A stretch of 63,421 bases of DNA from a virus, in the IMG/VR virus record IMGVR_UViG_3300043672_000009, positions 1-63,421 of that record; one strand, given 5' to 3'. The notes beneath the pieces are model-generated. The model was not told the origin of the DNA, searched no databases, and saw only the letters and a list, made by a program, of their open reading frames with translations. The position numbers and the translations under genes were made by a program. Numbering within the stretch: the stretch's first letter is position 1; each line of letters starts with the position of its first letter. Positions 1-63,421 of this stretch are shown piece by piece.

Positions 1-127
1 TCTGGGCTGAAAACCTGCTGGCCGGCCCCGAAACGCTCGATGCCTGTCTGCACCGCCTCTGTGGCACCTTCCGTAACGGCTCCGGCCGCACCCATGGCTC
101 CGGCTTGTCCGAGGCGGGTTCCGAGGC
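1..127. repeat. Terminal overlap: bases 1-127 identical to 63295-63421 (circular closure or terminal redundancy)
   Basis: Base-by-base comparison of the two window ends shows an exact 127/127 match. Confidence 0.95.
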
Positions 128-992
128 GGGTTCCGAGGCCCGGGATCCCGACCTTTCCGGTGACGGCACCGATGCCGAGTTTGTCGGTCAGGCCCTCGAC
201 ACCGCCTGCGGCCAGCCCGGCGGCCCAGACGCGCGCCAAGTCGCCGCCGCTCAGGGCCTCACCCTTCTTCAACGCTTCGGCTTCGGCCTCCGGGTAGATC
301 GTGCCCAGCTCCTGCGCCCCGCCGAACGCCAGCAGCGCCGACGTGGAACCGATGTTCTTCGCCACTGCCCTCGTGGCCTGTTGCACCGCCTGTTCCGCCG
401 TGAGCTTGCCGGCGGCCGTGGCCATCAGGTCGTTGGCCTCCTTGAGCACGGCCTTGCGGATGAGCGCCGTTGCCGCTTCTTTGACGGCGCCCTTGGCGAC
501 CAGGCCGGTGATCGCGCCGCCGGCAGCAGAGACCGGGGCGGCTTGGGGGGCGACTGCCGCGCCAACTGCTCCCCCGAGTAGGGACATGGCCACAGCCTCT
601 CCAGCCTGCCCAGCAGCGTACCCAAGGCCGTACTGAGCCCAGTCAATAAGCGCGCCCAGGTCGCCATCCTTCGCGCGCTTCCATGAGGTCGTGAGTTCAT
701 CCGTGTCCTTCTGCAGGGGCTGGAGTTTCTCCATGCCCTCGGTGAAGCCGGTCAAGCCCCAGTTCTTGATGCCGGTGGAGATGCCGCCAACACCGAAAGC
801 CTTTTCTCCGGTGGCGCCCACCAGCCCGGCCACGCCCTTGAGGATTGGCACGGTCTGGCCCATCGCCACCTTGAAGCCGCGCGCGGTGTCTCCGGGTCCG
901 CCATCCGCCGGCACAAGGTCAGCGAACATGCCGTAGCTCTGCTCTGGCGCCGGTTTGCGTGCACCCGGGATCAGGTCATCGAACATGCCCAT
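1..992 (-). CDS. 5' (N-terminal) part of the junction-spanning large virion/ejection protein. It continues in 60873-63421, about 1137 aa in total.
   Basis: ATG at 992 (MGMFDDLIPGARKPAPEQSYGMF...). The frame stays open to base 1 and is in phase with the ORF starting at 63389 (position 95 equals 63389; 992-95 is divisible by 3). The sequence is Gly/Ala-rich with membrane-like segments. Confidence 0.75.
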   Translation of the reverse strand, partial: MGMFDDLIPGARKPAPEQSYGMFADLVPADGGPGDTARGFKVAMGQTVPILKGVAGLVGATGEKAFGVGGISTGIKNWGLTGFTEGMEKLQPLQKDTDELTTSWKRAKDGDLGALIDWAQYGLGYAAGQAGEAVAMSLLGGAVGAAVAPQAAPVSAAGGAITGLVAKGAVKEAATALIRKAVLKEANDLMATAAGKLTAEQAVQQATRAVAKNIGSTSALLAFGGAQELGTIYPEAEAEALKKGEALSGGDLARVWAAGLAAGGVEGLTDKLGIGAVTGKVGIPGLGTRLGTRLGQAGAMGAAGAVTEGATEAVQTGIERFGAGQQVFSP

Positions 993-995
993 AGG

Positions 996-2117
996 TCACC
1001 GACCGGGGTACGGAGTTGCAGGACCGGCTTCGTACATGGCCCGCTCTCGGCGCCTGATCTCCTCCTGCGCCTTGGCGTAGTCGGGGTGCCGTTCGCTGTA
1101 CTGACGAAGTTTGAATGTCGGCGTCGTTTCAATGCTCAAGCCGGCCGGCGCCATGCTGGTTCCGCGCGCCTGACCTCGCTGAACAAGTGGCACTTGTGGG
1201 TCAAGTGATGTGGTGGCGCCTAGTTTTGCGCCGAGCGGCGCATACCCCATATCCTGCAGCTTCTTGAGCACGGCTTCCCGAGGCGCCCCCGCGGCGATGG
1301 CCGCTTCCGCTTCCTTGTGCGCCTGCGCCTCCGGCACCGCCGGCTTGCTGTTGTCGATGCCCAACTGCTTGGAATACTGGTCAATGCGCACCCTGGCCTG
1401 CCGCACCGTTTCCTCGGCCTCCTTCTTCGCTGCCGGGTCGGCCATGGTGTCGGCCAGGATCTTCAGGGCCGGCGCAATCGCCTTCTCGGCACCATCGATC
1501 GCGGCGCGCAGCTTGTCTTCCTTGCCGGGCTTGCTCTCGAACACGTCGAGCTTCGCGCGCAGTTCCTTTTCCTTCGCGCCGTCACCCGCCTGCACCGCGG
1601 CAGCCAGTTCGGTGCGGAGTTGGTCCAGGCGTTTGTACGCCATGGTCTGGAACCGTATCCGTTCAGCATCGGCTTGAGCCGCCACAGAATCTGGGGCGCG
1701 TGTGGCTTCTGCGATCTTCTTGGCCGACTTGAGGTACTCGGGGTCGGCGCCGCCGGCCTTCGTGGCATCGCGGGCTGCGTTGGCCTGCGCTGCTGCCGTG
1801 GCTGTTGCGGTGTCGATGGCACCCTGCCGGATGCGCGGGTCGTTGGCCTGCGTGGCCTTGGCCTCCAGTTCGGCCGCCGAAGATGCCGCGGTGTCCTTGC
1901 CGGCCTCCGCGCGCAGTCTCTCGCGCCGGGCCGGGTCGTTCTGGAACGCGTCAACGTCCTGCGCGGTCTTGACAGCGTAGACGCGCTGCAACTTGGCCAG
2001 GGCCTGGGCGCGTTGCTGCTGCATCTGCGAATCGAGGTACTTGTTGGCGATGTCGGTCACACCGGCAGCCGCACCACCGATGCCACCAGCCAGCGCCCGA
2101 GCGAATAGGCTTGCCAT
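996..2117 (-). CDS. Internal virion/ejection-module protein, coiled-coil rich (373 aa)
   Basis: ORF track. Ala/Lys/Glu-rich helical composition. It ends 3 nt before the next gene in the late operon. Confidence 0.7.
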   Translation of the reverse strand: MASLFARALAGGIGGAAAGVTDIANKYLDSQMQQQRAQALAKLQRVYAVKTAQDVDAFQNDPARRERLRAEAGKDTAASSAAELEAKATQANDPRIRQGAIDTATATAAAQANAARDATKAGGADPEYLKSAKKIAEATRAPDSVAAQADAERIRFQTMAYKRLDQLRTELAAAVQAGDGAKEKELRAKLDVFESKPGKEDKLRAAIDGAEKAIAPALKILADTMADPAAKKEAEETVRQARVRIDQYSKQLGIDNSKPAVPEAQAHKEAEAAIAAGAPREAVLKKLQDMGYAPLGAKLGATTSLDPQVPLVQRGQARGTSMAPAGLSIETTPTFKLRQYSERHPDYAKAQEEIRRRERAMYEAGPATPYPGR

Positions 2118-2129
2118 GCGTTCCTCCCG

Positions 2130-2702
2130 TCAGGCCATCGGACCTTGAGGCGCTTCCGGCACCTCTTCGGGCTGGCCGGGTGCGGCCCCCTCTTGCTGTT
2201 CCTCGCCAGCATCACCCGGCACCGCCTGCGCCGCCGCCTGCATGATCTGGTCAGGCGTGCCGCCCAGCTTCTGGCCCACCAGCACGAACATCATGCGGGC
2301 GGCCTCGTTGTAGTCCTCTTGCGTGACCGGCTGGCCGGCCGACGTGAGCACCTCGGCGGCCTCACCCATCAACTCCATGCCGGCCGGGAACAGGGCCTTG
2401 TCCGGGATGCCTCCCTGGGTCTGCTTGTCCAGCGTCAGAAGCAGCCCCGTCACGTTCTCGGCCATCTTCTTCGGCACCGGGTCCTGGCTCTCGATGGCCG
2501 CCTTCATCTGTTCCTGCATCTGCGGCGAGTACATCACCTTGACACCGGCGGCCACGACACGATCTACCACGTCCTTGATTTCTGGTGGCACGAACTGCGA
2601 GATGTCCGGGCGCTTGAATGGCTCGCCACCTGACTCGCCACCGGTTGCCCCGGCGGGGACCGCCTTCTGGGCCTGCGCCCGCTGCATCAAGCTGTCGTTC
2701 AT
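2130..2702 (-). CDS. Hypothetical virion-module protein (190 aa)
   Basis: ORF track. 4-nt overlap with the upstream gene (2699-3463). Confidence 0.65.
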   Translation of the reverse strand: MNDSLMQRAQAQKAVPAGATGGESGGEPFKRPDISQFVPPEIKDVVDRVVAAGVKVMYSPQMQEQMKAAIESQDPVPKKMAENVTGLLLTLDKQTQGGIPDKALFPAGMELMGEAAEVLTSAGQPVTQEDYNEAARMMFVLVGQKLGGTPDQIMQAAAQAVPGDAGEEQQEGAAPGQPEEVPEAPQGPMA

Positions 2703-3463
2703 GACTGGTTCCCGTAGGTGATGCGGATCGGCCGGTTCAGGTTCGACCTGGCACGCTCTATCAGCGAGCGTTGATAGTCATTCTGCTCTTGCAGCAGCGC
2801 CTCTTGTTGGGCCTTGCCGTAGGCTTGGACGCCACCTTGAACGGTCTGGCCGATCAGCTTGGCCGTGTTGGGGTTGTTCTCAATGGTCTTTCCCATGCCC
2901 TTGACGCGGTCCCAGAACGACTGCATGTCGTTCGATGTCAGGCCCTGGGCGTAGTCTTGGATCGGCGCCGACACGTTGGTGGGCGCCGACAGCGGGACCG
3001 TGGTGGCGCCCTGCATGCTGCGGGCTTGCGCCGCCTCAATCAGGCCGGGCGACTGGGCGCCGGCCTCCCCCATGGGCATGAACTGCGGCGCTGTGGCCGG
3101 CACGTTGGATGCGACCCCACCAACTGTTTCCGCGGCACCTGCGGCTCCGGCACCGCCCGCCCCAGCAGTCTCTGCGGTGATCTCGTCCACCGCGGCACCG
3201 CCACCAGTGAGGCCGCCTCCTGACGATGCGGCGGTCCCCGCGGCGTTGCTCGCCAGCGTGCCTATCCCACCAGCCAGCGACAAGATACCGCCGATCTTCA
3301 TCAGGTCTTTCTTGCCTGTGAGCGCCCCAACGCCGGTCATGATGGCGCCAGCCACGGTGGCATAGGCAGCGATTGTTCCGAGCACAGTGGTTGCGGTCGC
3401 GACGGCTGCGACACCTGCTGCGCCGGCGGCGAACGATGCAATGATCGGAATTGCGATGGCCAT
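2699..3463 (-). CDS. Membrane-associated internal virion protein (254 aa)
   Basis: The N-terminal ~80 aa are Gly/Ala/Ile-rich hydrophobic segments (MAIAIPIIASFAAGAAGVAAVATATTVLG...), followed by a polar C-terminal domain. Confidence 0.65.
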   Translation of the reverse strand: MAIAIPIIASFAAGAAGVAAVATATTVLGTIAAYATVAGAIMTGVGALTGKKDLMKIGGILSLAGGIGTLASNAAGTAASSGGGLTGGGAAVDEITAETAGAGGAGAAGAAETVGGVASNVPATAPQFMPMGEAGAQSPGLIEAAQARSMQGATTVPLSAPTNVSAPIQDYAQGLTSNDMQSFWDRVKGMGKTIENNPNTAKLIGQTVQGGVQAYGKAQQEALLQEQNDYQRSLIERARSNLNRPIRITYGNQS

Positions 3464-3466
3464 GTC

Positions 3467-3907
3467 TTACCCCTTGTAGAAGAGCGCGTTGCTTTGGCCA
3501 CGGTCGAACCCGTACCGAGCCAAGAGGCGGGCCATGCGCGGATCGGCCCCCTCTTCGATGGGGAAGTGCACGCGCCGGATCTTCATGTCGTCGTCCGCCC
3601 ATTTGCGAAGCTCTGCGATGAGATGGCGGCCAGCTCCAGGCACCACGGCTCTGCACATCACCACGTGCGCCTCCCAGCGTTCGAAGAACAGCATCTCGCT
3701 GGCGAGCGCTGCGATGGCGCCGACGATGATCCCGTCTTGCACGGCGGCCATGCCAAAGTGCGGCGCACCGCGGCGGACGAGTTCAATCACAGCTACCACG
3801 CGATCGCGGGCTACATGCAACGGAAAGCGCTCCGCCCGCATGCCATCGATAGCGAAGGCCGCAAGTTGTGGCACTTCGTTGGCTGCGACCATGCGGTACT
3901 CAAGCAC
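3467..3907 (-). CDS. GNAT-family N-acetyltransferase-like protein (146 aa) embedded in the ejection-protein module
   Basis: Acetyl-CoA motif-A-like segment (CRAVVPGAGRHLIAELRKWA). Size and beta-alpha pattern are typical of GNAT. Confidence 0.6.
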   Translation of the reverse strand: MLEYRMVAANEVPQLAAFAIDGMRAERFPLHVARDRVVAVIELVRRGAPHFGMAAVQDGIIVGAIAALASEMLFFERWEAHVVMCRAVVPGAGRHLIAELRKWADDDMKIRRVHFPIEEGADPRMARLLARYGFDRGQSNALFYKG

Positions 3908-3908
3908 G

Positions 3909-4823
3909 TCAATCGCCCCCGCTGTCGCCGCCAGGGTTCCCGTTGTACGGGTCGGGAGGAGGTGCTGGGGCTGCCGGCGGTGCTGGGGCTGCCGGCGGCA
4001 AGTTGAAGTTCAGCAGTTGCGACACGTCAACACCCGTGGTGCTTTGCCAGAACCTGGAGAAGGCACCGAACGAGTCCATTTGGTTCTGGATCAGCGTGCG
4101 CTTTGCGGCCTCGTCAAGGTTCGCATTGTTCTGGATGTTGCCGATGTTCACGCTCATCTGCTGCCACGCCTGCGAGATGTCGCCGTTGGAGCTGATGGCC
4201 GACTGGTTCGCGTTCTGCAGCCCCGCCAGCCGTACTTGATTCTCACGGTCCAGCCCGGCCTGCATGCCTTGAAACTGCTGCGCCGCTGCGAACTGTTGTT
4301 GTTGCTGGGTGCGCTGGGCAGCTTGCTCCGCAAGCGATTGGCCGAACTGCGATGCCTGGTTGGCGATCTGCGTGGCGTTCTGGGCCGAGTTGACCTCGAA
4401 CTGGCTTTGGTTCTGCGCCAGGCTGCGGTCTTGTTGCTGGTTGCTGTTCTCCAGGCCCAGCGCCTGACCGCCCAGCGTAGCCCCGATCTGCGCGTTCGTG
4501 GTCGAGGCGTTGTTGCGGGCGCCCTGGTTCGTGAGTTGCTGCTGCTGGTACAGGCCGGCGTCGGCATTCGCGATGGGCGTGGCGGCCCCGATGACGGCCT
4601 CTTGCGCGGCTTGCGCCGACAGGCTGGAGTTCGTGAGCCCGCGCGCCGCCGCCGCCTGCCGGCCGCGCGTGTCGGCCTGCGTCATCAGCGGCGAGTCCTG
4701 CCGGGTGATCGCATCGACCCGGCCGGCAACGCCCTTCGACTCGTCAAACTCCGCTGTCGTCGGCGTGACCTGGTTCGCCGCCGTCAGGTCCTGGGCTTGC
4801 TCCATCAACGATTTGGTGGCCAT
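3909..4823 (-). CDS. Gln/Asn-rich virion protein (304 aa) with a Pro/Ala-rich C-terminus
   Basis: ORF track. GGAG lies 9 nt upstream of ATG 4823. Extreme Q/N content. An 18-bp x2 tandem at ~3961-3997 encodes PAAPAP repeats. Confidence 0.7.
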   Translation of the reverse strand: MATKSLMEQAQDLTAANQVTPTTAEFDESKGVAGRVDAITRQDSPLMTQADTRGRQAAAARGLTNSSLSAQAAQEAVIGAATPIANADAGLYQQQQLTNQGARNNASTTNAQIGATLGGQALGLENSNQQQDRSLAQNQSQFEVNSAQNATQIANQASQFGQSLAEQAAQRTQQQQQFAAAQQFQGMQAGLDRENQVRLAGLQNANQSAISSNGDISQAWQQMSVNIGNIQNNANLDEAAKRTLIQNQMDSFGAFSRFWQSTTGVDVSQLLNFNLPPAAPAPPAAPAPPPDPYNGNPGGDSGGD

Positions 4824-5040
4824 CGGCTTTGCTCCGGTTCATGTCTTTCAGTGCCTCGACAAAGTGCTCGGCCTTGTCGATGCGGCCCTGCATCTCGTCG
4901 ATTCTGGCCCTGAGTGCGTCATTGTCCGCCAATGCGATCTCGGCCTGCGCCTGCGCCTGCGCGCATCGGTTCATGGCCTCGTCGCGCTGTCGCGCAACCG
5001 CGTTGAGAAGGGCCTGCTCTCCGGTGATTCTTTCAGCCAT
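4744..5040 (-). CDS. Small coiled-coil protein (98 aa). Its 3' end overlaps the next gene by 80 nt.
   Basis: ORF track. The N-terminal 70 aa are helical (AQAQAQAEIALADNDALRARIDEMQGRIDKAEHF). The C-terminal tail is of doubtful quality. Confidence 0.5.
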   Translation of the reverse strand: MAERITGEQALLNAVARQRDEAMNRCAQAQAQAEIALADNDALRARIDEMQGRIDKAEHFVEALKDMNRSKADGHQIVDGASPGPDGGEPGHADDSGV

Positions 5041-5055
5041 TTGATCTCCAATTAC

Positions 5056-6207
5056 TTACTGAATTCGGTGTGAGAACGTAAAGAATACTGTACCTGTCCC
5101 AGTTGCTCCGCCAGACAGAAACGAAATTAATGCTCTATCGCTTGCTGTATCACCACTTACTCTTCCAGAGTTGACCGACAGATCGCAAGTTGCCACACCA
5201 GTCAGATCTGTAGTTGCGACAATATCTGATGCGTTGGCCAATGAAACTGCGACAGTTGTTAGTGTCGATGTGGCGGTAATGCTTATTTGCAAAGTTCCAT
5301 ATACATGCACAAGGTCATTTATTCTGTATGAATGACTTAGAAGCGGCGTGGGCGATGTGCAATTTGCTATTGCCGTAACCGTTGGTGTATATGTTGAAGC
5401 CGTGAGACGGCCGCCTCCGCCGAAACTACCGGCCAATGTGATTATGTCTGCGGCAGCATCTCCAAGCGCCACCGTCCCGTTGAAGACTGCAGCGCCAGCA
5501 ACTGCCAGGGTCGCGAGCGTGCCAAGGCTGGTGAGCGATGAGGCCGTGACGTTGGCCGCGAGCGTGGTGCCCGTGAGTGTTCCGGCCGGCGCAACGACGT
5601 TGGCATTGGTCGCCGCCGTGATGAGTCCCTTGGCGTTGACCGTGAGCACCGGTATAAGCGTGCTGGATCCGAACGATCCGACGTTGGCGTTCACGGTGGC
5701 CAGCGTCAGCGTGGTACCGGATGTGGTGGCGTCACCCGACAGGTTCGCGCCGGCCGTGGCCAGACCCTTGGCGTTGAGCGTGGCCGCCGCAAACGTGCCG
5801 ATGTTGCTGTTGACGGTGGCCAGTGTGCCGGCGGCCGTGACGTTGCCGGAGCCGTCAAACGCTGGCGACGTGTAAGCCAGATCCCCGGTGATGCTGATCG
5901 TGCGGGGCGTGGCCAGGGTGGTCGCGGAGCCCGTGAGCGGCCCAACGAACGATGCGGCTGTGGCGGATCCGCTGACGGTCAGGGCACCGGTCACCGCCGC
6001 CGTCGATCCGCTGAGCGACAGCACCGACGATGCAGCGAGCGCCGTAGCCCCGCTGTTGACCGTGATGACCCTGTTGGCGTTGCCGGAGAACGCCGGCAGC
6101 TTGTCGAAGGCCGCCGCGATCGATGCGTATTCGGAGCGGATCGGTGACGATGAGCCGGCCGACCGTTGCCCAGGCGTGCCGCTGACGTTGTAGTAGGGAT
6201 TCGTCAT
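5056..6207 (-). CDS. Tail fibre A (383 aa)
   Basis: The N-terminus MTNPYYNVSGTPGQ...SSPIRSEYASIAAAFDKLP is shared with tailspike B. It has Thr/Ala/Gly-rich fibre repeats (ATTLATPRTISITGD, AGTLTGTTLAANVTASSLTSLGTL). The 3' ~350 nt are visibly GC-poor. Confidence 0.85.
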   Translation of the reverse strand: MTNPYYNVSGTPGQRSAGSSSPIRSEYASIAAAFDKLPAFSGNANRVITVNSGATALAASSVLSLSGSTAAVTGALTVSGSATAASFVGPLTGSATTLATPRTISITGDLAYTSPAFDGSGNVTAAGTLATVNSNIGTFAAATLNAKGLATAGANLSGDATTSGTTLTLATVNANVGSFGSSTLIPVLTVNAKGLITAATNANVVAPAGTLTGTTLAANVTASSLTSLGTLATLAVAGAAVFNGTVALGDAAADIITLAGSFGGGGRLTASTYTPTVTAIANCTSPTPLLSHSYRINDLVHVYGTLQISITATSTLTTVAVSLANASDIVATTDLTGVATCDLSVNSGRVSGDTASDRALISFLSGGATGTGTVFFTFSHRIQ

Positions 6208-8273
6208 CGCGCCGACTTCCTGGACTTGCGGGGCCTGAAGTGCATGATCCCCGACGAGAGCGTGAACTCCTTGAAGATCGCCGACGAACTGGAGAACCGC
6301 AGTGCGATGTTGAGCCCGGTGCCGTTGATCTCCATCTCGCCCGGGCCCAGGTTGCGGCCGTCCCAGGTGAATTCGTCCCAGACCATGCTGGGCGTGTCCC
6401 AGAACACCGAGGTGAGGTTGATGACCTCCGTCTGCGGTAGGTCTCCGTGCGCACGCTCCGGCTTGCCGTAGTTCAGCTCGTACGTCACCATGAACTCGGC
6501 GTAGCCTTCTCCCTGCAGCTCCAGTTCGACACCTGTGTACCGCTTCTCCACCCTGCGGTTGCCCTGCGGGGAGAACACCAGCGTGAAGGAGGCGTCGATA
6601 GCCGTGCCATCGAACGATGTGCCAACGTCCATCTGGTACACGAAGCCGTTGTCGGACCCGAAGAACGACTGGTCAACGGTGTCCGTGGCATCGCCCTGGC
6701 ACGCGCATGTCACCGGGTTCGGAAACAGCACCGGCATGCTGCCCACGAGCTTGCCGTTGCTGACGGTCATGTAGATCCCGTAGCCGTCACTGAAGAAGAC
6801 GCGGTACTGGCTCTTGGTGCGGTGCCGTGACGATCCGGAGCACAGCGACCGACGCGTGACCGTGAACGGTCGGATGTTCTGCGTCAGCGTGGCGGGTGTG
6901 AAGCTGCCGAAGTTCTGGGTCGCCGACAGGGACGACACGCCGATGTCGCCGAACGACAGCACTTGGCCTCCGACGCGCTGGGTCCCGTACGGCCTCGCCC
7001 CGGCGCTTTCTTCAAACGGCACCGGGTTGAAGTCGAGTGCGGTGTTGCCGTAGATGATGTCAGTGGTCTCCTGCGTCAACACCGCCATCACGCCGACTTG
7101 CTGGCTACCCGGCAGCCGAACCATGCCAGTGACGGTGCCGCTGAAACGGTACTCGGCGCCGCCCGCACCAGCGCTCCAGTTGTACGGCGTGGAGAGGCCG
7201 CTGTTTTGGACGTTGGCGCCGAATGAGAACCACAGGTGATCCTTGTGCATCAGCACGTTGGTCGGGGCGTCAACGGCCTGTCCAGTCGCCAGCGGGGTCA
7301 GAGTGGTGCCGTCGAACTCGAAGCCGCGGTTCACGTTGTCGCAGCCGTAGATGCGGGTGCCCAGGCCGAAGTTTCCTTTGTCGGTCTGGACACGTCCGCC
7401 AGGCAGGAGCGTGATCGCGGTCTCGGCGCCTGACAGCGTGGCCGCGCCGCCACCGGCCGATACACCGGCCGTGAACGGGCCGCCGGTAATGCCATTCACG
7501 ATGAGCCGGCCGGCAGCGGTACCGCCCGCCCACGTCCCGCTCTGCAGCGAGATGCCGCGCACCGTGGCACTCGTGCCGCCCTTGGTGATGGTCTCGCCGG
7601 CCACGTACTCCGAGGTGCCCAGCGTGAACGCCAGCTCGTACATCAGCGGGATCAGCACCCAGCCACCCGCAGATTGCTTGTAGATGGCCAGGGCGGTGCC
7701 GCCGGCATTGTTCCGCCACACGTACCGGATGCCGTTCAGGCTGGCCACGCCGCGGATGGGTCCGGATCCCGGAACGGCTGCGATGTCGGCCCGGTACACA
7801 TTCGCCGCCAGCCCGGTCTGCACCGCATCGTAGTTGGCCGCAGAGCTGAAGCCACCCAGTTCCGTCACGGTGCCCTGCACGGGCCCGGCCACGGTGATGT
7901 TCTCTGCGACCACGAACGCGCTGACGGCCTTGGTGTAGGCCACCAGGTACGAAGTCCCGGAGATCAGCGTCACCGATATGACGACACCGGTTGCGCCAGA
8001 CGTTGCCCCGGTGATGGTGTTGCCGGCCACGATGCTGCCGGTGATGTTGAGCGTGATCGTGTTGTAGGTCGCATCCGATGGGGATGGGTGACCGTCGAAC
8101 CGATCGTAGCCCGGGATGCGCGTGTAGCCGCCATCGATGGACTGCTCAAAGTTCAGCGCATCCCGGCATCGCCCCGACTTCAGTTGCGAAATCGGGCTGA
8201 CCAGATCCAGCCCGCCGCGGAACTCGATCGGGTCAAAGTCCGTGGTGGTGGCGGGTATGCGCAGTTGTTTCAC
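6204..8273 (-). CDS. Large tail structural protein (~689 aa, in a tail-tube/nozzle-like position)
   Basis: Long ORF between adaptor-like genes and the tail fibre. I place the start at GTG 8273, just after the upstream stop (8281-8283). The Arg-rich N-terminal extension in the ORF track overlaps the upstream gene. The start is uncertain. Confidence 0.7.
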   Translation of the reverse strand: MKQLRIPATTTDFDPIEFRGGLDLVSPISQLKSGRCRDALNFEQSIDGGYTRIPGYDRFDGHPSPSDATYNTITLNITGSIVAGNTITGATSGATGVVISVTLISGTSYLVAYTKAVSAFVVAENITVAGPVQGTVTELGGFSSAANYDAVQTGLAANVYRADIAAVPGSGPIRGVASLNGIRYVWRNNAGGTALAIYKQSAGGWVLIPLMYELAFTLGTSEYVAGETITKGGTSATVRGISLQSGTWAGGTAAGRLIVNGITGGPFTAGVSAGGGAATLSGAETAITLLPGGRVQTDKGNFGLGTRIYGCDNVNRGFEFDGTTLTPLATGQAVDAPTNVLMHKDHLWFSFGANVQNSGLSTPYNWSAGAGGAEYRFSGTVTGMVRLPGSQQVGVMAVLTQETTDIIYGNTALDFNPVPFEESAGARPYGTQRVGGQVLSFGDIGVSSLSATQNFGSFTPATLTQNIRPFTVTRRSLCSGSSRHRTKSQYRVFFSDGYGIYMTVSNGKLVGSMPVLFPNPVTCACQGDATDTVDQSFFGSDNGFVYQMDVGTSFDGTAIDASFTLVFSPQGNRRVEKRYTGVELELQGEGYAEFMVTYELNYGKPERAHGDLPQTEVINLTSVFWDTPSMVWDEFTWDGRNLGPGEMEINGTGLNIALRFSSSSAIFKEFTLSSGIMHFRPRKSRKSAR

Positions 8274-8280
8274 GGGTGGC

Positions 8281-8628
8281 TCAGTTGCCGTGGAAGTTGC
8301 CAGCGACCTTGATTTCACCGGCCGCAACCACGGTTGCATCGGCATCTGGTCCGAGCAGCGTGATCGCCATCGCCAGGCCACTCGGGAAGTACATGCCATC
8401 GACACCGAGTTGCAGCGCCACCGTGCCATTGGCCGGCACGCCCACCGTGAGCGCCGGCACTGACGTGCCAACCGTCGGCGCCACTGCCAAGTTGTACAGC
8501 TTCACAAAGCCGATGGCCGCCCCGGTGTTGGTGGCGATCAGCGTCTTCAGCGTGGTGCCGCCGGCTGACAGCAAGCGGGCATTGGTGCTGGCCGCGGAGT
8601 TGACCAGGATCGGGTTCATTTGCGACAT
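8281..8628 (-). CDS. Small beta-rich virion protein (~115 aa)
   Basis: ORF track. ATG 8628 is preceded by GAGGA and follows the upstream stop at 8639-8641. Confidence 0.6.
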   Translation of the reverse strand: MSQMNPILVNSAASTNARLLSAGGTTLKTLIATNTGAAIGFVKLYNLAVAPTVGTSVPALTVGVPANGTVALQLGVDGMYFPSGLAMAITLLGPDADATVVAAGEIKVAGNFHGN

Positions 8629-8638
8629 GGTGGTGTCC

Positions 8639-9295
8639 TCACTCATCGCCCAGGGGGCCGCCCATGCGCATCTGTGGCAGGCAGCACTTCAGCAAGTCCG
8701 CCCACAGGCGGTCGTGTTTGACTACGGCCGTTTGCCGCTGCACCCCGGCCTCATCGAAGTCGGCATAGTGGATCAGCGCGTGCCAGATGATCAGTTCGTG
8801 CAGGTGCTCTGGCATGCCAGGGGTGTCAGCGTCCACCGTCATCCGCGTTGGGTTGGTGTATCGCTCGATGTCCACCGCGGTTGCGGCGCTGACGGTGGCA
8901 TTGAACACCAGCGCCAGGTCTGGCCGAACCGTCCACGTGGTGACACCGTTCTGGCTGTTCAGCGTGCGGTAGGCCGTCCTGAACTCGTCCCAGGCCATGT
9001 AGCACAGGTTGCGCCATGACGTGGAGCCGTCGTTGAAGTAGGCCGACTCCTTGTCGTAGCGGGCCGGCGCCAGCGCACCGGCAATGACGTTTAGCCCGAG
9101 CGGGATCGTGACCTGGGCGTTCGACCACATCCATGACCAGTTGCGCTTTGCCTGGATGTCAAGCCACGACTGATTCACCCAGTTCACGATCCGACCACTC
9201 TCCAGCGACCCGTCTTGGCTCACGACGGTGGTGGGCCCGGTGCCGTTGACACCCGCCTCGTGGGCGAGCTGCTGGCAGAGTTGCAGGAAGTTCAC
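8639..9295 (-). CDS. Putative head-tail adaptor/tail-proximal protein (218 aa)
   Basis: Position downstream of the capsid genes and size. No motif recognised with certainty. Confidence 0.55.
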   Translation of the reverse strand: MNFLQLCQQLAHEAGVNGTGPTTVVSQDGSLESGRIVNWVNQSWLDIQAKRNWSWMWSNAQVTIPLGLNVIAGALAPARYDKESAYFNDGSTSWRNLCYMAWDEFRTAYRTLNSQNGVTTWTVRPDLALVFNATVSAATAVDIERYTNPTRMTVDADTPGMPEHLHELIIWHALIHYADFDEAGVQRQTAVVKHDRLWADLLKCCLPQMRMGGPLGDE

Positions 9296-9298
9296 GGA

Positions 9299-9808
9299 TC
9301 AACCCTGCTTGTTCATGCGCGCCAGCCAGCGGCGGCCGTACGGGCTCGGGTCCATGATCACGTCGAAGGGGTACTGGTGCGCCGTGGTGCTCTTGCGCAG
9401 CATGCCGTTGGCCGACGTGCGGTCATGGTTCTCCACGGTCTCGTACGACGTTGGTTGGCACTGGGCGAGCCGCTCCACAAACGCGCGTTGGATGCGGATG
9501 GGGATGCCGCGCAGCAAGCACCGCTGGTCGCCGTTGATGCCCACCGGGATCTCTTGGTAGGCGTTCTTGTCGGTGGCCCGGTGGATCTTGATCACCATGG
9601 GGTCCTGCATGAACTTCTCGTACGCAAGCCTGTCGCCCACGCCGTGGAAATCAGGCACCGCCTCGATCTGCTGCACCATGCGCTGCCGCGTCATCGCGCT
9701 CGGGCTCATCATGTCCAGGATCTGCAGTTCGTCGTCTTCGTTGTCGTCGTACTCGTGAGCAACATCGTCGCCGGTGTACTCGGTGGGGTTGTGTGTGGCT
9801 CGGCCCAT
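9299..9808 (-). CDS. Hypothetical head-module protein (169 aa) with an acidic N-terminus
   Basis: ORF track. 3-nt spacing to the next gene. Confidence 0.6.
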   Translation of the reverse strand: MGRATHNPTEYTGDDVAHEYDDNEDDELQILDMMSPSAMTRQRMVQQIEAVPDFHGVGDRLAYEKFMQDPMVIKIHRATDKNAYQEIPVGINGDQRCLLRGIPIRIQRAFVERLAQCQPTSYETVENHDRTSANGMLRKSTTAHQYPFDVIMDPSPYGRRWLARMNKQG

Positions 9809-9865
9809 GGCACTAGCTCCTTGATGGTTTGGTGGTGGGCCAGTGGTGCCGGCCCTGTTGTTGGA

Positions 9866-10324
9866 TCAGTAGGCGATCGGCTTGCTGTAGTCGATGGCGA
9901 CGTTGTGGAACGTCGCTGTGACGCTGGCAGCACTCAGGTCGGTTGCGGCCGGTGTGAACGTCGTCGCCGCGGTGCGAACCAGGATGGCACCCAGGCAGGC
10001 GAAGCCATCGATGTCGCCCGGCCACTCGAAGGCCCCCGGCACATAGCTGGTGCCGGTCAATGACGTTTTGACGGCCGACTGCAGCACCGTCACAGTGCCA
10101 GCAGAGTTCGTCATGATGAACAGCGCGCACGTTTGGTGGTTGCCCAGGGCCACAAACGTCGTGCCCGTGAACGCCGCCATGGCGATGTTGTCGGTGATGG
10201 CCTTGCTGAATGCTCGTCCGCCGATGACGAAGTGGGTGAGCGCGGCCAGTTGGTACGTGTTGGCACCCGTACCTTCCAGCACGCCGGCTGCAACGAGGCA
10301 GAAGTTGTCGCGTGAGGTTTGCAT
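9866..10324 (-). CDS. Putative head decoration/accessory protein (~152 aa)
   Basis: ATG 10324 with AAGGAA 6 nt upstream. Lies immediately after the major capsid gene. Beta-rich. Confidence 0.6.
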   Translation of the reverse strand: MQTSRDNFCLVAAGVLEGTGANTYQLAALTHFVIGGRAFSKAITDNIAMAAFTGTTFVALGNHQTCALFIMTNSAGTVTVLQSAVKTSLTGTSYVPGAFEWPGDIDGFACLGAILVRTAATTFTPAATDLSAASVTATFHNVAIDYSKPIAY

Positions 10325-10389
10325 GATATTTCCTTTGTCGTTTGGGCTTGTGGCCGGGCACGTGGCCCGGCCTGTCGTCACCCGGTGGA

Positions 10390-11463
10390 TCAGTTCATCA
10401 GCGCCGAGGCACCGACTTCACCGACAGCCATCCAGAACTCGTTGAGTCGGACGACTGCCATGTACCCGGAGGCGCCGACGTACCCGCGCTGGCCGAGCGG
10501 ATCGTCCTTCGTCTTCATCCCGGCCGGCAGGATCGACACCGTCTTCATGCTCGCCGAGCCCCGCAGCATCACGTCGCCGAAAGATTCTTCGGACAGCACG
10601 ATTAACGAGTACACGTCGATCAGTTCGGCGCCCGTCGTGTTGGGCACGCCACCAGCCAGCCGCGTGTTCAGCGTCGTTGCCGCCCCCGCATTCAGGTACG
10701 GAGCCATGTGCGTTGACACGATGAACCGGTACGGACCCACAGAGCCCAGTTCCTTTTCGTGGATTCGCTTCTGGCTGGAGTACTCGCTGGCATGGATGAA
10801 GCCGTTCAGCGCCCGAACATCGTTCTCCAGGTCGCCGCTGCAGACGATGATGAACCCGCCCTCCACCGGCTGCGTGCCGACACCGGGTGAAGCTGTCAGC
10901 ACCTCGGTTACTTCCCCGGCGATGTTGTTGGTGAAGCCACGCTTGATGTTGTTCAGCATGTTCACGGACACGAGCCCCGTGATCAGCGCCCGGCTCGCCA
11001 CCGCACCCGCCCGGTAGACGTTCGTGCCGGCCTTGAGCTGTCCGTAACGGATCAGCTCCATCAGCAGGCCCATCCGTTCCCCGGCGATCTTCTTCATTTC
11101 GGGTGGAACATCGTCCTCGTACATGTCGGCGACGCGGTTGGAGAAGCGGTACAACACCCCGTACTCCTGGAGCTGGACCGTGATGTCCTGGTTGCCCACG
11201 GTCTCCGCTGCGGGGGTCTCTCCCTCGTTCAGAAGGTGGGCCGCCGGGTCAACGCTCCAGGTGTTCGGAGACGCTGCAGTGGCACCCTTCGGCAGCCAGC
11301 GGCGGAACACCGCGGTATCGCTGGACTGGCCAGGGATGTTCAGGTCGTGCTTGATCGACACCCCCACGCGGCCGAACACCTCGACGGGTGCGGCGTGCTT
11401 GAGGATCTGGGCTTTCCAGCGGCCAATCCGGGCCGTTACGGTGCTCATGGTCTGGCCGGACAT
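10390..11463 (-). CDS. Major capsid protein, N4 gp56-like type (357 aa)
   Basis: AAGGAG 6 nt upstream of the start. Located after the scaffold gene. Sequence pattern (LQEYGVLYRFSNRVADMYEDD, GPYRFIVSTHM...) recalled as N4-type HK97-fold capsid. Confidence 0.8.
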   Translation of the reverse strand: MSGQTMSTVTARIGRWKAQILKHAAPVEVFGRVGVSIKHDLNIPGQSSDTAVFRRWLPKGATAASPNTWSVDPAAHLLNEGETPAAETVGNQDITVQLQEYGVLYRFSNRVADMYEDDVPPEMKKIAGERMGLLMELIRYGQLKAGTNVYRAGAVASRALITGLVSVNMLNNIKRGFTNNIAGEVTEVLTASPGVGTQPVEGGFIIVCSGDLENDVRALNGFIHASEYSSQKRIHEKELGSVGPYRFIVSTHMAPYLNAGAATTLNTRLAGGVPNTTGAELIDVYSLIVLSEESFGDVMLRGSASMKTVSILPAGMKTKDDPLGQRGYVGASGYMAVVRLNEFWMAVGEVGASALMN

Positions 11464-11487
11464 GGCAGACTCCTTTGGTGTGGCCGG

Positions 11488-12375
11488 TTACCGGGTGGGC
11501 TTTCGCAGCTCCGCCTCGAAACCTTCCTCTTCGGTTTGGGGAACACTGGCACGGCTCGCACTTGGCCGCGCAGCCCCTTGCGGGGTCACTGCGGCCGCGA
11601 TCCGGCCAGTCCTCTTCTGCACCACCGTGCTCGTTTGCGAGCCTTGCGCATCCGTCCTGAACTTGTCGAACTTGTTCATCGCCGTGATGAGTACCCCAGA
11701 CCGGTTCGTGCGCATGACCTCCGTCTGGTACTCGGACGACTGGCGCCCGAGCCACAGCTTGAAGTCTGTCCCGCCGATCTTGTCGCCCCAGCCCGGGTAC
11801 TCCTTGTCCAGAAGCGCCATCTCCGGGTCTGTGGCCGGCGCAGGGGCCGGCGACTGTGTCGGTGGTGGTGAGGCATCCGTCTTCGGTTGCACGGTCTTCA
11901 GGGTGGCAGTGACGTAGTCCTCTACGGCCTGGGCCGCTCCGGGGAGTTCATCAAGGGCCTTGGCGAGGTTCTCGTCGCGCTTGGGTGGCTCCGGTGGCGG
12001 TGTCGGGGCGGTTTTGACGCGCGCCAACTCTGCCCTGGCCTCTTCCAGCGATCGGTTCAGTGCGGAAACGCGTCCGCGGTTCGACTCGGCCTCATGCCGT
12101 AGCGTCGGAAGCTCCGCCAACACGTCCCGCACGGCGGGAGGTAGATCGGCGTAGGGGTCGGTGGCCTCGTTGGGTGCTGGGGCCGGCGTCGGGCTCGCTG
12201 CCGGCGCTTGAGGCGTCGGTGCTGGGCTCGGAGTCGGTTCGGCTGCAACCTGGGTTGGCTTGGGAGCCGGGTCCAGGTCATCCTCAACGGGCTTCTCGCT
12301 TTCCTCGGCAAACGCCGCTTCCTCCGCGGCCTGGTTGGCGGCGTAGTCGTCGGCTGACATGCGGTCCTGTGACAT
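11488..12375 (-). CDS. Scaffolding protein (295 aa)
   Basis: Acidic, Ala/Pro/Glu-rich low-complexity protein lying between the portal and capsid genes. Confidence 0.65.
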   Translation of the reverse strand: MSQDRMSADDYAANQAAEEAAFAEESEKPVEDDLDPAPKPTQVAAEPTPSPAPTPQAPAASPTPAPAPNEATDPYADLPPAVRDVLAELPTLRHEAESNRGRVSALNRSLEEARAELARVKTAPTPPPEPPKRDENLAKALDELPGAAQAVEDYVTATLKTVQPKTDASPPPTQSPAPAPATDPEMALLDKEYPGWGDKIGGTDFKLWLGRQSSEYQTEVMRTNRSGVLITAMNKFDKFRTDAQGSQTSTVVQKRTGRIAAAVTPQGAARPSASRASVPQTEEEGFEAELRKPTR

Positions 12376-12411
12376 GGTGGTGGTTACTCGTATTTGCCCA
12401 GTTGGGCACCT

Positions 12412-12633
12412 TCAATCGTCGGTTCCGTCTTCCGAGGACACCGACACCCGTACTGGGGCCGCCCGCTTGGGCAGCGCCAGCATTTCCTTGATCTCGCGGA
12501 TCCGGCCGCGCACTGCAGCCGTACCCTTCTCATCTAGTTCGCCTTCAAGCTGGCCGCGCAGCACCTCCAGCCGGCCGGCGAGGTGTTCCTCAAGCCTGGC
12601 CCACATGTCGGTATTGAAGTCGGATCGCTTCAT
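12412..12633 (-). CDS. Small helical protein (73 aa)
   Basis: ORF track. Lies 4 nt after the portal stop. Confidence 0.55.
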   Translation of the reverse strand: MKRSDFNTDMWARLEEHLAGRLEVLRGQLEGELDEKGTAAVRGRIREIKEMLALPKRAAPVRVSVSSEDGTDD

Positions 12634-12636
12634 GGC

Positions 12637-14919
12637 TCAGATCCCAGTCCCGGAGGTGTTCTGCGGCGCGAGCTTCATCTGCATCTCGTCGCTCTTCATC
12701 CGGTTGTCCATGGCCTTGCCTGCCAGCATCGCCTTCATGTCGGCGAAGCTGATCTGCTGGTGGCCCTGCAGCCTCAGCATTTCCAACTGGATCTCGAACT
12801 GGTGCAGCCGCTCCGCGGACTGTCGATCGGCTTCGGCCTGTTGGGCCTTGAACTGCATCTCGGCCTGCGCCTGCGCACCCCGGGCTTCGTTCGTGGCCTG
12901 CAGCCCCTCGTTGCGGATCTGGGCGGCCTGCACGCGCGGATCCTGCGGCGGTTGCTGCTGCGCGCGCTCCGCGGCCTTGGCCTTGGACTCGTCAGGCGTG
13001 TATTGCACGGTCTTGATGTTGAACCCGCGAGCCCGCGCGATCTCCGCAATGAGCTTCTTCGGGTCCAGGTCGAGCGACGGGTCATCCTTGCTGGCCCACA
13101 GCATCACCAGGAAGTCGCTGTCTTCCGCACGCTGCACCAGCGCCGTGGCGCCACGGGCAGCAATCTGCGTGTCGCCCTTGTTGCCGGCCGGGATGGTGGG
13201 GTCCTGCATGTACCAGTCGTTGTATCGGCGCAGGTGCGGCACGATGAGGTAATCGTCGTACTGCTTGGCGATCACCCGCAGCGGGCTGGTCATGTTGGCC
13301 ATCAGCAGCCGCATGCCGCCCAGCGTCTCGGGTGTGGCGCCCTCCTTGAGCATGCCCTGCATCAGGATGGGCAGGTTGCTCAGGATGTCGAGCATCTCCA
13401 GCCAGAACTGCACGATCCCCTGCAGTTCGGCCTGCATGCTGGGGATGTTGAAGCTGGCGAACGCCTTTTGAATGTCGTTGATCGCATCCGACGCGTTGAA
13501 TCTCCACAGCTTGCGTCCGGTGATCTCGTAGATGCCATCCTCTGGCTCCACGGCATTGCCGTCGAAGACGATCTGGGGGCCGCCCGACAGGCCCGCGTTC
13601 TCCATCAGCTTGCGCACGGCCGCATTCAGGCCACGCTGTGCCACACCGACCTTGCGCGGGATGCCGCGGCCCCACGGTTGCCCGTCCACGATGTCCCAGG
13701 GGAACAGGTCGTACGGAAAGGTGCCGGTCTCCAGTGGGTTCAGGGCGCACTTCACGGCCCGGCCGTTGACCATGGTGAGGATCGCGGCCACCGGCGGCCC
13801 GATCATGTCGCCATCGTCCAACAGGCTCTCTCCGTCGCCCTTGCCTCGGTCCAAGCCCATCATCACCAGGTCTTCGGGGTCAACCTGGCCGTAGTAGTAG
13901 TAGACCTCGTACAGGCGCGCGTCGTTGAACGTGTCGCCCACGCCGTCGCGCCGCACGTCGGAACTGCCGCGCCCCACCAGCCGCGGACCCTCTTCCAGCG
14001 CCAGCGCAATCGACCCGGTGTCGTAGTCGGGTAGCGCAGCCAGGTCGGCCAGTGCGCGCCCGGTCAGAAAGTCGCGCTCCACGCAGTAGGAGCCCTTGTG
14101 CACGTTGTCGCCGCAGTCGGGCGCCGGGAAAAAGTCCTGCACGCGGATGCGCCTGCTGGTCGGGTCGATCTTCTTGGTGATGTCCAGCACGCCGATGCCG
14201 TCACGGATCGACCACTTCTTGGTGCACCGCTCCACCGGGATCGGACCCTTCAGGATCCCCGTCCCCAGCCGCCCGGCATCCCGGATGACCTTGCGCATCT
14301 CGGCGTAGACGGCGCCCTCTACGAACTTGTCCTCGATCCACAGCGCCTCTTTCTTTGCCGCTTCGTCCGCGCGGTGGTTAATCAGCTCGGCCACGTCCGA
14401 GGCGGGCGCCTGGCTGCCGTCCCCGAGCTGCACAGGTGTCTGCGTGCCCTGCTCTACTGCGTCGTCCAGGTCAGGCACCGGCGTGCGCTTCGTCTCCCAC
14501 GGCTTGTCGTCGTGCGGGACCAGCATCTCCTGCACCCGCGCTACGGCGATGTCGGTCTTGGGAGCCGTGACGTTCAGGTAGAGCGTGGACTGAGCGCCGG
14601 CCCGCTTCTTCTTAGGCAGTTGGTCGCGCGTCTTGACCACGTGCCGGGCGGTGCTGATTGCGTCCACCCCGTTGTACTGGTCTTCGTCCTCGGCCCAGAT
14701 CTCTTCGATGCCGGAACTGGCGCGGGCCTGCATGGCCTCGTAGATGCGCCGGTTGACGCGCGATTCCAGGATGGCCTTGTGGCCCTCTTGATCGTCGTAC
14801 GCGGCATCTTCGGCGCCATAGTCCTGCGTCGGCTCGGGCTCCACCTGGGCCGGCTGGCGCGAGCGCTTCAGCGCCTGCTGCTTGGGCGTCTTGCCCGGCT
14901 GGGTGGGTGTCGTGACCAT
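12637..14919 (-). CDS. Portal protein (~760 aa)
   Basis: Large ORF directly downstream of terL. Start moved to ATG 14919, which couples to the upstream stop (14919-14921). The C-terminus has a coiled coil. Confidence 0.8.
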   Translation of the reverse strand: MVTTPTQPGKTPKQQALKRSRQPAQVEPEPTQDYGAEDAAYDDQEGHKAILESRVNRRIYEAMQARASSGIEEIWAEDEDQYNGVDAISTARHVVKTRDQLPKKKRAGAQSTLYLNVTAPKTDIAVARVQEMLVPHDDKPWETKRTPVPDLDDAVEQGTQTPVQLGDGSQAPASDVAELINHRADEAAKKEALWIEDKFVEGAVYAEMRKVIRDAGRLGTGILKGPIPVERCTKKWSIRDGIGVLDITKKIDPTSRRIRVQDFFPAPDCGDNVHKGSYCVERDFLTGRALADLAALPDYDTGSIALALEEGPRLVGRGSSDVRRDGVGDTFNDARLYEVYYYYGQVDPEDLVMMGLDRGKGDGESLLDDGDMIGPPVAAILTMVNGRAVKCALNPLETGTFPYDLFPWDIVDGQPWGRGIPRKVGVAQRGLNAAVRKLMENAGLSGGPQIVFDGNAVEPEDGIYEITGRKLWRFNASDAINDIQKAFASFNIPSMQAELQGIVQFWLEMLDILSNLPILMQGMLKEGATPETLGGMRLLMANMTSPLRVIAKQYDDYLIVPHLRRYNDWYMQDPTIPAGNKGDTQIAARGATALVQRAEDSDFLVMLWASKDDPSLDLDPKKLIAEIARARGFNIKTVQYTPDESKAKAAERAQQQPPQDPRVQAAQIRNEGLQATNEARGAQAQAEMQFKAQQAEADRQSAERLHQFEIQLEMLRLQGHQQISFADMKAMLAGKAMDNRMKSDEMQMKLAPQNTSGTGI

Positions 14920-15197
14920 TACAGCGCTCCCTTGAACCATACGCCCAGGTATGCGCGTTGAGAGAGAACGTCATCGGCGTTGTAGTGCTGAAGAATCTCA
15001 AGTCGCCGCACCTCTCGGCCCCGTCCGTACTGATCGATGTGCGCCTTGAGCATTGCGCGCACATGGTCCGTATTCAGCGACGAACATGAGTAGCCGCACG
15101 CACGCGCACTGCGGCGGCAAACAAATACCAACCCGTCTTCGCTGGATTCGTGAACCATTGGTTCTGAGGCGGGTGTCGGCATGGTGGCCACGGTCAC
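14919..15197 (-). CDS. Small protein between terL and portal (92 aa)
   Basis: ORF track. Overlap-coupled at both ends. Confidence 0.5.
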   Translation of the reverse strand: MTVATMPTPASEPMVHESSEDGLVFVCRRSARACGYSCSSLNTDHVRAMLKAHIDQYGRGREVRRLEILQHYNADDVLSQRAYLGVWFKGAL

Positions 15198-16717
15198 ATC
15201 CCCATCTCGTCGTCAACGCTGTAGGCGGCGATCTTGTCCGGCGCCGGCCTGACCGGCTGCGGCTTCGGTGGGATGGCCAGCGTCAGGCCCAGGCTGTCGG
15301 CTTCGTCTGGCGATGGCAGGCCGCGCAGCTTCATATCGTCCTTCGGCTCCATCAGCAGGAGGCCGCCCTTGTAGAAGTAGCGGGTGCCCGTAAGCGCCAC
15401 GCGCAACTCTTGCTCGTTCGGGATGCTGGCGGTCTTCAGCCACTCCAACATCTCGGACCAGATGAAGGCGCGCAGGTTGTAGTGTTTGCCGTTGTCCAGC
15501 CTGATGGAGCTGTTCACGTCCACCACGATGCCCTTTGGGTACCATCCGCGCATGATGTCCGCCACACCCGCGCCGATGCCGATGGTGTCGATGGCAACCT
15601 GTTCTGGCATCTCGCCGAACTTCAGGATTTCCTGCTTCGCCCGTCCTGCGGTCGATGCCACATCCGACTTTCCCCACTTGACCTGACCCAGCAGCACGCG
15701 CCCGCGGCGGAACGACAGCACGCACTTGTCGTTGCCGAAGCGGGCCACGTCCAGCCCTACACGTATGCGTCCGATCGGTCGAACATCAGCCGGGCCGCGC
15801 GACTGCGCCAGCGTCACGATGCCGCTTGAGATGTAGGAGTTCATCACCGAGGCGCTGTAGTCTCTGTCCACCTCCTGGGCCAGGGCCACGGCGGTCATGT
15901 CGCGCTTCTGTTTGGCGTACCAGTCCTTGCCCTTGCGCGGATCGTCGCGCCAGTCGAAGACGAATACCTTGGTGACACCGCCATGCACCTTCGCCCAGAA
16001 CGGATTGCCCTCACCGTTGGGCGTGCTGATGTCGATCTTGACGTTCGAGGTTTGGCTCAGCGCCATGTCAGCGCTCTCGGGGTGGTCCCAGTGGGCGCTT
16101 TCGTCCTTGAAGTAGATCGTTGTCCGCCCGCCGCGTCCGATGTTCCCGCCTGACTCGCCGATGATGGCCGCGCCTTCCATGCGCGGGTCTGGGTTCACGA
16201 TGCGCATGTGGGCCGCGTGCCGCTCTTCGGCGTACCCGGATGGTTTGAACTCGTGCGGCAGCATGCGGATGAAGAAGCGCAGCTTCCAGAATAGGCACTG
16301 CGGGTCATCGGATTTGTCCACCAGGTCCTCTTTGCGGGAGCCGAAGCCGATGACCGAGCCAGGGTGGTAGATCCACATCCAGGCTGCCACGGCCACGCAC
16401 AGCCAGCTCAGGCCCATGTCGCGGCTCTTCTCGACCGCGCCATCCTCGCGCTTCTTCCAGAGCCCGGCCACCCAGTCGATGAACTCTTCCTGCTTCTGGA
16501 ACAGGATGAACGGCATCGTCGTCGGCCGGTTGCTGTTCGCATTGCGCGGGTCGAACGTGCAACCCCAATCGTTGATGAAATCGACTGGGTTGTCTTTGTA
16601 GTGCGCCTGCACGCCAGGCAGCCGCTCCGGGGCCGCGCGCAGGGCCTTGAGCTTGGCCACCCGATCCGCCCACACGGCGTTGTAGTCAGGCGCCAGCCAG
16701 TCGATTTGCACGCTCAT
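15194..16717 (-). CDS. terL: Terminase large subunit (507 aa)
   Basis: ATPase segment VEKSRDMGLSW, plus a C-terminal nuclease-like part (VGLDVARFGNDKCVL, IDTIGIGAGVAD). Confidence 0.9.
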   Translation of the reverse strand: MSVQIDWLAPDYNAVWADRVAKLKALRAAPERLPGVQAHYKDNPVDFINDWGCTFDPRNANSNRPTTMPFILFQKQEEFIDWVAGLWKKREDGAVEKSRDMGLSWLCVAVAAWMWIYHPGSVIGFGSRKEDLVDKSDDPQCLFWKLRFFIRMLPHEFKPSGYAEERHAAHMRIVNPDPRMEGAAIIGESGGNIGRGGRTTIYFKDESAHWDHPESADMALSQTSNVKIDISTPNGEGNPFWAKVHGGVTKVFVFDWRDDPRKGKDWYAKQKRDMTAVALAQEVDRDYSASVMNSYISSGIVTLAQSRGPADVRPIGRIRVGLDVARFGNDKCVLSFRRGRVLLGQVKWGKSDVASTAGRAKQEILKFGEMPEQVAIDTIGIGAGVADIMRGWYPKGIVVDVNSSIRLDNGKHYNLRAFIWSEMLEWLKTASIPNEQELRVALTGTRYFYKGGLLLMEPKDDMKLRGLPSPDEADSLGLTLAIPPKPQPVRPAPDKIAAYSVDDEMGM

Positions 16718-17337
16718 GACGACGCCCTCTGCGAGGCGAGCCAGCGATAGTGTTCGGCTGGCGGCGCGTCGCTATTTGGTGCCGGCTGCTGCGGATCGGC
16801 ACCGGTGTCCTGCCCGTAGCAGATGCGCTCCGAGTGGATGAGCTTGGTCAGGTTGTCGGTCAGCAGGCGCAGCACGTCGGCACGCGCCTTGATGGCGATC
16901 ATGTGGGGCGGTTCTGCTGTGCGCTCCTTCTCCGATCTGGCGCGCAAGTCGGCCATGGTGTTGAAGCACAGGTCTCGCAGCGCCCGGATGTCCGTGCGGT
17001 GTCGCATCAGTACCTGGGTGTTCACCTCGGCCAGGGCCGCCACTACCTCGGCCGTGGCCGGCAGCGCGCTCTCGATCTGCTTGCGGATCTTCTTCGCAAC
17101 GTCGGCGTGCTTGGTCTTGGACACCTCGATCTCGGCCATGTTGGCCTGCGTGGCCACATCGACGGCCCGCTTGAGATCCTTCTGCCAGCCTTCGCGGTTG
17201 GCGATCTTCTGAATGTAGGTGTGGCTGCGCTGGTACTTCGCACCCAGCTCCCGATCAGTGAACGCGCCGGTTCGGTAGTCCCGAGACAGCGCGTCCAGGT
17301 CGAGAGGGGGAAGCCGTGGCTTCTGGTCGCCCATCAC
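16714..17337 (-). CDS. terS: Terminase small subunit (207 aa)
   Basis: N-terminal HTH-like segment (FTDRELGAKYQRSHTYIQKIANREGW). ATGA coupling to terL. Confidence 0.75.
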   Translation of the reverse strand: MMGDQKPRLPPLDLDALSRDYRTGAFTDRELGAKYQRSHTYIQKIANREGWQKDLKRAVDVATQANMAEIEVSKTKHADVAKKIRKQIESALPATAEVVAALAEVNTQVLMRHRTDIRALRDLCFNTMADLRARSEKERTAEPPHMIAIKARADVLRLLTDNLTKLIHSERICYGQDTGADPQQPAPNSDAPPAEHYRWLASQRASS

Positions 17338-17516
17338 AGCGCCCCTGCACCGCGCTTAGTCGCCCGGTACACCCGCATGTATTCGCGCATGTAGCCGGGG
17401 CTGTGGCGGTCCTTGGAGCGGTCCTTGGATCGCTTGGCCGGCCGGTCAGCGGGCTGCGTGGTGTTTACGCTTGCCGTGCCCTGTGTAGCTGGGTTCACGG
17501 TCAGGCGGTTTGCCAT
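17334..17516 (-). CDS. First small ORF of the late operon (60 aa, basic)
   Basis: ATGA overlap with the terS start. A TATGAT element lies 8 nt upstream of its ATG. Confidence 0.5.
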   Translation of the reverse strand: MANRLTVNPATQGTASVNTTQPADRPAKRSKDRSKDRHSPGYMREYMRVYRATKRGAGAL

Positions 17517-17546
17517 GAGCCGGAATCATACAGGTGTTTATGGAGC

Positions 17547-17597
17547 GGTTGCCAGAGGTGTGCTTGGCAACCTGTGGTCTGGCAACCCTTGGCAACT
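17547..17597 (-). promoter_or_regulatory. Cluster A of four [CT]TGGCAACC / GGTTGCCAG motif copies upstream of the late operon
   Basis: GGTTGCCAG 17547-17555, CTTGGCAACC 17563-17572, CTGGCAACCC 17579-17588, TTGGCAACT 17589-17597. Includes the palindrome GGTTGCCA-N10-TGGCAACC. Confidence 0.6.
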
Positions 17598-17611
17598 GGC
17601 TGTTTGCGCGC

Positions 17612-17641
17612 CACCGGGCCGGTGTATGGGCCGGCCCGGTG
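17612..17641 (-). terminator. Perfect 11-bp GC stem-loop (CACCGGGCCGG-N8-CCGGCCCGGTG) between the middle operon and late operon. No clear U tract.
   Basis: Read directly. A second imperfect hairpin is at 17712-17733. Confidence 0.4.
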
Positions 17642-17778
17642 GGTTCTCGTTCGCTGCCCTGCGCCCGTGGTGAGTTGTCTGGGTGCGCCGGCCGGCCCTT
17701 CCAGTAGGTGCGGGTCCCGGGAGAAACGGGCCCTACCTTCCGGCGCGGGCCAATGATGCCATGGTTCCGGCTGGCGGG

Positions 17779-17988
17779 CTACAGCGCCCGAAACTCAGCC
17801 TGGGCCGCATCCAGTTGCGCCTGCAGGTCGGCCATGATGGCCATGCCCACCACCTCTGCACCGGCCGGGCTCAGTTCGATGTCTGGCCACGCCGGGGTGC
17901 ACTCTTCGGGACCGGCGGAGATGACGCCCGCCAGCAGCTTGATGCGCCGGTCCAGCTCGTTGGCGCGGGCCAGGGCCTGCGGGGTCAC
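17779..17988 (-). CDS. Small helical protein (69 aa)
   Basis: ORF track. 4-nt overlap with the upstream gene. Confidence 0.55.
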   Translation of the reverse strand: MTPQALARANELDRRIKLLAGVISAGPEECTPAWPDIELSPAGAEVVGMAIMADLQAQLDAAQAEFRAL

Positions 17989-18488
17989 AGCGCGCCTACC
18001 TTGGCCGGTTTGAGCGCCGCGATGCGCTCATCCAACACGTCGCGCAGTTCGTTCATCAGGGTCTGCTGCCGAATCAAGCGGCGTTGCTCGGCGTACTGGA
18101 TGTCCAGAAACGCCTGCGTGTTGATGAACAGAGTGAGCTTGACGATTCGCTCGCGCAGTTCGTCGCGCTCTGCGATCACGCTCTGTTGGTTCGGCTGCAG
18201 GTTGGGCGTGGGCTGTGTGGTGGGCTCGGTCATGTTCAGGTGCTTTCGCAAGATGTTGAGCGCTTCGGTTTCTGGCAGGCCGGTAAGCCCTATGTCGCAC
18301 TTTGCGCGGAAGAGCCACAGTTCCCTGATTACCGAGGTGGCCCTCGGCCGTACCTCGTGGTCCATGGTGCATTCTTCAAGGTCTCTGAGTGCCTCGCCCA
18401 TCGCCAACTGCAGGCGTGACGCGTGGCGATCAATCTCGCTCCTGCACGTAAGGTCTTTCACCAGGGCCTCCAACTGGTCTTCGGTCAT
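17985..18488 (-). CDS. Hypothetical protein (~167 aa). The C-terminal helical domain resembles the small phage family annotated as crAss001_48-related.
   Basis: ATG 18488 in an ATGA overlap with the upstream stop. C-terminal pattern IAERDELRERIVKLTLFINTQAFLDIQYAEQRRLIRQQTLMNELRDVLDERIA. Confidence 0.6.
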   Translation of the reverse strand: MTEDQLEALVKDLTCRSEIDRHASRLQLAMGEALRDLEECTMDHEVRPRATSVIRELWLFRAKCDIGLTGLPETEALNILRKHLNMTEPTTQPTPNLQPNQQSVIAERDELRERIVKLTLFINTQAFLDIQYAEQRRLIRQQTLMNELRDVLDERIAALKPAKVGAL

Positions 18489-19279
18489 GCCGTCTTGCCT
18501 TTCTGGGCGCGCTTGCGCTCTCGGTCGATGATCCTGATGGCCTCGCGGCGCCGCTCCCGGTGGGCCGCCCGGCGCTCCGAGTTGGTCTTGCCGCGTGGTT
18601 TTGGCTCTGTAACGGCCCCGTTGGTCTCCGATTTCTCGGGGTTTGACCAATTCTCGGCCGATTCCGTAACGGACGCAACCGGATCGGACGGGGCGCCCAG
18701 CAGCGTGAGCATATCGGCCTGCAGGGCGGCCAGTTCGTCGGCCTCTGTCTGGCCCAGGCCGTCGCCTCCCACGCACGCCTTGGCCGTCAGGGTGCGCCAG
18801 CGCGCGATCTGCGCCTCTTGGTCGGCTGTGCGGGGCTGGTGGCGCTCCGGCTGGGGCGTGGCTGGCTCAGTGGCTTCAGCGGGAGCCGTGGGCGCGGCCT
18901 GGCTGGCCTCTTGCTGGATCATCCCGTCGCCCAGGGCTGCCGCAGACTCGCCAGCGGGCGGCGCCTTGCGTGGCCTGCGGGCCTTGCGCTGGGTGGCGGC
19001 TGGTGTTGGCACGGCCAGACCAACCTGCGCATCGGCCCATTCGTAGCCCATCCCGTCGCGCACCGGATGCGCCTTGGCATCGCTGGGCACCAGCACCACA
19101 TCCGCAGCCCCGCAGTGCGGCGCATGCAGCCTGCGGCACGCCTGGCAGCGCGTCAGGGCCACCATGGGCGGGCGGGCGCTTGGCAACCCAGGGCCACCCG
19201 AGAGGTTGCCAGCCAGCGTTAGTGCCTGCTTGCAGCCGATGGCAGCCGAATGGTCGATTCCGCATTTTGTGCACCGCAC
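18485..19279 (-). CDS. Cys-rich (zinc-ribbon-like) protein with a basic C-terminus (~264 aa); candidate regulator
   Basis: GTG 19279 with AAGGAGAG 5-6 nt upstream. CxxC pairs (RCTKCG, RCQACRRLHAPHCG). Arg/Lys-rich tail. Confidence 0.6.
   Translation of the reverse strand: MRCTKCGIDHSAAIGCKQALTLAGNLSGGPGLPSARPPMVALTRCQACRRLHAPHCGAADVVLVPSDAKAHPVRDGMGYEWADAQVGLAVPTPAATQRKARRPRKAPPAGESAAALGDGMIQQEASQAAPTAPAEATEPATPQPERHQPRTADQEAQIARWRTLTAKACVGGDGLGQTEADELAALQADMLTLLGAPSDPVASVTESAENWSNPEKSETNGAVTEPKPRGKTNSERRAAHRERRREAIRIIDRERKRAQKGKTA
19179..19212. promoter_or_regulatory. Everted motif pair CTTGGCAACC-N15-GGTTGCCAG inside the 5' end of the Cys-rich gene
   Basis: Read directly. Confidence 0.5.
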
Positions 19280-19293
19280 TATTTCTCTCCTTT

Positions 19294-19364
19294 GGTTGCC
19301 AGAATGCGCACCATTGTGGTGATTAATGAGGTCTGGCAACCCTCGATTTTTGGCTTTGGCAACC
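19294..19364 (-). promoter_or_regulatory. Cluster B: GGTTGCCAG (19294-19302), CTGGCAACCC (19333-19342), TTTGGCAACC (19355-19364) in the divergent control region
   Basis: Same direct-direct-inverted arrangement (read on the minus strand) as cluster A. The innermost copy abuts the RBS of the 19279 gene. Confidence 0.6.
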
Positions 19365-19469
19365 ATTCTTGACTGTATCCGCTATCTCCGCGCCCCGATA
19401 CCGCTGTCTGGCCGTCAACCATGCCTCTTACCGTTCGTCGGAAAGTGTTGTGCACGTGTGAAATGCATC

Positions 19470-19497
19470 TTGCATCGCTACGTTTCGCACCTATACT
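19470..19497 (+). promoter_or_regulatory. Sigma70-like early promoter TTGCAT-N16-TATACT
   Basis: Read directly. The -10 ends 6 nt before ATG 19504. Confidence 0.45.
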
Positions 19498-19548
19498 ATT
19501 CTCATGCATCCGGCGCTGGGCTGGCTGCGAGACCAGATGGAGAGCGAC

Positions 19549-19761
19549 ATGAACAAGGGCGAGCAGCGCGAAGTGCAGAAGATCCGGGCCTTGGTGTCCG
19601 CTGGCGAAATGGACATGGCCGCTCGCTCGATGGCCCCGCTGCTCAGGGCGGCCTCTGTGCGGAACCGCGATGAGTTGCTTGGCGTGGCCAACGAGCTCAA
19701 GATCCGCAACCACCTGCGCGCCTTGAATGGCACCTACGTGGCGAACGGCGAAGCCTGCTGA
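19549..19761 (+). CDS. Early small protein (70 aa from ATG 19549; 85 aa if leaderless from 19504)
   Basis: GGAGAG lies 4 nt upstream of ATG 19549. The ORF track starts at 19504. Confidence 0.55.
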   Translation: MNKGEQREVQKIRALVSAGEMDMAARSMAPLLRAASVRNRDELLGVANELKIRNHLRALNGTYVANGEAC

Positions 19762-19812
19762 CCACCCCGCGCCCTACGGGGCGCCTCGCAACCACACCAC
19801 GGAGTTCCATCC

Positions 19813-20025
19813 GTGCCGGCCACCATCACCCACGACAGCGACCTGCGCCGCCATCTGATGATCGAGGCCCGCGCCCGTGCAATCGAGCAGGCCGGCCCCC
19901 AGGCGCACACCCAGGCGCCGCGTGAGCCGATCCCGGCGCGCATGCCGCTGCTGCTGCCCAAGCACAGCGTGTTGGAGATCTGGCACACGGCCACCGGCTG
20001 GACCATGCGGAAGGTGGTGTTGTGA
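19813..20025 (+). CDS. Early small protein (70 aa)
   Basis: GTG start with GGAG 9 nt upstream. Confidence 0.5.
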   Translation: MPATITHDSDLRRHLMIEARARAIEQAGPQAHTQAPREPIPARMPLLLPKHSVLEIWHTATGWTMRKVVL

Positions 20026-20252
20026 GCGTCCGCACGGTGGTTGTTTTCCCCAACTCAGTTGGGGCAATCAGCGGGGTGTCGTACGTTGAGATAGGCATGC
20101 GGCACGACGGGCACAAGGGCGTGCGTCTGCTTCGCTCCGCGTTCAAGGATTCAGAATTGCAGGACGAAAACGGGCTGGCGTGGCGCGCGGCCGAACTGAT
20201 GGCGCAGTCGCTGCGGCTGCCCGCAATCAACGCAACCGCCCCTCGGGGCTAA
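20022..20252 (+). CDS. Early small protein (76 aa)
   Basis: GTGA overlap coupling with the previous ORF. Confidence 0.5.
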   Translation: MSVRTVVVFPNSVGAISGVSYVEIGMRHDGHKGVRLLRSAFKDSELQDENGLAWRAAELMAQSLRLPAINATAPRG

Positions 20253-20262
20253 GGAGATAAGC

Positions 20263-20475
20263 ATGGAAGGCTTCACCGAAGTCACGTGGGAGCAGTTTTT
20301 TGCCGCTGTCGGTCCGCGCGACGTGCACCCCCGCGCTGAGCGCGAGCGAAGTCTGTGGATGGATGTCAAGACACACGATGTGATCGGCATCACGACACCC
20401 GGCTACGCCAACGGCTGGACGCCGTCCGGCAAAGCGCCGGACGTCTACATGCTCCGCGCCAGCCTGCTCGTTTGA
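20263..20475 (+). CDS. Early small protein (70 aa)
   Basis: ORF track. AAGGAG lies upstream at ~20251. Confidence 0.55.
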   Translation: MEGFTEVTWEQFFAAVGPRDVHPRAERERSLWMDVKTHDVIGITTPGYANGWTPSGKAPDVYMLRASLLV

Positions 20476-20557
20476 ATCCAGCGGCATCCCTGGGTGGGAT
20501 GCCAGTGCAGTCGCACACCGCGCCCGGCGGCCACCGGGCAGACATTGGAGCATCACT

Positions 20558-20941
20558 ATGCGCATCAAACTTCTCGCCTCGGCAGCCGTGATCCTTGGCG
20601 CCTGCGGCTGCACCAGCGATGCCGACATCGCATCGCACAACCTCTCTCGGGCCGCCGATCAGTTCGAGGTGTCGCGCCGCATCGTGTTTTACAACGGCAT
20701 CACGGGCGACTACATGCTGACGATTGAGGGCCTGTGCTCGCTGGGGAACGCCGACAAGCCGCGCGAGGTGTCCGTGACGTGCAAGGTCGGGCCTGGCGCC
20801 TACAAAAAGCACTTCCTGGGCCTGTCCGACAACGTGACGTTTTTCCTTGAGCAGGTGGAGCCGGTGGCCGCCAGCCCGTACCACTACCGCGTGGTCTTCA
20901 AGCCGCTCGCCATCATCCCGGACATCGACATCCGCAAGTGA
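20558..20941 (+). CDS. Lipoprotein (127 aa), moron-like
   Basis: Signal peptide with lipobox MRIKLLASAAVILGAC. The gene is bracketed by stem-loops at 20483-20503 and 20968-20987. Confidence 0.8.
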   Translation: MRIKLLASAAVILGACGCTSDADIASHNLSRAADQFEVSRRIVFYNGITGDYMLTIEGLCSLGNADKPREVSVTCKVGPGAYKKHFLGLSDNVTFFLEQVEPVAASPYHYRVVFKPLAIIPDIDIRK

Positions 20942-21021
20942 CCTGATTTCGGAGTCGCACCGGGGCGGCGCCGCTGGGAGGCGGCGCGTAAGTCCCCACC
21001 ACCCGCCACCTGGAGCCGATC

Positions 21022-21231
21022 ATGACCACAACCCTGCACGTGCAGCCCGAAGACAACCTCGCGGCACAGGCGCTTGAATTCGCGCTTGACCAGATATTCC
21101 TGCGCGCCAACGCGTCGCGCCTGGAGTGGTGGGTGACATCCGCAGGCACGGTGCCGGTGGAGATCACCCGGCAGCCGAACTGGACCAACGACGTGCGCCA
21201 AGTGCCGCGCATCGTGCTGTGGATTGCGTGA
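21022..21231 (+). CDS. Early small protein (69 aa)
   Basis: ORF track. Confidence 0.5.
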   Translation: MTTTLHVQPEDNLAAQALEFALDQIFLRANASRLEWWVTSAGTVPVEITRQPNWTNDVRQVPRIVLWIA

Positions 21232-21425
21232 TGGGCGCCGATCTGCGCCAGCAGTACCAGGATGCTTACGTCGAGTGGATGGACGACAGCCAGTCGGCGG
21301 GCGATCTGGAAGAGCGGCTGGCGGCGGCCCTGAAGCTGCATGCCACGCTCGCGGCTTTGACTGCGGCCGGCCTGACGCGGGCGCAGGTGGCCGAGGTGCA
21401 TGCCGAGTACGTCGATTTTCTTTGA
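21231..21425 (+). CDS. Early small acidic protein (64 aa)
   Basis: TGATG coupling to the previous ORF. Confidence 0.5.
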   Translation: MGADLRQQYQDAYVEWMDDSQSAGDLEERLAAALKLHATLAALTAAGLTRAQVAEVHAEYVDFL

Positions 21426-21439
21426 CTGGATCTAGAAGC

Positions 21440-21715
21440 ATGAACACCTGCAAAACCTGCAAAACCTGCAAGCACTGGCAAGAGCCAGAAAAGAGCGACA
21501 CATGGCACCCGAGGCACATGTGCGTGCCGATCGATCCAGACACTTTCAAACCAATGGATCGTGGCTTTGAGGTGCGGCTGTGCAAGATGCCAACGCAGAC
21601 CCTCTTCGAAGCTCCCGTTGAGCGCAACGGATTTGGTCTTACAGATGGAAGCGATTACATGGCCGTGATGGCGACCGCCGAAGATTTCGGATGCGTGCGC
21701 CACGAAACCACTTAA
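21440..21715 (+). CDS. Cys-rich small protein (91 aa)
   Basis: MNTCKTCKTCKHW... (9-bp x2 tandem caaaacctg), ending in ...FGCVRHE. Confidence 0.55.
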   Translation: MNTCKTCKTCKHWQEPEKSDTWHPRHMCVPIDPDTFKPMDRGFEVRLCKMPTQTLFEAPVERNGFGLTDGSDYMAVMATAEDFGCVRHETT

Positions 21716-21730
21716 CCACCGGAGAACCGC

Positions 21731-21988
21731 TTGACCCCATTGCCCGACGAACTGGCCCGCACCATCATCAACCAGGCCGAACAGCTCGGCGCCTACATGG
21801 TCCCGATGATCACGCTTTGTGAATCCCAACTCACGGGCCCGCAGGAGCGGCTGGTGTTCTGGGCTGGGCTCATGGCGTACCTCGGTGGCTTTGCAGCCTC
21901 CGAGCTGGGCAATGAGGCCCTGTACGCCATCTCCGCGATGACTGACAAGCTCACCAACCGTGTCATAGGCGAGAAAACAGCCCACTGA
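21731..21988 (+). CDS. Early small protein (85 aa, TTG start)
   Basis: ORF track. GGAGAA lies upstream. Confidence 0.45.
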   Translation: MTPLPDELARTIINQAEQLGAYMVPMITLCESQLTGPQERLVFWAGLMAYLGGFAASELGNEALYAISAMTDKLTNRVIGEKTAH

Positions 21989-22022
21989 CCACCCAACCAG
22001 CCCCACCAGCAAGGAGAACGCC

Positions 22023-22580
22023 ATGACCCGCAAAATCACCAACGGTGACCAGATCTACCGCGAACGCTGCACCGTCGAGATGTGGCAGCGCCAACATGCC
22101 CGGCGCGACGGCATGAACCCCAGCACCTGGGCGTACCCGGGCGAGCACCACCAGTGCCCAGATCGCGGCGCCCGTTGGGTGTGGTTGGCCGTCGTGATCG
22201 TGTGCACCCTGCTGGCGATCGGGATTGCCACGGGCGCGAAGGCGCAGACGGTGGGCGTGAACGTCGCCACGGCGCACACCGAGAGTGGCTACCGCTCCGA
22301 CACGCTGGGCGTGTACTACCGGGCCGCCAGCGGGCTCGGGGGTGGCGTCCTGCGCAACAGCTACGGCCGCACATCGGTGCACCTGTCGCAGACGTGGGGG
22401 CTGGGGAGTGCTGGCCCCGTGGTCTTCAGCGGCACGGCCGGCGGCATCACCGGGTACGAGTGGGCGCCCGTGATCCCGCTGGTGGCGCTGTCGGCGCGGG
22501 TTGGTCACCACGCACTGCACCTGCTTCCGAATCCGCGGGGGGCCAGCGCGATCAACTATGCACTGGAGTTCCCATGGTGA
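22023..22580 (+). CDS. Small outer-membrane beta-barrel-like protein with an internal signal peptide (185 aa as listed)
   Basis: WLAVVIVCTLLAIGIATGAKA-QT signal-like segment, alternating beta pattern, and an aromatic C-terminus ALEFPW. Confidence 0.6.
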   Translation: MTRKITNGDQIYRERCTVEMWQRQHARRDGMNPSTWAYPGEHHQCPDRGARWVWLAVVIVCTLLAIGIATGAKAQTVGVNVATAHTESGYRSDTLGVYYRAASGLGGGVLRNSYGRTSVHLSQTWGLGSAGPVVFSGTAGGITGYEWAPVIPLVALSARVGHHALHLLPNPRGASAINYALEFPW

Positions 22581-22780
22581 GAACCGCAAAGGGGGCGAAA
22601 ACCGCAAAGGCTGTGAAGCGCGCTGGGCGGCCCAAGATCGGCCGGCGCGTGCAGATCATCCTCAGCCCCGCCCATGAGGCGTATGCGGCCACGCAGGGCA
22701 AAGACATGTCTGATGGGGTGAGGGCTTGCCTGGACCGCTGCATGCGGACCGACATGCGCAAGCCGATCGTGTTCGGGTAG
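22574..22780 (+). CDS. Ribbon-helix-helix-like small basic protein (68 aa), last gene of the early operon
   Basis: Basic N-terminal tail followed by RVQIILSPAHEAYAATQGKDMSDGVRACLDRCM (strand-helix-helix pattern). Confidence 0.5.
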   Translation: MVRTAKGAKTAKAVKRAGRPKIGRRVQIILSPAHEAYAATQGKDMSDGVRACLDRCMRTDMRKPIVFG

Positions 22781-22785
22781 CCGAG

Positions 22786-22844
22786 GTGCCCACAAAGGCC
22801 GAAGCCCTCTCAGGTTCGCGACGCTGACAGGGCTTCGGTGGCAC
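22786..22844. terminator. Long stem-loop at the convergence of the early (+) and lysis (-) operons
   Basis: CCGAAGCCCT (22799-22808) pairs with AGGGCTTCGG (22829-22838). Outer pair GTGCC/GGCAC. No U tract. Confidence 0.4.
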
Positions 22845-22917
22845 ACGGGACGCCCGCTTTCCTGCGTCCTGACGATTTTAGGGTTCGTGCAATTGCCATG
22901 CCAGGATTATGGCACGA

Positions 22918-23331
22918 TCAATGCTTTGTGACAGGCCACGTGCCGCCGGCCCGCTCGATGGCCTCTTTGGCGGCACCCGGCTTCAACACATGTGGCGCCG
23001 CACCGTCTGCCAGGGCCTCCACAATGCGTCGCGCATTGCCATCGGCAACCTCGCGCTCGATGGCCTCCACTTCGCGTCGGTCGATGACCCTGAACGTCAA
23101 AGAGCCATTCGGGTTGTCCAGTTGGTCAAGCACAGGGGCGCTGCCAGTGAAGTCTGCAGCGATGGCGTCCATGTCGGCCTGCGTGATGGTGACAGGCTCC
23201 CGCCCGACCAGCTTGTGCAACAGGATCAGGGTGTACTTCTGTTCCTGCATCGCCTCGTCGTGCCCGTCGATCTGAACTTCGGTTTGCTCCTGCTTGGATT
23301 CCATAACGCTCTCCGGTGATTGGGCCGCCAT
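22918..23331 (-). CDS. Hypothetical protein (137 aa; the start may be 23304)
   Basis: ORF track. Last gene of the leftward operon. Confidence 0.55.
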   Translation of the reverse strand: MAAQSPESVMESKQEQTEVQIDGHDEAMQEQKYTLILLHKLVGREPVTITQADMDAIAADFTGSAPVLDQLDNPNGSLTFRVIDRREVEAIEREVADGNARRIVEALADGAAPHVLKPGAAKEAIERAGGTWPVTKH

Positions 23332-23332
23332 C

Positions 23333-23605
23333 CTACCGCGGCCACGTCTGGATGACGGCGCGGCCTTGGGCGTCGCAGATGACCAGCGCGGCCCGGGTGC
23401 CCACCAGAAGCTCCACCGCCTGGCCGGCAGTCACTTCACCGCCTGGGATCGGTGGCGCCTGATCCAGGCACGGGCGCCACACCGGGGCGGGCTCCAACAC
23501 CCGCAGCGGCATCGATGGCCCGCAGGCGCTCAGCGAGCCCAGGCAGAACAGCATCGCGCACGTCGCCAGTTGCCGGGCATGGGATTGGTTGGGGTGGTGG
23601 TGCAT
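23333..23605 (-). CDS. o-spanin (Rz1-like lipoprotein, ~90 aa)
   Basis: Lipobox LGSLSAC. Pro-rich mature part. Its start lies inside the i-spanin gene in another frame. Confidence 0.75.
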   Translation of the reverse strand: MHHHPNQSHARQLATCAMLFCLGSLSACGPSMPLRVLEPAPVWRPCLDQAPPIPGGEVTAGQAVELLVGTRAALVICDAQGRAVIQTWPR

Positions 23606-23828
23606 TGGGCCTCCGTAGCGCGGCCTGCACCGCTGATTGAACGCCGGCCAGGGCTTGGTCAGCGGCGGCCCGGCGTTCCATGCTGCGCTCCATTTGGGCC
23701 ACCACGGCGCGGGCTTGGTCGGATTGTTCTCTACCGGCGCGCGCGTCCCGCCAGTCCCACCCAAGCCAAGCTCCACCCAGGAAAGCGCCGATGATGATGA
23801 AGCCGGCGCCTACTTGGGTTGGTGTCAT
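23436..23828 (-). CDS. i-spanin (Rz-like, ~130 aa)
   Basis: N-terminal TM segment (VGAGFIIIGAFLGGAWLGW) followed by a charged helical periplasmic domain. Overlaps the o-spanin. Confidence 0.75.
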   Translation of the reverse strand: MTPTQVGAGFIIIGAFLGGAWLGWDWRDARAGREQSDQARAVVAQMERSMERRAAADQALAGVQSAVQAALRRPNAPPPQPIPCPATGDVRDAVLPGLAERLRAIDAAAGVGARPGVAPVPGSGATDPRR

Positions 23829-24046
23829 ACCGCGGCCAACTGGTGGCATGCGGAGATACGTTCGCCAAGGGCCTCGGCGTAGTTCTGCATGGCTCTGAAC
23901 TGTCTCTCCAGCCTGGCCTGCTCTGCCAGATCAAGATCCGGAAAGCCCATCCATCGAAAAAACTTGCTCATATCTCCAAGATCTTCACCAAGGCACCGCA
24001 GTTGTTCGGTCATGCGGTGCAGGTCTGTTTGCGTTGCAGGTGACAT
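23825..24046 (-). CDS. Small protein between endolysin and spanins (73 aa)
   Basis: Overlap-coupled at both ends. Confidence 0.5.
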   Translation of the reverse strand: MSPATQTDLHRMTEQLRCLGEDLGDMSKFFRWMGFPDLDLAEQARLERQFRAMQNYAEALGERISACHQLAAV

Positions 24047-24543
24047 CACGAATCGACCCCTCGCTGCACCCAGTCCGCGGCCCGCGCGTAGTTTTCGTCC
24101 CACGTCTCGGGGCGCGGCTTACCGGGTCGCCATGTGCGCAGGTAGCACAGCCAGCTCTCGGGCGTGACGTGCCCGGGATTGGCCTCAACAAGCACATGAG
24201 GGTCCGTCCACAGCAGGAGCCGCGCGAAGGCCGCCGCCAGCACGTCGTCAGTCTGCAGGGCCTCCCACACGTCCTGCGCCACGGGCGGTACGGAGTGGGC
24301 ATCGCACACCTTGGTGGCGGCGATGGCCGTGGCCGGGTGCTTCAGTACGCCACGCACACCGCCATCGCGCTCGAATTGCCAGAAACCACGGGCCGGGCCG
24401 GCGAAGTGTTGGGTGCGGAACCTGAAGCCGGATTCTTGCAGGCCGATGGCCAGCATCATGATGCGGGCGTTGTCGGACTCCATCACTTGCGGCAGGAGCT
24501 TCAGCGCCGGCAGGATCATGGTTTGGTCGATCTGGTGCAGCAT
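24046..24543 (-). CDS. Endolysin, lysozyme/transglycosylase-like (165 aa)
   Basis: AIGLQESGFRFRTQ and GFWQFE motifs. Located between the holin-type genes and the spanins. Confidence 0.65.
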   Translation of the reverse strand: MLHQIDQTMILPALKLLPQVMESDNARIMMLAIGLQESGFRFRTQHFAGPARGFWQFERDGGVRGVLKHPATAIAATKVCDAHSVPPVAQDVWEALQTDDVLAAAFARLLLWTDPHVLVEANPGHVTPESWLCYLRTWRPGKPRPETWDENYARAADWVQRGVDS

Positions 24544-24800
24544 CAGCGCTTCCCCCAAGGGTGCCGGTGGCGCATCGTCCATGGCGGCCTGCCGCAGCGG
24601 CGCCAATGCATCCACTCGCCCACCGCTACTGCGGCTAGGCCCGCGCCGAGGATCCACTCCCGGGTGCCCGCACCGGTGCCGGCGATCATCGCGATGCCGG
24701 CCACGGCCACGCCGAACAACCCCACGGTGCTGACCACGCCCGTCAGGATGCTCGACGATAGCGCCGGCACCAGGGCCGCACCCAGCAGCAACCACCCCAT
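24543..24800 (-). CDS. Small membrane protein (85 aa), holin/antiholin-like
   Basis: Two to three hydrophobic segments (MGWLLLGAALVPALSSSILTGVVSTVGLFGVAVAGIAMIAG...). Confidence 0.6.
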   Translation of the reverse strand: MGWLLLGAALVPALSSSILTGVVSTVGLFGVAVAGIAMIAGTGAGTREWILGAGLAAVAVGEWMHWRRCGRPPWTMRHRHPWGKR

Positions 24801-24811
24801 CGTCTCAACGC

Positions 24812-25144
24812 TCACTTGCCGCCCCCGCGAAACACGTTCAGCAGGCGCGTCAGCACGTCGATGATGGGCGTCTCCTGCAAGTACCGGATGCAACCGTCCA
24901 CCGCGACAAGGCCAAAGGCCCCGGTGGCGCCCACCACGCCCGCGAACGCGTGCGGCGTGTCCAGCATGCCCAGGGATCCGGCGATGGCTGGCCCGAACAG
25001 GATTGCGCAGGCCCAGCCCCCAAAGAGGTTGCAGGCCCGCAGCCACCATGATGCGCCGCTCATGGCCCGCAGCCCGATGATGCTGCCGAGCAGGCCGGAG
25101 ATGAACGGGTTGGCGAGCAGCGCCTCGGGCTTGAAATCACTCAC
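24812..25144 (-). CDS. Holin-like membrane protein (110 aa)
   Basis: Three hydrophobic segments and a charged C-terminus. Adjacent to the endolysin. Confidence 0.65.
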   Translation of the reverse strand: MSDFKPEALLANPFISGLLGSIIGLRAMSGASWWLRACNLFGGWACAILFGPAIAGSLGMLDTPHAFAGVVGATGAFGLVAVDGCIRYLQETPIIDVLTRLLNVFRGGGK

Positions 25145-25517
25145 GGATTCCCCATACGCTGGCCAGGAACACCAGGAACGCGGAGAAGCCGATGGCTGCC
25201 AGCGGGAGCCTGAGCATTTCGCCCAGCCAGCCAGACCACTGCGCAGGTATCACGCGCGGGTCGCCGACCAAGCCGGCAATGGCTGTCATGGATCCCTCGG
25301 CGGCGCCGAATGCGAAGATTCCGACCAAGGCCGTACGCTTCTTGCACCGCTTCATGAGCATCAGCGTGCCGGCCAGCGCGAGCCCGTACAACCAGGCGAT
25401 GTGCATGCCGTCGGCAACGTAGTGAGCCAGTGGGCGCACGGCCTCAGATGGGAATAGGTGCTCGCCGTACGTCAGGGCCAGCATGACGATTCCCATGGCC
25501 ACGATCAGCCACGTCAT
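25137..25517 (-). CDS. Polytopic membrane protein (~126 aa)
   Basis: ATG 25517. About four hydrophobic segments. Confidence 0.6.
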   Translation of the reverse strand: MTWLIVAMGIVMLALTYGEHLFPSEAVRPLAHYVADGMHIAWLYGLALAGTLMLMKRCKKRTALVGIFAFGAAEGSMTAIAGLVGDPRVIPAQWSGWLGEMLRLPLAAIGFSAFLVFLASVWGIRE

Positions 25518-25663
25518 TGCGGCTTGATCGGCCCGGACCCGCCGCCACCCATCACCCGGTACGCCTCGGACCGCAGCGACCCTTCGGGGGCCTGTGCGCA
25601 GGTATGCAGCGCCCACCGGTACACGGCCACAGCCGCAGCGAATCCAAGTCCGAAGGTCAGCAT
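25514..25663 (-). CDS. Small membrane protein (49 aa)
   Basis: MLTFGLGFAAAVAVYRWAL... AAGGAG lies upstream. ATGA coupling downstream. Confidence 0.45.
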   Translation of the reverse strand: MLTFGLGFAAAVAVYRWALHTCAQAPEGSLRSEAYRVMGGGGSGPIKPQ

Positions 25664-25684
25664 GCCGTGCTCCTTTGCGCGCCG

Positions 25685-25718
25685 CCCGCCAGCATCACAC
25701 ATCTGGCGTGCTGGCGGG
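25685..25718 (-). promoter_or_regulatory. 10-bp GC stem-loop with an alternative pairing partner, immediately upstream of the lysis cassette
   Basis: CCCGCCAGCA-N14-TGCTGGCGGG. The loop holds a second CTGGCG that could pair with the same left arm. Confidence 0.35.
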
Positions 25719-25739
25719 TAGTGTAGCGCGCGCCGCGGG

Positions 25740-26132
25740 TCAGGCCGGAGCAGGCTCCGGGTCACCGATGCCGAGCCCGGGGATCGGTTCGCAGCCCTGG
25801 GCCGCGCGCGCGTTGTCGCTCGGCGGCTGGGCCGGAACCGGTGCTGATTCCGCTGCACCTTGCGCCTTGGCTTGGCCAACCTGGTACGGCATCCAGCCAG
25901 CTTGCCCGGCCCCGGCATCGTCGTAGGTGTCGCGCAAGGTGATCTGCGTCTTGCCCGGGCACCGGCCCGCGGACTCGTTCACCACGTCCAGGTTCACGGT
26001 GCCGTCGTCGTGCACGTAGGTGATGGTGGCGTCGAACGGCTGCCGGCTGTCGTAGTAGTTCGTGTCACGCTCTCGCTGGTGCGGGTGATACCAGACCTTG
26101 CGGCCGACGGTGGGAGTGATTGCCATGTTCAT
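25740..26132 (-). CDS. Hypothetical protein (130 aa)
   Basis: ORF track. Confidence 0.6.
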   Translation of the reverse strand: MNMAITPTVGRKVWYHPHQRERDTNYYDSRQPFDATITYVHDDGTVNLDVVNESAGRCPGKTQITLRDTYDDAGAGQAGWMPYQVGQAKAQGAAESAPVPAQPPSDNARAAQGCEPIPGLGIGDPEPAPA

Positions 26133-26173
26133 CCTTCGATGGTTGTGCCGCGACTATGGGCGCGCGGCAAGCC

Positions 26174-26623
26174 CTATACCAAGCTGGCCTGTGGTGCCGT
26201 GCGTTCGATCTTCGTCACCCGCACCACAAGCCGCTCTCCGTGTTCATCAGGTTCCATCAGGTAGCCGAAGATCCGACGCACCCACTTGTCATCCACGATG
26301 ACCACGCCCTTGATGGCGTCGAGCATCACCTTCATGGCGTTGTCCAGGTCGATGCATTGCACGGTGTCGTCCCAGTCGGTCCCGAAGTCGCGCATGCGCT
26401 TCTTCCAGTCCAGTGGGCGGTGCGGTTAAAGCATGTACTCGACCTTCACGCGACCCTCAATGGGTGCCGTGATGCCGGCCGCTTTGGCGATGGCCTGGAC
26501 AGTCTTCTTGTACTCCTTTGCCTCCTTCGTCGGCACGATGGTGATGTGGCCGCCGATTGGTACGGGGCGCCAGTATTTGTTACTCGACAGGACCGGCAGT
26601 TGCAGCACGACGGGATCGCTCAT
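26174..26623 (-). pseudogene. rusA: RusA-type Holliday junction resolvase interrupted by one in-frame TAA (26426-26428)
   Basis: ORFs 26426-26623 and 26174-26395 are in the same frame. Joined reading: ...RVKVEYML*PHRPLDWKKRMRDFGTDWDDTVQCIDLDNAMKVMLDAIKGVVIVDDKWV (RusA D-x-DN ... DD signature). Confidence 0.75.
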
Positions 26624-28062
26624 AGGTCATCGTCGGCGTAGTTGTAGCCGGCGCTCGTGGGTTTGCTGGTGGACACCTTGGACTTTGGTGAAACGTCCAC
26701 CTGGCTCGGCTCCCACCGTTGCGTCTTGGGGTGGAATTCCATCGCGAAACGCACCTGATTCTCACCGTCTCTGTTCTTCGCGACACAGCACCCGACAACC
26801 CGGTATCCCGGGCACCTGAAGTGGTTCCACAAAAAGATGATGATGTCGCTGCTTTGCTCCAACGAACCACTGTCTCGCAGATCACGCATTGTGGGCTCTG
26901 GTGACGATCTGTTCTCCACCTCGCGGTTGAGCTGCGACAGCACCAGGAACGCAACACCCATGCGTTTCGCGATGGTCTTGAGGCCCTGTATGATTTTTCC
27001 GATCTCTCGGTCTCGCGTCTCGCCCTTGATGCCATCCCCGGCGCACTCCTGGATGAAGTCCAGTATGAGCAGCTTTGGTCCCTCACGCCGCTTGGATCCG
27101 ACTTTGCCTTGTATGGCGGCCAGCGTGAGGGCCGGCTCATCGTCGATGAATATCGGTAGTTGCCGCACACGTTCTGCCGACTCGCTCATGATCGACCATT
27201 CCAGGTCGTTGAGCTGGCCCGTCTTCAGCTTCGTGAGTTCGATACCGCTGTCTGCCGCCACGAGCCGGAGCATGCACTGCATCTTCGGCATTTCCTGCGA
27301 CAGAATTACCACCGGGCGGCCCGCGCGCGCAAAGGCCGTTGCGATCGCGTTCGCCTTGGACGATTTCCCGACTGATGGACGGGCCGCCAGCGCAATGACC
27401 TCGCCTGGCCTGAATCCACCATCCAGCACGCGATCAAGTTCCGGCACACCGGTAGACCATGCTGGAACCTGCGTGCCGTCGGCAAGCTCGTTCATGCGAT
27501 CCAACAGCGGCACCATCAGATCGCCGACGTGCTCAGGAACACCGCGAACACTGTGCTCCTGCAGGTTGGCGAACATCGCGGCCACGCGGTCCAGCTTCTC
27601 GGCCACGTCGCCCTCGTCGTCGAACCCTACGCTGCAAGCCTCGTCGCCCGCCGCAACAATCTGCCTCCGAATGGACCTCTCGCGCACCACCTCCGCGTAG
27701 CGCCTGATGTTTGCGGCGTTGGGGACGGCCTGGGCGAGTGAATTGACGTACGGCAGCCCGCCAGCGTCATCAGCCTTATTCGTGGCCGTGAGGGCCTCGA
27801 ATACCGTGTATGAATCGATGGGTTTGTTGGCCGCCGACAGCGCGCAGATGGCGTCGAAAATCAGCTTGTGCTCATACCGGTAGAAGTCTCGATCGTTCAG
27901 CAGATCGGCAACGCGGTCCAACGAGTCCGGGAGCAGCAGCAGGGCGCCTAGAACGTTTTGCTCGGCTTCCAGCGAGTGGGGCGGAACGCGCAGCCGTGAA
28001 ACTTCGTTGTCGCGCGGATCCGATGCGCCACCCGACAGGGTGGGCGAACTCTTCCGGCTCAT
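26620..28062 (-). CDS. dnaB: Replicative DNA helicase DnaB (480 aa)
   Basis: PPHSLEAEQNVLGALLL N-terminal motif. Walker A is ARPSVGKSS. DFIQ and other RecA-fold motifs are present. Confidence 0.92.
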   Translation of the reverse strand: MSRKSSPTLSGGASDPRDNEVSRLRVPPHSLEAEQNVLGALLLLPDSLDRVADLLNDRDFYRYEHKLIFDAICALSAANKPIDSYTVFEALTATNKADDAGGLPYVNSLAQAVPNAANIRRYAEVVRERSIRRQIVAAGDEACSVGFDDEGDVAEKLDRVAAMFANLQEHSVRGVPEHVGDLMVPLLDRMNELADGTQVPAWSTGVPELDRVLDGGFRPGEVIALAARPSVGKSSKANAIATAFARAGRPVVILSQEMPKMQCMLRLVAADSGIELTKLKTGQLNDLEWSIMSESAERVRQLPIFIDDEPALTLAAIQGKVGSKRREGPKLLILDFIQECAGDGIKGETRDREIGKIIQGLKTIAKRMGVAFLVLSQLNREVENRSSPEPTMRDLRDSGSLEQSSDIIIFLWNHFRCPGYRVVGCCVAKNRDGENQVRFAMEFHPKTQRWEPSQVDVSPKSKVSTSKPTSAGYNYADDDL

Positions 28063-28625
28063 GGTTGCGCGGCCTCGTGGTTAGATCCATTCATGCGGGG
28101 CTGCCTGGGTGTCTCGACAATGCGCTTGCGCGTGTCAGCGCGGATAACGAACTCGTACCCGGCCACCCAGCTCTCAAACCCCTTGCCGCGCTCCTTCCGA
28201 GCCATGATGTGATCGTCCTCAAAAACGCGCTGGAAGTAGCGGCGCGTCCACTTCAGCGCTTGCGGTTTGTCCGTGGCGCGCACGCTCTTCGTGTCGTCGG
28301 CGCCAATCTTGACGGCCGTGAACAGCCATACCCAAAACTGCCTCGTTGCGGCTTTGCGCTGCACGTCCATCGTCTTCACGCGTGGCAAGCGCGCATCTTT
28401 CTCCGGGTTGCAAAGCTCATCGTGGTAGATGGCGATGATGTCGTCGTACGGGCATAGCGGGATGCTTGGTGCGGTAGTTGGTCTCGGTGCCGGCGGCTTG
28501 CCAAGCGCATCGCTGCGGCCCTGGTTGTAGATGGCCGCCACGATGTCGCGTAGTGCACATCCTTGGTCGGTCAGTTCGTGGAACATCTTAATGGCTGCTT
28601 CCGCTTCCTTGTCGTCGGGTGACAT
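28059..28625 (-). CDS. Replication-associated protein (possible initiator/helicase loader, 188 aa)
   Basis: Positioned directly upstream of, and overlapping, dnaB. No motif assigned with confidence. Confidence 0.5.
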   Translation of the reverse strand: MSPDDKEAEAAIKMFHELTDQGCALRDIVAAIYNQGRSDALGKPPAPRPTTAPSIPLCPYDDIIAIYHDELCNPEKDARLPRVKTMDVQRKAATRQFWVWLFTAVKIGADDTKSVRATDKPQALKWTRRYFQRVFEDDHIMARKERGKGFESWVAGYEFVIRADTRKRIVETPRQPRMNGSNHEAAQP

Positions 28626-28632
28626 GGGCGGA

Positions 28633-29466
28633 TCATGCTTCGAGTGCCGACTTCACTTCCCCGAGTGTCAGGGCCTCCAGAAGCGTTCCTCCCGCCTCGC
28701 CCAGAACCCACTGCAACACGGCGCGCGCCACGCCAGTCGATAGGTCTCGCTCGGCCACGATTTGCGCACGCGTCCGCATCCTGGGCGCGCTGTTGCCACC
28801 GACTATGGCGCGTTGTTGGCGGGCCTTGGCGTGGCCCTTGAGCGACTCACCGGCCACCTCCAATTCCTTGACCTTGGCGCGTTGCTCGGCTGGGCTCAAC
28901 TTCGACAGTGCCCGCGCGTGCCCGACGCCGATCTTGCCGGCCTCTACCGCGTTCTTCACGGCGCTGCAGCACTCCAGCAGGGCCAGCGTCGATGTGACGG
29001 TCTGGGCCGTGCACCCGAAGATCACGGCCAGGTCTTCAGGTGTCTTGCCGTACGTGACCAAGCTGGCCATCTTGCCGGCCCGCCCCAGCGGGCTGTCTGG
29101 GGTACGCAGTTCGTTCGCTGACACCATCGCCCCAGCGTTGTCCTGCGTGCGCTTCACGGGTCGAACAACGGCCGGGATCAAGATTTTTACATCGAGCCGC
29201 GCATTGGCCTCAGCCGTGTTCTTCACGCGCTGGCGCCCGTCCACCACTTCAATGTCTCCGGTCTCCGGATTCTTGGAAACGATCACGGGCTCGATCACGC
29301 CCATCTCCATGATGTTCCTCACCATTGCCTCGCTGACTGGCAGGTGCACCCGCACGTCGTAGAGCGGGTGCGTCTCGTCGGTCACCAGAGTCAGGTCTTC
29401 CGGGAGGTACATCAGCAGGTTCGTGCTTCCGCGTGCGCGGTTGGCTTTCTTCGAGCTTTGGCCCAT
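28633..29466 (-). CDS. parB: ParB/Spo0J-like nuclease-domain DNA-binding protein (277 aa)
   Basis: ParB N-terminal box GVIEPVIVSKNPETGDIEVVDGRQRV. HTH-like middle region. GGAG RBS. Confidence 0.85.
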   Translation of the reverse strand: MGQSSKKANRARGSTNLLMYLPEDLTLVTDETHPLYDVRVHLPVSEAMVRNIMEMGVIEPVIVSKNPETGDIEVVDGRQRVKNTAEANARLDVKILIPAVVRPVKRTQDNAGAMVSANELRTPDSPLGRAGKMASLVTYGKTPEDLAVIFGCTAQTVTSTLALLECCSAVKNAVEAGKIGVGHARALSKLSPAEQRAKVKELEVAGESLKGHAKARQQRAIVGGNSAPRMRTRAQIVAERDLSTGVARAVLQWVLGEAGGTLLEALTLGEVKSALEA

Positions 29467-29507
29467 TCGAATCTCCGTGGTGGTGGATGCGCAAGCGCAA
29501 AGTTAGG

Positions 29508-30803
29508 TCAGGACTCTGCCGCCGGTGCGTATTCCTGCCACCGCGGATAGATCAATGACCCGTCCGAGTTTCTCCAGGTGCTCGCCACAGCGGCATGTGC
29601 GTTTCTTGAAGCATCACCACCGTAGGCGCCTGGCTCAACGCGCAGCATGTACCGCTTCACCGTCCCATCCGGCTCCGGCGTGCTGTTGAGCAAGTCCACG
29701 TAGATGATCGGCTCGTCGTTCGGCACTTCCTTGCGCAACAGTCGGGCCGTGCGCAGACCGACCAGCGCATGGTCAGCGGAAATCTCGTGTACAACCACCG
29801 CGCCGCTGTCAACAACGTACTTGGCGGGACCGTACAGGTCGATCATCACGCGCCTCACCTCGGCATTCTCTTCAGCCTCAATGCGAGCCACAGTCAGGGT
29901 CGATCGGTCGTTGATGATGTCGCCCGGCACAACCACCCCGTGCACCGCGTAGGTACTCCACCCATCGGCGTAGGCGCAGGCCGGCCCGGTTTCGCAGTGC
30001 AGCCGGCCGCGGTCATCCACAAGCAGGACAGTGTGCCTATCCGTGGTGATGCACATCCCATCCATCGGCCACCACCACGCACACTCGCGCGATTGCTCAA
30101 TCCACAGGTCCAGGGTCTGCCGCTGCTTGTCGGTGTACTTGACACCGATCTTGTTGCAGAAATCGTAGAACACCTCCCAAGCGCACCAATGGCCGCCAGC
30201 GAAATAGTCCCAGTTGATCTGGCCACTGAGCTGGTCCCTGAGCTGGTCCCAGAGCTGGTCCCTGAGCTGGTCCCTGAGCTGGTCCCTGAGCTGGCCCCTG
30301 AGCTGGCCCCAGAGCTGGTCCCAGAGCTGGTCCCAGAGCTGGCCCCTGAGCTGGTCCCTGAGCTGGCCCTCGAGCTGGCCCTCGAGCTGGCCCCTGAGCT
30401 GGCCCCAGAGCTGGACCCAGAGCTGGACCCAGAGCTGGTCCCAGAGCTGGTCCCCGAGCTGGTCACTGAGCTGGTCCCTGAGCTGGTCACTGAGCTGGTC
30501 CCAGAGCTGGTCCCTGAGCTGGCCCCTGAGCTGGTCCCTGAGCTGGCCCCTGAGCTGGCCCCCGTTGGGACCTTTTTTCGCCACCATCCGCATCACCGCG
30601 ATGGCAAGCATGCCAACTGCCGGCGACGTGAAGTGCATGAATTCTGGCGCGTCTTTCCCGATCGCGGCGTACATCGCCTGGATCGCTGCGCGCGCCTTTG
30701 TCTGGTTGATCGGCCGCGTGCTGCGGCCGATGGCCAGCCACTCGTTGTAGGTGGCGCGCATTTGCGCCTCCTGCTCTTGGGTCAGTTTCTCGATCTTGCT
30801 CAT
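29508..30803 (-). CDS. Tetrapeptide-repeat protein (431 aa). It has an 85-aa N-terminal domain, about 29 QLxD-type repeats, and a C-terminal domain recalled as DUF6745-like.
   Basis: Start MSKIEKLTQEQ at 30803. C-terminal pattern DRGRLHCETGPACAYADGWSTYAVHGVVVP ... AEVRRVMIDLYG ... RYMLRVEPG. Confidence 0.75.
   Translation of the reverse strand: MSKIEKLTQEQEAQMRATYNEWLAIGRSTRPINQTKARAAIQAMYAAIGKDAPEFMHFTSPAVGMLAIAVMRMVAKKGPNGGQLRGQLRDQLRGQLRDQLWDQLSDQLRDQLSDQLGDQLWDQLWVQLWVQLWGQLRGQLEGQLEGQLRDQLRGQLWDQLWDQLWGQLRGQLRDQLRDQLRDQLWDQLRDQLSGQINWDYFAGGHWCAWEVFYDFCNKIGVKYTDKQRQTLDLWIEQSRECAWWWPMDGMCITTDRHTVLLVDDRGRLHCETGPACAYADGWSTYAVHGVVVPGDIINDRSTLTVARIEAEENAEVRRVMIDLYGPAKYVVDSGAVVVHEISADHALVGLRTARLLRKEVPNDEPIIYVDLLNSTPEPDGTVKRYMLRVEPGAYGGDASRNAHAAVASTWRNSDGSLIYPRWQEYAPAAES
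30216..30563. repeat. 12-bp tandem array, 29 units (plus-strand unit GAGCTGGTCCCT and variants)
   Basis: Counted unit by unit. Variation is confined to a few unit positions (encoding R/W/S/G/E then D/G/V). The QL codons are invariant. Confidence 0.95.
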
Positions 30804-30831
30804 TGGGTGTCTCGCGGTTGTCTCGTGTTGT

Positions 30832-31218
30832 TCAGTCTTGGACCCGGCGCAGTTCGGACGGCGTGTACTCCACCTGGGTCGGCAGTTTGTAGATGCCGGG
30901 CGGCAGCGTGTGCTGGGTATGTTCTTCATGGCGCAACGTCACCGTTTCCACCACCTCCAGGTAGCGGTCCCCGGCCGCGTCACGCCACAGCCGGGCCTTG
31001 GTCTGCGCGCGGGCGATGGCGGCGTCAGCGACCTCGCCCGCCTTCTCCAGGCCCTGGGCCACGTGGTCGTAGATAGCATGGCAGTGACCGGTCACCTCGC
31101 CGTAGGCCAGCACGATGCGGTTGCCATCGGCGGGAATCTCGGTGCAGCCATTCGGCAGGATGGCCACCGGCTGCAGTTGCACATCGCCCTGGCGGACTTG
31201 TTGCTGTTTCGCGTTCAT
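30832..31218 (-). CDS. Small beta-barrel-like phage protein (128 aa)
   Basis: N-terminal RQGDVQLQPV...GEVTGHCH pattern, common in phage hypothetical proteins. Confidence 0.6.
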   Translation of the reverse strand: MNAKQQQVRQGDVQLQPVAILPNGCTEIPADGNRIVLAYGEVTGHCHAIYDHVAQGLEKAGEVADAAIARAQTKARLWRDAAGDRYLEVVETVTLRHEEHTQHTLPPGIYKLPTQVEYTPSELRRVQD

Positions 31219-31295
31219 TTCACTTCCTTTTCAGCCGCAGAAGACGCCCTGCGGGTTGGCGTTCAGATTGATAGGACGTGCGCCAGCTTGGCGTC

Positions 31296-32960
31296 TCAGT
31301 CCCAACGGTCCAGCACGTAGCTCAGGATGCTGCCAGCGGACCACACGCGCGCCGTGGCATTCCAAGATGCACTCGACTTGCTGAGCATCAAACCGGCCGC
31401 GTGCGGTTCCTTCAAACCTTCGATGCTGGCGCCTTTGGAGTACGCCTCAATCACCGAGCGGATGCCGTGGAACTCGGCCTTCATGATTTCCGGGAACAGA
31501 GCCGCCCCTGCCATTCGCGTTTCGCGCGCTCCGGACAGGACGAATATCACGCCGGCGCCGTGGTGTTCGTTGCAACCACCCCACATCGACGGCTCCAGCG
31601 TGATCGCATCCACGCCCACAAACTCCCCGCCATCTAGGCCGAACTGGCGCGCGCTTGATCCGTGAACCCAGACGTACGACGAAACTGGGTTGCGCGCGTC
31701 TTCGTGATCACATTGAAGGATCGGTGGGGCGTCAGCGTTCACGGCTGTCACCAGGGCCGTGAAGTTTCCGATATTCGGAACCATCATCTCCATGCGCTCC
31801 GCATTCGGCAGCACGATGCACCGGAACTTATTCCACGTCATCGTCTGCGCAGGGATGCGCATGCTGGAAGGCGCCGGCTCTGCGCCCTTCGGCTTCAGGT
31901 GGCCGAACACGCCACCAGCAGGCGCATCGGGCTTGGCAGGCGCTGGGCGCCACAGAGCTTTCACCTCATCCAGTCGCGCGAACCTGCGCGCAAGCGAACC
32001 GGCCGCACCAAGCTGCGCCATCACCTTCTCGGCTGCCGCGATGGCGCCAGCGGTTGGCGCCGCCTGCGGGCGCTGGTACTGAAGCGGGCTCATCTTGGCC
32101 TTGAACGCGCTCGAAACGTTTTCGAAGCACTTGCCGGCCGCGATGTCTTCCAGCAGCGTGCCGATCATGCTGCTGCGCGGATGGCAGAAGCCGGCCGGGG
32201 CCGATGCGACAGCGCGCCACACGACGTTGGCCTTGCCAGTCCCATGCGAGCCAGCCCGGGCCACGTGCAGGCCATGCAGCCACTCGGCTTGGCCGAGCAC
32301 CTTCTCGGCACGATAGAGCGAGTCGCTGCGCAGTAGTTGTAGCGCCGTCTCCAGGTGCGGCAGTTTGAACTCTTCCAGGGCGCGCATGACCGTGTTGAAG
32401 TCTTCGCGCTTCTCGGCCATCACCTGGCTTTCGGTCTGGGTGAAGCCCTTGTGCAGCATATCGGCGAGCGGCACCACAGCCAGGTGGCGCCATGGGCCAG
32501 TCTGCGGGGTGCCCCACACCTTGTCGGACGACACGAACGGCCACATCACACGCGCCCGTCGCACTTCCTTGGCCATGGCCGCTATGGCCGGCTTGTAGGC
32601 TGCCGGCGCATCGTCCTCATGCCAGATAGCGGACGTTGCCATTCCGGCGCCGTCGATGGTGACCAGCGAACCGAAGCGTTCGATGAATTTCCGGCAGGCG
32701 TGGCAGTTGTGGTGCTGACGTTCTGCCGGGTCCGTGAAGCTGCCCAGGTAGGTGCCCCACAGGTCCCGCGCATCGGTCTGGAACAGCGGCACGAATCCGC
32801 CGTCGATGTTCGCCATGAAACGGGCCTGTACGCGAGCCAAGAAGGCTTCGTACTCTGCGTCGTCGTGGTTGCCGTGCGCTACTGCGCTCTCTGAAATCTG
32901 GATGTTCACGCTGATCCTTCGTTGCGAGGCCGAATGCACCCGGTCTCTTGGTGGTTTCAT
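31296..32960 (-). CDS. 554-aa protein of unknown function with a HHNCHACRKFIERFG Cys/His motif
   Basis: ATG 32960 in an ATGA overlap with the upstream stop. The ORF-track N-terminal extension overlaps the upstream gene and is Arg-rich. Confidence 0.7.
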   Translation of the reverse strand: MKPPRDRVHSASQRRISVNIQISESAVAHGNHDDAEYEAFLARVQARFMANIDGGFVPLFQTDARDLWGTYLGSFTDPAERQHHNCHACRKFIERFGSLVTIDGAGMATSAIWHEDDAPAAYKPAIAAMAKEVRRARVMWPFVSSDKVWGTPQTGPWRHLAVVPLADMLHKGFTQTESQVMAEKREDFNTVMRALEEFKLPHLETALQLLRSDSLYRAEKVLGQAEWLHGLHVARAGSHGTGKANVVWRAVASAPAGFCHPRSSMIGTLLEDIAAGKCFENVSSAFKAKMSPLQYQRPQAAPTAGAIAAAEKVMAQLGAAGSLARRFARLDEVKALWRPAPAKPDAPAGGVFGHLKPKGAEPAPSSMRIPAQTMTWNKFRCIVLPNAERMEMMVPNIGNFTALVTAVNADAPPILQCDHEDARNPVSSYVWVHGSSARQFGLDGGEFVGVDAITLEPSMWGGCNEHHGAGVIFVLSGARETRMAGAALFPEIMKAEFHGIRSVIEAYSKGASIEGLKEPHAAGLMLSKSSASWNATARVWSAGSILSYVLDRWD

Positions 32961-33448
32961 GTTCTGTCGGCCTGCATTGGCGCCGGCCGCTTCGTTGCCG
33001 AGCCCGACTTCGCGTTCAGCCTCTGCCGCGTCTTTGCTGGGTGGTTGCCGTGGACCCATGCCAAGCAGTGAGAAACCAGTTCGGCGCATTGCTTGGCGTC
33101 CATGTGCGCGATGTGGGCGCGCTCCTGCGGCAGGTTCATTACCACCCGCATCCACGCGTACGCGGCCTTTCGGTTCATATGGCCGCGCTCCCACAAGGCA
33201 TCGAATGCGGTGTGCGACTTGCTGCGGGCCTTGCGTGTTGCCAGGTCTGCCAGGGTCCCGAGCGGCTCCGTTCCATCGCTGTCGATCTTGACACCGTTCT
33301 CCCACCGGTACGTGCCGGCCTTGTGGGTTCCGACGTACGCGCCGCACGGTAGGCAGGACCACGCCATTCCGTAGCTGCGACCGCGGTAGATGGCCGCGGA
33401 GTCGATGAGCTTTGCGGGCCGATTGCAGTATGGACAGATTGGTTCCAC
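32957..33448 (-). CDS. Zinc-finger protein, DUF3268-like (163 aa)
   Basis: CPYCNRPAKL...WSCLPCGAYVGTH. GTG start with GAGAGG RBS. Confidence 0.7.
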   Translation of the reverse strand: MEPICPYCNRPAKLIDSAAIYRGRSYGMAWSCLPCGAYVGTHKAGTYRWENGVKIDSDGTEPLGTLADLATRKARSKSHTAFDALWERGHMNRKAAYAWMRVVMNLPQERAHIAHMDAKQCAELVSHCLAWVHGNHPAKTRQRLNAKSGSATKRPAPMQADRT

Positions 33449-33518
33449 GCGCGCCTCTCGTCTAAGTAATGCTCTGGAATTGAATCACCATAGACAGACT
33501 AATGCAGGGGTTGACTGA

Positions 33519-33550
33519 TCCCCCTACCGCCCACCCTCTCCCGCTCATCC
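33519..33550 (-). other. G-quadruplex-type motif on the minus strand (GGG-N6-GGG-N3-GGG-N1-GGG-N5-GGGGG)
   Basis: Reverse complement of ccccctaccgcccaccctctcccgctcatccc. Confidence 0.5.
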
Positions 33551-33789
33551 CTGATATCCAAGATTCCATCATCGGACTCTGACGTTTAAGCGGCCGACTA
33601 ACTCCGCTGGTACGTCCCTACCACCCTCATCAGCCTTTGATGAGTCATTCGCTGGTCTGCCTGGGATGGCTCGCCAACAGGCCCCCTGCGGCGCCCTGGT
33701 TCTTGGATGCTGGTATCGATCTCAGCGCGGTCTTTGTCCGGTGCCCCGATGGCAAGGGCATGGCTCGTCACCACTGCCCGACCGGAGGC

Positions 33790-33874
33790 CCAGAAACGCA
33801 AAAGCCCCCTCGACTGCGTTCCAGGTGCTGCAACACCGGCAGGGCGTGTGCCCTGGGAACGCATGCGAGGGGGC
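33790..33874 (-). terminator. Very long imperfect hairpin followed by TTTTGCGTTTCT on the minus strand (intrinsic terminator-like)
   Basis: AGCCCCCTCG...CGAGGGGGCT outer stem (33802-33811 / 33865-33874). Inner stems GCGTT/AACGC, CCAGG/CCTGG and GCACAC/GTGTGC. Confidence 0.6.
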
Positions 33875-33968
33875 TCGAATGCTGAATCCACTGTTGCAGC
33901 AGTAGTGAGTGAAATGTGCCACAACTTCTCTTCCGCGTCAACACCACTCATCACATTTCGTGCGTCCA

Positions 33969-34238
33969 TCAGAACACCTCGAAACCCAGTTCGCGTAGGT
34001 CGGCCAGGGTCACCGTCTCCAGCCCGACCACAGCCAGGTACGCGGCCAGCGCGCCGGAATAGTCCGCATCCAGCACCATTCCGAAGTCGTCGGCGCCAAA
34101 GACGCCGCAGCGCCAGAATTCACCCTCCGGTCCGAGTGGGCGACACTGCATGCGCAGCCACTTGCGGCCGTACAGCGCCATGGATGGGTGGAAGTCTTCC
34201 TGGGTTGGCACCAGGCACTGCCGCGACGGTGCTTTCAT
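33969..34238 (-). CDS. Hypothetical protein (~89 aa)
   Basis: ATG 34238 overlap-coupled to the upstream stop. Confidence 0.55.
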   Translation of the reverse strand: MKAPSRQCLVPTQEDFHPSMALYGRKWLRMQCRPLGPEGEFWRCGVFGADDFGMVLDADYSGALAAYLAVVGLETVTLADLRELGFEVF

Positions 34239-34492
34239 CAAAGGTCCTTGCCGCCCATCAGGATCTTCACATCCGTCCACCCCATCGTCTCGACGTAGCG
34301 CCTGATCTGCTCGGCTGCCTCACGGTCGAAGTAGGGGTGCTCGTGGGCCGCCACGACCCGCCGCTTGCGCACCACGGTCTGGGTCTTGCCGGCGTTCCGG
34401 CTGTGCTTCTTGCTGGCCCGCATTCGCCGCTCGTAGGAGATCGTGCCTGGCGGTCTGCCGGTCACAACGAAGCCGCCGCGGTCGGCGCTCAT
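34238..34492 (-). CDS. Small basic protein (~84 aa)
   Basis: ATG 34492 in an ATGA overlap with the Cro-like gene stop. Confidence 0.55.
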   Translation of the reverse strand: MSADRGGFVVTGRPPGTISYERRMRASKKHSRNAGKTQTVVRKRRVVAAHEHPYFDREAAEQIRRYVETMGWTDVKILMGGKDL

Positions 34493-34668
34493 TGGGTGAC
34501 CCGAAACCAACGCGGCCTTTTGGCCCGCAGGAACCGCTCATGCTTCGGCGGCAGGTTCGGTTTCCAGGTCGGCCCGTACGTCGTCAGCACGGAGACGCCG
34601 AGGAGTTCGGCGAGCTTGTCGCGCCCACCCGCACGCTTGATTGCTTGGGATGTTTCCATGCTGCGCAT
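34489..34668 (-). CDS. Cro/YdaS-type HTH regulator (~59 aa)
   Basis: METSQAIKRAGGRDKLAELLGVSVLTTYG...W. First gene of the leftward operon, next to a palindromic operator. Confidence 0.7.
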   Translation of the reverse strand: MRSMETSQAIKRAGGRDKLAELLGVSVLTTYGPTWKPNLPPKHERFLRAKRPRWFRVTQ

Positions 34669-34697
34669 TGTGCAGACTTTCTTTGTTTTTGCGAATA

Positions 34698-34737
34698 GGC
34701 GACTTGCACAATCGCGAATTGTTGTGGCATAGTCGCC
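34698..34737. promoter_or_regulatory. 40-bp composite palindrome (GGCGACT..ACAAT-CGCGA-ATTGT..AGTCGCC) overlapping the candidate rightward promoter TTGCAC-N18-CATAGT (34704-34733)
   Basis: Read directly in the 93-bp divergent intergenic region. Confidence 0.6.
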
Positions 34738-34761
34738 CAACGGTTAACACTGGGGATCGAG

Positions 34762-35001
34762 ATGGATAAAGATGCGCTTCAAGCGCAGGGATGGCTGACA
34801 CGTCGCATGGTGCCGGTGTGCATCGGCCACGAAGACCCGCACGACGGCAAGCGTGAATACGTCGTGCAGTGGATTGAGCGCGCCGATGACGCGGAGTGGG
34901 ACGAATACTCAATCTGGGCGCACACCGGCGCCGATGCCATGCACGACTGCTACGAACGGCACGGCCTGAATATCACCGTCGTGGTGGTGCGTCCGCTGTG
35001 A
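34762..35001 (+). CDS. First rightward gene, small acidic protein (79 aa)
   Basis: ORF track. GGGGA lies upstream. Confidence 0.55.
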   Translation: MDKDALQAQGWLTRRMVPVCIGHEDPHDGKREYVVQWIERADDAEWDEYSIWAHTGADAMHDCYERHGLNITVVVVRPL

Positions 35002-35960
35002 CCCACGACCGCACCAAGCACTTGGGCGGCAGCGATGCTGCGGCCGTCATGGGCCTGAGCCCATGGGCCACGCCGATGCAGGTGTGGCGCCTGAAGACTG
35101 GCCGAACCGTTGACAGCATCGACGCCAAGCGGGCGAAGATCTTCCGGCGCGGCCACCTGCTGGAGCCGGTGATTCTGGAGATGGGCACCGACCGACTGCA
35201 GGAGATGGGCTTGGAGGTGGAACCGGTGTGCCGAAACGAGCGGTATCACGATCCGGAGCACCCGTTTCTGTCGGTTGAGATCGACGCCGAGTTCATCCTG
35301 TCCGGTGAGGTGGAGATCAACGGCACGCGTGTGGTGTTCGACCGCGAGCCCGTGAACTGCGATGCCAAGTCCGTGCACGGCTTCGCATCGAAGAAGTGGG
35401 GGGCCGAAGACACAGAGGATCTGCCGATTGAGTACGCGGCCCAGTTCATGACCGGGCTCATGGTGCGCGGCCGGCGCTACTGTGTGGTGTTCGCGATGCT
35501 GGGCATGGACCACGTGGGCATCTACTGGGTTGTTCGAGACGATACGACCATCGAAGCGATGCGCTCGAAGCTGGTGTCGTTCTGGTTTGATCACGTGCTG
35601 GCCGACGTGCCACCGGACCCGATTGCGTACGACGACATCACGTGCATCTTCCCCATGGACGACGGGCAGTCGGTGGAGGCGACGCCAGAGATCGCCCAGA
35701 AGGTCGCGAAGCTGGCGTCGGTGCGCAGCAGCCTGACGGTGCTGAAGGCTCAGGAGGACTTCCTCAAGTTCGACATCGCCGACTTCATCAGCCCGCATGC
35801 CGTCCTGACGTACAAGGGCAAGAAGATCGCATCTTGGAAGGGTCAGCCCAACACGCATTGGCTGGCCGACGAACTAACCAAGGATCACCCCGAGTTGGTT
35901 CACCGTTACCGCGAGACCAACACCGTACGAGTTTTGAGAGTCATCAAGGAGAAATCATGA
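34998..35960 (+). CDS. YqaJ/lambda-Exo-like recombination exonuclease (~320 aa)
   Basis: GGSDAAAVMGLSPWATPMQVWRLKTG N-terminal signature. GTG 34998 overlaps the upstream stop. Confidence 0.85.
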   Translation: MTHDRTKHLGGSDAAAVMGLSPWATPMQVWRLKTGRTVDSIDAKRAKIFRRGHLLEPVILEMGTDRLQEMGLEVEPVCRNERYHDPEHPFLSVEIDAEFILSGEVEINGTRVVFDREPVNCDAKSVHGFASKKWGAEDTEDLPIEYAAQFMTGLMVRGRRYCVVFAMLGMDHVGIYWVVRDDTTIEAMRSKLVSFWFDHVLADVPPDPIAYDDITCIFPMDDGQSVEATPEIAQKVAKLASVRSSLTVLKAQEDFLKFDIADFISPHAVLTYKGKKIASWKGQPNTHWLADELTKDHPELVHRYRETNTVRVLRVIKEKS

Positions 35961-37099
35961 GCGAGCAACAACGTGGCAGCGCCGGCCTCAAGGCGGCGGC
36001 TACCGGGACCGAGGTGGTGGAGCAGAAGCGGTCCATTTTCACCTATTTGGATCACCCCAAGGTGCAGGCTGGCATGCAGGCCGTGGCGTCCAAGTACCTG
36101 CAGCCGGAGCGGATGCTGCGGCTGTGCGTGAACGCCGCGAAGAAGACGCCCCACCTGGTGGAGTGCGATCCGCACACCGTGCTGGGCGCGATGATGACAT
36201 CGGCCGCTCTGGGCCTGGAGCCGAACACGATCCAGCAGCAGGCGTTCCTCATCCCGTACAAGAAGCGTGTCAAGCGCGGCAACCAATGGGTGGATGAGTA
36301 CGACTGCCAGTTTCAGATCGGTGCCCGCGGGTTCATCACCCTGTTCTACCGCGCACCGCAGATCCTGTCTGTGGACGGCGACAGCATCCACGACGGCGAC
36401 ATCTTTGAGCACATGAAGGGCTCCGAGAGCTTCCTGCGCTACAGCAAGGCGCTGCACAACCGTGGCGCGCTGCTGGGTGCGTTCTCGCACGTGCGGCTCA
36501 AGGATGGCGGGGAAAGCGCCTGCGTGCTGCCGGTGGAGGAGATCTACAAGATCCGCGCCCGCAGCGAGACATTCAAGGCGCTGCAGAAGCGTGTGCAGGA
36601 CGAACAAGACCCGAAGGAGCGCGACAAGCAGCAGCGAAAGCTGGACGAAACCCCGTGGGTTATGTGGGAAGACGACATGGCGATGAAGTCGGCGACGAAG
36701 AAGCACTCCAAGGTCCTGCCGATTGCCGCGTCCGATGCCGCCCTGATGGCTGCCGCAGAGATCGACAGCCGTGGCGATGCTGGCGCCTTCGATCTGCGTG
36801 CGATGCAAGACCCGTCGATGGTGCGCGCCGTGGTGCATGAGGGCATGGAACCGCCGCCACCCGAGCAGGACGACGACGATCCGGAAGTCAGCACGGAGAC
36901 CTACGGCACGCGCGGGCCTGGGTCGACGCCAGTGCCCACGGAGAAGCGGCCACCGGCTGAGAAGGCCGATGACTGGCAGCCGACCGCCGCCCAACTGAAG
37001 GCCATCCGAGACCGAGAGATCCAAGAGGCGGCGGCCAAGGACGCCCAACAAACAGCGCCGCAGCGCCGCACGCGGCCGACCCAGGGAGGCATGGAATGA
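35957..37099 (+). CDS. recT: RecT-family single-strand annealing protein (~380 aa)
   Basis: Follows the exonuclease with an ATGA overlap. RecT-like core (CDPHTVLGAMMTSAALGLEPN...QFQIGARGF) and an acidic/Pro-rich tail. Confidence 0.8.
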   Translation: MSEQQRGSAGLKAAATGTEVVEQKRSIFTYLDHPKVQAGMQAVASKYLQPERMLRLCVNAAKKTPHLVECDPHTVLGAMMTSAALGLEPNTIQQQAFLIPYKKRVKRGNQWVDEYDCQFQIGARGFITLFYRAPQILSVDGDSIHDGDIFEHMKGSESFLRYSKALHNRGALLGAFSHVRLKDGGESACVLPVEEIYKIRARSETFKALQKRVQDEQDPKERDKQQRKLDETPWVMWEDDMAMKSATKKHSKVLPIAASDAALMAAAEIDSRGDAGAFDLRAMQDPSMVRAVVHEGMEPPPPEQDDDDPEVSTETYGTRGPGSTPVPTEKRPPAEKADDWQPTAAQLKAIRDREIQEAAAKDAQQTAPQRRTRPTQGGME

Positions 37100-38871
37100 A
37101 GCTCTCAAAACTGGCCGTGCACGGCTTCGTCGGCATCAAGAGCATCGAGGTAGATCTGACCACGCCCGTGCACCTGTTCTGCGGCAGCAACTTCGCCGGC
37201 AAGTCCAGCGTCTGCGATGCGGTGGCGCTGGCGCTGACGGGCAACCTGGGCCGCGTGGCGCTGAAGAAGGACGCCGGGCAGCTCGTGCACGACGGCGCCA
37301 AGGCCGCGGCGTGTGAGGTCACCGAGAACCTGATGCTCCGCGGTAACAACGAAGACGGCATGCGCACCGAGCGGGTCTACGGCGTCACCATCACTGCCGC
37401 CGGCAAGATCCACGAGGCGCGCGAGGCCGAAGTCGATCCGACACTGCAGTACGTGCTGGACGCCCAGCGGTTCGCGGCCATGGACCAGAAAGAGCGTCGC
37501 ACCTTCCTGTTTGGCTTGATGCGGGTGCGGCTCACGCCCGCCAGCATCGTCGAGCGGTTGGAGCAGCGCGGGTGCGACAAGTCCCGCGTCGCCGAGATCG
37601 CGCCGCTCCTGCGCAGTGGGTTCGATGCCGCTCACGAGCAGGCGAAGAACAGCGCCACCCAGTCCAAGGCCCTGTGGCGCAACATCACCGGCGAGACGTA
37701 CGGGGAGGTCAAGGCCGCAACGTGGACGGCCGCGGAGCCCGATGTGAACCGGGCGATGGACGAGAGCCTTGTGCAGGCCAGCGCCCAGCAGATCGTCACG
37801 ATTGACGAACTGATCGCGAAGCAGAACCAGGCCATCGGCGGCCTGAAGAAGCTGCGTGATGAAGTCGCGTCCAAGCGTGCCAAGTTGCCGGCGCTCCGCC
37901 TGGAGGCCGAGAAGGTCGAGCGCCTGCGCAAGAAGCTGTTGGTGGACCGCGAGTCGATGGAATCCATGGAGGCCAAGGTGGCGAGCGCCAGCGGTGCCCC
38001 GCGGCCCGTGCAGACCTGGGCTTGCCCGTGCTGCGCATCGCTGTTGGTGCTGCAGGATGCCAAGCTGGTGGAGCATGTGCCGCCTGCGGGCGGCACCCCG
38101 TCCGACGCTGGACAGTTGCCGGCGTACGAGGCCATCCTACGCATGTGCAAGTTGGCGGTCGCCAACACGGAGCGCGACATTGCCGCCGCCGAATCGGCAC
38201 AGCGCCAGATCACCGACATCGATGCCTTGGACGACTTCGGCGAAGACGACACCAAGAGCATCGCCGACGCAGAGGCTGAGATCACGCGCCTGGCCGCAAA
38301 GAAGGTCGAAGTGCTGACCATGATCGAAGCATCGACGCAGTACACCAAGGATGTGGATGCAGCGAAGAAGAAAACCGCCGACGCTGCCGTCATGCATACC
38401 GCTGTCAGCGAGTGGGCAGCCATCGCCAAGGAACTCTCTCCCGATGGCATACCGGCCGATATCCTGGCCGCGACGCTGACGCCGATCAACACGCGCCTGA
38501 AGCAGTCGGCGCTCGACACCGGGTGGCCGGAGGTTGCGCTCGACGGCGACATGGTGGTGCGCGTTGGAAAGCGCATCTATGGGTTGCTGTCGGAGTCGGA
38601 GAAGTGGCGGGCCGATGCTGTGATCGCCGAGGCAATCTCCCATATCTCGGGCCGCAAGCTGCTGGTGCTGGACCGCATGGACGTGCTGGATCCGCAGTCG
38701 CGGCCGCAACTCATCGGGTGGCTCGACACCCTGGCCGACTTCGGCGACATCGACACCGCCATCGTGTGCGGGACGCTGACGAAGAAGCCGACAAGCCTGC
38801 CGAAGACGATCACGGCGCATTGGGTTGTCGGCGGCGAGATCCTGGCTGATGCCGAGTTTGAGGAGGTTTGA
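37096..38871 (+). CDS. Rad50/SbcC-like ABC ATPase with a central CPCC hook-like motif (591 aa)
   Basis: Walker A is GSNFAGKSS. Signature-like LSESEK. Walker B is LLVLDRMDVLD. A coiled-coil middle carries CPCC at 38023-38034. Confidence 0.8.
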   Translation: MKLSKLAVHGFVGIKSIEVDLTTPVHLFCGSNFAGKSSVCDAVALALTGNLGRVALKKDAGQLVHDGAKAAACEVTENLMLRGNNEDGMRTERVYGVTITAAGKIHEAREAEVDPTLQYVLDAQRFAAMDQKERRTFLFGLMRVRLTPASIVERLEQRGCDKSRVAEIAPLLRSGFDAAHEQAKNSATQSKALWRNITGETYGEVKAATWTAAEPDVNRAMDESLVQASAQQIVTIDELIAKQNQAIGGLKKLRDEVASKRAKLPALRLEAEKVERLRKKLLVDRESMESMEAKVASASGAPRPVQTWACPCCASLLVLQDAKLVEHVPPAGGTPSDAGQLPAYEAILRMCKLAVANTERDIAAAESAQRQITDIDALDDFGEDDTKSIADAEAEITRLAAKKVEVLTMIEASTQYTKDVDAAKKKTADAAVMHTAVSEWAAIAKELSPDGIPADILAATLTPINTRLKQSALDTGWPEVALDGDMVVRVGKRIYGLLSESEKWRADAVIAEAISHISGRKLLVLDRMDVLDPQSRPQLIGWLDTLADFGDIDTAIVCGTLTKKPTSLPKTITAHWVVGGEILADAEFEEV

Positions 38872-38873
38872 GC

Positions 38874-39095
38874 ATGGACACCATCATCTGCCGCGACATC
38901 TATATCCGGCACACCGACACCAATGGCGGACGCTCCGTCCATTGTCACCGCGTTTGGGACGCCCAGCGCTTCATCGACTCGCAAAAGCGCGAAGCTGCTG
39001 AGGCGAACCGGCGCGTGCAAGAAGCGGGCGATATCGATCTGCGGCTCGCCAAGGTCGAGCAGATCACCGAAGAGCAATACCAGCAAGAGCGCTGA
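38874..39095 (+). CDS. Small protein (73 aa)
   Basis: ATG 38874 with GAGGAGG 7 nt upstream. Confidence 0.55.
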   Translation: MDTIICRDIYIRHTDTNGGRSVHCHRVWDAQRFIDSQKREAAEANRRVQEAGDIDLRLAKVEQITEEQYQQER

Positions 39096-39122
39096 GGCGC
39101 TACAACCACGAAGGAGAACCGA

Positions 39123-39353
39123 ATGATGCTACAAGGTAACAACACGCTCACGCTGAGCAAAGAAGCTACGCGATCGTTGATCGAAGAGGTGCTTAACCGC
39201 CGCTTCGGCGTCAGCAACATCCGCGTCACCGACGTGCAGGCGCTTTACTCCGGCATGGAGATCGACTTCACCACCGATCCGTTGCCGGCCGTTGAACCGG
39301 CCCCGGAGCCGGTTCTGCAGCCCGGCCAGCCGGCCGACGCATCGCTGGACTGA
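39123..39353 (+). CDS. Small protein (76 aa)
   Basis: ORF track. AAGGAGAA lies upstream. Confidence 0.55.
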   Translation: MMLQGNNTLTLSKEATRSLIEEVLNRRFGVSNIRVTDVQALYSGMEIDFTTDPLPAVEPAPEPVLQPGQPADASLD

Positions 39354-39387
39354 TCCGGCGCAACAACCGAAACCACATAGGAGCACC

Positions 39388-40011
39388 ATGAAAGCAATCG
39401 TGTTCGATACCGAGACATCCGGGCTGCCAGATTGGCACACGCCCAGCGAAGACCCGAGCCATCCCCACATCGTGGAGCTTGCCGCCCTGCTTGTGGACGT
39501 GGACAGCCGCGAGGTCATCGACCAGGTGGACGCCATCATCAAGCCGGATGGCTGGGTGATTCCGGCCGATGTGTCCACCATCCACGGCATCACCACCGAG
39601 CACGCTATGGACGTTGGCCGGCCGGAGCGCGAGGTGGTTGAGCAGTTCGTTGCGCTGTGGCGGCACGCTGGGTTCCGCGTGGGCCACAACGTCTCGTTCG
39701 ACGATCACATCCTGCGCATCGCGTTCAAGCGCTCGCTGCAAGACGAGGCCCTTGCCGAAGAGTTCAAGGCCGGCGGCAAGGTGTGCACGCAACTGCTGAG
39801 CACGCCCATCCTGAAGCTGCCGCCCACGGCGAAGATGGTGGCGGCCAGGCGCACCCACTACAAGAGCGCCAACCTCACCGAGGCGTACGAGTTCTTCACT
39901 GGGCGCAAGATGCACGGTGCGCACCGGGCGATGGATGATGTTCGGGCCTGCATGGCGGTCTACTGGGCCATCAAAGACGGCATCACGACGGCTCGGCCTC
40001 CGCAGTCCTGA
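39388..40011 (+). CDS. DnaQ-like DEDDh 3'-5' exonuclease (207 aa)
   Basis: Exo I is VFDTETSGL. Exo II is GHNVSFDDHIL. Exo III is HRAMDDVRA. Confidence 0.85.
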   Translation: MKAIVFDTETSGLPDWHTPSEDPSHPHIVELAALLVDVDSREVIDQVDAIIKPDGWVIPADVSTIHGITTEHAMDVGRPEREVVEQFVALWRHAGFRVGHNVSFDDHILRIAFKRSLQDEALAEEFKAGGKVCTQLLSTPILKLPPTAKMVAARRTHYKSANLTEAYEFFTGRKMHGAHRAMDDVRACMAVYWAIKDGITTARPPQS

Positions 40012-40030
40012 ACAAGTTTCCAGGGCGCGC

Positions 40031-40069
40031 CCGGCCGCATGTCTGATCCCCAACGTGCTTTGCGGCCGG
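40031..40069 (+). other. 9-bp GC stem (CCGGCCGCA/TGCGGCCGG) with a 21-nt loop after the exonuclease gene
   Basis: Read directly. No U tract. Confidence 0.3.
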
Positions 40070-40125
40070 CCCAGTTCACAAGACCGGCGCCCTATTTCTT
40101 CTCCACCAACACAAGGACCAACGTC

Positions 40126-40875
40126 ATGTCATTCGAGCTGCTGAAGTGGGAACCCGTTCGCATCCGGCACGTCAACCTGCGGCGCGAGAAGCATGGCGAG
40201 GAAACCGTGTCGGCTCTGGATATCAAGGTCGAACTGCCGATCGAGAATCTGCGCCTGGACATGTTCCATCCGGAACTGTGCGACAAGACCTACTTCAATC
40301 GCGAGGCCGGGTCTGGCCAGCTTGCGATTGATGAGGTGCCGGAGACTCTGCCGAACCTGATCTTCCCGCAGATGAAGGCGCCCCGGAAATGGGATTTTGA
40401 GTTGAAGGGCGCGCGCGTCGTGTTCGACTACGGGCTTGGCGAAGAGCGCGGATCGAACATCGACTTGCACGGCTGCAAGGTCAAGGGCTTCGAACTGGAG
40501 ATGATCGAGGGCGGATCCGTGAACGTGGTGTTCACCATCCAGAACAGCGAGTTCCCGGATGGAGCCCTGGACAAGCTGCGCCACAAGCTGGACCAGGAGC
40601 TTCCGGTGCTCATCGTGCCGGCTGGCGCCGAGTGCGCGCTGCTTGTTCCGGTGGCCGAGCCGAAGGATCCGCCGAAGCAGAAGCCGCCCCGGGCGAACTC
40701 CAACAATGTCATCGACTTCCAGGTGCCGAAAGATGCTGCGCCTGATGCGCCGCCGACCATCGACCCGGCGCAGTTGGCGATAACGCAGGCGATGGAGTCG
40801 GCCGCATCGCCGGCACCGGCCACGGATGCGCCGAAGGCCCGCGGCTCGCGCAACACGCCGGCCAGCCTGGAGTAA
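40126..40875 (+). CDS. Hypothetical protein (249 aa)
   Basis: ATG 40126 with AAGGA upstream. Confidence 0.6.
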   Translation: MSFELLKWEPVRIRHVNLRREKHGEETVSALDIKVELPIENLRLDMFHPELCDKTYFNREAGSGQLAIDEVPETLPNLIFPQMKAPRKWDFELKGARVVFDYGLGEERGSNIDLHGCKVKGFELEMIEGGSVNVVFTIQNSEFPDGALDKLRHKLDQELPVLIVPAGAECALLVPVAEPKDPPKQKPPRANSNNVIDFQVPKDAAPDAPPTIDPAQLAITQAMESAASPAPATDAPKARGSRNTPASLE

Positions 40876-40879
40876 CGCA

Positions 40880-41068
40880 ATGTTTCACCCGTACAACGAG
40901 CAGACCGCCGGCACGCAGGACCGCATCGCATGGACGCTGTGCCAGATCATTGACGACGACGCCCCATTGCGCTGGACGCGGTATAGGGCTGCCGCAACGT
41001 GCATTGCGCGCAACGAGAAGCTGATGTCCGACCTGAAGGCGCTTGGCGAACTGGTGGGGGCAAGCTAA
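40880..41068 (+). CDS. Small protein (62 aa)
   Basis: ORF track with an internal ATG. Confidence 0.5.
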   Translation: MFHPYNEQTAGTQDRIAWTLCQIIDDDAPLRWTRYRAAATCIARNEKLMSDLKALGELVGAS

Positions 41069-41394
41069 TGACCGACACGCAAGGTGGCATCGGCTGGGCG
41101 GACCCGCGCATGGATGTGCTTTCGTCGAAGTGGGTGGACGATCCCCAGCACATAAAGAAGTTTTGCGAAGGCGCGTCATGGTCGGTGGTCGGTTGGACTG
41201 ACGCAGCACGCGCCGTGTTTCGTAATGGCGACATAGTTGAACTGTCTGCCAAAGAACTGTACGACCTCGAAATCAAGAGCGACGACCAGAGCAGAAACGG
41301 CTACGTCATTCTGAAGGCGTGCTATATGAAGCTCATGAAGCAGCGCGATGTGTGGTCTGGGTACAAGAAATACTGGGCCTCTGCCGCGAACTGA
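41068..41394 (+). CDS. Hypothetical protein (108 aa)
   Basis: TAATG coupling to the previous ORF. Confidence 0.55.
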   Translation: MTDTQGGIGWADPRMDVLSSKWVDDPQHIKKFCEGASWSVVGWTDAARAVFRNGDIVELSAKELYDLEIKSDDQSRNGYVILKACYMKLMKQRDVWSGYKKYWASAAN

Positions 41395-41402
41395 GAACCG
41401 AC

Positions 41403-41687
41403 ATGCCGACACCAAAGATCTACGTCACCGGCCCGATGTTCCTGGGTGGCCCGCTGCACGCCACATCCTGCACCGGTGTGTCGGGCCCAACCTTCGCCAG
41501 CACGCGCACAGTCGGCGTCGGCGACATCCACCGCGCCACCGTGAAGACGGAGCCCGGCGAGCCGCGGCAGTACCGGGCCATGGTGACGGACTTCTACCGG
41601 AGCATGCCGCCGCCGGAAGGTTTGTATGCCTGGACCCACTACGTTCATGCCTCGCTGACGGATGCGCAGGCAATGGAGTACATCTGA
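41403..41687 (+). CDS. Hypothetical protein (94 aa)
   Basis: ORF track with an internal ATG. Confidence 0.5.
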   Translation: MPTPKIYVTGPMFLGGPLHATSCTGVSGPTFASTRTVGVGDIHRATVKTEPGEPRQYRAMVTDFYRSMPPPEGLYAWTHYVHASLTDAQAMEYI

Positions 41688-43282
41688 TGAGCACCAACCT
41701 GCAGCCGTACGACGAGAAGCTGATTCCTGAGCCAGACACCCGCTCCGACATGCACATGGATGGCCGGGGCCGCCCAGCCTACACCGCCCACTGTGTGCGC
41801 CGCATCCTCGCCGACTCGCACGCGCACTACGAGAAGCTGTTCAGCGCCGCCTCCGCAAACGGCCCGAGCATCGCGCAGGTGGAGGCTGGCGCCCAGGCGC
41901 TGCATGAATGCGGGTTTGGTGGCGAAGAAGGAAAGGCCGCGCGCGCGGCCACGGCAGACTCCGTGTGGCGGGCGATGCAGGAAGTGCCGGGCGCTCCGGT
42001 GCGTGTCGCACAGCCCGCCGCATCGCTCGCAGCCTGGCTCGCCAACAACGTGCCGGAGTTGCAGCAACGCATGTACCGCGTCAGCGACGTGGAGGCAATG
42101 CGGGATGCACTACTGCCGGAGTGCTGGGCTGCGGCCATTGCATCGGTACATCCCGCTGGCGATGCGGCCATGCCGGTGGTGGCGCACATGGTCACATCGG
42201 AAAAGGCGAACCACAAGGGACTGTTCCTGTTTGACAGTCACGCCGAAGACATGCGCAGATCCAGCGCAGCCCCAACTGACGCGAGGCATGACGCGCTCGT
42301 ACGCCAGTCCGACGCACAAGCAGCGCTGGCAGCGAAGGACGGTCTCATCGCCGGCCTGGAAGCTGACCTGGTGGAAGAGCGCAACCGCATCGCCAGCATG
42401 CGCACAGAGTGGGGCGCAGAGGTTGCGGCACTCACGCAGACCATCGCCGACAGCGATGCAGTGGTGCGGGCGATGGAGAAGCAGCGCACCATTTCCACCA
42501 CGTTCCGGCTGGCAGAGCGAGAGCGGGCTGATGCGCACAAAGCCGAACTGACGGCGCAGGCCAAGCACGCCGAAGACGTGGCTGACGCTGCGAAGGCGCG
42601 TATCGCGGAGCTTGAAGACAGGCTCAGCGTGTGCGATCACCACCTGTCAGCGTACCCAGAATCTGCGCCGTCAATGATTCTGTCCGGTGACATTCGAGCG
42701 ACACTTGACAATCCGACCATCAACACGCGTGGCGCACTTTCTGACGCGCCAGCCGTGAGCATGGGCGGCGCCGGTGTCACCGTCACGCTGGCGCAGCCCG
42801 ACAGCCTGGACTGGGATGCGCCGGATCGGCGCCCACAGCCGTGCTGCGGCGACCCAACGAACTGCGATGCCGCGGCGATGGGTGTGTGCTCGCCGGTTGC
42901 TGCCGCCGAGGCGGCCGGCGTCGCTGCATGCGTGACGTGCGGCGCTCCGTCTGGGGTGCCGGCGGCGCCGTGGCGAGATCACGCTGAGCAGCGCATCCGC
43001 ACATGGCGCCAGCGCACCATGAACTGGTCCGGTGATCGCCTGGGCATCGACGACTTCATGGGAGCCGAATCGATCGACGATCTTGTTGATTGGGTGTGCG
43101 ACGAGTACGCCGGGCCAGCGAACCGATCTACGTCGGCACAGCGCGATACCGCCGCCATGCTGGAGGAGCACATGCGGCTGGTGGATGAGGCAGTTTCTGC
43201 CGCCTCTGGAGATGGTTCGTTTCGGCTGGGTATCAGGGATCTGATCGAGGCCAGCGCAAAGTGCATGCTGGGGATCGCATGA
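41687..43282 (+). CDS. Coiled-coil protein with a Cys-rich segment (531 aa)
   Basis: TGATG coupling to the previous ORF. Central heptad-like region. CCGDPTNCD...CVTCG. Confidence 0.6.
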   Translation: MSTNLQPYDEKLIPEPDTRSDMHMDGRGRPAYTAHCVRRILADSHAHYEKLFSAASANGPSIAQVEAGAQALHECGFGGEEGKAARAATADSVWRAMQEVPGAPVRVAQPAASLAAWLANNVPELQQRMYRVSDVEAMRDALLPECWAAAIASVHPAGDAAMPVVAHMVTSEKANHKGLFLFDSHAEDMRRSSAAPTDARHDALVRQSDAQAALAAKDGLIAGLEADLVEERNRIASMRTEWGAEVAALTQTIADSDAVVRAMEKQRTISTTFRLAERERADAHKAELTAQAKHAEDVADAAKARIAELEDRLSVCDHHLSAYPESAPSMILSGDIRATLDNPTINTRGALSDAPAVSMGGAGVTVTLAQPDSLDWDAPDRRPQPCCGDPTNCDAAAMGVCSPVAAAEAAGVAACVTCGAPSGVPAAPWRDHAEQRIRTWRQRTMNWSGDRLGIDDFMGAESIDDLVDWVCDEYAGPANRSTSAQRDTAAMLEEHMRLVDEAVSAASGDGSFRLGIRDLIEASAKCMLGIA

Positions 43283-43824
43283 GCGCCCGCGATCTGTTGG
43301 CATCGTGCGAGCGCGATGCGCTTGTCAGCGAGTGCGGCATGTTCAGGTACTGGCTGCTTCGCCGGTGGGGATCGGCCCCCATGCTGCTGTTCGTGATGCT
43401 GAACCCCAGCACCGCGGATGCCAGCGTTGATGACGCCACGATCCGCCGGTGTGCGACCTTTGCAGATGCTCACGGGTACGGCGGCTTCTTGGTGGCCAAC
43501 CTTTTCGCCTACCGGGCCACGAAGCCGGCTGACCTGAAGCGCGCCGGCTATCCGGTCGGGCCTGAGAACGACGTGCACATCCGGCGCCTTCTGGGCGAGT
43601 GCGGCCACGTCTGCGTGGCATGGGGCGCCAACGCGGCCGACCTGGAGCGGCCCCAGGTCGTGCTGCCAATGATCCGCAGCGTCGGCATCGTTCCGCTGTG
43701 CCTGGCCATCACCCGAAGCGGCCACCCGCAACACCCGCTGATGCTGGCGAGCGCGTGCCGGCTGCATCCGTTCACCATTGGCGCGATCGAGGACACCATG
43801 TTCAATCGGGAGGCTCTGACATGA
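43279..43824 (+). CDS. DUF1643-family protein (181 aa)
   Basis: FRYWLLRRW...LLFVMLNPSTADASVDDATIRRC...GYGGFLVANLFAYRAT pattern. Confidence 0.75.
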   Translation: MSARDLLASCERDALVSECGMFRYWLLRRWGSAPMLLFVMLNPSTADASVDDATIRRCATFADAHGYGGFLVANLFAYRATKPADLKRAGYPVGPENDVHIRRLLGECGHVCVAWGANAADLERPQVVLPMIRSVGIVPLCLAITRSGHPQHPLMLASACRLHPFTIGAIEDTMFNREALT

Positions 43825-43946
43825 AACGCGCAAGCAGTTGGATTGCCGGCTACGGCTGGGCCTACATCATCAGCATCGTGTTGCGCTGGATCGTTGCCGC
43901 TGGCGTGTGCGTCGTTCTGGCGATGGTGATCGCGGGGGCGCCATGA
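43821..43946 (+). CDS. Small membrane peptide (41 aa)
   Basis: ATGA coupling at both ends. One to two hydrophobic segments. Confidence 0.45.
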   Translation: MKRASSWIAGYGWAYIISIVLRWIVAAGVCVVLAMVIAGAP

Positions 43947-44221
43947 GCCTCACCCCCACCACCGTCAAGTTCAACCTGGACCTGCCGGCCAGGGATAGCA
44001 CCGGGCCGATCAACGACTTCGGCCAGCACAAATTCGTGGTGCTGCGCAAGCTGTCCGAGATGCGCATTGCCACGCGCGCCGAGCTGCTCACCGCCCTGAT
44101 CATGTCGGACGCCCAGGCCACGGCCGCGCTGGACAAGTTGGTCGATGCCGGAATGGTCCGCGATGTCGATGGCTTCCTCACCGTCACCGAGGCTGGGGCG
44201 TCGAAGCTCCTGGCGCTATGA
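43943..44221 (+). CDS. Winged-helix-like small protein (92 aa)
   Basis: KFVVLRKLSEMRIATRAELLTAL...LDKLVDAGMV pattern. Confidence 0.5.
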   Translation: MSLTPTTVKFNLDLPARDSTGPINDFGQHKFVVLRKLSEMRIATRAELLTALIMSDAQATAALDKLVDAGMVRDVDGFLTVTEAGASKLLAL

Positions 44222-44403
44222 CCGACCCAACCGAACACGCGCAGATGTGCGAAGACTGCGAGACGCGCGAGCAGCGCCTGAGCGACTACGAGCGCGGCTT
44301 CGTGGACTCGATCAAGGCCCAGTTGGCAGCCGGTCGCACGCTGTCGAAGAAGCAGGCCGACAAGCTCGAAGAGATCTGGGACCGGGCGACAGACGGCGGT
44401 TGA
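44218..44403 (+). CDS. Small protein (61 aa)
   Basis: ATGA coupling to the previous ORF. Confidence 0.5.
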   Translation: MTDPTEHAQMCEDCETREQRLSDYERGFVDSIKAQLAAGRTLSKKQADKLEEIWDRATDGG

Positions 44404-44450
44404 CACGCCGGCGTGTTAGCACCACATTACAGAAGCACAAGGAGCAGACC

Positions 44451-45215
44451 ATGCGAATCAACGATCCTGAAGACCGCGCCATACGGCTGCACAGCCATGC
44501 CATTGCGGCGGCCAGGGAGCCGAATCCGGCCACGAAGACGGTGCAGAAACCATGCACAGCGGTGTGGGCGGAATCGTTCTCCAAGATCATGGGCGAGGGA
44601 GTTGCGGGCGATCCGGAGCCGGCCATGCGCTGCGGCGTCGATCTGGCAAAGCCAGGGACCGACACGGCGGCGGGTGTGAATAGTCGCAAGCCCAGTGTCA
44701 TTGACGCAATTCATGGCTCCGTGAGACTACCGCCCGGAGGCGCGCTTGCCGTGAATGCTGTCGGAGATGGGTTTGTTGGCGTCAAGCCGCCCAACAACAC
44801 CGCTGACCACGCGGCGTTCGCAATGAAGGCCAACATCGCGGCACACAAGGTCGCAGCATTGCATCGCGAGGGCTCGTGTGGGTTCGGCGCTCTTCTGACA
44901 CAGGCCCGTGTCAGTTGCGGCCTACCAGCGCAGCCGTTCGATGATGAAGACCGCAAGGAGTCATTGAGGCAGTTGGGTGAGAAGTTCGACAAGGCCATGT
45001 TTCTGGCCCTTACCGGTGGCCGCAAGCCCGGCGAGTTCTTCGTTGGAGATCGGGTCTACGTGACAACGCCCGGGATGAGGGGATTGTGCTTCACCCTACT
45101 GCGCAGCGATATGCATAGAAACTGGACCGCGAGGGCGGATGGAAAGAACGATGGAGTCATTTTTGTTCAAGACCATCACATTCGCCTGCTTGACGAACAG
45201 CCCGACGTGTCATGA
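44451..45215 (+). CDS. Hypothetical protein (254 aa)
   Basis: ATG 44451 with AAGGAG 7 nt upstream. Confidence 0.6.
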   Translation: MRINDPEDRAIRLHSHAIAAAREPNPATKTVQKPCTAVWAESFSKIMGEGVAGDPEPAMRCGVDLAKPGTDTAAGVNSRKPSVIDAIHGSVRLPPGGALAVNAVGDGFVGVKPPNNTADHAAFAMKANIAAHKVAALHREGSCGFGALLTQARVSCGLPAQPFDDEDRKESLRQLGEKFDKAMFLALTGGRKPGEFFVGDRVYVTTPGMRGLCFTLLRSDMHRNWTARADGKNDGVIFVQDHHIRLLDEQPDVS

Positions 45216-47815
45216 GCTACGAGGCGTTCCTGAAATCCAAGGTGCGGCTGGCCGAGCCGCATGGCTTTGCTATCGATGCGTCGGAAGTGAGCGCGGTACT
45301 GAAGCCGCACCAGGTTGCCATCGTGGTGTGGATGGTCATGATGGGGCGCGCGGCTTGCTTTGCGGCATTCGGTTTGGGCAAGAGCGTGATCCAACTGGAG
45401 GTTGTGCGCATCATGCGAGCCAGGGCCGGTGGCATGGGGTTGTTGGTAATCCCTCTGGGCGTCCGCGCCGAGTTCATGCGCGACGCCGCCATGCTCGGAA
45501 TCGTCGTCAAGTTCGTGCGCCGCATCGAAGAGTGCGACGACCCGGACGGCATCTACCTTACCAACTACGAGACGGTGCGCGATGGCAAGATGGACCCGCG
45601 CCTTTTCTCCGTGACAAGCCTGGACGAGGCCGCCTGTCTGCGCGGCTTCGGCGGCACCAAAACCTTCCGCGAGTTCATGGCCCTATTCGCCGGTGACGAT
45701 CGCCGCGATCACCTCAATGCCCGCGTGCAGACGAAGTCGGTGCTCTATCGCTTCGTGGCCACGGCCACGCCCAGCCCGAACGACTATGTCGAGTTGCTGG
45801 CCTACAGCGCGTTCCTGGGCGTTATGGACGTTGGCCAGGCGAAGACCCGCTTCTTCAAGCGCAACAGCGAGAAGGCCGACGAGCTGACGATTCACCCTCA
45901 CAAGGAACGCGAATTCTGGTTGTGGTGCGCGAGCTGGGGCCTGTTCGTCCAGCGGCCCAGCGACCTGGGGTTCAGCGATGAAGGCTACGAGTTGCCGCCT
46001 GTCGATGTGCGCTGGCACGAGATCCCGGCCGATCATGCTGCTGCCGGCGAGACGCACTACGGCCAGGGCCTCATGTTCAAAGAGCAGGCTCTGGGTGTGG
46101 TGGAAGCGGCGCGAGAGAAGCGCGACAGCCTGCCGGCGCGCATCAACAAGCTGATGGATCTACGCGCCGAAGACCCGGCAGCCCATCGCGTGATCTGGCA
46201 CGACCTGGAGGCGGAGAGACGCGCGATCGAGCGTGCCATCCCTGGCGTTGTAAGTGTCTTCGGCAGCCAGGAGCTGGACGAGCGCGAGCAGATCGTGGCC
46301 GCCTTCTCAGAAGGCCGCGTGCAGGAGTTGGCCGGGAAGCCTGTGATGCTTGGCAGTGGCTGCAACCTGCAGCGGCACTGCGCCTGGGCCGTGTTCCTTG
46401 GAATCGGCTTCAAGTTCAACGACTTCATCCAGGCCGTGCACCGGCTGCAGCGGTTCTTGCAGACGCGACCCGTTCGCATCGATTTGATTTACACCGAGGC
46501 GGAGCGCGAGGTGCGCCGCCAGCTTGAGCGTAAGTGGAAACAGCACAATGAAATGGTGGCACGCATGACGGAAATCATTCGCGAGTTCGGACTCAACCGG
46601 GCCGCCATGGCCTATACGCTTACGCGCAAGATGGGCGCGGAGCGTGTCGAAGTCAAAGGCGACGGCTTCACTCTGGTAAATAGCGACTGTGTGCCGGAAA
46701 CACGGCGCATGGCCGACAACAGCGTTGGCCTGATCCTTACTTCAATCCCGTTCAGCACGCAATACGAGTACTCGCCGAATTACGCGGATTTCGGCCACAC
46801 AGACACCAATGACCATTTCTTCCAGCAGATGGACTACCTGACGCCTGAACTGATGCGCGTACTGCACCCCGGGCGCCTGGCTGCCATCCACGTCAAGGAC
46901 CGCATCGTGCCGGGCGGAATGACCGGCCTGGGCTTCCAGACCGTCTACCCTTTCCACTGCAAGACCATCGAGCATTTCCAGCGGCACGGCTTCGCCTACA
47001 TGGGCATGAAGACGATCGTCACTGACGTGGTGCGAGAGAACAACCAGACATACCGACTCGGGTGGTCGGAGCAATGCAAGGACGCCAGCAAAATGGGCGT
47101 TGGCATGCCGGAGTACCTGCTGATATTCCGCAAGCCCCCGAGCGACACCTCGAACAGCTACGCCGACAAGCCGGTTGTGAAGCTGAAGCCATTCAGCCTA
47201 GACGCTGACGGCAACATGATCCAGTTCGATCGAGAAAAGCCCATGGTGGTCGGCACCGGCTACTCGCGTTCTCGCTGGCAAGTCGATGCCCACGGTTTCA
47301 CCAGATCATCCGGAAACCGCCTGCTGACACCCGATGAACTGCAGGGCCTGACGCACGCTGACATCTTCAAGATGTTCAAGAATCACTCGCTCGAAACTGT
47401 CTACGACTTCGAGCACCACGTGCGCATCGGAGAGGCGCTGGAAGAGACGGGCCGGCTGCCAGTCACCTTCATGCTTCTGCAGCCGCAGAGCTGGGCTGAT
47501 GATGTGTGGACCGACATCACCAGAATGCTGACACTCAACGGGGCCCAGTCGGCGAAAGGCAAGGAAATGCACCTTTGCCCCTTGCAGTTCGACATCGCGG
47601 ATCGTGTGATTGCGCAGTTCAGCATGCCGGGTGAGACGGTGCTGGACCCGTTTGGCGGCCTGATGACGGTTCCTTATCGAGCCGTCCTCGCCAACCGACG
47701 CGGCTACGGCATCGAACTGAACCCGTCGTACTTCACGGACGGTGCCGCCTACTGCAAGGCTGCGGAGCGTGAAATGAGCATGCCATCCCTGTTTGACGCC
47801 GTTGGTGCCGCATGA
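45212..47815 (+). CDS. Fusion of an SF2 (SNF2/DEAD-like) helicase and a C-terminal N6A/N4C DNA methyltransferase (867 aa)
   Basis: Helicase motifs: I is FGLGKS, II is LDEAACL, VI-like is QAVHRLQRF. Methyltransferase motifs: IV-like is TSIPF (46742-46753), I is VLDPFGGLMT (47639-47668). Confidence 0.85.
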   Translation: MSYEAFLKSKVRLAEPHGFAIDASEVSAVLKPHQVAIVVWMVMMGRAACFAAFGLGKSVIQLEVVRIMRARAGGMGLLVIPLGVRAEFMRDAAMLGIVVKFVRRIEECDDPDGIYLTNYETVRDGKMDPRLFSVTSLDEAACLRGFGGTKTFREFMALFAGDDRRDHLNARVQTKSVLYRFVATATPSPNDYVELLAYSAFLGVMDVGQAKTRFFKRNSEKADELTIHPHKEREFWLWCASWGLFVQRPSDLGFSDEGYELPPVDVRWHEIPADHAAAGETHYGQGLMFKEQALGVVEAAREKRDSLPARINKLMDLRAEDPAAHRVIWHDLEAERRAIERAIPGVVSVFGSQELDEREQIVAAFSEGRVQELAGKPVMLGSGCNLQRHCAWAVFLGIGFKFNDFIQAVHRLQRFLQTRPVRIDLIYTEAEREVRRQLERKWKQHNEMVARMTEIIREFGLNRAAMAYTLTRKMGAERVEVKGDGFTLVNSDCVPETRRMADNSVGLILTSIPFSTQYEYSPNYADFGHTDTNDHFFQQMDYLTPELMRVLHPGRLAAIHVKDRIVPGGMTGLGFQTVYPFHCKTIEHFQRHGFAYMGMKTIVTDVVRENNQTYRLGWSEQCKDASKMGVGMPEYLLIFRKPPSDTSNSYADKPVVKLKPFSLDADGNMIQFDREKPMVVGTGYSRSRWQVDAHGFTRSSGNRLLTPDELQGLTHADIFKMFKNHSLETVYDFEHHVRIGEALEETGRLPVTFMLLQPQSWADDVWTDITRMLTLNGAQSAKGKEMHLCPLQFDIADRVIAQFSMPGETVLDPFGGLMTVPYRAVLANRRGYGIELNPSYFTDGAAYCKAAEREMSMPSLFDAVGAA

Positions 47816-48480
47816 ACCAAACACCGAAGACGGGCCGCCCGTCCCCAATGCAAGACGCCATCCGAGAGGTCCTGACCGCCGGCCCGGCGCTTGGCATGAC
47901 CTTGGTGGAGATCCGCGAGGCCACCGGCCGCAAGGCGCAGCAAACCGCGAACACGCTGAAGCACATGCTGAACGTGGGCAGCATCTTCTGGGTGTATGTG
48001 AAGCCGCGTTCCAGGTACTTCCTCACTGAGGCCGCTGCTGAGGCCTCCAGGCCGGCAGTGATGGAGGCCGAGAAGGTGCTGCGCAAGGAGATGCGTCAGG
48101 CGTCCATCGCGCGTTCCGTGATCGCCAAGCGTGAGCGGAACGCCGCGAACCCAGATCGACGGCCACTCGGGCGGCCCCGCAAAACGGCGCAGGAGAAGGC
48201 CGCGCAGCCGAAGCACAAGGCGGAGGGCGGCCACTGCTGGAAGCGCGTGCCGGCCCAAGCAAGCGCCTCAGAGATGCCGCTGTTGGTGCCATCATCACCG
48301 CCGCGGAAAGTGAGGGCGCCAGCCGGTCCGCCCGTAGTGATCTGGCCGGCGCACGTGAAGGTGAAGAAGTCGCCACCCAAGAAGGACATGCGCTTCGCGC
48401 CCGATGATGGCTTCGTCGGTGAGTTCGTGAAGGCGGGCATTGGGCGCTACCTGCAGACGCAGGAGGAAGCGGAATCGTGA
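47812..48480 (+). CDS. Winged-helix N-terminal domain protein with a basic linker (222 aa)
   Basis: IREVLTAGPALGMTLVEIREATGRKAQQTANTLKHMLNVGSI. Confidence 0.55.
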   Translation: MNQTPKTGRPSPMQDAIREVLTAGPALGMTLVEIREATGRKAQQTANTLKHMLNVGSIFWVYVKPRSRYFLTEAAAEASRPAVMEAEKVLRKEMRQASIARSVIAKRERNAANPDRRPLGRPRKTAQEKAAQPKHKAEGGHCWKRVPAQASASEMPLLVPSSPPRKVRAPAGPPVVIWPAHVKVKKSPPKKDMRFAPDDGFVGEFVKAGIGRYLQTQEEAES

Positions 48481-48698
48481 GCCAACAAGACCCGCCAATG
48501 TCGCTAGCTTCCGAGATGCTTCTGCGCGACGTGCGGCAACTCGTCAAACGTTATGGCTCGGCCGTGGTCACTGGTTTTGTATTGCGATCAAGTGGCGGCA
48601 CCCGCGATTGGCCAGAGGACCCAGGTGTCAAGATCGTTGACGTGAAACTGAGCTACTTTGGCGACGACTTCGACCGCTTCACGTTTGGGCCGTCATGA
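48477..48698 (+). CDS. Small protein (73 aa)
   Basis: Overlap coupling at both ends. Confidence 0.5.
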   Translation: MSQQDPPMSLASEMLLRDVRQLVKRYGSAVVTGFVLRSSGGTRDWPEDPGVKIVDVKLSYFGDDFDRFTFGPS

Positions 48699-49216
48699 GC
48701 GACACGTTCGAGGTTGTGCTCCAGCCCGACAACCCGGGCGACTTCCGCGACGCCTTCACGCGGGCCTACCGATTCGCCGAGGTGATGCTGCGCAACGGTG
48801 AGCGCATGCGGCTGCGCGTGGAGATCGATGACAACGACGTGCGGCATGCCCAGCGCAAGTTTCTACACGGGATCGTGTTCAAGCAGATCAGCGAGCAAGT
48901 GCGCGTTGGCGATACCGGAGAGCGCTACGTCATATCCATCTGGAAGGAGTATTACCGCAAGCTGTTTCTGCCCGACGTGTGGGAGCACTACAAGCTCCCC
49001 GGAGAGAAGCGGGCCACACCGCGCCGGGTGCGCCAATCCACGGAAGACTTGGGCGTCAAGGCGTACGCGGAGTACACCGAGCGCGTGACAGCCCACGCAG
49101 AAACCGAATGGGGCGTCGAGTTCGTCTTCGAGGAAGACGGCCAAGAGTACCTCCGTCGCAAGCCTGGCAGCCGCCAGAACCCGAAGCACAAGCCAATCCT
49201 GAAGGCGGTTGCGTGA
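48695..49216 (+). CDS. NinB/Orf-like recombination mediator (173 aa), tentative
   Basis: HAQRKFLHGIVFKQISEQ...WKEYYRKLFL pattern, and a nin-region-like context. Confidence 0.45.
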   Translation: MSDTFEVVLQPDNPGDFRDAFTRAYRFAEVMLRNGERMRLRVEIDDNDVRHAQRKFLHGIVFKQISEQVRVGDTGERYVISIWKEYYRKLFLPDVWEHYKLPGEKRATPRRVRQSTEDLGVKAYAEYTERVTAHAETEWGVEFVFEEDGQEYLRRKPGSRQNPKHKPILKAVA

Positions 49217-49237
49217 CGCAACAAAGTGGAGCGCAGA

Positions 49238-50248
49238 ATGACTGAAAACACGAAGATCGAATGGGCCGATAGCACGTTCAACCCATGGACCGGTTGCACA
49301 AAGGTCGGCCCAGGCTGCGACCACTGCTACGCCGAGGGCTGGGCCAAGCGCAGCGGCAACGTGCAATGGGGTCCGCACGCCGAGCGGCGCCGCACCACAC
49401 CAGCGAACTGGCGCAAGCCGCTGCAGTGGGAGCGCGATCACCAGGCGTTCCATGCCCAGCACGGCCGCCGGCAGCGCGTGTTCTGCGCCTCGCTGGCCGA
49501 CGTGTTCGACAACGCAGTGGATCCGGCTTGGCGAGCCGAGCTGTTCGCGCTCATCGATCGGACGCCGCACCTGTGCTGGTTGCTGCTTACCAAGCGCATA
49601 GGGAACGTGGCGGCCATGGTTCAGGTACCAGGCATGCAGAAGTGCGGACTGCCTCCCAACGTCTGGCTCGGTGCTACTGTGGTCAACCAGGAAGAGGCGG
49701 ACCGCGACATTCCAAAGCTGCTGGCCGTGCCGGCGCGTGTGCGGTTCTTGAGCATCGAGCCGATGCTGGGACCGATCGACCTCGGGCTGCAGTGCGAGAA
49801 CTGGTCCGACGACATCATCATGGACCCCGAGACTGGCGCATTCGAGTGCTGCAAGGCCTGCGACTACACCGGCATCGGCAATGCCATCGACTGGGTGATA
49901 TGTGGCGGCGAGAGCGGCCCCGGCGCGAGGCCGATGCATCCCGACTGGGCCCGTTCGCTGCGTGACAAATGCGCCAGTGCCGGCGTGCCGTTCCTGTTCA
50001 AGCAATGGGGCGAGTGGGCCGAGCACGACAGCCACCGGGCGGTACGCACCGTCAGCATGGACACCGATATCGGCCAGACGCTGGCCACACGCTGCGAAGG
50101 CTTTATCAGCCGGTCCGGCGAGTTCGTGCGAGACATGGCCTACGCCACTACCGACGATCCATACCGCGGCATGGTGCACGTCGGCAAGAAGGTGGCAGGC
50201 CGCCTGCTGGACGGCGTGGAGCACAACGGCTTCCCGTCGCCCACATGA
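49238..50248 (+). CDS. Phage Gp37/Gp68 (DUF5131) family protein (336 aa)
   Basis: TKIEWADSTFNPWTGCTKVGPGCDHCYAE N-terminal signature. Confidence 0.8.
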   Translation: MTENTKIEWADSTFNPWTGCTKVGPGCDHCYAEGWAKRSGNVQWGPHAERRRTTPANWRKPLQWERDHQAFHAQHGRRQRVFCASLADVFDNAVDPAWRAELFALIDRTPHLCWLLLTKRIGNVAAMVQVPGMQKCGLPPNVWLGATVVNQEEADRDIPKLLAVPARVRFLSIEPMLGPIDLGLQCENWSDDIIMDPETGAFECCKACDYTGIGNAIDWVICGGESGPGARPMHPDWARSLRDKCASAGVPFLFKQWGEWAEHDSHRAVRTVSMDTDIGQTLATRCEGFISRSGEFVRDMAYATTDDPYRGMVHVGKKVAGRLLDGVEHNGFPSPT

Positions 50249-50544
50249 GCCGAATCACCGCCAGCGCCCGCAACGAAGACTGCACCATCCGCCTGCCCGG
50301 CATCTGCACCTTCGACCCCGCCAAGACGATTTGGTCACACGCCAGGTGGGGCCGCGCCGGCAAAGGCAGGAGCATCAAGCCGATGGACCTGTGCGGGGCG
50401 TACGCGTGCACAGCCTGCGATGCTGCGTTTGACCAGTTGCAAGGCGCCAAGGCCGCTGGCCTGACCCGCGCGCAGATCGATGCCGACTGGATGATGGGCC
50501 ATCTGGAGTCTTTGGTGAAGCTGCGGGCGAAGGGGCTGGTTTGA
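50245..50544 (+). CDS. DUF1364-like Cys-rich protein (99 aa)
   Basis: CTIRLPGICTFDPAKTIWSHAR...KPMDLCGAYACTACDAAFD. Confidence 0.65.
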   Translation: MSRITASARNEDCTIRLPGICTFDPAKTIWSHARWGRAGKGRSIKPMDLCGAYACTACDAAFDQLQGAKAAGLTRAQIDADWMMGHLESLVKLRAKGLV

Positions 50545-50894
50545 AGCGCTCCGACATGGATGCCATGATGAACCGGTTGGCCTGCACGCGCCCGGAACTG
50601 CCCACGGCAATCCTCTCGGACAGCACCATCGAGCCTGGCAGCGTGATGGTGGCAGTGCGCACCGTGGCCGGCAGTTTGATGATTGCCATCGATGCGAAGG
50701 AGTGGGACCCGCTGCGGGCTGCGGAGGCCCTGGGCTTCCAGGTGCCCGGCTCGATCAGGAAGGTGGCCCAGGAGACGATGGCGGGCCGGTGGACGAAGGA
50801 TGCTCAGGACCGCCGAGCCCGGGCTGCGGCAGAGGCTGCAAAGGTCGCCGCAGAGAAGGCGCCCGCGAAGCCAGCCAAGAAGGCGAGGCCATGA
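50541..50894 (+). CDS. Last rightward gene, hypothetical with a Lys/Ala-rich tail (117 aa)
   Basis: ORF track. ATGA-type coupling. Confidence 0.55.
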   Translation: MKRSDMDAMMNRLACTRPELPTAILSDSTIEPGSVMVAVRTVAGSLMIAIDAKEWDPLRAAEALGFQVPGSIRKVAQETMAGRWTKDAQDRRARAAAEAAKVAAEKAPAKPAKKARP

Positions 50895-50966
50895 TGGCGA
50901 CGTGCACCGCCACCGCCACGAGGCCCCACGGACCGAAGGCGGCCATCAGGGCGGTGTAGCCGAGTG

Positions 50967-51209
50967 CTATGGCTGCGCCAGAGAGCATGCGCCGCCGCCC
51001 AGCATGCGCAGCAGATCACGGTATGCGTCAATACCTCGAATGTCCTGGCCAATGTGCAGCGGCTCGGTACACGTTGCATCAGCCGGTATTGTGACGCCGC
51101 TGATTTTGCTGGCCGCTGACGATGCAGTTTCGGCCTGCAGGTGTGTCGACACTATCGCGCCGTCTTTGATTACAAGGTGCGAGTGTCTGCTTATGTCGAT
51201 TGGTTTCAC
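50967..51209 (-). CDS. Small protein downstream of the tailspike (~80 aa); possible RBP chaperone/accessory
   Basis: GTG 51209 with AGGAG overlapping the tailspike stop (TAGGAGAAGAAGTG). Confidence 0.5.
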   Translation of the reverse strand: MKPIDISRHSHLVIKDGAIVSTHLQAETASSAASKISGVTIPADATCTEPLHIGQDIRGIDAYRDLLRMLGGGACSLAQP

Positions 51210-51217
51210 TTCTTCTC

Positions 51218-53359
51218 CTAGTTTGCTGTAGTTACGTCGGCGCCGATCTGGATCCACAGAATTCCAGAGCCATAACTCTTGTCATGGGCGAATGTTCTTG
51301 TAATAGTGAACCCGTTTGCTGGTTGCGTTGTTGATGCAGCCTTAATCTGTGCACCCCATGTCAGCGCACCAAGGGCACCGCCCGTTGGGTTCCTGATCTT
51401 CACAACTACCTCAATGCCATCAATTGGCAATGACGGCTCATTGACAATAAATGCCGTCGCGTTATTCGGGACGATATTAAACTTCCTGCCAAGTGCCGTA
51501 TTCGGAGTCATGCTTGCCGAGTACGTCACAGTAACCCATGGATCGCCACCCTTGTCATATCCACTATATCTGGACGCTACCGACGTTTTGACGTTGATAT
51601 AGCGGTTGAACGGCTCGGCGGCGTCGTTTATAGGCGTCGTTGCGTCAGTGTATAACCCACCGATAATGGTATTATGAATGACACTGGAGTCATTCATGTC
51701 CAGGAATTGCGCGTGCACTCCAATGATGGTGTTGTACTCGCTTGACGAGAAAAACTGCAGCTTCCCCCCAAGGCCTCCGTTACCGTTGCCTTTGATGACC
51801 CCGTTTGAGCATGAGCCAAACTTCATCGCTGCCCCCTCAAAATAGGGGCCTTCTAGTGTGTATCCGTCGCAATTAGACAGGAACACCGAAGGGTTGGCTG
51901 TGCTTGTTGATAAGTCCTCCGATTGCAATAGCCCGCCAAATATGCGAATCCCAAAGTTCGGGCCTGTTGCGTCACAACGGATGCCACAGGCGCCAGCCTT
52001 GTATCCTGTGCTTGACAGCATGTCGGGATCATAAATGCTTATGTCATGGCAGAATCCACCGGTCATGTACACGTGGTGATCAATGTCGGTTGCAGTAACT
52101 ACCGGCGGAATAGTAACCGCATTGTCGTTATTGTCTGGCCATGACTTGCAATCATGAATAACGCCGCTGTTGGTATTTTTTAGCTTGATGCCAGTGCCGG
52201 CCATCATTGTGACAACGCGCTCAATCCTCCAGCGGATTGTATTGTTTGTCGTGCCGTCAACCAGGATACCATTGTTGGGGTGTGACGAATTACCGGTAAG
52301 TAGCATATCCCGGATCGTCCACTGCGACCGACCAGAACAATCAAACGTAGGCTTATTGGCTGAGCACCCGTTTATCAGTTGTGTAGCTTGTTCGTCACCG
52401 AATATCACCAGGGCTTTTGCAAGCACGGACCCAGCGGGACCCGGTGTAAGTGATTCTGTCACCAAGTATGCCCCGGCCGGTATATACGCTTTTCCCCTAT
52501 AAGCCCCAGTTCCGCAGCACAGAATTGCATTCTGTATTGCCGTCGTCATGTTTGTAGTGCCTGGGATAGTGTTTGTGCCGTATCTAAGTGCATTACCTGG
52601 TGGATACCAGTAATTAGTAGGCGTTACGCCGGCAGCCGCCTCTACAGCAGTTCTTGCGTACACGTTATTCAAGAACAGACCGAGACCAAACGTATAAACC
52701 GCGCTCGGGATATAGGCCAGCAGGTTGACGGCATTGCTCGCGCTGGTGGTGTCGGCCAAGATATCCGTGAGCAACGTGAGCCTGGCGAGCGCAACGCTCC
52801 CAGACGACAGGTTCGATGCATTCAGCGTCGTGAGGCTGGCGCCAGAGCCGCTGAATGTGGCCGCTGTGACGCCACCCGTTACGGACAAACTACCGAGTAC
52901 CCCCAAGCTCGTGAGAGACGAAGCCGTGACGCCGGGCGCCAACGTAGCCCCGGTCAGCGTTCCGGCCGCAGCCGTGACAGTGATGTCCGCTGACCCGCTG
53001 AACGGCACGCCGTTGATGTTCCTGGGGGTCTGGAGCGTGGTGGCCGTGGAGGCGTTTCCCGTCACGTTGCCGGTGACCGTGCCAGTGAGGTTCCCGGTGA
53101 TGCCGCCGCTAGCGGACAGGGTGGTAAACGCGCCCGTGCTGGGTGTCGTGGCACCGATAGGTATGTCGTCGATGGTTCCGATGGGCTCCAGGCCATTCGC
53201 GCCCGCATTGATCCGGATGAGCTTCAGTGCGTTCCCGGAGAGCGTTGGCAGTTTGTCGAATCCGGCCTCGATGGCCACGATCTCCGCCCGGATCGGCGAC
53301 GATGCGCCTGGGGCATGAGAACTCGGCGTGCCCGACTTGGTGAAGTATGGGTTGGTCAT
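51218..53359 (-). CDS. Tailspike B with a right-handed beta-helix/pectate-lyase-like body (713 aa)
   Basis: The N-terminus is shared with fibre A (MTNPYFTKSGTP...SSPIRAEIVAIEAGFDKLP). Beta-helix-type repeats. The body (51218 to ~52720) is visibly GC-poor. Confidence 0.85.
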   Translation of the reverse strand: MTNPYFTKSGTPSSHAPGASSPIRAEIVAIEAGFDKLPTLSGNALKLIRINAGANGLEPIGTIDDIPIGATTPSTGAFTTLSASGGITGNLTGTVTGNVTGNASTATTLQTPRNINGVPFSGSADITVTAAAGTLTGATLAPGVTASSLTSLGVLGSLSVTGGVTAATFSGSGASLTTLNASNLSSGSVALARLTLLTDILADTTSASNAVNLLAYIPSAVYTFGLGLFLNNVYARTAVEAAAGVTPTNYWYPPGNALRYGTNTIPGTTNMTTAIQNAILCCGTGAYRGKAYIPAGAYLVTESLTPGPAGSVLAKALVIFGDEQATQLINGCSANKPTFDCSGRSQWTIRDMLLTGNSSHPNNGILVDGTTNNTIRWRIERVVTMMAGTGIKLKNTNSGVIHDCKSWPDNNDNAVTIPPVVTATDIDHHVYMTGGFCHDISIYDPDMLSSTGYKAGACGIRCDATGPNFGIRIFGGLLQSEDLSTSTANPSVFLSNCDGYTLEGPYFEGAAMKFGSCSNGVIKGNGNGGLGGKLQFFSSSEYNTIIGVHAQFLDMNDSSVIHNTIIGGLYTDATTPINDAAEPFNRYINVKTSVASRYSGYDKGGDPWVTVTYSASMTPNTALGRKFNIVPNNATAFIVNEPSLPIDGIEVVVKIRNPTGGALGALTWGAQIKAASTTQPANGFTITRTFAHDKSYGSGILWIQIGADVTTAN

Positions 53360-56300
53360 TGCATCTGCTCCCGCACTCTCTCGCGCATCTCACGAGGTGC
53401 CGACTTGATGGTGCGCTCTTGGCGCGTCGCCCGCATCTCGCGGACCCGTTGGATGACTTGGCGCATGGTGATCCGCATCGGGGTGTCCTGGTTCTTGGCG
53501 TTCCAGTCCGCCAGATCTCGCTGCGCTTCCTTGACCTTGGCCTGGTCGCCGTCATTGAGACCCTCAGCCCACTTGCCGGCGATCTCTCCCTCAACGTTCT
53601 TTACCAGTTGGATGCTGCGCTGCACCTCCTGCATCCGGCTGGATTCGCGCGCCACCTCCGCAGGCTGGAAGCCGATGAACTTCATGGCCGCGTCCACGGG
53701 GCCGGTGTCCAGCACCTTCTGTTCCCGCTGGTTGCGGTACTCGCCGGTGTTCCACATCTGCATGGCCTTGGCCATGTTCTGGATCGCCGTGGGCGCCATC
53801 TTCAACCCGGCCTCGGCCACGTCACCAGCCAACAGTTTGGTGCCGGCGTCGATGGCGTTCTTGGCCAAGCCGCCGGCCGCACCCGCGAACTCCAGCACGT
53901 CTTTGCTCCGGTCGGTGTTGCTGCGCAGAAGGGCGCCGGTGCCCGGCAGCAGGTTGCCCATGCTCAGACGTAGGCTCATGTCGATGGGGAAGCCTGGCAG
54001 GCTGGTGAGGCCCCGCGTGGCCACGTCCGCGGCGATGTTGCCCAGGCCCAGGGTGTCGGCCACGAACTTGCGCTTTGCCGCCTTGCTGCTGAAGTCGTAG
54101 CCCAGCGCCTGCGCCAAGGTGTCGATGGCGTCGTCCAGGTCATCCGCGAACGGCAGGCCACCGGCGCCCGCCACCAGCACCAGCACCGCCAGGGCGATAC
54201 CGACCGCGCGCTTGCCCTGTGGCCCGCTGCGCCACATCCGCGCCAGGAACTCCAGATAGTGGATGCTGAACTGCTTGAACGTCATGGCGGTGGCGCCGAT
54301 CGGTCCACGCGCCCAGTTGCCGCGATTTCCTCGGTTGTACAACCCTTGCGTCTCGATCACCGCCTTCTCTGCGAACCCGAACGGGTCCGGGTTGTGCGTT
54401 TCCTTGGCGACGTTGTAGGCGGCCACGAAGGTGACGCGCCGATTGAACTGCTCGCTCAGGCTGAACAGGCTACCCCAGATGAACGCCGCCTTCTTCAGCA
54501 CCGGGTGGTTGCCCAGGTTCTTCATCGCTTCGGCTTGCAGGTGGTGGATTTCCTGCGGGCTCACGATGCCGTCGTCTTCGGCGCGCTTCATGGCCTTGCC
54601 GATCTCGCCCGTTGGCGCACCCGCTGCCACCGTTCGCGCGGCCGCCATCAGGTGTTGGGTCGCCTTGGCGAGGCCGCCGAACTGCGACAGGTAGGGCAGC
54701 GTTATCGTGATCGGCTGCGTCAGGTTGGTGGCCGCGCTGGCCACGCTACCGCCGATGAACTGGGTGAACAGCAGCCCGCGGAAGCCGGCTGCTTCTTCCT
54801 GGGGATCCTGGACGTACTGCACCAGCTTCAAGGCGTCGTCTTTCAGGTCGCCCTGCTCTTTCGGTACCTCGTCCGCCCACTTCTTCGCGCGACCCAGGTT
54901 GAGGTTTCCGCTGGCCATGCGGGCATTGCTGGTGACGAAGCTCGCCAGCACGCGCGAGGTGTCCTCGCTGAACCCGGAGATGCCCTGGCGATGGATCATG
55001 CGCTTCATGGCGCTGCGGTTGTTCTTCGTCAGCCGCAGGAAGTCCTGGTAGACCTCGTTGTTTGCGTTGCCGGTGGTCTGGGCGAACAGCTCCAGCGCAT
55101 CCAGCGGCAGCCCGGCATACAGCTTATAGGCTTCCTGGCTCATCAGTCCGCGTTTGAAGTCGGCGCCATTGAACTCCGGTTCGGCCTGCATCTCGCGCGC
55201 CGCCTTGTTGGCCTCTCGGCGTGATTCGTACATGCCGAAGAACTCGGTTTCGCCGGCGCGCGTGATGTGCAGGGTGTGGCGCCCGAAGCGCATCAACGGG
55301 GCATATCCCTCTGCCTTCAGCCGGTCCACCTGCGTGGACTTGTCGGCGATGGCCTCATAGGTCTTGTCGAGGCTCACCTTGCGATCGGGCTTCGCGGCGG
55401 CAAGCGTGTTGAAGTGCTGGTTGATGATGGAGGCGGCATCGGCCAGGTCTGCGGCGGCCAGGACCTGCGCGGCCACGGCATCCCCGTCACCACCCGCAAG
55501 CCGCACCATTTCGCTTTTTGCCAGGTCGGTGAGCGACTGGTCTACCGCAGCCCGGAACTCGTTGTACAGGCCGATCTGGGCGCCGCTGAACCCCATCCTG
55601 CGAAGTTCCGGCTCCGTGAACACCACACCCGCCCGCAGGAACTCGCGCTCGAACTTGTCGTTCACCATCTTCTCGAAGCGGTCCAGCGGCTGGCCCTGCC
55701 ACATCTTCAGAACCTGGCCGGTGAGGCGATTGCCGCGCACCAGCAACTGCGCCTTGGCCTGCGGTGTCAGCTTGTCGGCGGCGGCCTTCACATCGTCGAT
55801 CTTCACCAGCTTGTGGCCGGCATCGCGCGCCCACGACAGCGTGCCCTGGAACACGGCGGACCCGGCCGCCTTCAGGTCTGCGGCCGTCGCCTCGCCGTGA
55901 CGGAACAGGCCACCCTTCTTCAGGTCCAACCAGCTCTCCAGCTTCGGCAGGATCGTCGGCGCCATGTCGGCGGCGGCATTGCCGAAGATGTTGATGTCCT
56001 TGATGTAGTCCTGCACGGCATCGAAGACGCGGCCGAACGTCAGCGGGTGGTTCTGGGCCTTGGCGTACTGGGTGCCGATGGACCGGCCCCAGAACCCGAG
56101 CTTGCCGGCGTTGCTGGTGATGTCGAGGAAGAGGTTGCGGGCTGCGGTCTGGTTGAAGCCGCGGATGCCTTCGCGCATGGTGTCGGCGACGCTGCGGCGG
56201 ATGTCCTTCGATTCGGCCTGTTCTGGCACGCTGCGAGCCGGCGCAGTGGGCCCGTTCGTGATGAACTCGCGCGCCGGCACCAGGATGTTTGCCACGATGT

Positions 56301-57087
56301 CGGCATCGGTGAGTGCGACCTTAATGCCGATGGCGCGCAGGAACTGCTTCACGGCGGCGATGGCCCGCTGCACCAACGTTGCCTCGGGCGTGCGCTCTGC
56401 CATCTCGGCCAGGATCTCTTCAGCCACCGTCAGCCGGTCTTCGGTCTTGGCCAGGTCCATGCCGTACTGCGTCGCCTTGGCCCGCATGCGTTCGTCGTTC
56501 GCCTTCGCCACCTCATCCAGGATCGGCAGCAGCTTGCGCCCGAACAGCCCGCGCAGCCCGGCGTGCCCGATGGTCTCGTGGAACAGCACCCGCACCACCT
56601 GGCCATCGGTTTTGAGTTGGTCGGCCACCAGGTAGACCTTGCCGCCCTCCCAGTAGCCCTGCGTCGCCCCGTCTGCGCCCTGCGCCTTGGCATCCCGGTC
56701 AACCTTCTTCGCGGCTTCTGACGCATCGGCCATCGACCCAAGCACAACCACCTCCGGCGCATTGGCCCAGCCGCTGGTGACGGCATCAACCACGGTCTGC
56801 ACATCGTAGCTCGACATGCCGGCGGACGGTTCAGCGCGTTGCATCACCACCGGTGCGGGCGCAGGCGGTGGCGTGAACACATCAGCGTGCTGGGCGCGCA
56901 GCAGCGCAATCACCTCGCCCCGCTCGCCGTTGACTTGCTCCAGAAGATCATCCACCGCCGCACGCTCGGCGGCCTTGGTGGCCATGCCTGCCTTGACGTA
57001 GGACTCGATGCCATCGGTGAGTGCCCCCAAGTCCTGGGTGCCCAGGGTCTTGATGGCCCGGAGGCAGAAGCTCATTCGCACTGTCAT
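53356..57087 (-). CDS. Large ejection/internal-virion protein (1243 aa), PLxRFG-type, with an HExxH metallopeptidase-like motif and C-terminal membrane segments
   Basis: HETIGH at 56563-56580. PLMRFG at 55282-55299. Hydrophobic VGIALAVLVLVAGAGGLPF near the C-terminal third. Confidence 0.8.
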   Translation of the reverse strand: MTVRMSFCLRAIKTLGTQDLGALTDGIESYVKAGMATKAAERAAVDDLLEQVNGERGEVIALLRAQHADVFTPPPAPAPVVMQRAEPSAGMSSYDVQTVVDAVTSGWANAPEVVVLGSMADASEAAKKVDRDAKAQGADGATQGYWEGGKVYLVADQLKTDGQVVRVLFHETIGHAGLRGLFGRKLLPILDEVAKANDERMRAKATQYGMDLAKTEDRLTVAEEILAEMAERTPEATLVQRAIAAVKQFLRAIGIKVALTDADIVANILVPAREFITNGPTAPARSVPEQAESKDIRRSVADTMREGIRGFNQTAARNLFLDITSNAGKLGFWGRSIGTQYAKAQNHPLTFGRVFDAVQDYIKDINIFGNAAADMAPTILPKLESWLDLKKGGLFRHGEATAADLKAAGSAVFQGTLSWARDAGHKLVKIDDVKAAADKLTPQAKAQLLVRGNRLTGQVLKMWQGQPLDRFEKMVNDKFEREFLRAGVVFTEPELRRMGFSGAQIGLYNEFRAAVDQSLTDLAKSEMVRLAGGDGDAVAAQVLAAADLADAASIINQHFNTLAAAKPDRKVSLDKTYEAIADKSTQVDRLKAEGYAPLMRFGRHTLHITRAGETEFFGMYESRREANKAAREMQAEPEFNGADFKRGLMSQEAYKLYAGLPLDALELFAQTTGNANNEVYQDFLRLTKNNRSAMKRMIHRQGISGFSEDTSRVLASFVTSNARMASGNLNLGRAKKWADEVPKEQGDLKDDALKLVQYVQDPQEEAAGFRGLLFTQFIGGSVASAATNLTQPITITLPYLSQFGGLAKATQHLMAAARTVAAGAPTGEIGKAMKRAEDDGIVSPQEIHHLQAEAMKNLGNHPVLKKAAFIWGSLFSLSEQFNRRVTFVAAYNVAKETHNPDPFGFAEKAVIETQGLYNRGNRGNWARGPIGATAMTFKQFSIHYLEFLARMWRSGPQGKRAVGIALAVLVLVAGAGGLPFADDLDDAIDTLAQALGYDFSSKAAKRKFVADTLGLGNIAADVATRGLTSLPGFPIDMSLRLSMGNLLPGTGALLRSNTDRSKDVLEFAGAAGGLAKNAIDAGTKLLAGDVAEAGLKMAPTAIQNMAKAMQMWNTGEYRNQREQKVLDTGPVDAAMKFIGFQPAEVARESSRMQEVQRSIQLVKNVEGEIAGKWAEGLNDGDQAKVKEAQRDLADWNAKNQDTPMRITMRQVIQRVREMRATRQERTIKSAPREMRERVREQMQ

Positions 57088-57749
57088 TCGAGTGCTCCCG
57101 ATGTGACGGCGGCTATGACAATGGCCAAGATGGCCTCGTTCTGCCGCTTGATTTGCTGGTTGCGATCATAGGCCCGAGCTAGTTTTCTGGCGTGTCCGCC
57201 GCCCGGTGAGGCCGCGGGCTGGTCTGGGGGCTGGCCCAGTGGCGCCTGGGTTTCAACATCCGGCGGCAAGTAGGCGTGCAGGGTGTTGGGTGCACGCCCG
57301 CGAACGAACCCATCATCGAGCACGGAGCCAAACACGTCTGCATCAGGCGGCAGCGCGGCCGTGAACTCGTCGCCCCAGTTCCTGGATGCCGCAGCACCGT
57401 CATCCAGCATTCCAGCGAACAGGTCCACCACGGGTTCGGCTGGCGCATCCGGAGCGGAGGCCGCCCACTCATCGCCAATCCGGCGCCGGGGCCGGCCATC
57501 GTCCAGCACCGGCTGAAACAGGCCAACGTCCGGAGCCAGGAAGGCTTGCCATGCGTCCGCCCTCCGCTTGCGCTTGGACGCTTCTTGGGCGCCCGGGTAG
57601 AGCAAGTCCGGAACCGCATCAACCTGCAGGATCCCTGGGTGCCATCCGCTGTCGGCCCGCTGGCGCTTGCGTCCCCCGTCGTCCAGTGCTGGGCACAGCA
57701 GGTCAACCGCTGGCGCGGCACCGCTGGTGAGCGCCAGCAGCAGCGACAT
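57084..57749 (-). CDS. Repeat protein (221 aa) with about five copies of a D-hydrophobic-F/L..LDDG..W module
   Basis: VDLLCPALDDGG, VGLFQPVLDDGR, VDLFAGMLDDGA and ADVFGSVLDDGF were read in the translation. Confidence 0.6.
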   Translation of the reverse strand: MSLLLALTSGAAPAVDLLCPALDDGGRKRQRADSGWHPGILQVDAVPDLLYPGAQEASKRKRRADAWQAFLAPDVGLFQPVLDDGRPRRRIGDEWAASAPDAPAEPVVDLFAGMLDDGAAASRNWGDEFTAALPPDADVFGSVLDDGFVRGRAPNTLHAYLPPDVETQAPLGQPPDQPAASPGGGHARKLARAYDRNQQIKRQNEAILAIVIAAVTSGALE

Positions 57750-57752
57750 GCG

Positions 57753-58007
57753 CTACCCGCCGAACAGCAGAACGTCACTCGTCGAGAACGACTCCGGCGC
57801 GTACTTGGCGGCCAGGTGCACAACCAGACCCTGCTTGAGCCGCCACAGCAGCGTGGACTCGTTGCTGTAGTTCGATGGGGTGACGGTGGCGCTGTCGCTG
57901 CGCTTGTCGCCCGTCATGAACACGTAGTCGATGCGGTACTGCACTGGAGACGCGTCGGTCTCGCGGCTTGCACAACGGATGGTGGCGTAGACCTTCACAG
58001 AGAGCAC
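57753..58007 (-). CDS. Small virion-module protein (84 aa)
   Basis: ORF track. Confidence 0.5.
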   Translation of the reverse strand: MLSVKVYATIRCASRETDASPVQYRIDYVFMTGDKRSDSATVTPSNYSNESTLLWRLKQGLVVHLAAKYAPESFSTSDVLLFGG

Positions 58008-58267
58008 CCCCGAACGTCAGCCTGCGTGTACGCCTGGGGCGGCTGGATCAGTAGATTGATGGCCTCTGCCAGTGCCGTCTGAAGGTCGTTGGCGATCTGC
58101 GTGGCGTTCTGGGTGATATTGCAGACGAGTACAACCTCGCCCGACACCTGCCCGGTGACAAAACCTGAGCACCGGTACTGCACGAGAAACTCGGCCTGGT
58201 CTTCTGTCAGGTTTGAACTGCTCGTAATCGTAATGATGCGCCCGATGACGCGTGATTGCCCGGCCAT
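57995..58267 (-). CDS. Small virion-module protein (90 aa)
   Basis: ORF track. Confidence 0.5.
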   Translation of the reverse strand: MAGQSRVIGRIITITSSSNLTEDQAEFLVQYRCSGFVTGQVSGEVVLVCNITQNATQIANDLQTALAEAINLLIQPPQAYTQADVRGCSL

Positions 58268-58270
58268 GGA

Positions 58271-59734
58271 TCACTCCCAGGTGTAGACGAAGCTCACCAT
58301 GTGCGCTATCACGCCGGCCGTGCCCACCGTGCCGACGTGCTTGGTGACCAGCGCCACGAACTCGACAGGGTTCACGAACACCGGCGCGTCGCCCATGTCA
58401 AAGAACTGACATGTCTGCGCGACCTTCGTGCTTACGGCCTGGGCGGCCGTCACTATTTGGTCAAACGGCAGCGCAATCCTTCTTGGGGCTTTGGTCGTGG
58501 CAGCCTCCGCCGTAGCAAGGGATACGGCGGTGTGCCCAAACGCCAGCGACCACTGGCACGCGAACGGACCACCTGTAATGACCGTCTGGATGTAGCTCCA
58601 CAGGCTGATGCCGCGAATGGCCAGGCGGCGCCCCTGCACGCTGGCCGTGCCAACCGGAACCTGGAAGCTGCAAATGATGCCGTCCGTGTTCACGGCCAGC
58701 GTCGCCGTTTCCCAGAACTGGCCGCCCAGCCCACTGCCAAGCGCCGCCGTGGTGTTGGTGGGCACCGCAGCAGTCGGGTTCGCGCTGTTGGCGTAGTTGG
58801 CCAGTGAGCCCATGGTTCCGCCGCTCAGGCCCTGGTAACTGCCGTGGATGGCGTTGCCAAGGATGCCTGCGGTACGGTCAATCAGCGGCCCCCCGACGCG
58901 CACCGAGTAACACGAAAGCTGGAAGTTGATGACCGAACCGGCCGCACCGCCAACGATGGCGTGGCGCACGCTCAGTGGCATCGTGGCCGAGGCAAACGGC
59001 TGGCCATTGCCGGTCGGGGTCTGCAGCGAGCCATAGATGCGGACCGACAAGCCGTCGTTGATCCACCACTCAACCTGTCGCTGGTTGATGTACAGAATGA
59101 ACTGGTACTTCTTGTTGTTGGCGTAGGTGAAGGCGAAAACAGACGTAGTAGTCTCGGTGCCGTTGTAGTTCACCACCCCCTGCAAGCCCGCCGACGTAAG
59201 GCGGAAGTACGCGCCGTCAGTTGGCGAGTAGGGGTTGGCAGCGCCGCGCCGGTAGGCGCCAAAGTCGATGGTGGTGTTGGTGGCCGGCTGGGCGCTGAAC
59301 GATGCCTCGATGTCGAAAGCCAATGTCGCCGTGCCAAGCAGCGGGAACTCTGCGTAGCTACCAAACGACGTTCCTGTGGTGGTCGTTGTTATGTTTGTGC
59401 CGTTGGTTGTCAGCGCGCCAATAGCCCACGTGTTTGTCATCGTGGTGTTGGCGTAGGTGTGCTTGCCGGTGTTCTGGGCCGTGTAGTTGAATATCTCGTT
59501 GTCAACAAGCCAGTCTGGCGCCGTGCGCATCCGGTAATCCAGATCCACCTCTGGCGCGTATAACTGCGGCGCTCCAGATATCACCCCATCGTCGTTCTCT
59601 GAATAGTTCTTGACCCCGCCGATGTTTGCCGCATTGTTGAATGAGTCCGTCTCCGGGATCACCTTCAGTTGGTTCGTGCCGGCGACTTCAGCGACGCTGC
59701 CGCTCGTGTTGCCTTCAATCCTTATGCCTGCCAT
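58271..59734 (-). CDS. Beta-rich structural protein (487 aa), unknown role
   Basis: ORF track. Thr/Asn/Gly/Ala-rich and all-beta-looking. Not fibre-like. Confidence 0.7.
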   Translation of the reverse strand: MAGIRIEGNTSGSVAEVAGTNQLKVIPETDSFNNAANIGGVKNYSENDDGVISGAPQLYAPEVDLDYRMRTAPDWLVDNEIFNYTAQNTGKHTYANTTMTNTWAIGALTTNGTNITTTTTGTSFGSYAEFPLLGTATLAFDIEASFSAQPATNTTIDFGAYRRGAANPYSPTDGAYFRLTSAGLQGVVNYNGTETTTSVFAFTYANNKKYQFILYINQRQVEWWINDGLSVRIYGSLQTPTGNGQPFASATMPLSVRHAIVGGAAGSVINFQLSCYSVRVGGPLIDRTAGILGNAIHGSYQGLSGGTMGSLANYANSANPTAAVPTNTTAALGSGLGGQFWETATLAVNTDGIICSFQVPVGTASVQGRRLAIRGISLWSYIQTVITGGPFACQWSLAFGHTAVSLATAEAATTKAPRRIALPFDQIVTAAQAVSTKVAQTCQFFDMGDAPVFVNPVEFVALVTKHVGTVGTAGVIAHMVSFVYTWE

Positions 59735-59735
59735 T

Positions 59736-60035
59736 TCATGTACTCCAGACGAAACGGCACTTCACCGTGCCGGTGAGGCGCAGTTCCAGCGCCGTCGCAG
59801 TGATGTCGAATCCGGTGCCAACCACGATGTTGTCCGCGGACAGCTTCACCGTCTGCGGGAAGATGTGCTTGTGCTCGTAGGCGTTGTGGTCGGCGGTGCT
59901 GTCGTTGCCCATGAACCAAGCCTCCACGTAGGCGCCACTGCTGATGCCGGCCTGCCCGGTCACCGTGGTGGTGGCCGTGTTCGTCCCCGGCGCCGAGCCG
60001 AAGTTGATCGTGGCCGTCCCGGTGCCAGTGGCCAC
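59736..60035 (-). CDS. Small beta-rich protein (~99 aa)
   Basis: GTG 60035 lies 1 nt after the upstream TAA. The long ORF-track version (to 60608) is Arg/Pro-rich and overlaps the better gene. Confidence 0.55.
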   Translation of the reverse strand: MATGTGTATINFGSAPGTNTATTTVTGQAGISSGAYVEAWFMGNDSTADHNAYEHKHIFPQTVKLSADNIVVGTGFDITATALELRLTGTVKCRFVWST

Positions 60036-60036
60036 G

Positions 60037-60477
60037 TTAGTACTCTTCGATCGTGATCGACAGGTTGCACGCCTGTGGGGTCTGCCCGGCTGGCGCCCGG
60101 ATGCTGATGCACTCCCCGTTGCGGGCCTCAAGCACACCGTCAGGCCATGCCCGCGAGTACGGGATGCCCAGCGCGTTGAACCCGGTGGTGATGCCGTTCG
60201 TCTCCGGCACCGGCTGCACGCTCCAGGTGGTAGCCGTGGTGAAGGCTGCCGCGGGCTGGTCGGAGTGGTCCGCCTTGCTGGGCACGATCGCCCCGCCCGG
60301 CGTGGTCCCCGCGGGCGCCCGGCTGATGGTGAACGCCTGGGCCGCTGAACTGGAACCCTGGCCCACGACGTTGAACTCCACGACACGGCACCGGCGGCTT
60401 GCCGCGCTGATGATGGTGAGCACGTCGTTCCCGGTGACCGCAGTGACGCCCTCGCGCTTGATGATGTACTTGCCCAT
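60037..60477 (-). CDS. Small beta-rich protein (146 aa)
   Basis: ORF track. Confidence 0.6.
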   Translation of the reverse strand: MGKYIIKREGVTAVTGNDVLTIISAASRRCRVVEFNVVGQGSSSAAQAFTISRAPAGTTPGGAIVPSKADHSDQPAAAFTTATTWSVQPVPETNGITTGFNALGIPYSRAWPDGVLEARNGECISIRAPAGQTPQACNLSITIEEY

Positions 60478-60480
60478 GGC

Positions 60481-60894
60481 TTACCCTTCGGTTGGTGTTG
60501 CGGTGATGTTCTCGATCGCGCCGTGTCGATCGTAGTTGACGTTGAAGCTCCACGGCTGGCGCGGACGGCCCGGCTCTGGCTTCGGCATGGCACCCAGTGC
60601 GGACGCAAAGGCGCGGGTCACGGTGTCGAGTTGCTGGCGGAAGCTGTCAGCCTGCTGGCGCAGCATCTCTTCCACCTCGGTGCGCGACAGGGTGTCGGGT
60701 GGTGGGGCAGTGGGCGCTGGCGGGGCAATGGTCGGCTCGGGCGCCTCGGGTGCTGGTGCCGGCGGCTCCGGCGCCACCTCGGTGCGCGCGGTGTTGAAGC
60801 GCCGGCCATCGATCTCAAGCTCGGCCCCGTCTTCCAGGGCCATGCGCTTGAGCTGGGCCGCGGTCAGTTCTCTCACGTCCCGCCCTCCAGGCAT
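60481..60894 (-). CDS. Hypothetical protein with a Pro/Ala-rich linker (137 aa)
   Basis: ORF track. Its start overlaps the end of the large gene. Confidence 0.55.
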   Translation of the reverse strand: MPGGRDVRELTAAQLKRMALEDGAELEIDGRRFNTARTEVAPEPPAPAPEAPEPTIAPPAPTAPPPDTLSRTEVEEMLRQQADSFRQQLDTVTRAFASALGAMPKPEPGRPRQPWSFNVNYDRHGAIENITATPTEG

Positions 60895-63421
60895 TTCAGC
60901 AGCGCCTTCAGCGCATCCCGGCGCGCGTCAAGTCGGCGCATCGCCTTGGCCGCGTCCATCCGCAGCGTGCCGGTGCCGCCCGTGTCGGCGATCTTGACCT
61001 TGCGCTCCAGCGTGCGGCCCTCCAGTGCCTTGTAGTTGTCGGCGAAGGCCGCCTTGTTGTCGAGCTTCGTTGACTCGGCTCCGGTGGTGACCCCAGGATT
61101 TGGCGCTGGATTGGTAGTGCTTGCCTTTGTGATTTTGTTGCCTGCATGCATCGCACCGTAAGCTTCGTAACCAGTAATGTCGTCCTTTGGCGACCACAGT
61201 TCCAGCGGGCTTCGCCCAACCGCCGGTTCTTCGTACACGGCGATGTTGCGGCTTGATGGTGACGCCCCCCACTTTCCGGCTTGCTCATTCCAGGTCAGTA
61301 GCGTTGCCTTGCCATTTTTGATGGCTACCCGGGCCCCACGCGCCCCGATGTTGCTCCGACCGGCCACAGAAAGCACCGAGGCATCGCCATCAACGTAGAC
61401 AGTTCTTGCGCTCCGCTCTTTTTTACCGAAATCTCCCTCGTGCCCGACATCACCACGAGCGGCCTTGTTGCGCGTTGTTGTGCCATCCTCGTGAACAACG
61501 TATGTCGATCCCTTGGCTGTTGTGAACTTATCTACCCTAGCGGCTTGTACACCGGTGGCGGCGGCTCCGGGTACTCCTTCGGCGGGCTGTTGAACGCTTG
61601 CTGCCGGCGCCACCTCTTGGCTTGCCGTGGCTTTTCCTGTTGGTGTGGCCGCATCCGTTGTGCCTTCGCGTTGCTGCGTCGCCGTGGGTTTGGCGCCGCC
61701 AGTGGTCGGTTTCGGCCGGCTCATGCTGGGCAGCCGAGCCTTCAGCGCAACCGGCGTGAACTCGCCGCTTATCGACCCGAACACCTTGTCGCCGAAGTTG
61801 TCGGCGAAGCTGGCCTTGTAGATGGCCGTCGCCTCTTCGGCGCTATCCACCCCCGTGATGACCTTGGGTTCGTCGAAGCGACCGGTGCCGGGATGGTTCT
61901 GGTTGATGACCCAGAAGCGGCCGTTCTCGCCCTTGTCGCCGATGAACAGGTCAACGTGATCGCCGTCCGATGCCTTGGTGCCCTTGATGTAGCCGTAGTC
62001 GGCTGGCATCGTCACTTTCCAAGGTTCGGTGGCATCGGCCTTGCTGCGGCGCTCCGAACCTTTTGGGTTCTCGATGCTCACGTCCAGGCCGCTGATGCGC
62101 ACGTGGCCGAGCTTGTAGTTTCCGGCCGTCTTCTGGGCGTCGGTGGGCTCCGGCAGGTCGTTGGTCGGGCTGGTGGCGGCCTCGTTGGCCTTGGCCCGGA
62201 TCTCTTCCACCCGGCCCAGCCCAGCGCGCGCCAGCGCCTCCTGCATCGCCGTAGGCGCCTCGACTTTGGCGGCGCGCGCAACTGCGGCGGCCCGCTGGTC
62301 CTGCTCTGCGGCCTTCTCCGGGATCGCGGCGGCCTGGCTGGCTCGCGCGTTGGCAGCATCGCGCTCTGCCTGGGTGAACGCGGCGGCCTTCTCTTCTGGC
62401 GTGGTCGGCGCGCGGTATGGGGCCGGCTCCGGCAGCGCCAACGGCTCGGCCACGGTCGCCGGCTCCGGCTGGACGAAGCGGCCCTCACCCACCATGACAG
62501 CGGCTCGCGTCACCGGCGTGGCGGTGCCGTCTGGGCCGACTTCGATGACGCGGCTGGGCGGTGTCACCCGGCCGGTCGCCTCCGGTGGCACGGCTTCCGT
62601 CTGCGGCGCGGCCGTGGTGGCCGTCAACTGCCGTGCCGGCTCGCTACGTCCCATCGGCTGCAACTGCGCACGCGACAGGATTGCCTCTGCCGCCTGGAGC
62701 AGGTGATCCCGCGTCTTCATCGAGATGTTCTGAGCCATGTTGTCGGCGACGCTGGCATAGTAGGCGATGTCGACCAGGGCCTGCGGCCCCATCACCTCGC
62801 GGACCTGTTGGCGCACCCGGCCGCTCTTGAGTTGCTCCTGCACCGTCAGTACGCGGTCGCTGAATGGCGCTTCGGGCGTGATCTGGGCGCTTGGCTGCGT
62901 CAGGGCGGGTGCTGGCTGGGTGGTCAGTGGCGACGGTGCCAGAGACGGCGCGCGCATTGCGCCGATGCCGGGCTCCGTGGGGATGATCGTGCCGTCCTGG
63001 AAGATGCTTGGCACCGGTGCGGTCTGGCTGCCGAAGCGGCTGTTGTCGGTAGCCACCCAGCCTTCCATGCGGTTCAGCGCACCCTCTGCATCCAGCCCAG
63101 CCGGCAGCACCGGGGCGATGTAGGTGTCCTCGAATGCCTTGACGGCGTCGTCGGGCGTCTCTGCGGCCGCGATGCGTTCGAAGGCAGCGTCCGATCTGGC
63201 CCGCTCTGCCCCGCGGAATGCGCCGATGGCTCCGCCGATGGCTCCGCCGCCAAGGGCACCCAGCGCCGCCGAGTTGATGATGTCGCGCTGGCCCTCTGGG
63301 CTGAAAACCTGCTGGCCGGCCCCGAAACGCTCGATGCCTGTCTGCACCGCCTCTGTGGCACCTTCCGTAACGGCTCCGGCCGCACCCATGGCTCCGGCTT
63401 GTCCGAGGCGGGTTCCGAGGC
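60873..63421 (-). CDS. 3' (C-terminal) part of the junction-spanning large virion protein. It contains an inorganic-pyrophosphatase-like segment.
   Basis: GNYKLGHVRISGLDVSIENPKG...PADYGYIKGTKASDGDHVDLFIGD (~61740-62132). The listed Met at 63389 is internal to the full gene. Confidence 0.8.
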   Translation of the reverse strand, partial: LGTRLGQAGAMGAAGAVTEGATEAVQTGIERFGAGQQVFSPEGQRDIINSAALGALGGGAIGGAIGAFRGAERARSDAAFERIAAAETPDDAVKAFEDTYIAPVLPAGLDAEGALNRMEGWVATDNSRFGSQTAPVPSIFQDGTIIPTEPGIGAMRAPSLAPSPLTTQPAPALTQPSAQITPEAPFSDRVLTVQEQLKSGRVRQQVREVMGPQALVDIAYYASVADNMAQNISMKTRDHLLQAAEAILSRAQLQPMGRSEPARQLTATTAAPQTEAVPPEATGRVTPPSRVIEVGPDGTATPVTRAAVMVGEGRFVQPEPATVAEPLALPEPAPYRAPTTPEEKAAAFTQAERDAANARASQAAAIPEKAAEQDQRAAAVARAAKVEAPTAMQEALARAGLGRVEEIRAKANEAATSPTNDLPEPTDAQKTAGNYKLGHVRISGLDVSIENPKGSERRSKADATEPWKVTMPADYGYIKGTKASDGDHVDLFIGDKGENGRFWVINQNHPGTGRFDEPKVITGVDSAEEATAIYKASFADNFGDKVFGSISGEFTPVALKARLPSMSRPKPTTGGAKPTATQQREGTTDAATPTGKATASQEVAPAASVQQPAEGVPGAAATGVQAARVDKFTTAKGSTYVVHEDGTTTRNKAARGDVGHEGDFGKKERSARTVYVDGDASVLSVAGRSNIGARGARVAIKNGKATLLTWNEQAGKWGASPSSRNIAVYEEPAVGRSPLELWSPKDDITGYEAYGAMHAGNKITKASTTNPAPNPGVTTGAESTKLDNKAAFADNYKALEGRTLERKVKIADTGGTGTLRMDAAKAMRRLDARRDALKALLKCLEGGT
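63295..63421. repeat. Second copy of the 127-bp terminal overlap
   Basis: Identical to 1-127. Confidence 0.95.

Follow-up and report, generated by a model that had tools for sequence, protein, structure and literature searches.

A phage gene joining a Snf2-type ATPase to a beta-class DNA methyltransferase belongs to the PHROG 16 family and probably serves to protect phage DNA

A phage gene that appears to join a helicase to a DNA methyltransferase in one polypeptide raises the questions of what each half is, whether the pair belongs to a known system, and what the protein does for the phage. The window analyzed here is the record IMGVR_UViG_3300043672_000009 over its full length (63,421 nucleotides), a complete 63-kb phage genome that encodes one intact motor and methylase fusion. 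The sequence-only reading had described ORF 45212–47815 as a single-chain SF2 helicase plus methyltransferase; this description is borne out, with the ATPase specifically of the Snf2 type. The ORF list and translation give a complete gene with an ATG start, homologues align from residue 1–3 through to the C-terminus, and every residue of the predicted model is accounted for as motor, linker, or methylase. The parts of the gene are given below, with residues called invariant on the basis of an alignment (A1) of 48 homologues with 29–79% identity.

45212..47815, plus strand: Snf2 ATPase and beta-class DNA methyltransferase fusion gene (P0001), 867 aa
45290..46597, plus strand: Snf2-type ATPase motor, aa ~27–462, two RecA-like lobes with Snf2-type helical inserts (AF2 model, pLDDT 82.6)
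45371..45385, plus strand: Walker A or helicase motif I, GLGKS, aa 54–58 (G54, G56, and K57 invariant)
45623..45634, plus strand: Walker B or motif II, DEAA, aa 138–141 (D138 and E139 invariant)
45761..45781, plus strand: motif III, TATPSPN, aa 184–190 (T186, P187, P189, and N190 invariant)
46337..46375, plus strand: motif V region, KPVMLGSGCNLQR, aa 376–388 (K376, G383, N385, and Q387 invariant)
46430..46462, plus strand: Snf2-type motif VI, QAVHRLQRFLQ, aa 407–417 (Q407, R411, and R414 invariant)
46496..46627, plus strand: long helical linker from motor to methylase, aa ~429–472 (helices 429–459 and 463–472, AF2 model)
46649..47791, plus strand: beta-class amino-methyltransferase domain, aa ~480–860 (PF01555, domain model, VIA-align, and Foldseek)
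46742..46753, plus strand: catalytic motif IV, S-I-P-F, aa 511–514 (S511, P513, and F514 invariant; aligned with SPPY of TTHA0409)
aa 639–641: motif VIII, FRK
47144..47551, plus strand: variable, presumed target-recognition region between motif VIII and HxCP (poorly modelled)
47570..47581, plus strand: H-L-C-P motif, aa 787–790 (H787 invariant, C789 and P790 at least 90%; aligned with the HPAP region of TTHA0409)
47645..47659, plus strand: AdoMet-binding motif I of the FxGxG type, DPFGG, aa 812–816 (G816 invariant, P813 and F814 at least 90%; aligned with DPFAG of TTHA0409)

All motifs quoted in the sequence-only reading lie where it had placed them (GLGKS at aa 54–58, LDEAACL at 137–143, QAVHRLQRF at 407–415, TSIPF at 510–514, and VLDPFGG at 810–816), and the position of TSIPF before VLDPFGG is the beta-class order. 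The fusion thus keeps the ATPase motifs I, II, III, V, and VI in sequence, followed by the methylase motifs IV (S-x-P-F), HxCP, and I (FxGxG).

A Pfam search of the fusion sequence returned no helicase, SNF2-rel_dom, ResIII, or nuclease domain match, and SNF2-rel_dom gave a weak, sub-threshold match on one homologue (P0196). Structure comparison was more informative about the motor. The best 50 Foldseek matches of its model in the PDB were Snf2-family ATPases without exception (E down to 1.5e-16), with Brg1 (7vdt, E 1.5e-16), Mot1, Chd1, INO80, ISWI, CSB, and RapA among the matches, and the family profile matched the SsoRad54-like structure 1z63 (E 4.8e-23). Motif VI has the family consensus QAxxRxxRFGQ, compared with QxxxRxxRxGQ for the Snf2 type, and reads QAVHRLQRFLQ in the fusion. 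On predicted fold, profile, and motif VI taken together, the N-terminal half is assigned to the Snf2-family SF2 ATPases.

The C-terminal half was recognized directly by PF01555 (N6_N4_Mtase; aa 506–842, 41.2 bits against a cut-off of 26.7). Its domain model (pLDDT 85.1, pTM 0.86) was returned as a beta-class methylase fold by Foldseek, and VIA-align gave Z-scores of 25.5 with TTHA0409 (2zie), 23.1 with CcrM and M.BceJIV, 22.9 with M.PvuII and M.MboIIA, 20.4 with N4CMT, and 20.1 with EcoP15I Mod. The AdoMet fold on which the earlier proposal of methylation had been made to depend is therefore present in the model. TTHA0409 of Thermus thermophilus HB8 (2zie, 2zif, and 2zig) is the closest solved structure to this domain (rmsd 2.2 Å over 220 residues, 27% identity, profile E-value 1.2e-32); it is a stand-alone putative beta-class methylase that lacks a motor, has SPPY as motif IV and DPFAG as motif I, and is shorter than the fusion between motifs VIII and X. 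The corresponding part of the fusion contains a helical insert of ~90 aa in the target-recognition region that is absent from distant homologues: columns 691–780 are 45–98% gaps among homologues at about 30% identity, and pLDDT is 31–66 for aa ~700–790 in both the AF2 and the domain models. By class, as judged from the predicted fold and the conserved motifs, the C-terminal half is a classical AdoMet-dependent beta-class amino-methyltransferase.

Comparison with phage protein families showed that the combination of domains is not peculiar to this genome. The PHROG 16 profile covers the fusion end to end (aa 26–864, E 4.7e-117), tblastn found 302 deposited phage records with at least 80% query coverage and up to 70% identity, and full-length relatives of the fusion form >4,000 clusters at 50% identity. 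Matches of this strength and number, like that to PF01555, are far from what chance would give. Over 99–100% of the protein, identity is 70% to Pseudomonas phages, 65% to RR1-A, and 54% to mycobacteriophages. Named members include Pseudomonas phage phi297 gp10 (YP_005098037, 70% identity), RHXG_00056 of Rhizobium phage RR1-A, proteins of the F116-like phages PA8 and vB_Pae_CF24a (‘SNF2 family helicase’) and of Paracoccus phage Pthi1, and those of the cluster F mycobacteriophages Kenuha5 (gp64) and SuperGrey. These members are equal to the fusion in length, domain order, motifs, and early-operon position; compared with the named phages, the flanking genes alone differ, with DUF1643, a winged-helix gene, and ORFs of no known family upstream and no second methylase. 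In hundreds of genomes, phage homologues are annotated as DNA helicase, DNA methylase N-4/N-6, or SNF2 family helicase. On the profile and alignment results, the fusion is not new but one unremarkable representative of a phage family that is very large and already carries annotation, and ‘Snf2-family ATPase / DNA methyltransferase (PHROG 16)’ is a suitable annotation for it. A literature search found no biochemical or methylome data on any PHROG 16 member, and a paper on the Paracoccus virome does not include the homologue-bearing Pthi1 in its list of phages with methylase genes. Both motif sets are invariant in the 48 aligned homologues, down to 29% identity, which argues that both activities are under selection. 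Some homologues carry inteins, located inside or beside conserved ATPase and methylase motifs. Free of inteins, with a P-loop of the standard GLGKS form and no second methylase in the genome, the present fusion would make a good canonical test member.

The surroundings of the gene were compared across 81 viral loci. The following features flank the fusion in the present phage.

43261–43824: DUF1643 gene (E 1.4e-39)
43838–44221: winged-helix gene, MarR-like (weak match)
45212..45215, plus strand: ATGA start/stop overlap with the upstream ORF 44145–45215 (sequence read directly)
47812..47815, plus strand: ATGA stop/start overlap with the downstream ORF 47812–48480 (sequence read directly)
~2.4 kb downstream of the fusion: YbcO/HNH-like gene

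From the ATGA overlaps at both its ends, the gene is part of an operon with translational coupling; the operon also holds a YqaJ exonuclease, an SMC-like ATPase, and a NinB-like protein and is syntenic in kind with that of phi297. The operon context proposed earlier is thus upheld for the early operon and for DUF1643, whereas the winged-helix assignment fits a MarR-like protein only weakly. The two overlapping ORFs (44145–45215 and 47812–48480) have no detectable family and do not recur beside homologues in 80 other viral loci, and the downstream ORF shows no relationship to phi297 gp9. When all flanking ORFs of the 81 loci were clustered, no conserved partner gene emerged (the best cluster was present in 17 loci) and no nuclease family recurred near the fusion. 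The commonest neighbour was a C5-cytosine methylase, found in 22 of the 81 loci (the 17 plus a second C5-methylase cluster), followed by DUF5131 and a PAPS-reductase-like gene. By their predicted gene content, the neighbourhoods of the fusion are DNA-modification islands. The C5-methylase itself is absent from the present phage, in whose genome PF00145, PF02384, and PF02086 have no match.

Taken with the conservation of catalytic motifs in both halves, self-methylation against restriction, as had been suggested from the sequence, is the most economical reading. We consider it probable that the fusion is an intact PHROG 16 member that carries out motor-assisted methylation of phage DNA at an early stage of infection for protection from restriction, with N4-cytosine as the probable target. 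In the proposed mechanism, the fusion would be expressed from the early operon and would probably dimerize through its methylase domain, as is usual for beta-class enzymes, which are likely to be active as dimers only (PMC7544214). ATP hydrolysis would drive movement or sliding along duplex DNA, and the methylase could thereby reach its targets on incoming and replicating phage DNA, outrunning host restriction enzymes. The mark would probably be N4-methylcytosine, with N6-methyladenine as the alternative. The fusion would act alone; no partner gene is conserved beside it, and it lacks a nuclease domain. For the present phage itself the gene matters very little, and its interest lies at the level of the family: PHROG 16 proteins, among the commonest accessory proteins of phages, link a DNA methylase to a motor of the chromatin-remodeller type. 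Which base they modify, which sequence they recognize, and what ATP contributes bear on the prediction of phage host range and possibly on tools that write methylation along DNA.

A pairing of helicase and methylase had earlier called to mind two known systems, and neither link survived direct comparison. DISARM is a multi-gene host defence system in which a Snf2 helicase, DrmD, is accompanied by the methylase DrmMI or DrmMII. The fusion scored 13.2 bits against the DrmD equivalog NF038317 (NCBIfam), compared with a cut-off of 610, the PADLOC DrmD model matched at aa 347–481 (E 3.5e-4), both models covering the C-lobe of the ATPase only, and no MZB/DUF1998 gene of the DrmA/DrmB kind (PF09369) was matched in the complete phage genome. 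P1 DarB and the ‘DNA methylase-helicase dyad’ of polyvalent proteins combine a Snf2-related ATPase with an amino-methyltransferase in a mobile element; the role predicted for such dyads, and shown for DarB, is to shield incoming DNA against restriction (Iyer et al. 2017, PMC5512222). The same paper describes DarB as a structural part of the P1 virion head (PMC5512222). A direct BLASTP comparison with DarB gave a best E-value of 1.2, and Pfam places N6_Mtase and Eco57I (gamma-class) at aa 145–290 and SNF2-rel_dom at aa 849–911 of its 2,255 aa, whereas the fusion has the opposite domain order, a C-terminal beta-class methylase (PF01555), and a place in an early operon. The resemblance to DarB and to DISARM is one of analogy only.

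Protection from restriction has to be weighed against a regulatory role, in which the enzyme would mark phage (or host) DNA epigenetically and so set the timing of transcription, replication, or packaging, with the motor doing no more than help coverage. The position of the gene in an early operon, beside replication and recombination genes, is consistent with such a role, and a regulatory function is known for orphan enzymes of the beta class, CcrM among them (PMC7544214). However, no reader protein was identified in the present phage, the breadth of the family over unrelated hosts argues against a specific circuit, and the neighbours across the 81 loci are not conserved, with DNA-modifying enzymes as the commonest, which fits protection better. 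We therefore regard a regulatory role as unlikely.

Alternatively, the Snf2 motor could be the primary activity, remodelling or stripping proteins from DNA or processing forks or recombination intermediates on behalf of the neighbouring recombination genes, with the methylase serving mainly as a DNA-binding or targeting module that is perhaps weakened in the S-I-P-F subfamily. Protein displacement is typical of Snf2 ATPases, and Mot1 and RapA are among the fold matches of the motor. The YqaJ, SMC-like, and NinB genes adjoin the fusion in this phage, and homologues adjoin RecT and a PD-(D/E)XK nuclease in phi297 and RecA-like and Ku-like genes in Kenuha5. Such adjacency carries little weight, however, as temperate phages keep all their accessory DNA genes in early operons. 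Both position 2 of motif IV and motif I, which ends in GGLMT rather than GxGS in the S-I-P-F subfamily, deviate from the usual form, but S511, P513, F514, H787, and G816 are invariant and the modelled AdoMet fold is intact, which would be unexpected for a mere binding module, and inteins target the methylase motifs as well as those of the ATPase. On balance, a primarily motor function appears improbable.

The likeness to Type III enzymes is of a different kind. EcoP15I Mod2Res also combines a dimeric beta-class methylase with an SF2 ATPase that drives long-range DNA movement, and the methylase model matches EcoP15I Mod with the Z-score given above, its ATPase being joined as in Mod-Res. One could accordingly imagine a phage-borne system, restriction-like or for superinfection exclusion, split in a Type III-like manner, with modification carried out by the fusion and the nuclease encoded by a neighbouring gene: ORFs of no known family are ATGA-coupled on both sides, the YbcO/HNH-like gene lies downstream, and an HNH gene is directly upstream of the homologue in Kenuha5. 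This is very improbable, in that the flanking ORFs are not kept at the 80 other viral loci and the fusion has neither a nuclease domain nor room for one. Membership in Type III restriction-modification was likewise rejected, since neither a nuclease nor a ResIII domain is found in the fusion and no nuclease family recurs beside its homologues. Compared with Type III enzymes, the fusion is one chain, its ATPase is Snf2-type and not Res-type, it has no PD-(D/E)xK nuclease, and modification would be its sole outcome. It is possible, although we put this forward tentatively and with some doubt, that PHROG 16 proteins are a mechanistically new class of single-chain, nuclease-free counterparts of Type III enzymes, in which ATP-driven Snf2 translocation would make a dimeric, probably m4C, methylase processive or able to strip off host proteins, such that the whole phage genome could be modified within minutes of entry.

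Motif IV bears on the chemistry of the reaction. The textbook beta-class motif IV is (D/N/S)PP(Y/F), and S-I-P-F had been called atypical; this holds against the textbook form, but within its own subfamily S-I-P-F is standard, found in 139 of 202 database homologues and in 74 of 81 related viral loci, with SVPF in two others and five loci not scored. The form shared by the whole family is S-x-P-F: S, P, and F never vary, position 2 may be P, I, V, W, or T, and distant members have exactly SPPF. The target amino group is held by the Ser of SPPY together with the carbonyl of its first Pro (PMC10406627), and this carbonyl is retained when Ile replaces the Pro. The suggestion that the odd motif signals a different base modification was accordingly not sustained: S-I-P-F is a subfamily variant within the standard beta-class model, and its distribution among aligned sequences gives no evidence for different chemistry. 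Transfer of a non-methyl group, or modification of a non-canonical target, which Ile at position 2, the LMT instead of GS at the end of motif I, and the recurrence of DUF5131 and PAPS-reductase-like genes near homologues might suggest, is extremely improbable, given that the invariant residues of S-x-P-F form the canonical amino-methyltransferase loop and that the domain matches ordinary m6A and m4C enzymes (Z 20–25) with no extra catalytic domain.

With regard to the target base, fold and profile scores tie m6A enzymes (CcrM, M.BceJIV, and M.MboIIA) with m4C enzymes (M.PvuII and N4CMT), and the sole remaining hint is therefore the first residue of motif IV. This residue is an invariant Ser in the fusion family, as it is in M.PvuII (SPPF) and N4CMT (SPPY), both of which are m4C enzymes, and it hints at N4-cytosine rather than N6-adenine as the modified base.

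The 867-aa fusion protein is encoded at 45212-47815 (+), as determined from the ORF list and translation. The window is a complete IMG/VR record for a virus, is 63,421 bp long, and has direct terminal repeats. The ORF is exactly as described in the sequence-only reading, and all of the motifs quoted there were located (GLGKS, aa 54-58; LDEAACL, 137-143; QAVHRLQRF, 407-415; TSIPF, 510-514; VLDPFGG, 810-816). At each end the gene shares an ATGA with its neighbor: its start ATG overlaps the upstream stop codon, and its stop codon overlaps the downstream start. The fusion gene therefore belongs to an early operon on the plus strand whose genes are translationally coupled. This operon includes the anticipated DUF1643 and winged-helix neighbors, the latter as a weak match:

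34896-35960, plus strand, YqaJ-type exonuclease, upstream of the fusion
37096-38871, plus strand, SMC/Rad50-like AAA ATPase, upstream of the fusion
43261-43824, plus strand, DUF1643
43838-44221, plus strand, winged-helix protein (weak match)
48695-49216, plus strand, NinB-like gene, after the fusion
49226-50248, plus strand, DUF5131 gene, after the fusion
49969-50544, plus strand, YbcO/HNH-like gene (nominal ORF), after DUF5131

The DUF5131 ORF extends over the 5' portion of the nominal YbcO-like ORF, the true start of which probably lies after 50248, and an ORF in another frame (49285-49965) returned no matches when scanned. Two further ORFs of the operon, 41348-43282 (+; 644 aa) and 40039-40875 (+; 278 aa), had no Pfam or PHROG match. 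The YqaJ and SMC/Rad50-like pair (34896-38871, +) resembles the early region of Pseudomonas phage phi297, in which the helicase-methylase comes directly after genes for an AAA ATPase, an FtsK-like protein, RecT, and a PD-(D/E)XK nuclease. The minus strand encodes a DUF6745 protein (29508-30929; E 4e-41), a DnaB-type replicative helicase (26620-28062), and large ORFs without a Pfam match (31296-33362, 12637-14940, and 6204-8471).

Pfam recognized PF01555 alone in the fusion (41.2 bits, cut-off 26.7; aa 506-842), and the phage protein family PHROG 16 ('DNA helicase') matched aa 26-864 (E 4.7e-117), so the whole fusion corresponds to a catalogued phage family, with which it agrees in every testable feature. 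Using tblastn, 324 of 50,697 phage records were matched, 302 of them over at least 80% of the fusion. These include Pseudomonas phages at about 70% identity (phi297, YMC11/07/P54, PA8, and the vB_Pae_CF/BR series), Rhizobium phage RR1-A (65%), Paracoccus phage Pthi1 (63%), cluster F mycobacteriophages (54%), and many Flavobacterium, Arthrobacter, Liberibacter, Gordonia, and Synechococcus phages, with annotations that vary among 'DNA helicase', 'DNA methylase N-4/N-6', and 'SNF2 family helicase'. The closest relatives (75-80% identity) come from Burkholderiales genomes, and in large protein collections the family comprises at least 8,000 clusters at 90% identity (E ≤ 1e-10) and 4,251 clusters at 50% identity (E ≤ 1e-3). 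The fusion thus adds a member to a family that is already known and extensively annotated, and for which no functional study was found in the literature searched.

The full-length protein was modeled with AlphaFold2 using 48 diverse homologues (mean pLDDT 82.6, pTM 0.74). All of the best 50 Foldseek matches of this model in the PDB were Snf2-family ATPases, including Brg1 in PBAF (E 1.5e-16), Mot1, Chd1, INO80, ISWI, CSB, and RapA, and the family profile matched the Sulfolobus Snf2/Rad54 core 1z63 (E 4.8e-23). The C-terminal domain, modeled separately (aa 477-867; pLDDT 85.1, pTM 0.86), aligned structurally with the beta-class amino-methyltransferases TTHA0409 (Z 25.5), CcrM (23.1), M.BceJIV (23.1), M.PvuII (22.9), M.MboIIA (22.9), rotifer N4CMT (20.4), and EcoP15I Mod (20.1), in agreement with Foldseek; therefore, the AdoMet-binding fold on which the methyltransferase assignment depended is present in the model. 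The two halves are joined by a long modeled helical linker (aa 429-472). The region between motif VIII and the conserved HxCP motif (aa ~645-780) is variable and poorly modeled, with ~90 residues absent from homologues of ~30% identity; beta-class enzymes carry a target-recognition region at this site, and the segment is presumed to be that region here.

Among 48 homologues with 29-79% identity to the fusion, the invariant residues included Q34, G54, G56, K57, D138, E139, T186, P187, P189, N190, K376, G383, N385, Q387, Q407, R411, and R414 in the ATPase, and S511, P513, F514, H787, and G816 in the methylase. Thus, motif IV (aa 511-514) is S-x-P-F family-wide: a distant branch has Pro at the second position (SPPF), and the branch that includes the window phage has Ile, Val, or Trp there. 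S-I-P-F, previously called atypical, does look unusual but is the norm for its branch, being found in 74 of 81 viral loci (SVPF in 2) and 139 of 202 database homologues (SPPF 42, SVPF 10, SWPF 3). N4-cytosine enzymes such as M.PvuII (SPPF) and N4CMT (SPPY) have Ser at the first position as their signature; in adenine enzymes the signature is Asp or Asn. Given this Ser, we lean toward m4C as the predicted product, at somewhat better than even chances; structural and profile similarity scores did not discriminate m4C from m6A enzymes. In enzymes of known structure, the target amino group is held by the residue that opens motif IV together with the main-chain carbonyl of the Pro after it (PMC10406627). 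Because Ile retains this carbonyl, S-I-P-F gives no grounds for expecting lost activity or changed chemistry.

When all flanking ORFs were clustered across 80 related viral loci (46-74% identity) and the window, no neighbor of the fusion was conserved across the 81 loci. C5-cytosine methylases (two clusters) were the commonest (22 loci), followed by DUF5131 (Gp37/Gp68) within 4 kb (8, including the window), DnaB (7), S24 repressors (7), and PAPS-reductase-like proteins (5); the company of the fusion, when present, is further DNA-modifying enzymes. DUF5131 was assigned to 49226-50248 (+) by clustering, with a cluster member (L007:8432-9343) matching PF07505 (E 3e-88). RR1-A also carries a Gp37/Gp68 gene. 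The two ATGA-coupled ORFs, 44145-45215 (+) and 47812-48480 (+), had no Pfam or PHROG match and did not occur beside homologues in the 80 other loci; the former (start uncertain) had no ESM Atlas match, and the latter is unrelated to phi297 gp9. Because these flanks lack family and recurrence, and no other DNA methylase (PF00145, PF02384, or PF02086) was matched in the window phage, the fusion appears to act on its own.

The likeness to DarB and DISARM that had been proposed may describe how the fusion works, but not what it belongs to. P1 DarB, in which an N-terminal N6_Mtase/Eco57I-type methylase is followed by the Snf2 domain, was rejected (best BLASTP E 1.2), as were DISARM, when tested, and Type III restriction-modification, because the fusion has no nuclease. 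Snf2 motors follow the minor groove of duplex DNA but do not unwind the duplex. Where mobile elements pair a Snf2 ATPase with a methylase, the pair is predicted to counter restriction, and P1 DarB is the archetype that has been tested (PMC5512222). Beta-class enzymes are probably active only as dimers (PMC7544214). Identity, fold, conservation of both catalytic halves, and early-operon position are established for the fusion, and its probable role is motor-assisted methylation of phage DNA that protects against host restriction. The protein would dimerize via its methylase domain, use ATP to travel along phage DNA, both incoming and replicating, and methylate targets fast enough to outrun restriction, as a one-chain, nuclease-free counterpart of the Type III Mod-Res complex. 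An epigenetic or regulatory role is unlikely, and a motor-centered role in recombination or remodeling slightly more so. It is very improbable that the fusion supplies the modification activity of a restriction-like system carried by the phage; neither a nuclease in the fusion nor a fixed partner gene was found. The odd motif, once taken as a possible sign of a different base modification, is no evidence for one, given the retained carbonyl and the family-wide S-x-P-F; non-methyl modification is the least probable explanation. Whether members of the family are m4C writers coupled to a motor, and perhaps processive, is a question for the family as a whole.

Many homologues reach 1,000-1,400 aa owing to inserts (P0024, P0035, P0119, P0128, P0140, and P0208; also P0125, P0137, and P0196). 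Inteins, recognized by Hint or LAGLIDADG domains, occur close to query positions 210, 400-411 (motif VI), and 789 (within HxCP, before the Pro), and intein-sized inserts (~340 aa) without a Pfam match directly follow K57 (P-loop) and F514 (motif IV). Their occurrence agrees with the inteins reported in 'DNMT-1' of cluster F mycobacteriophages (PMC5050341) and is indirect evidence that both active sites matter. The fusion of the window phage has the canonical P-loop GLGKS. In 30 of 80 related fusion proteins (loci including L010, L011, L014, L070, L073, and L075), the P-loop is G-x-[H/Q/M]-K-T rather than G-x-G-K-[ST], with DExx, the motif VI Q/R/R, and S-I-P-F all intact; these proteins form a subclade of considerable size, whose non-canonical Walker A still looks selected. 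A separate insert of 150-200 aa recurs at ~252-256 and 317-343, between the ATPase lobes of homologues.
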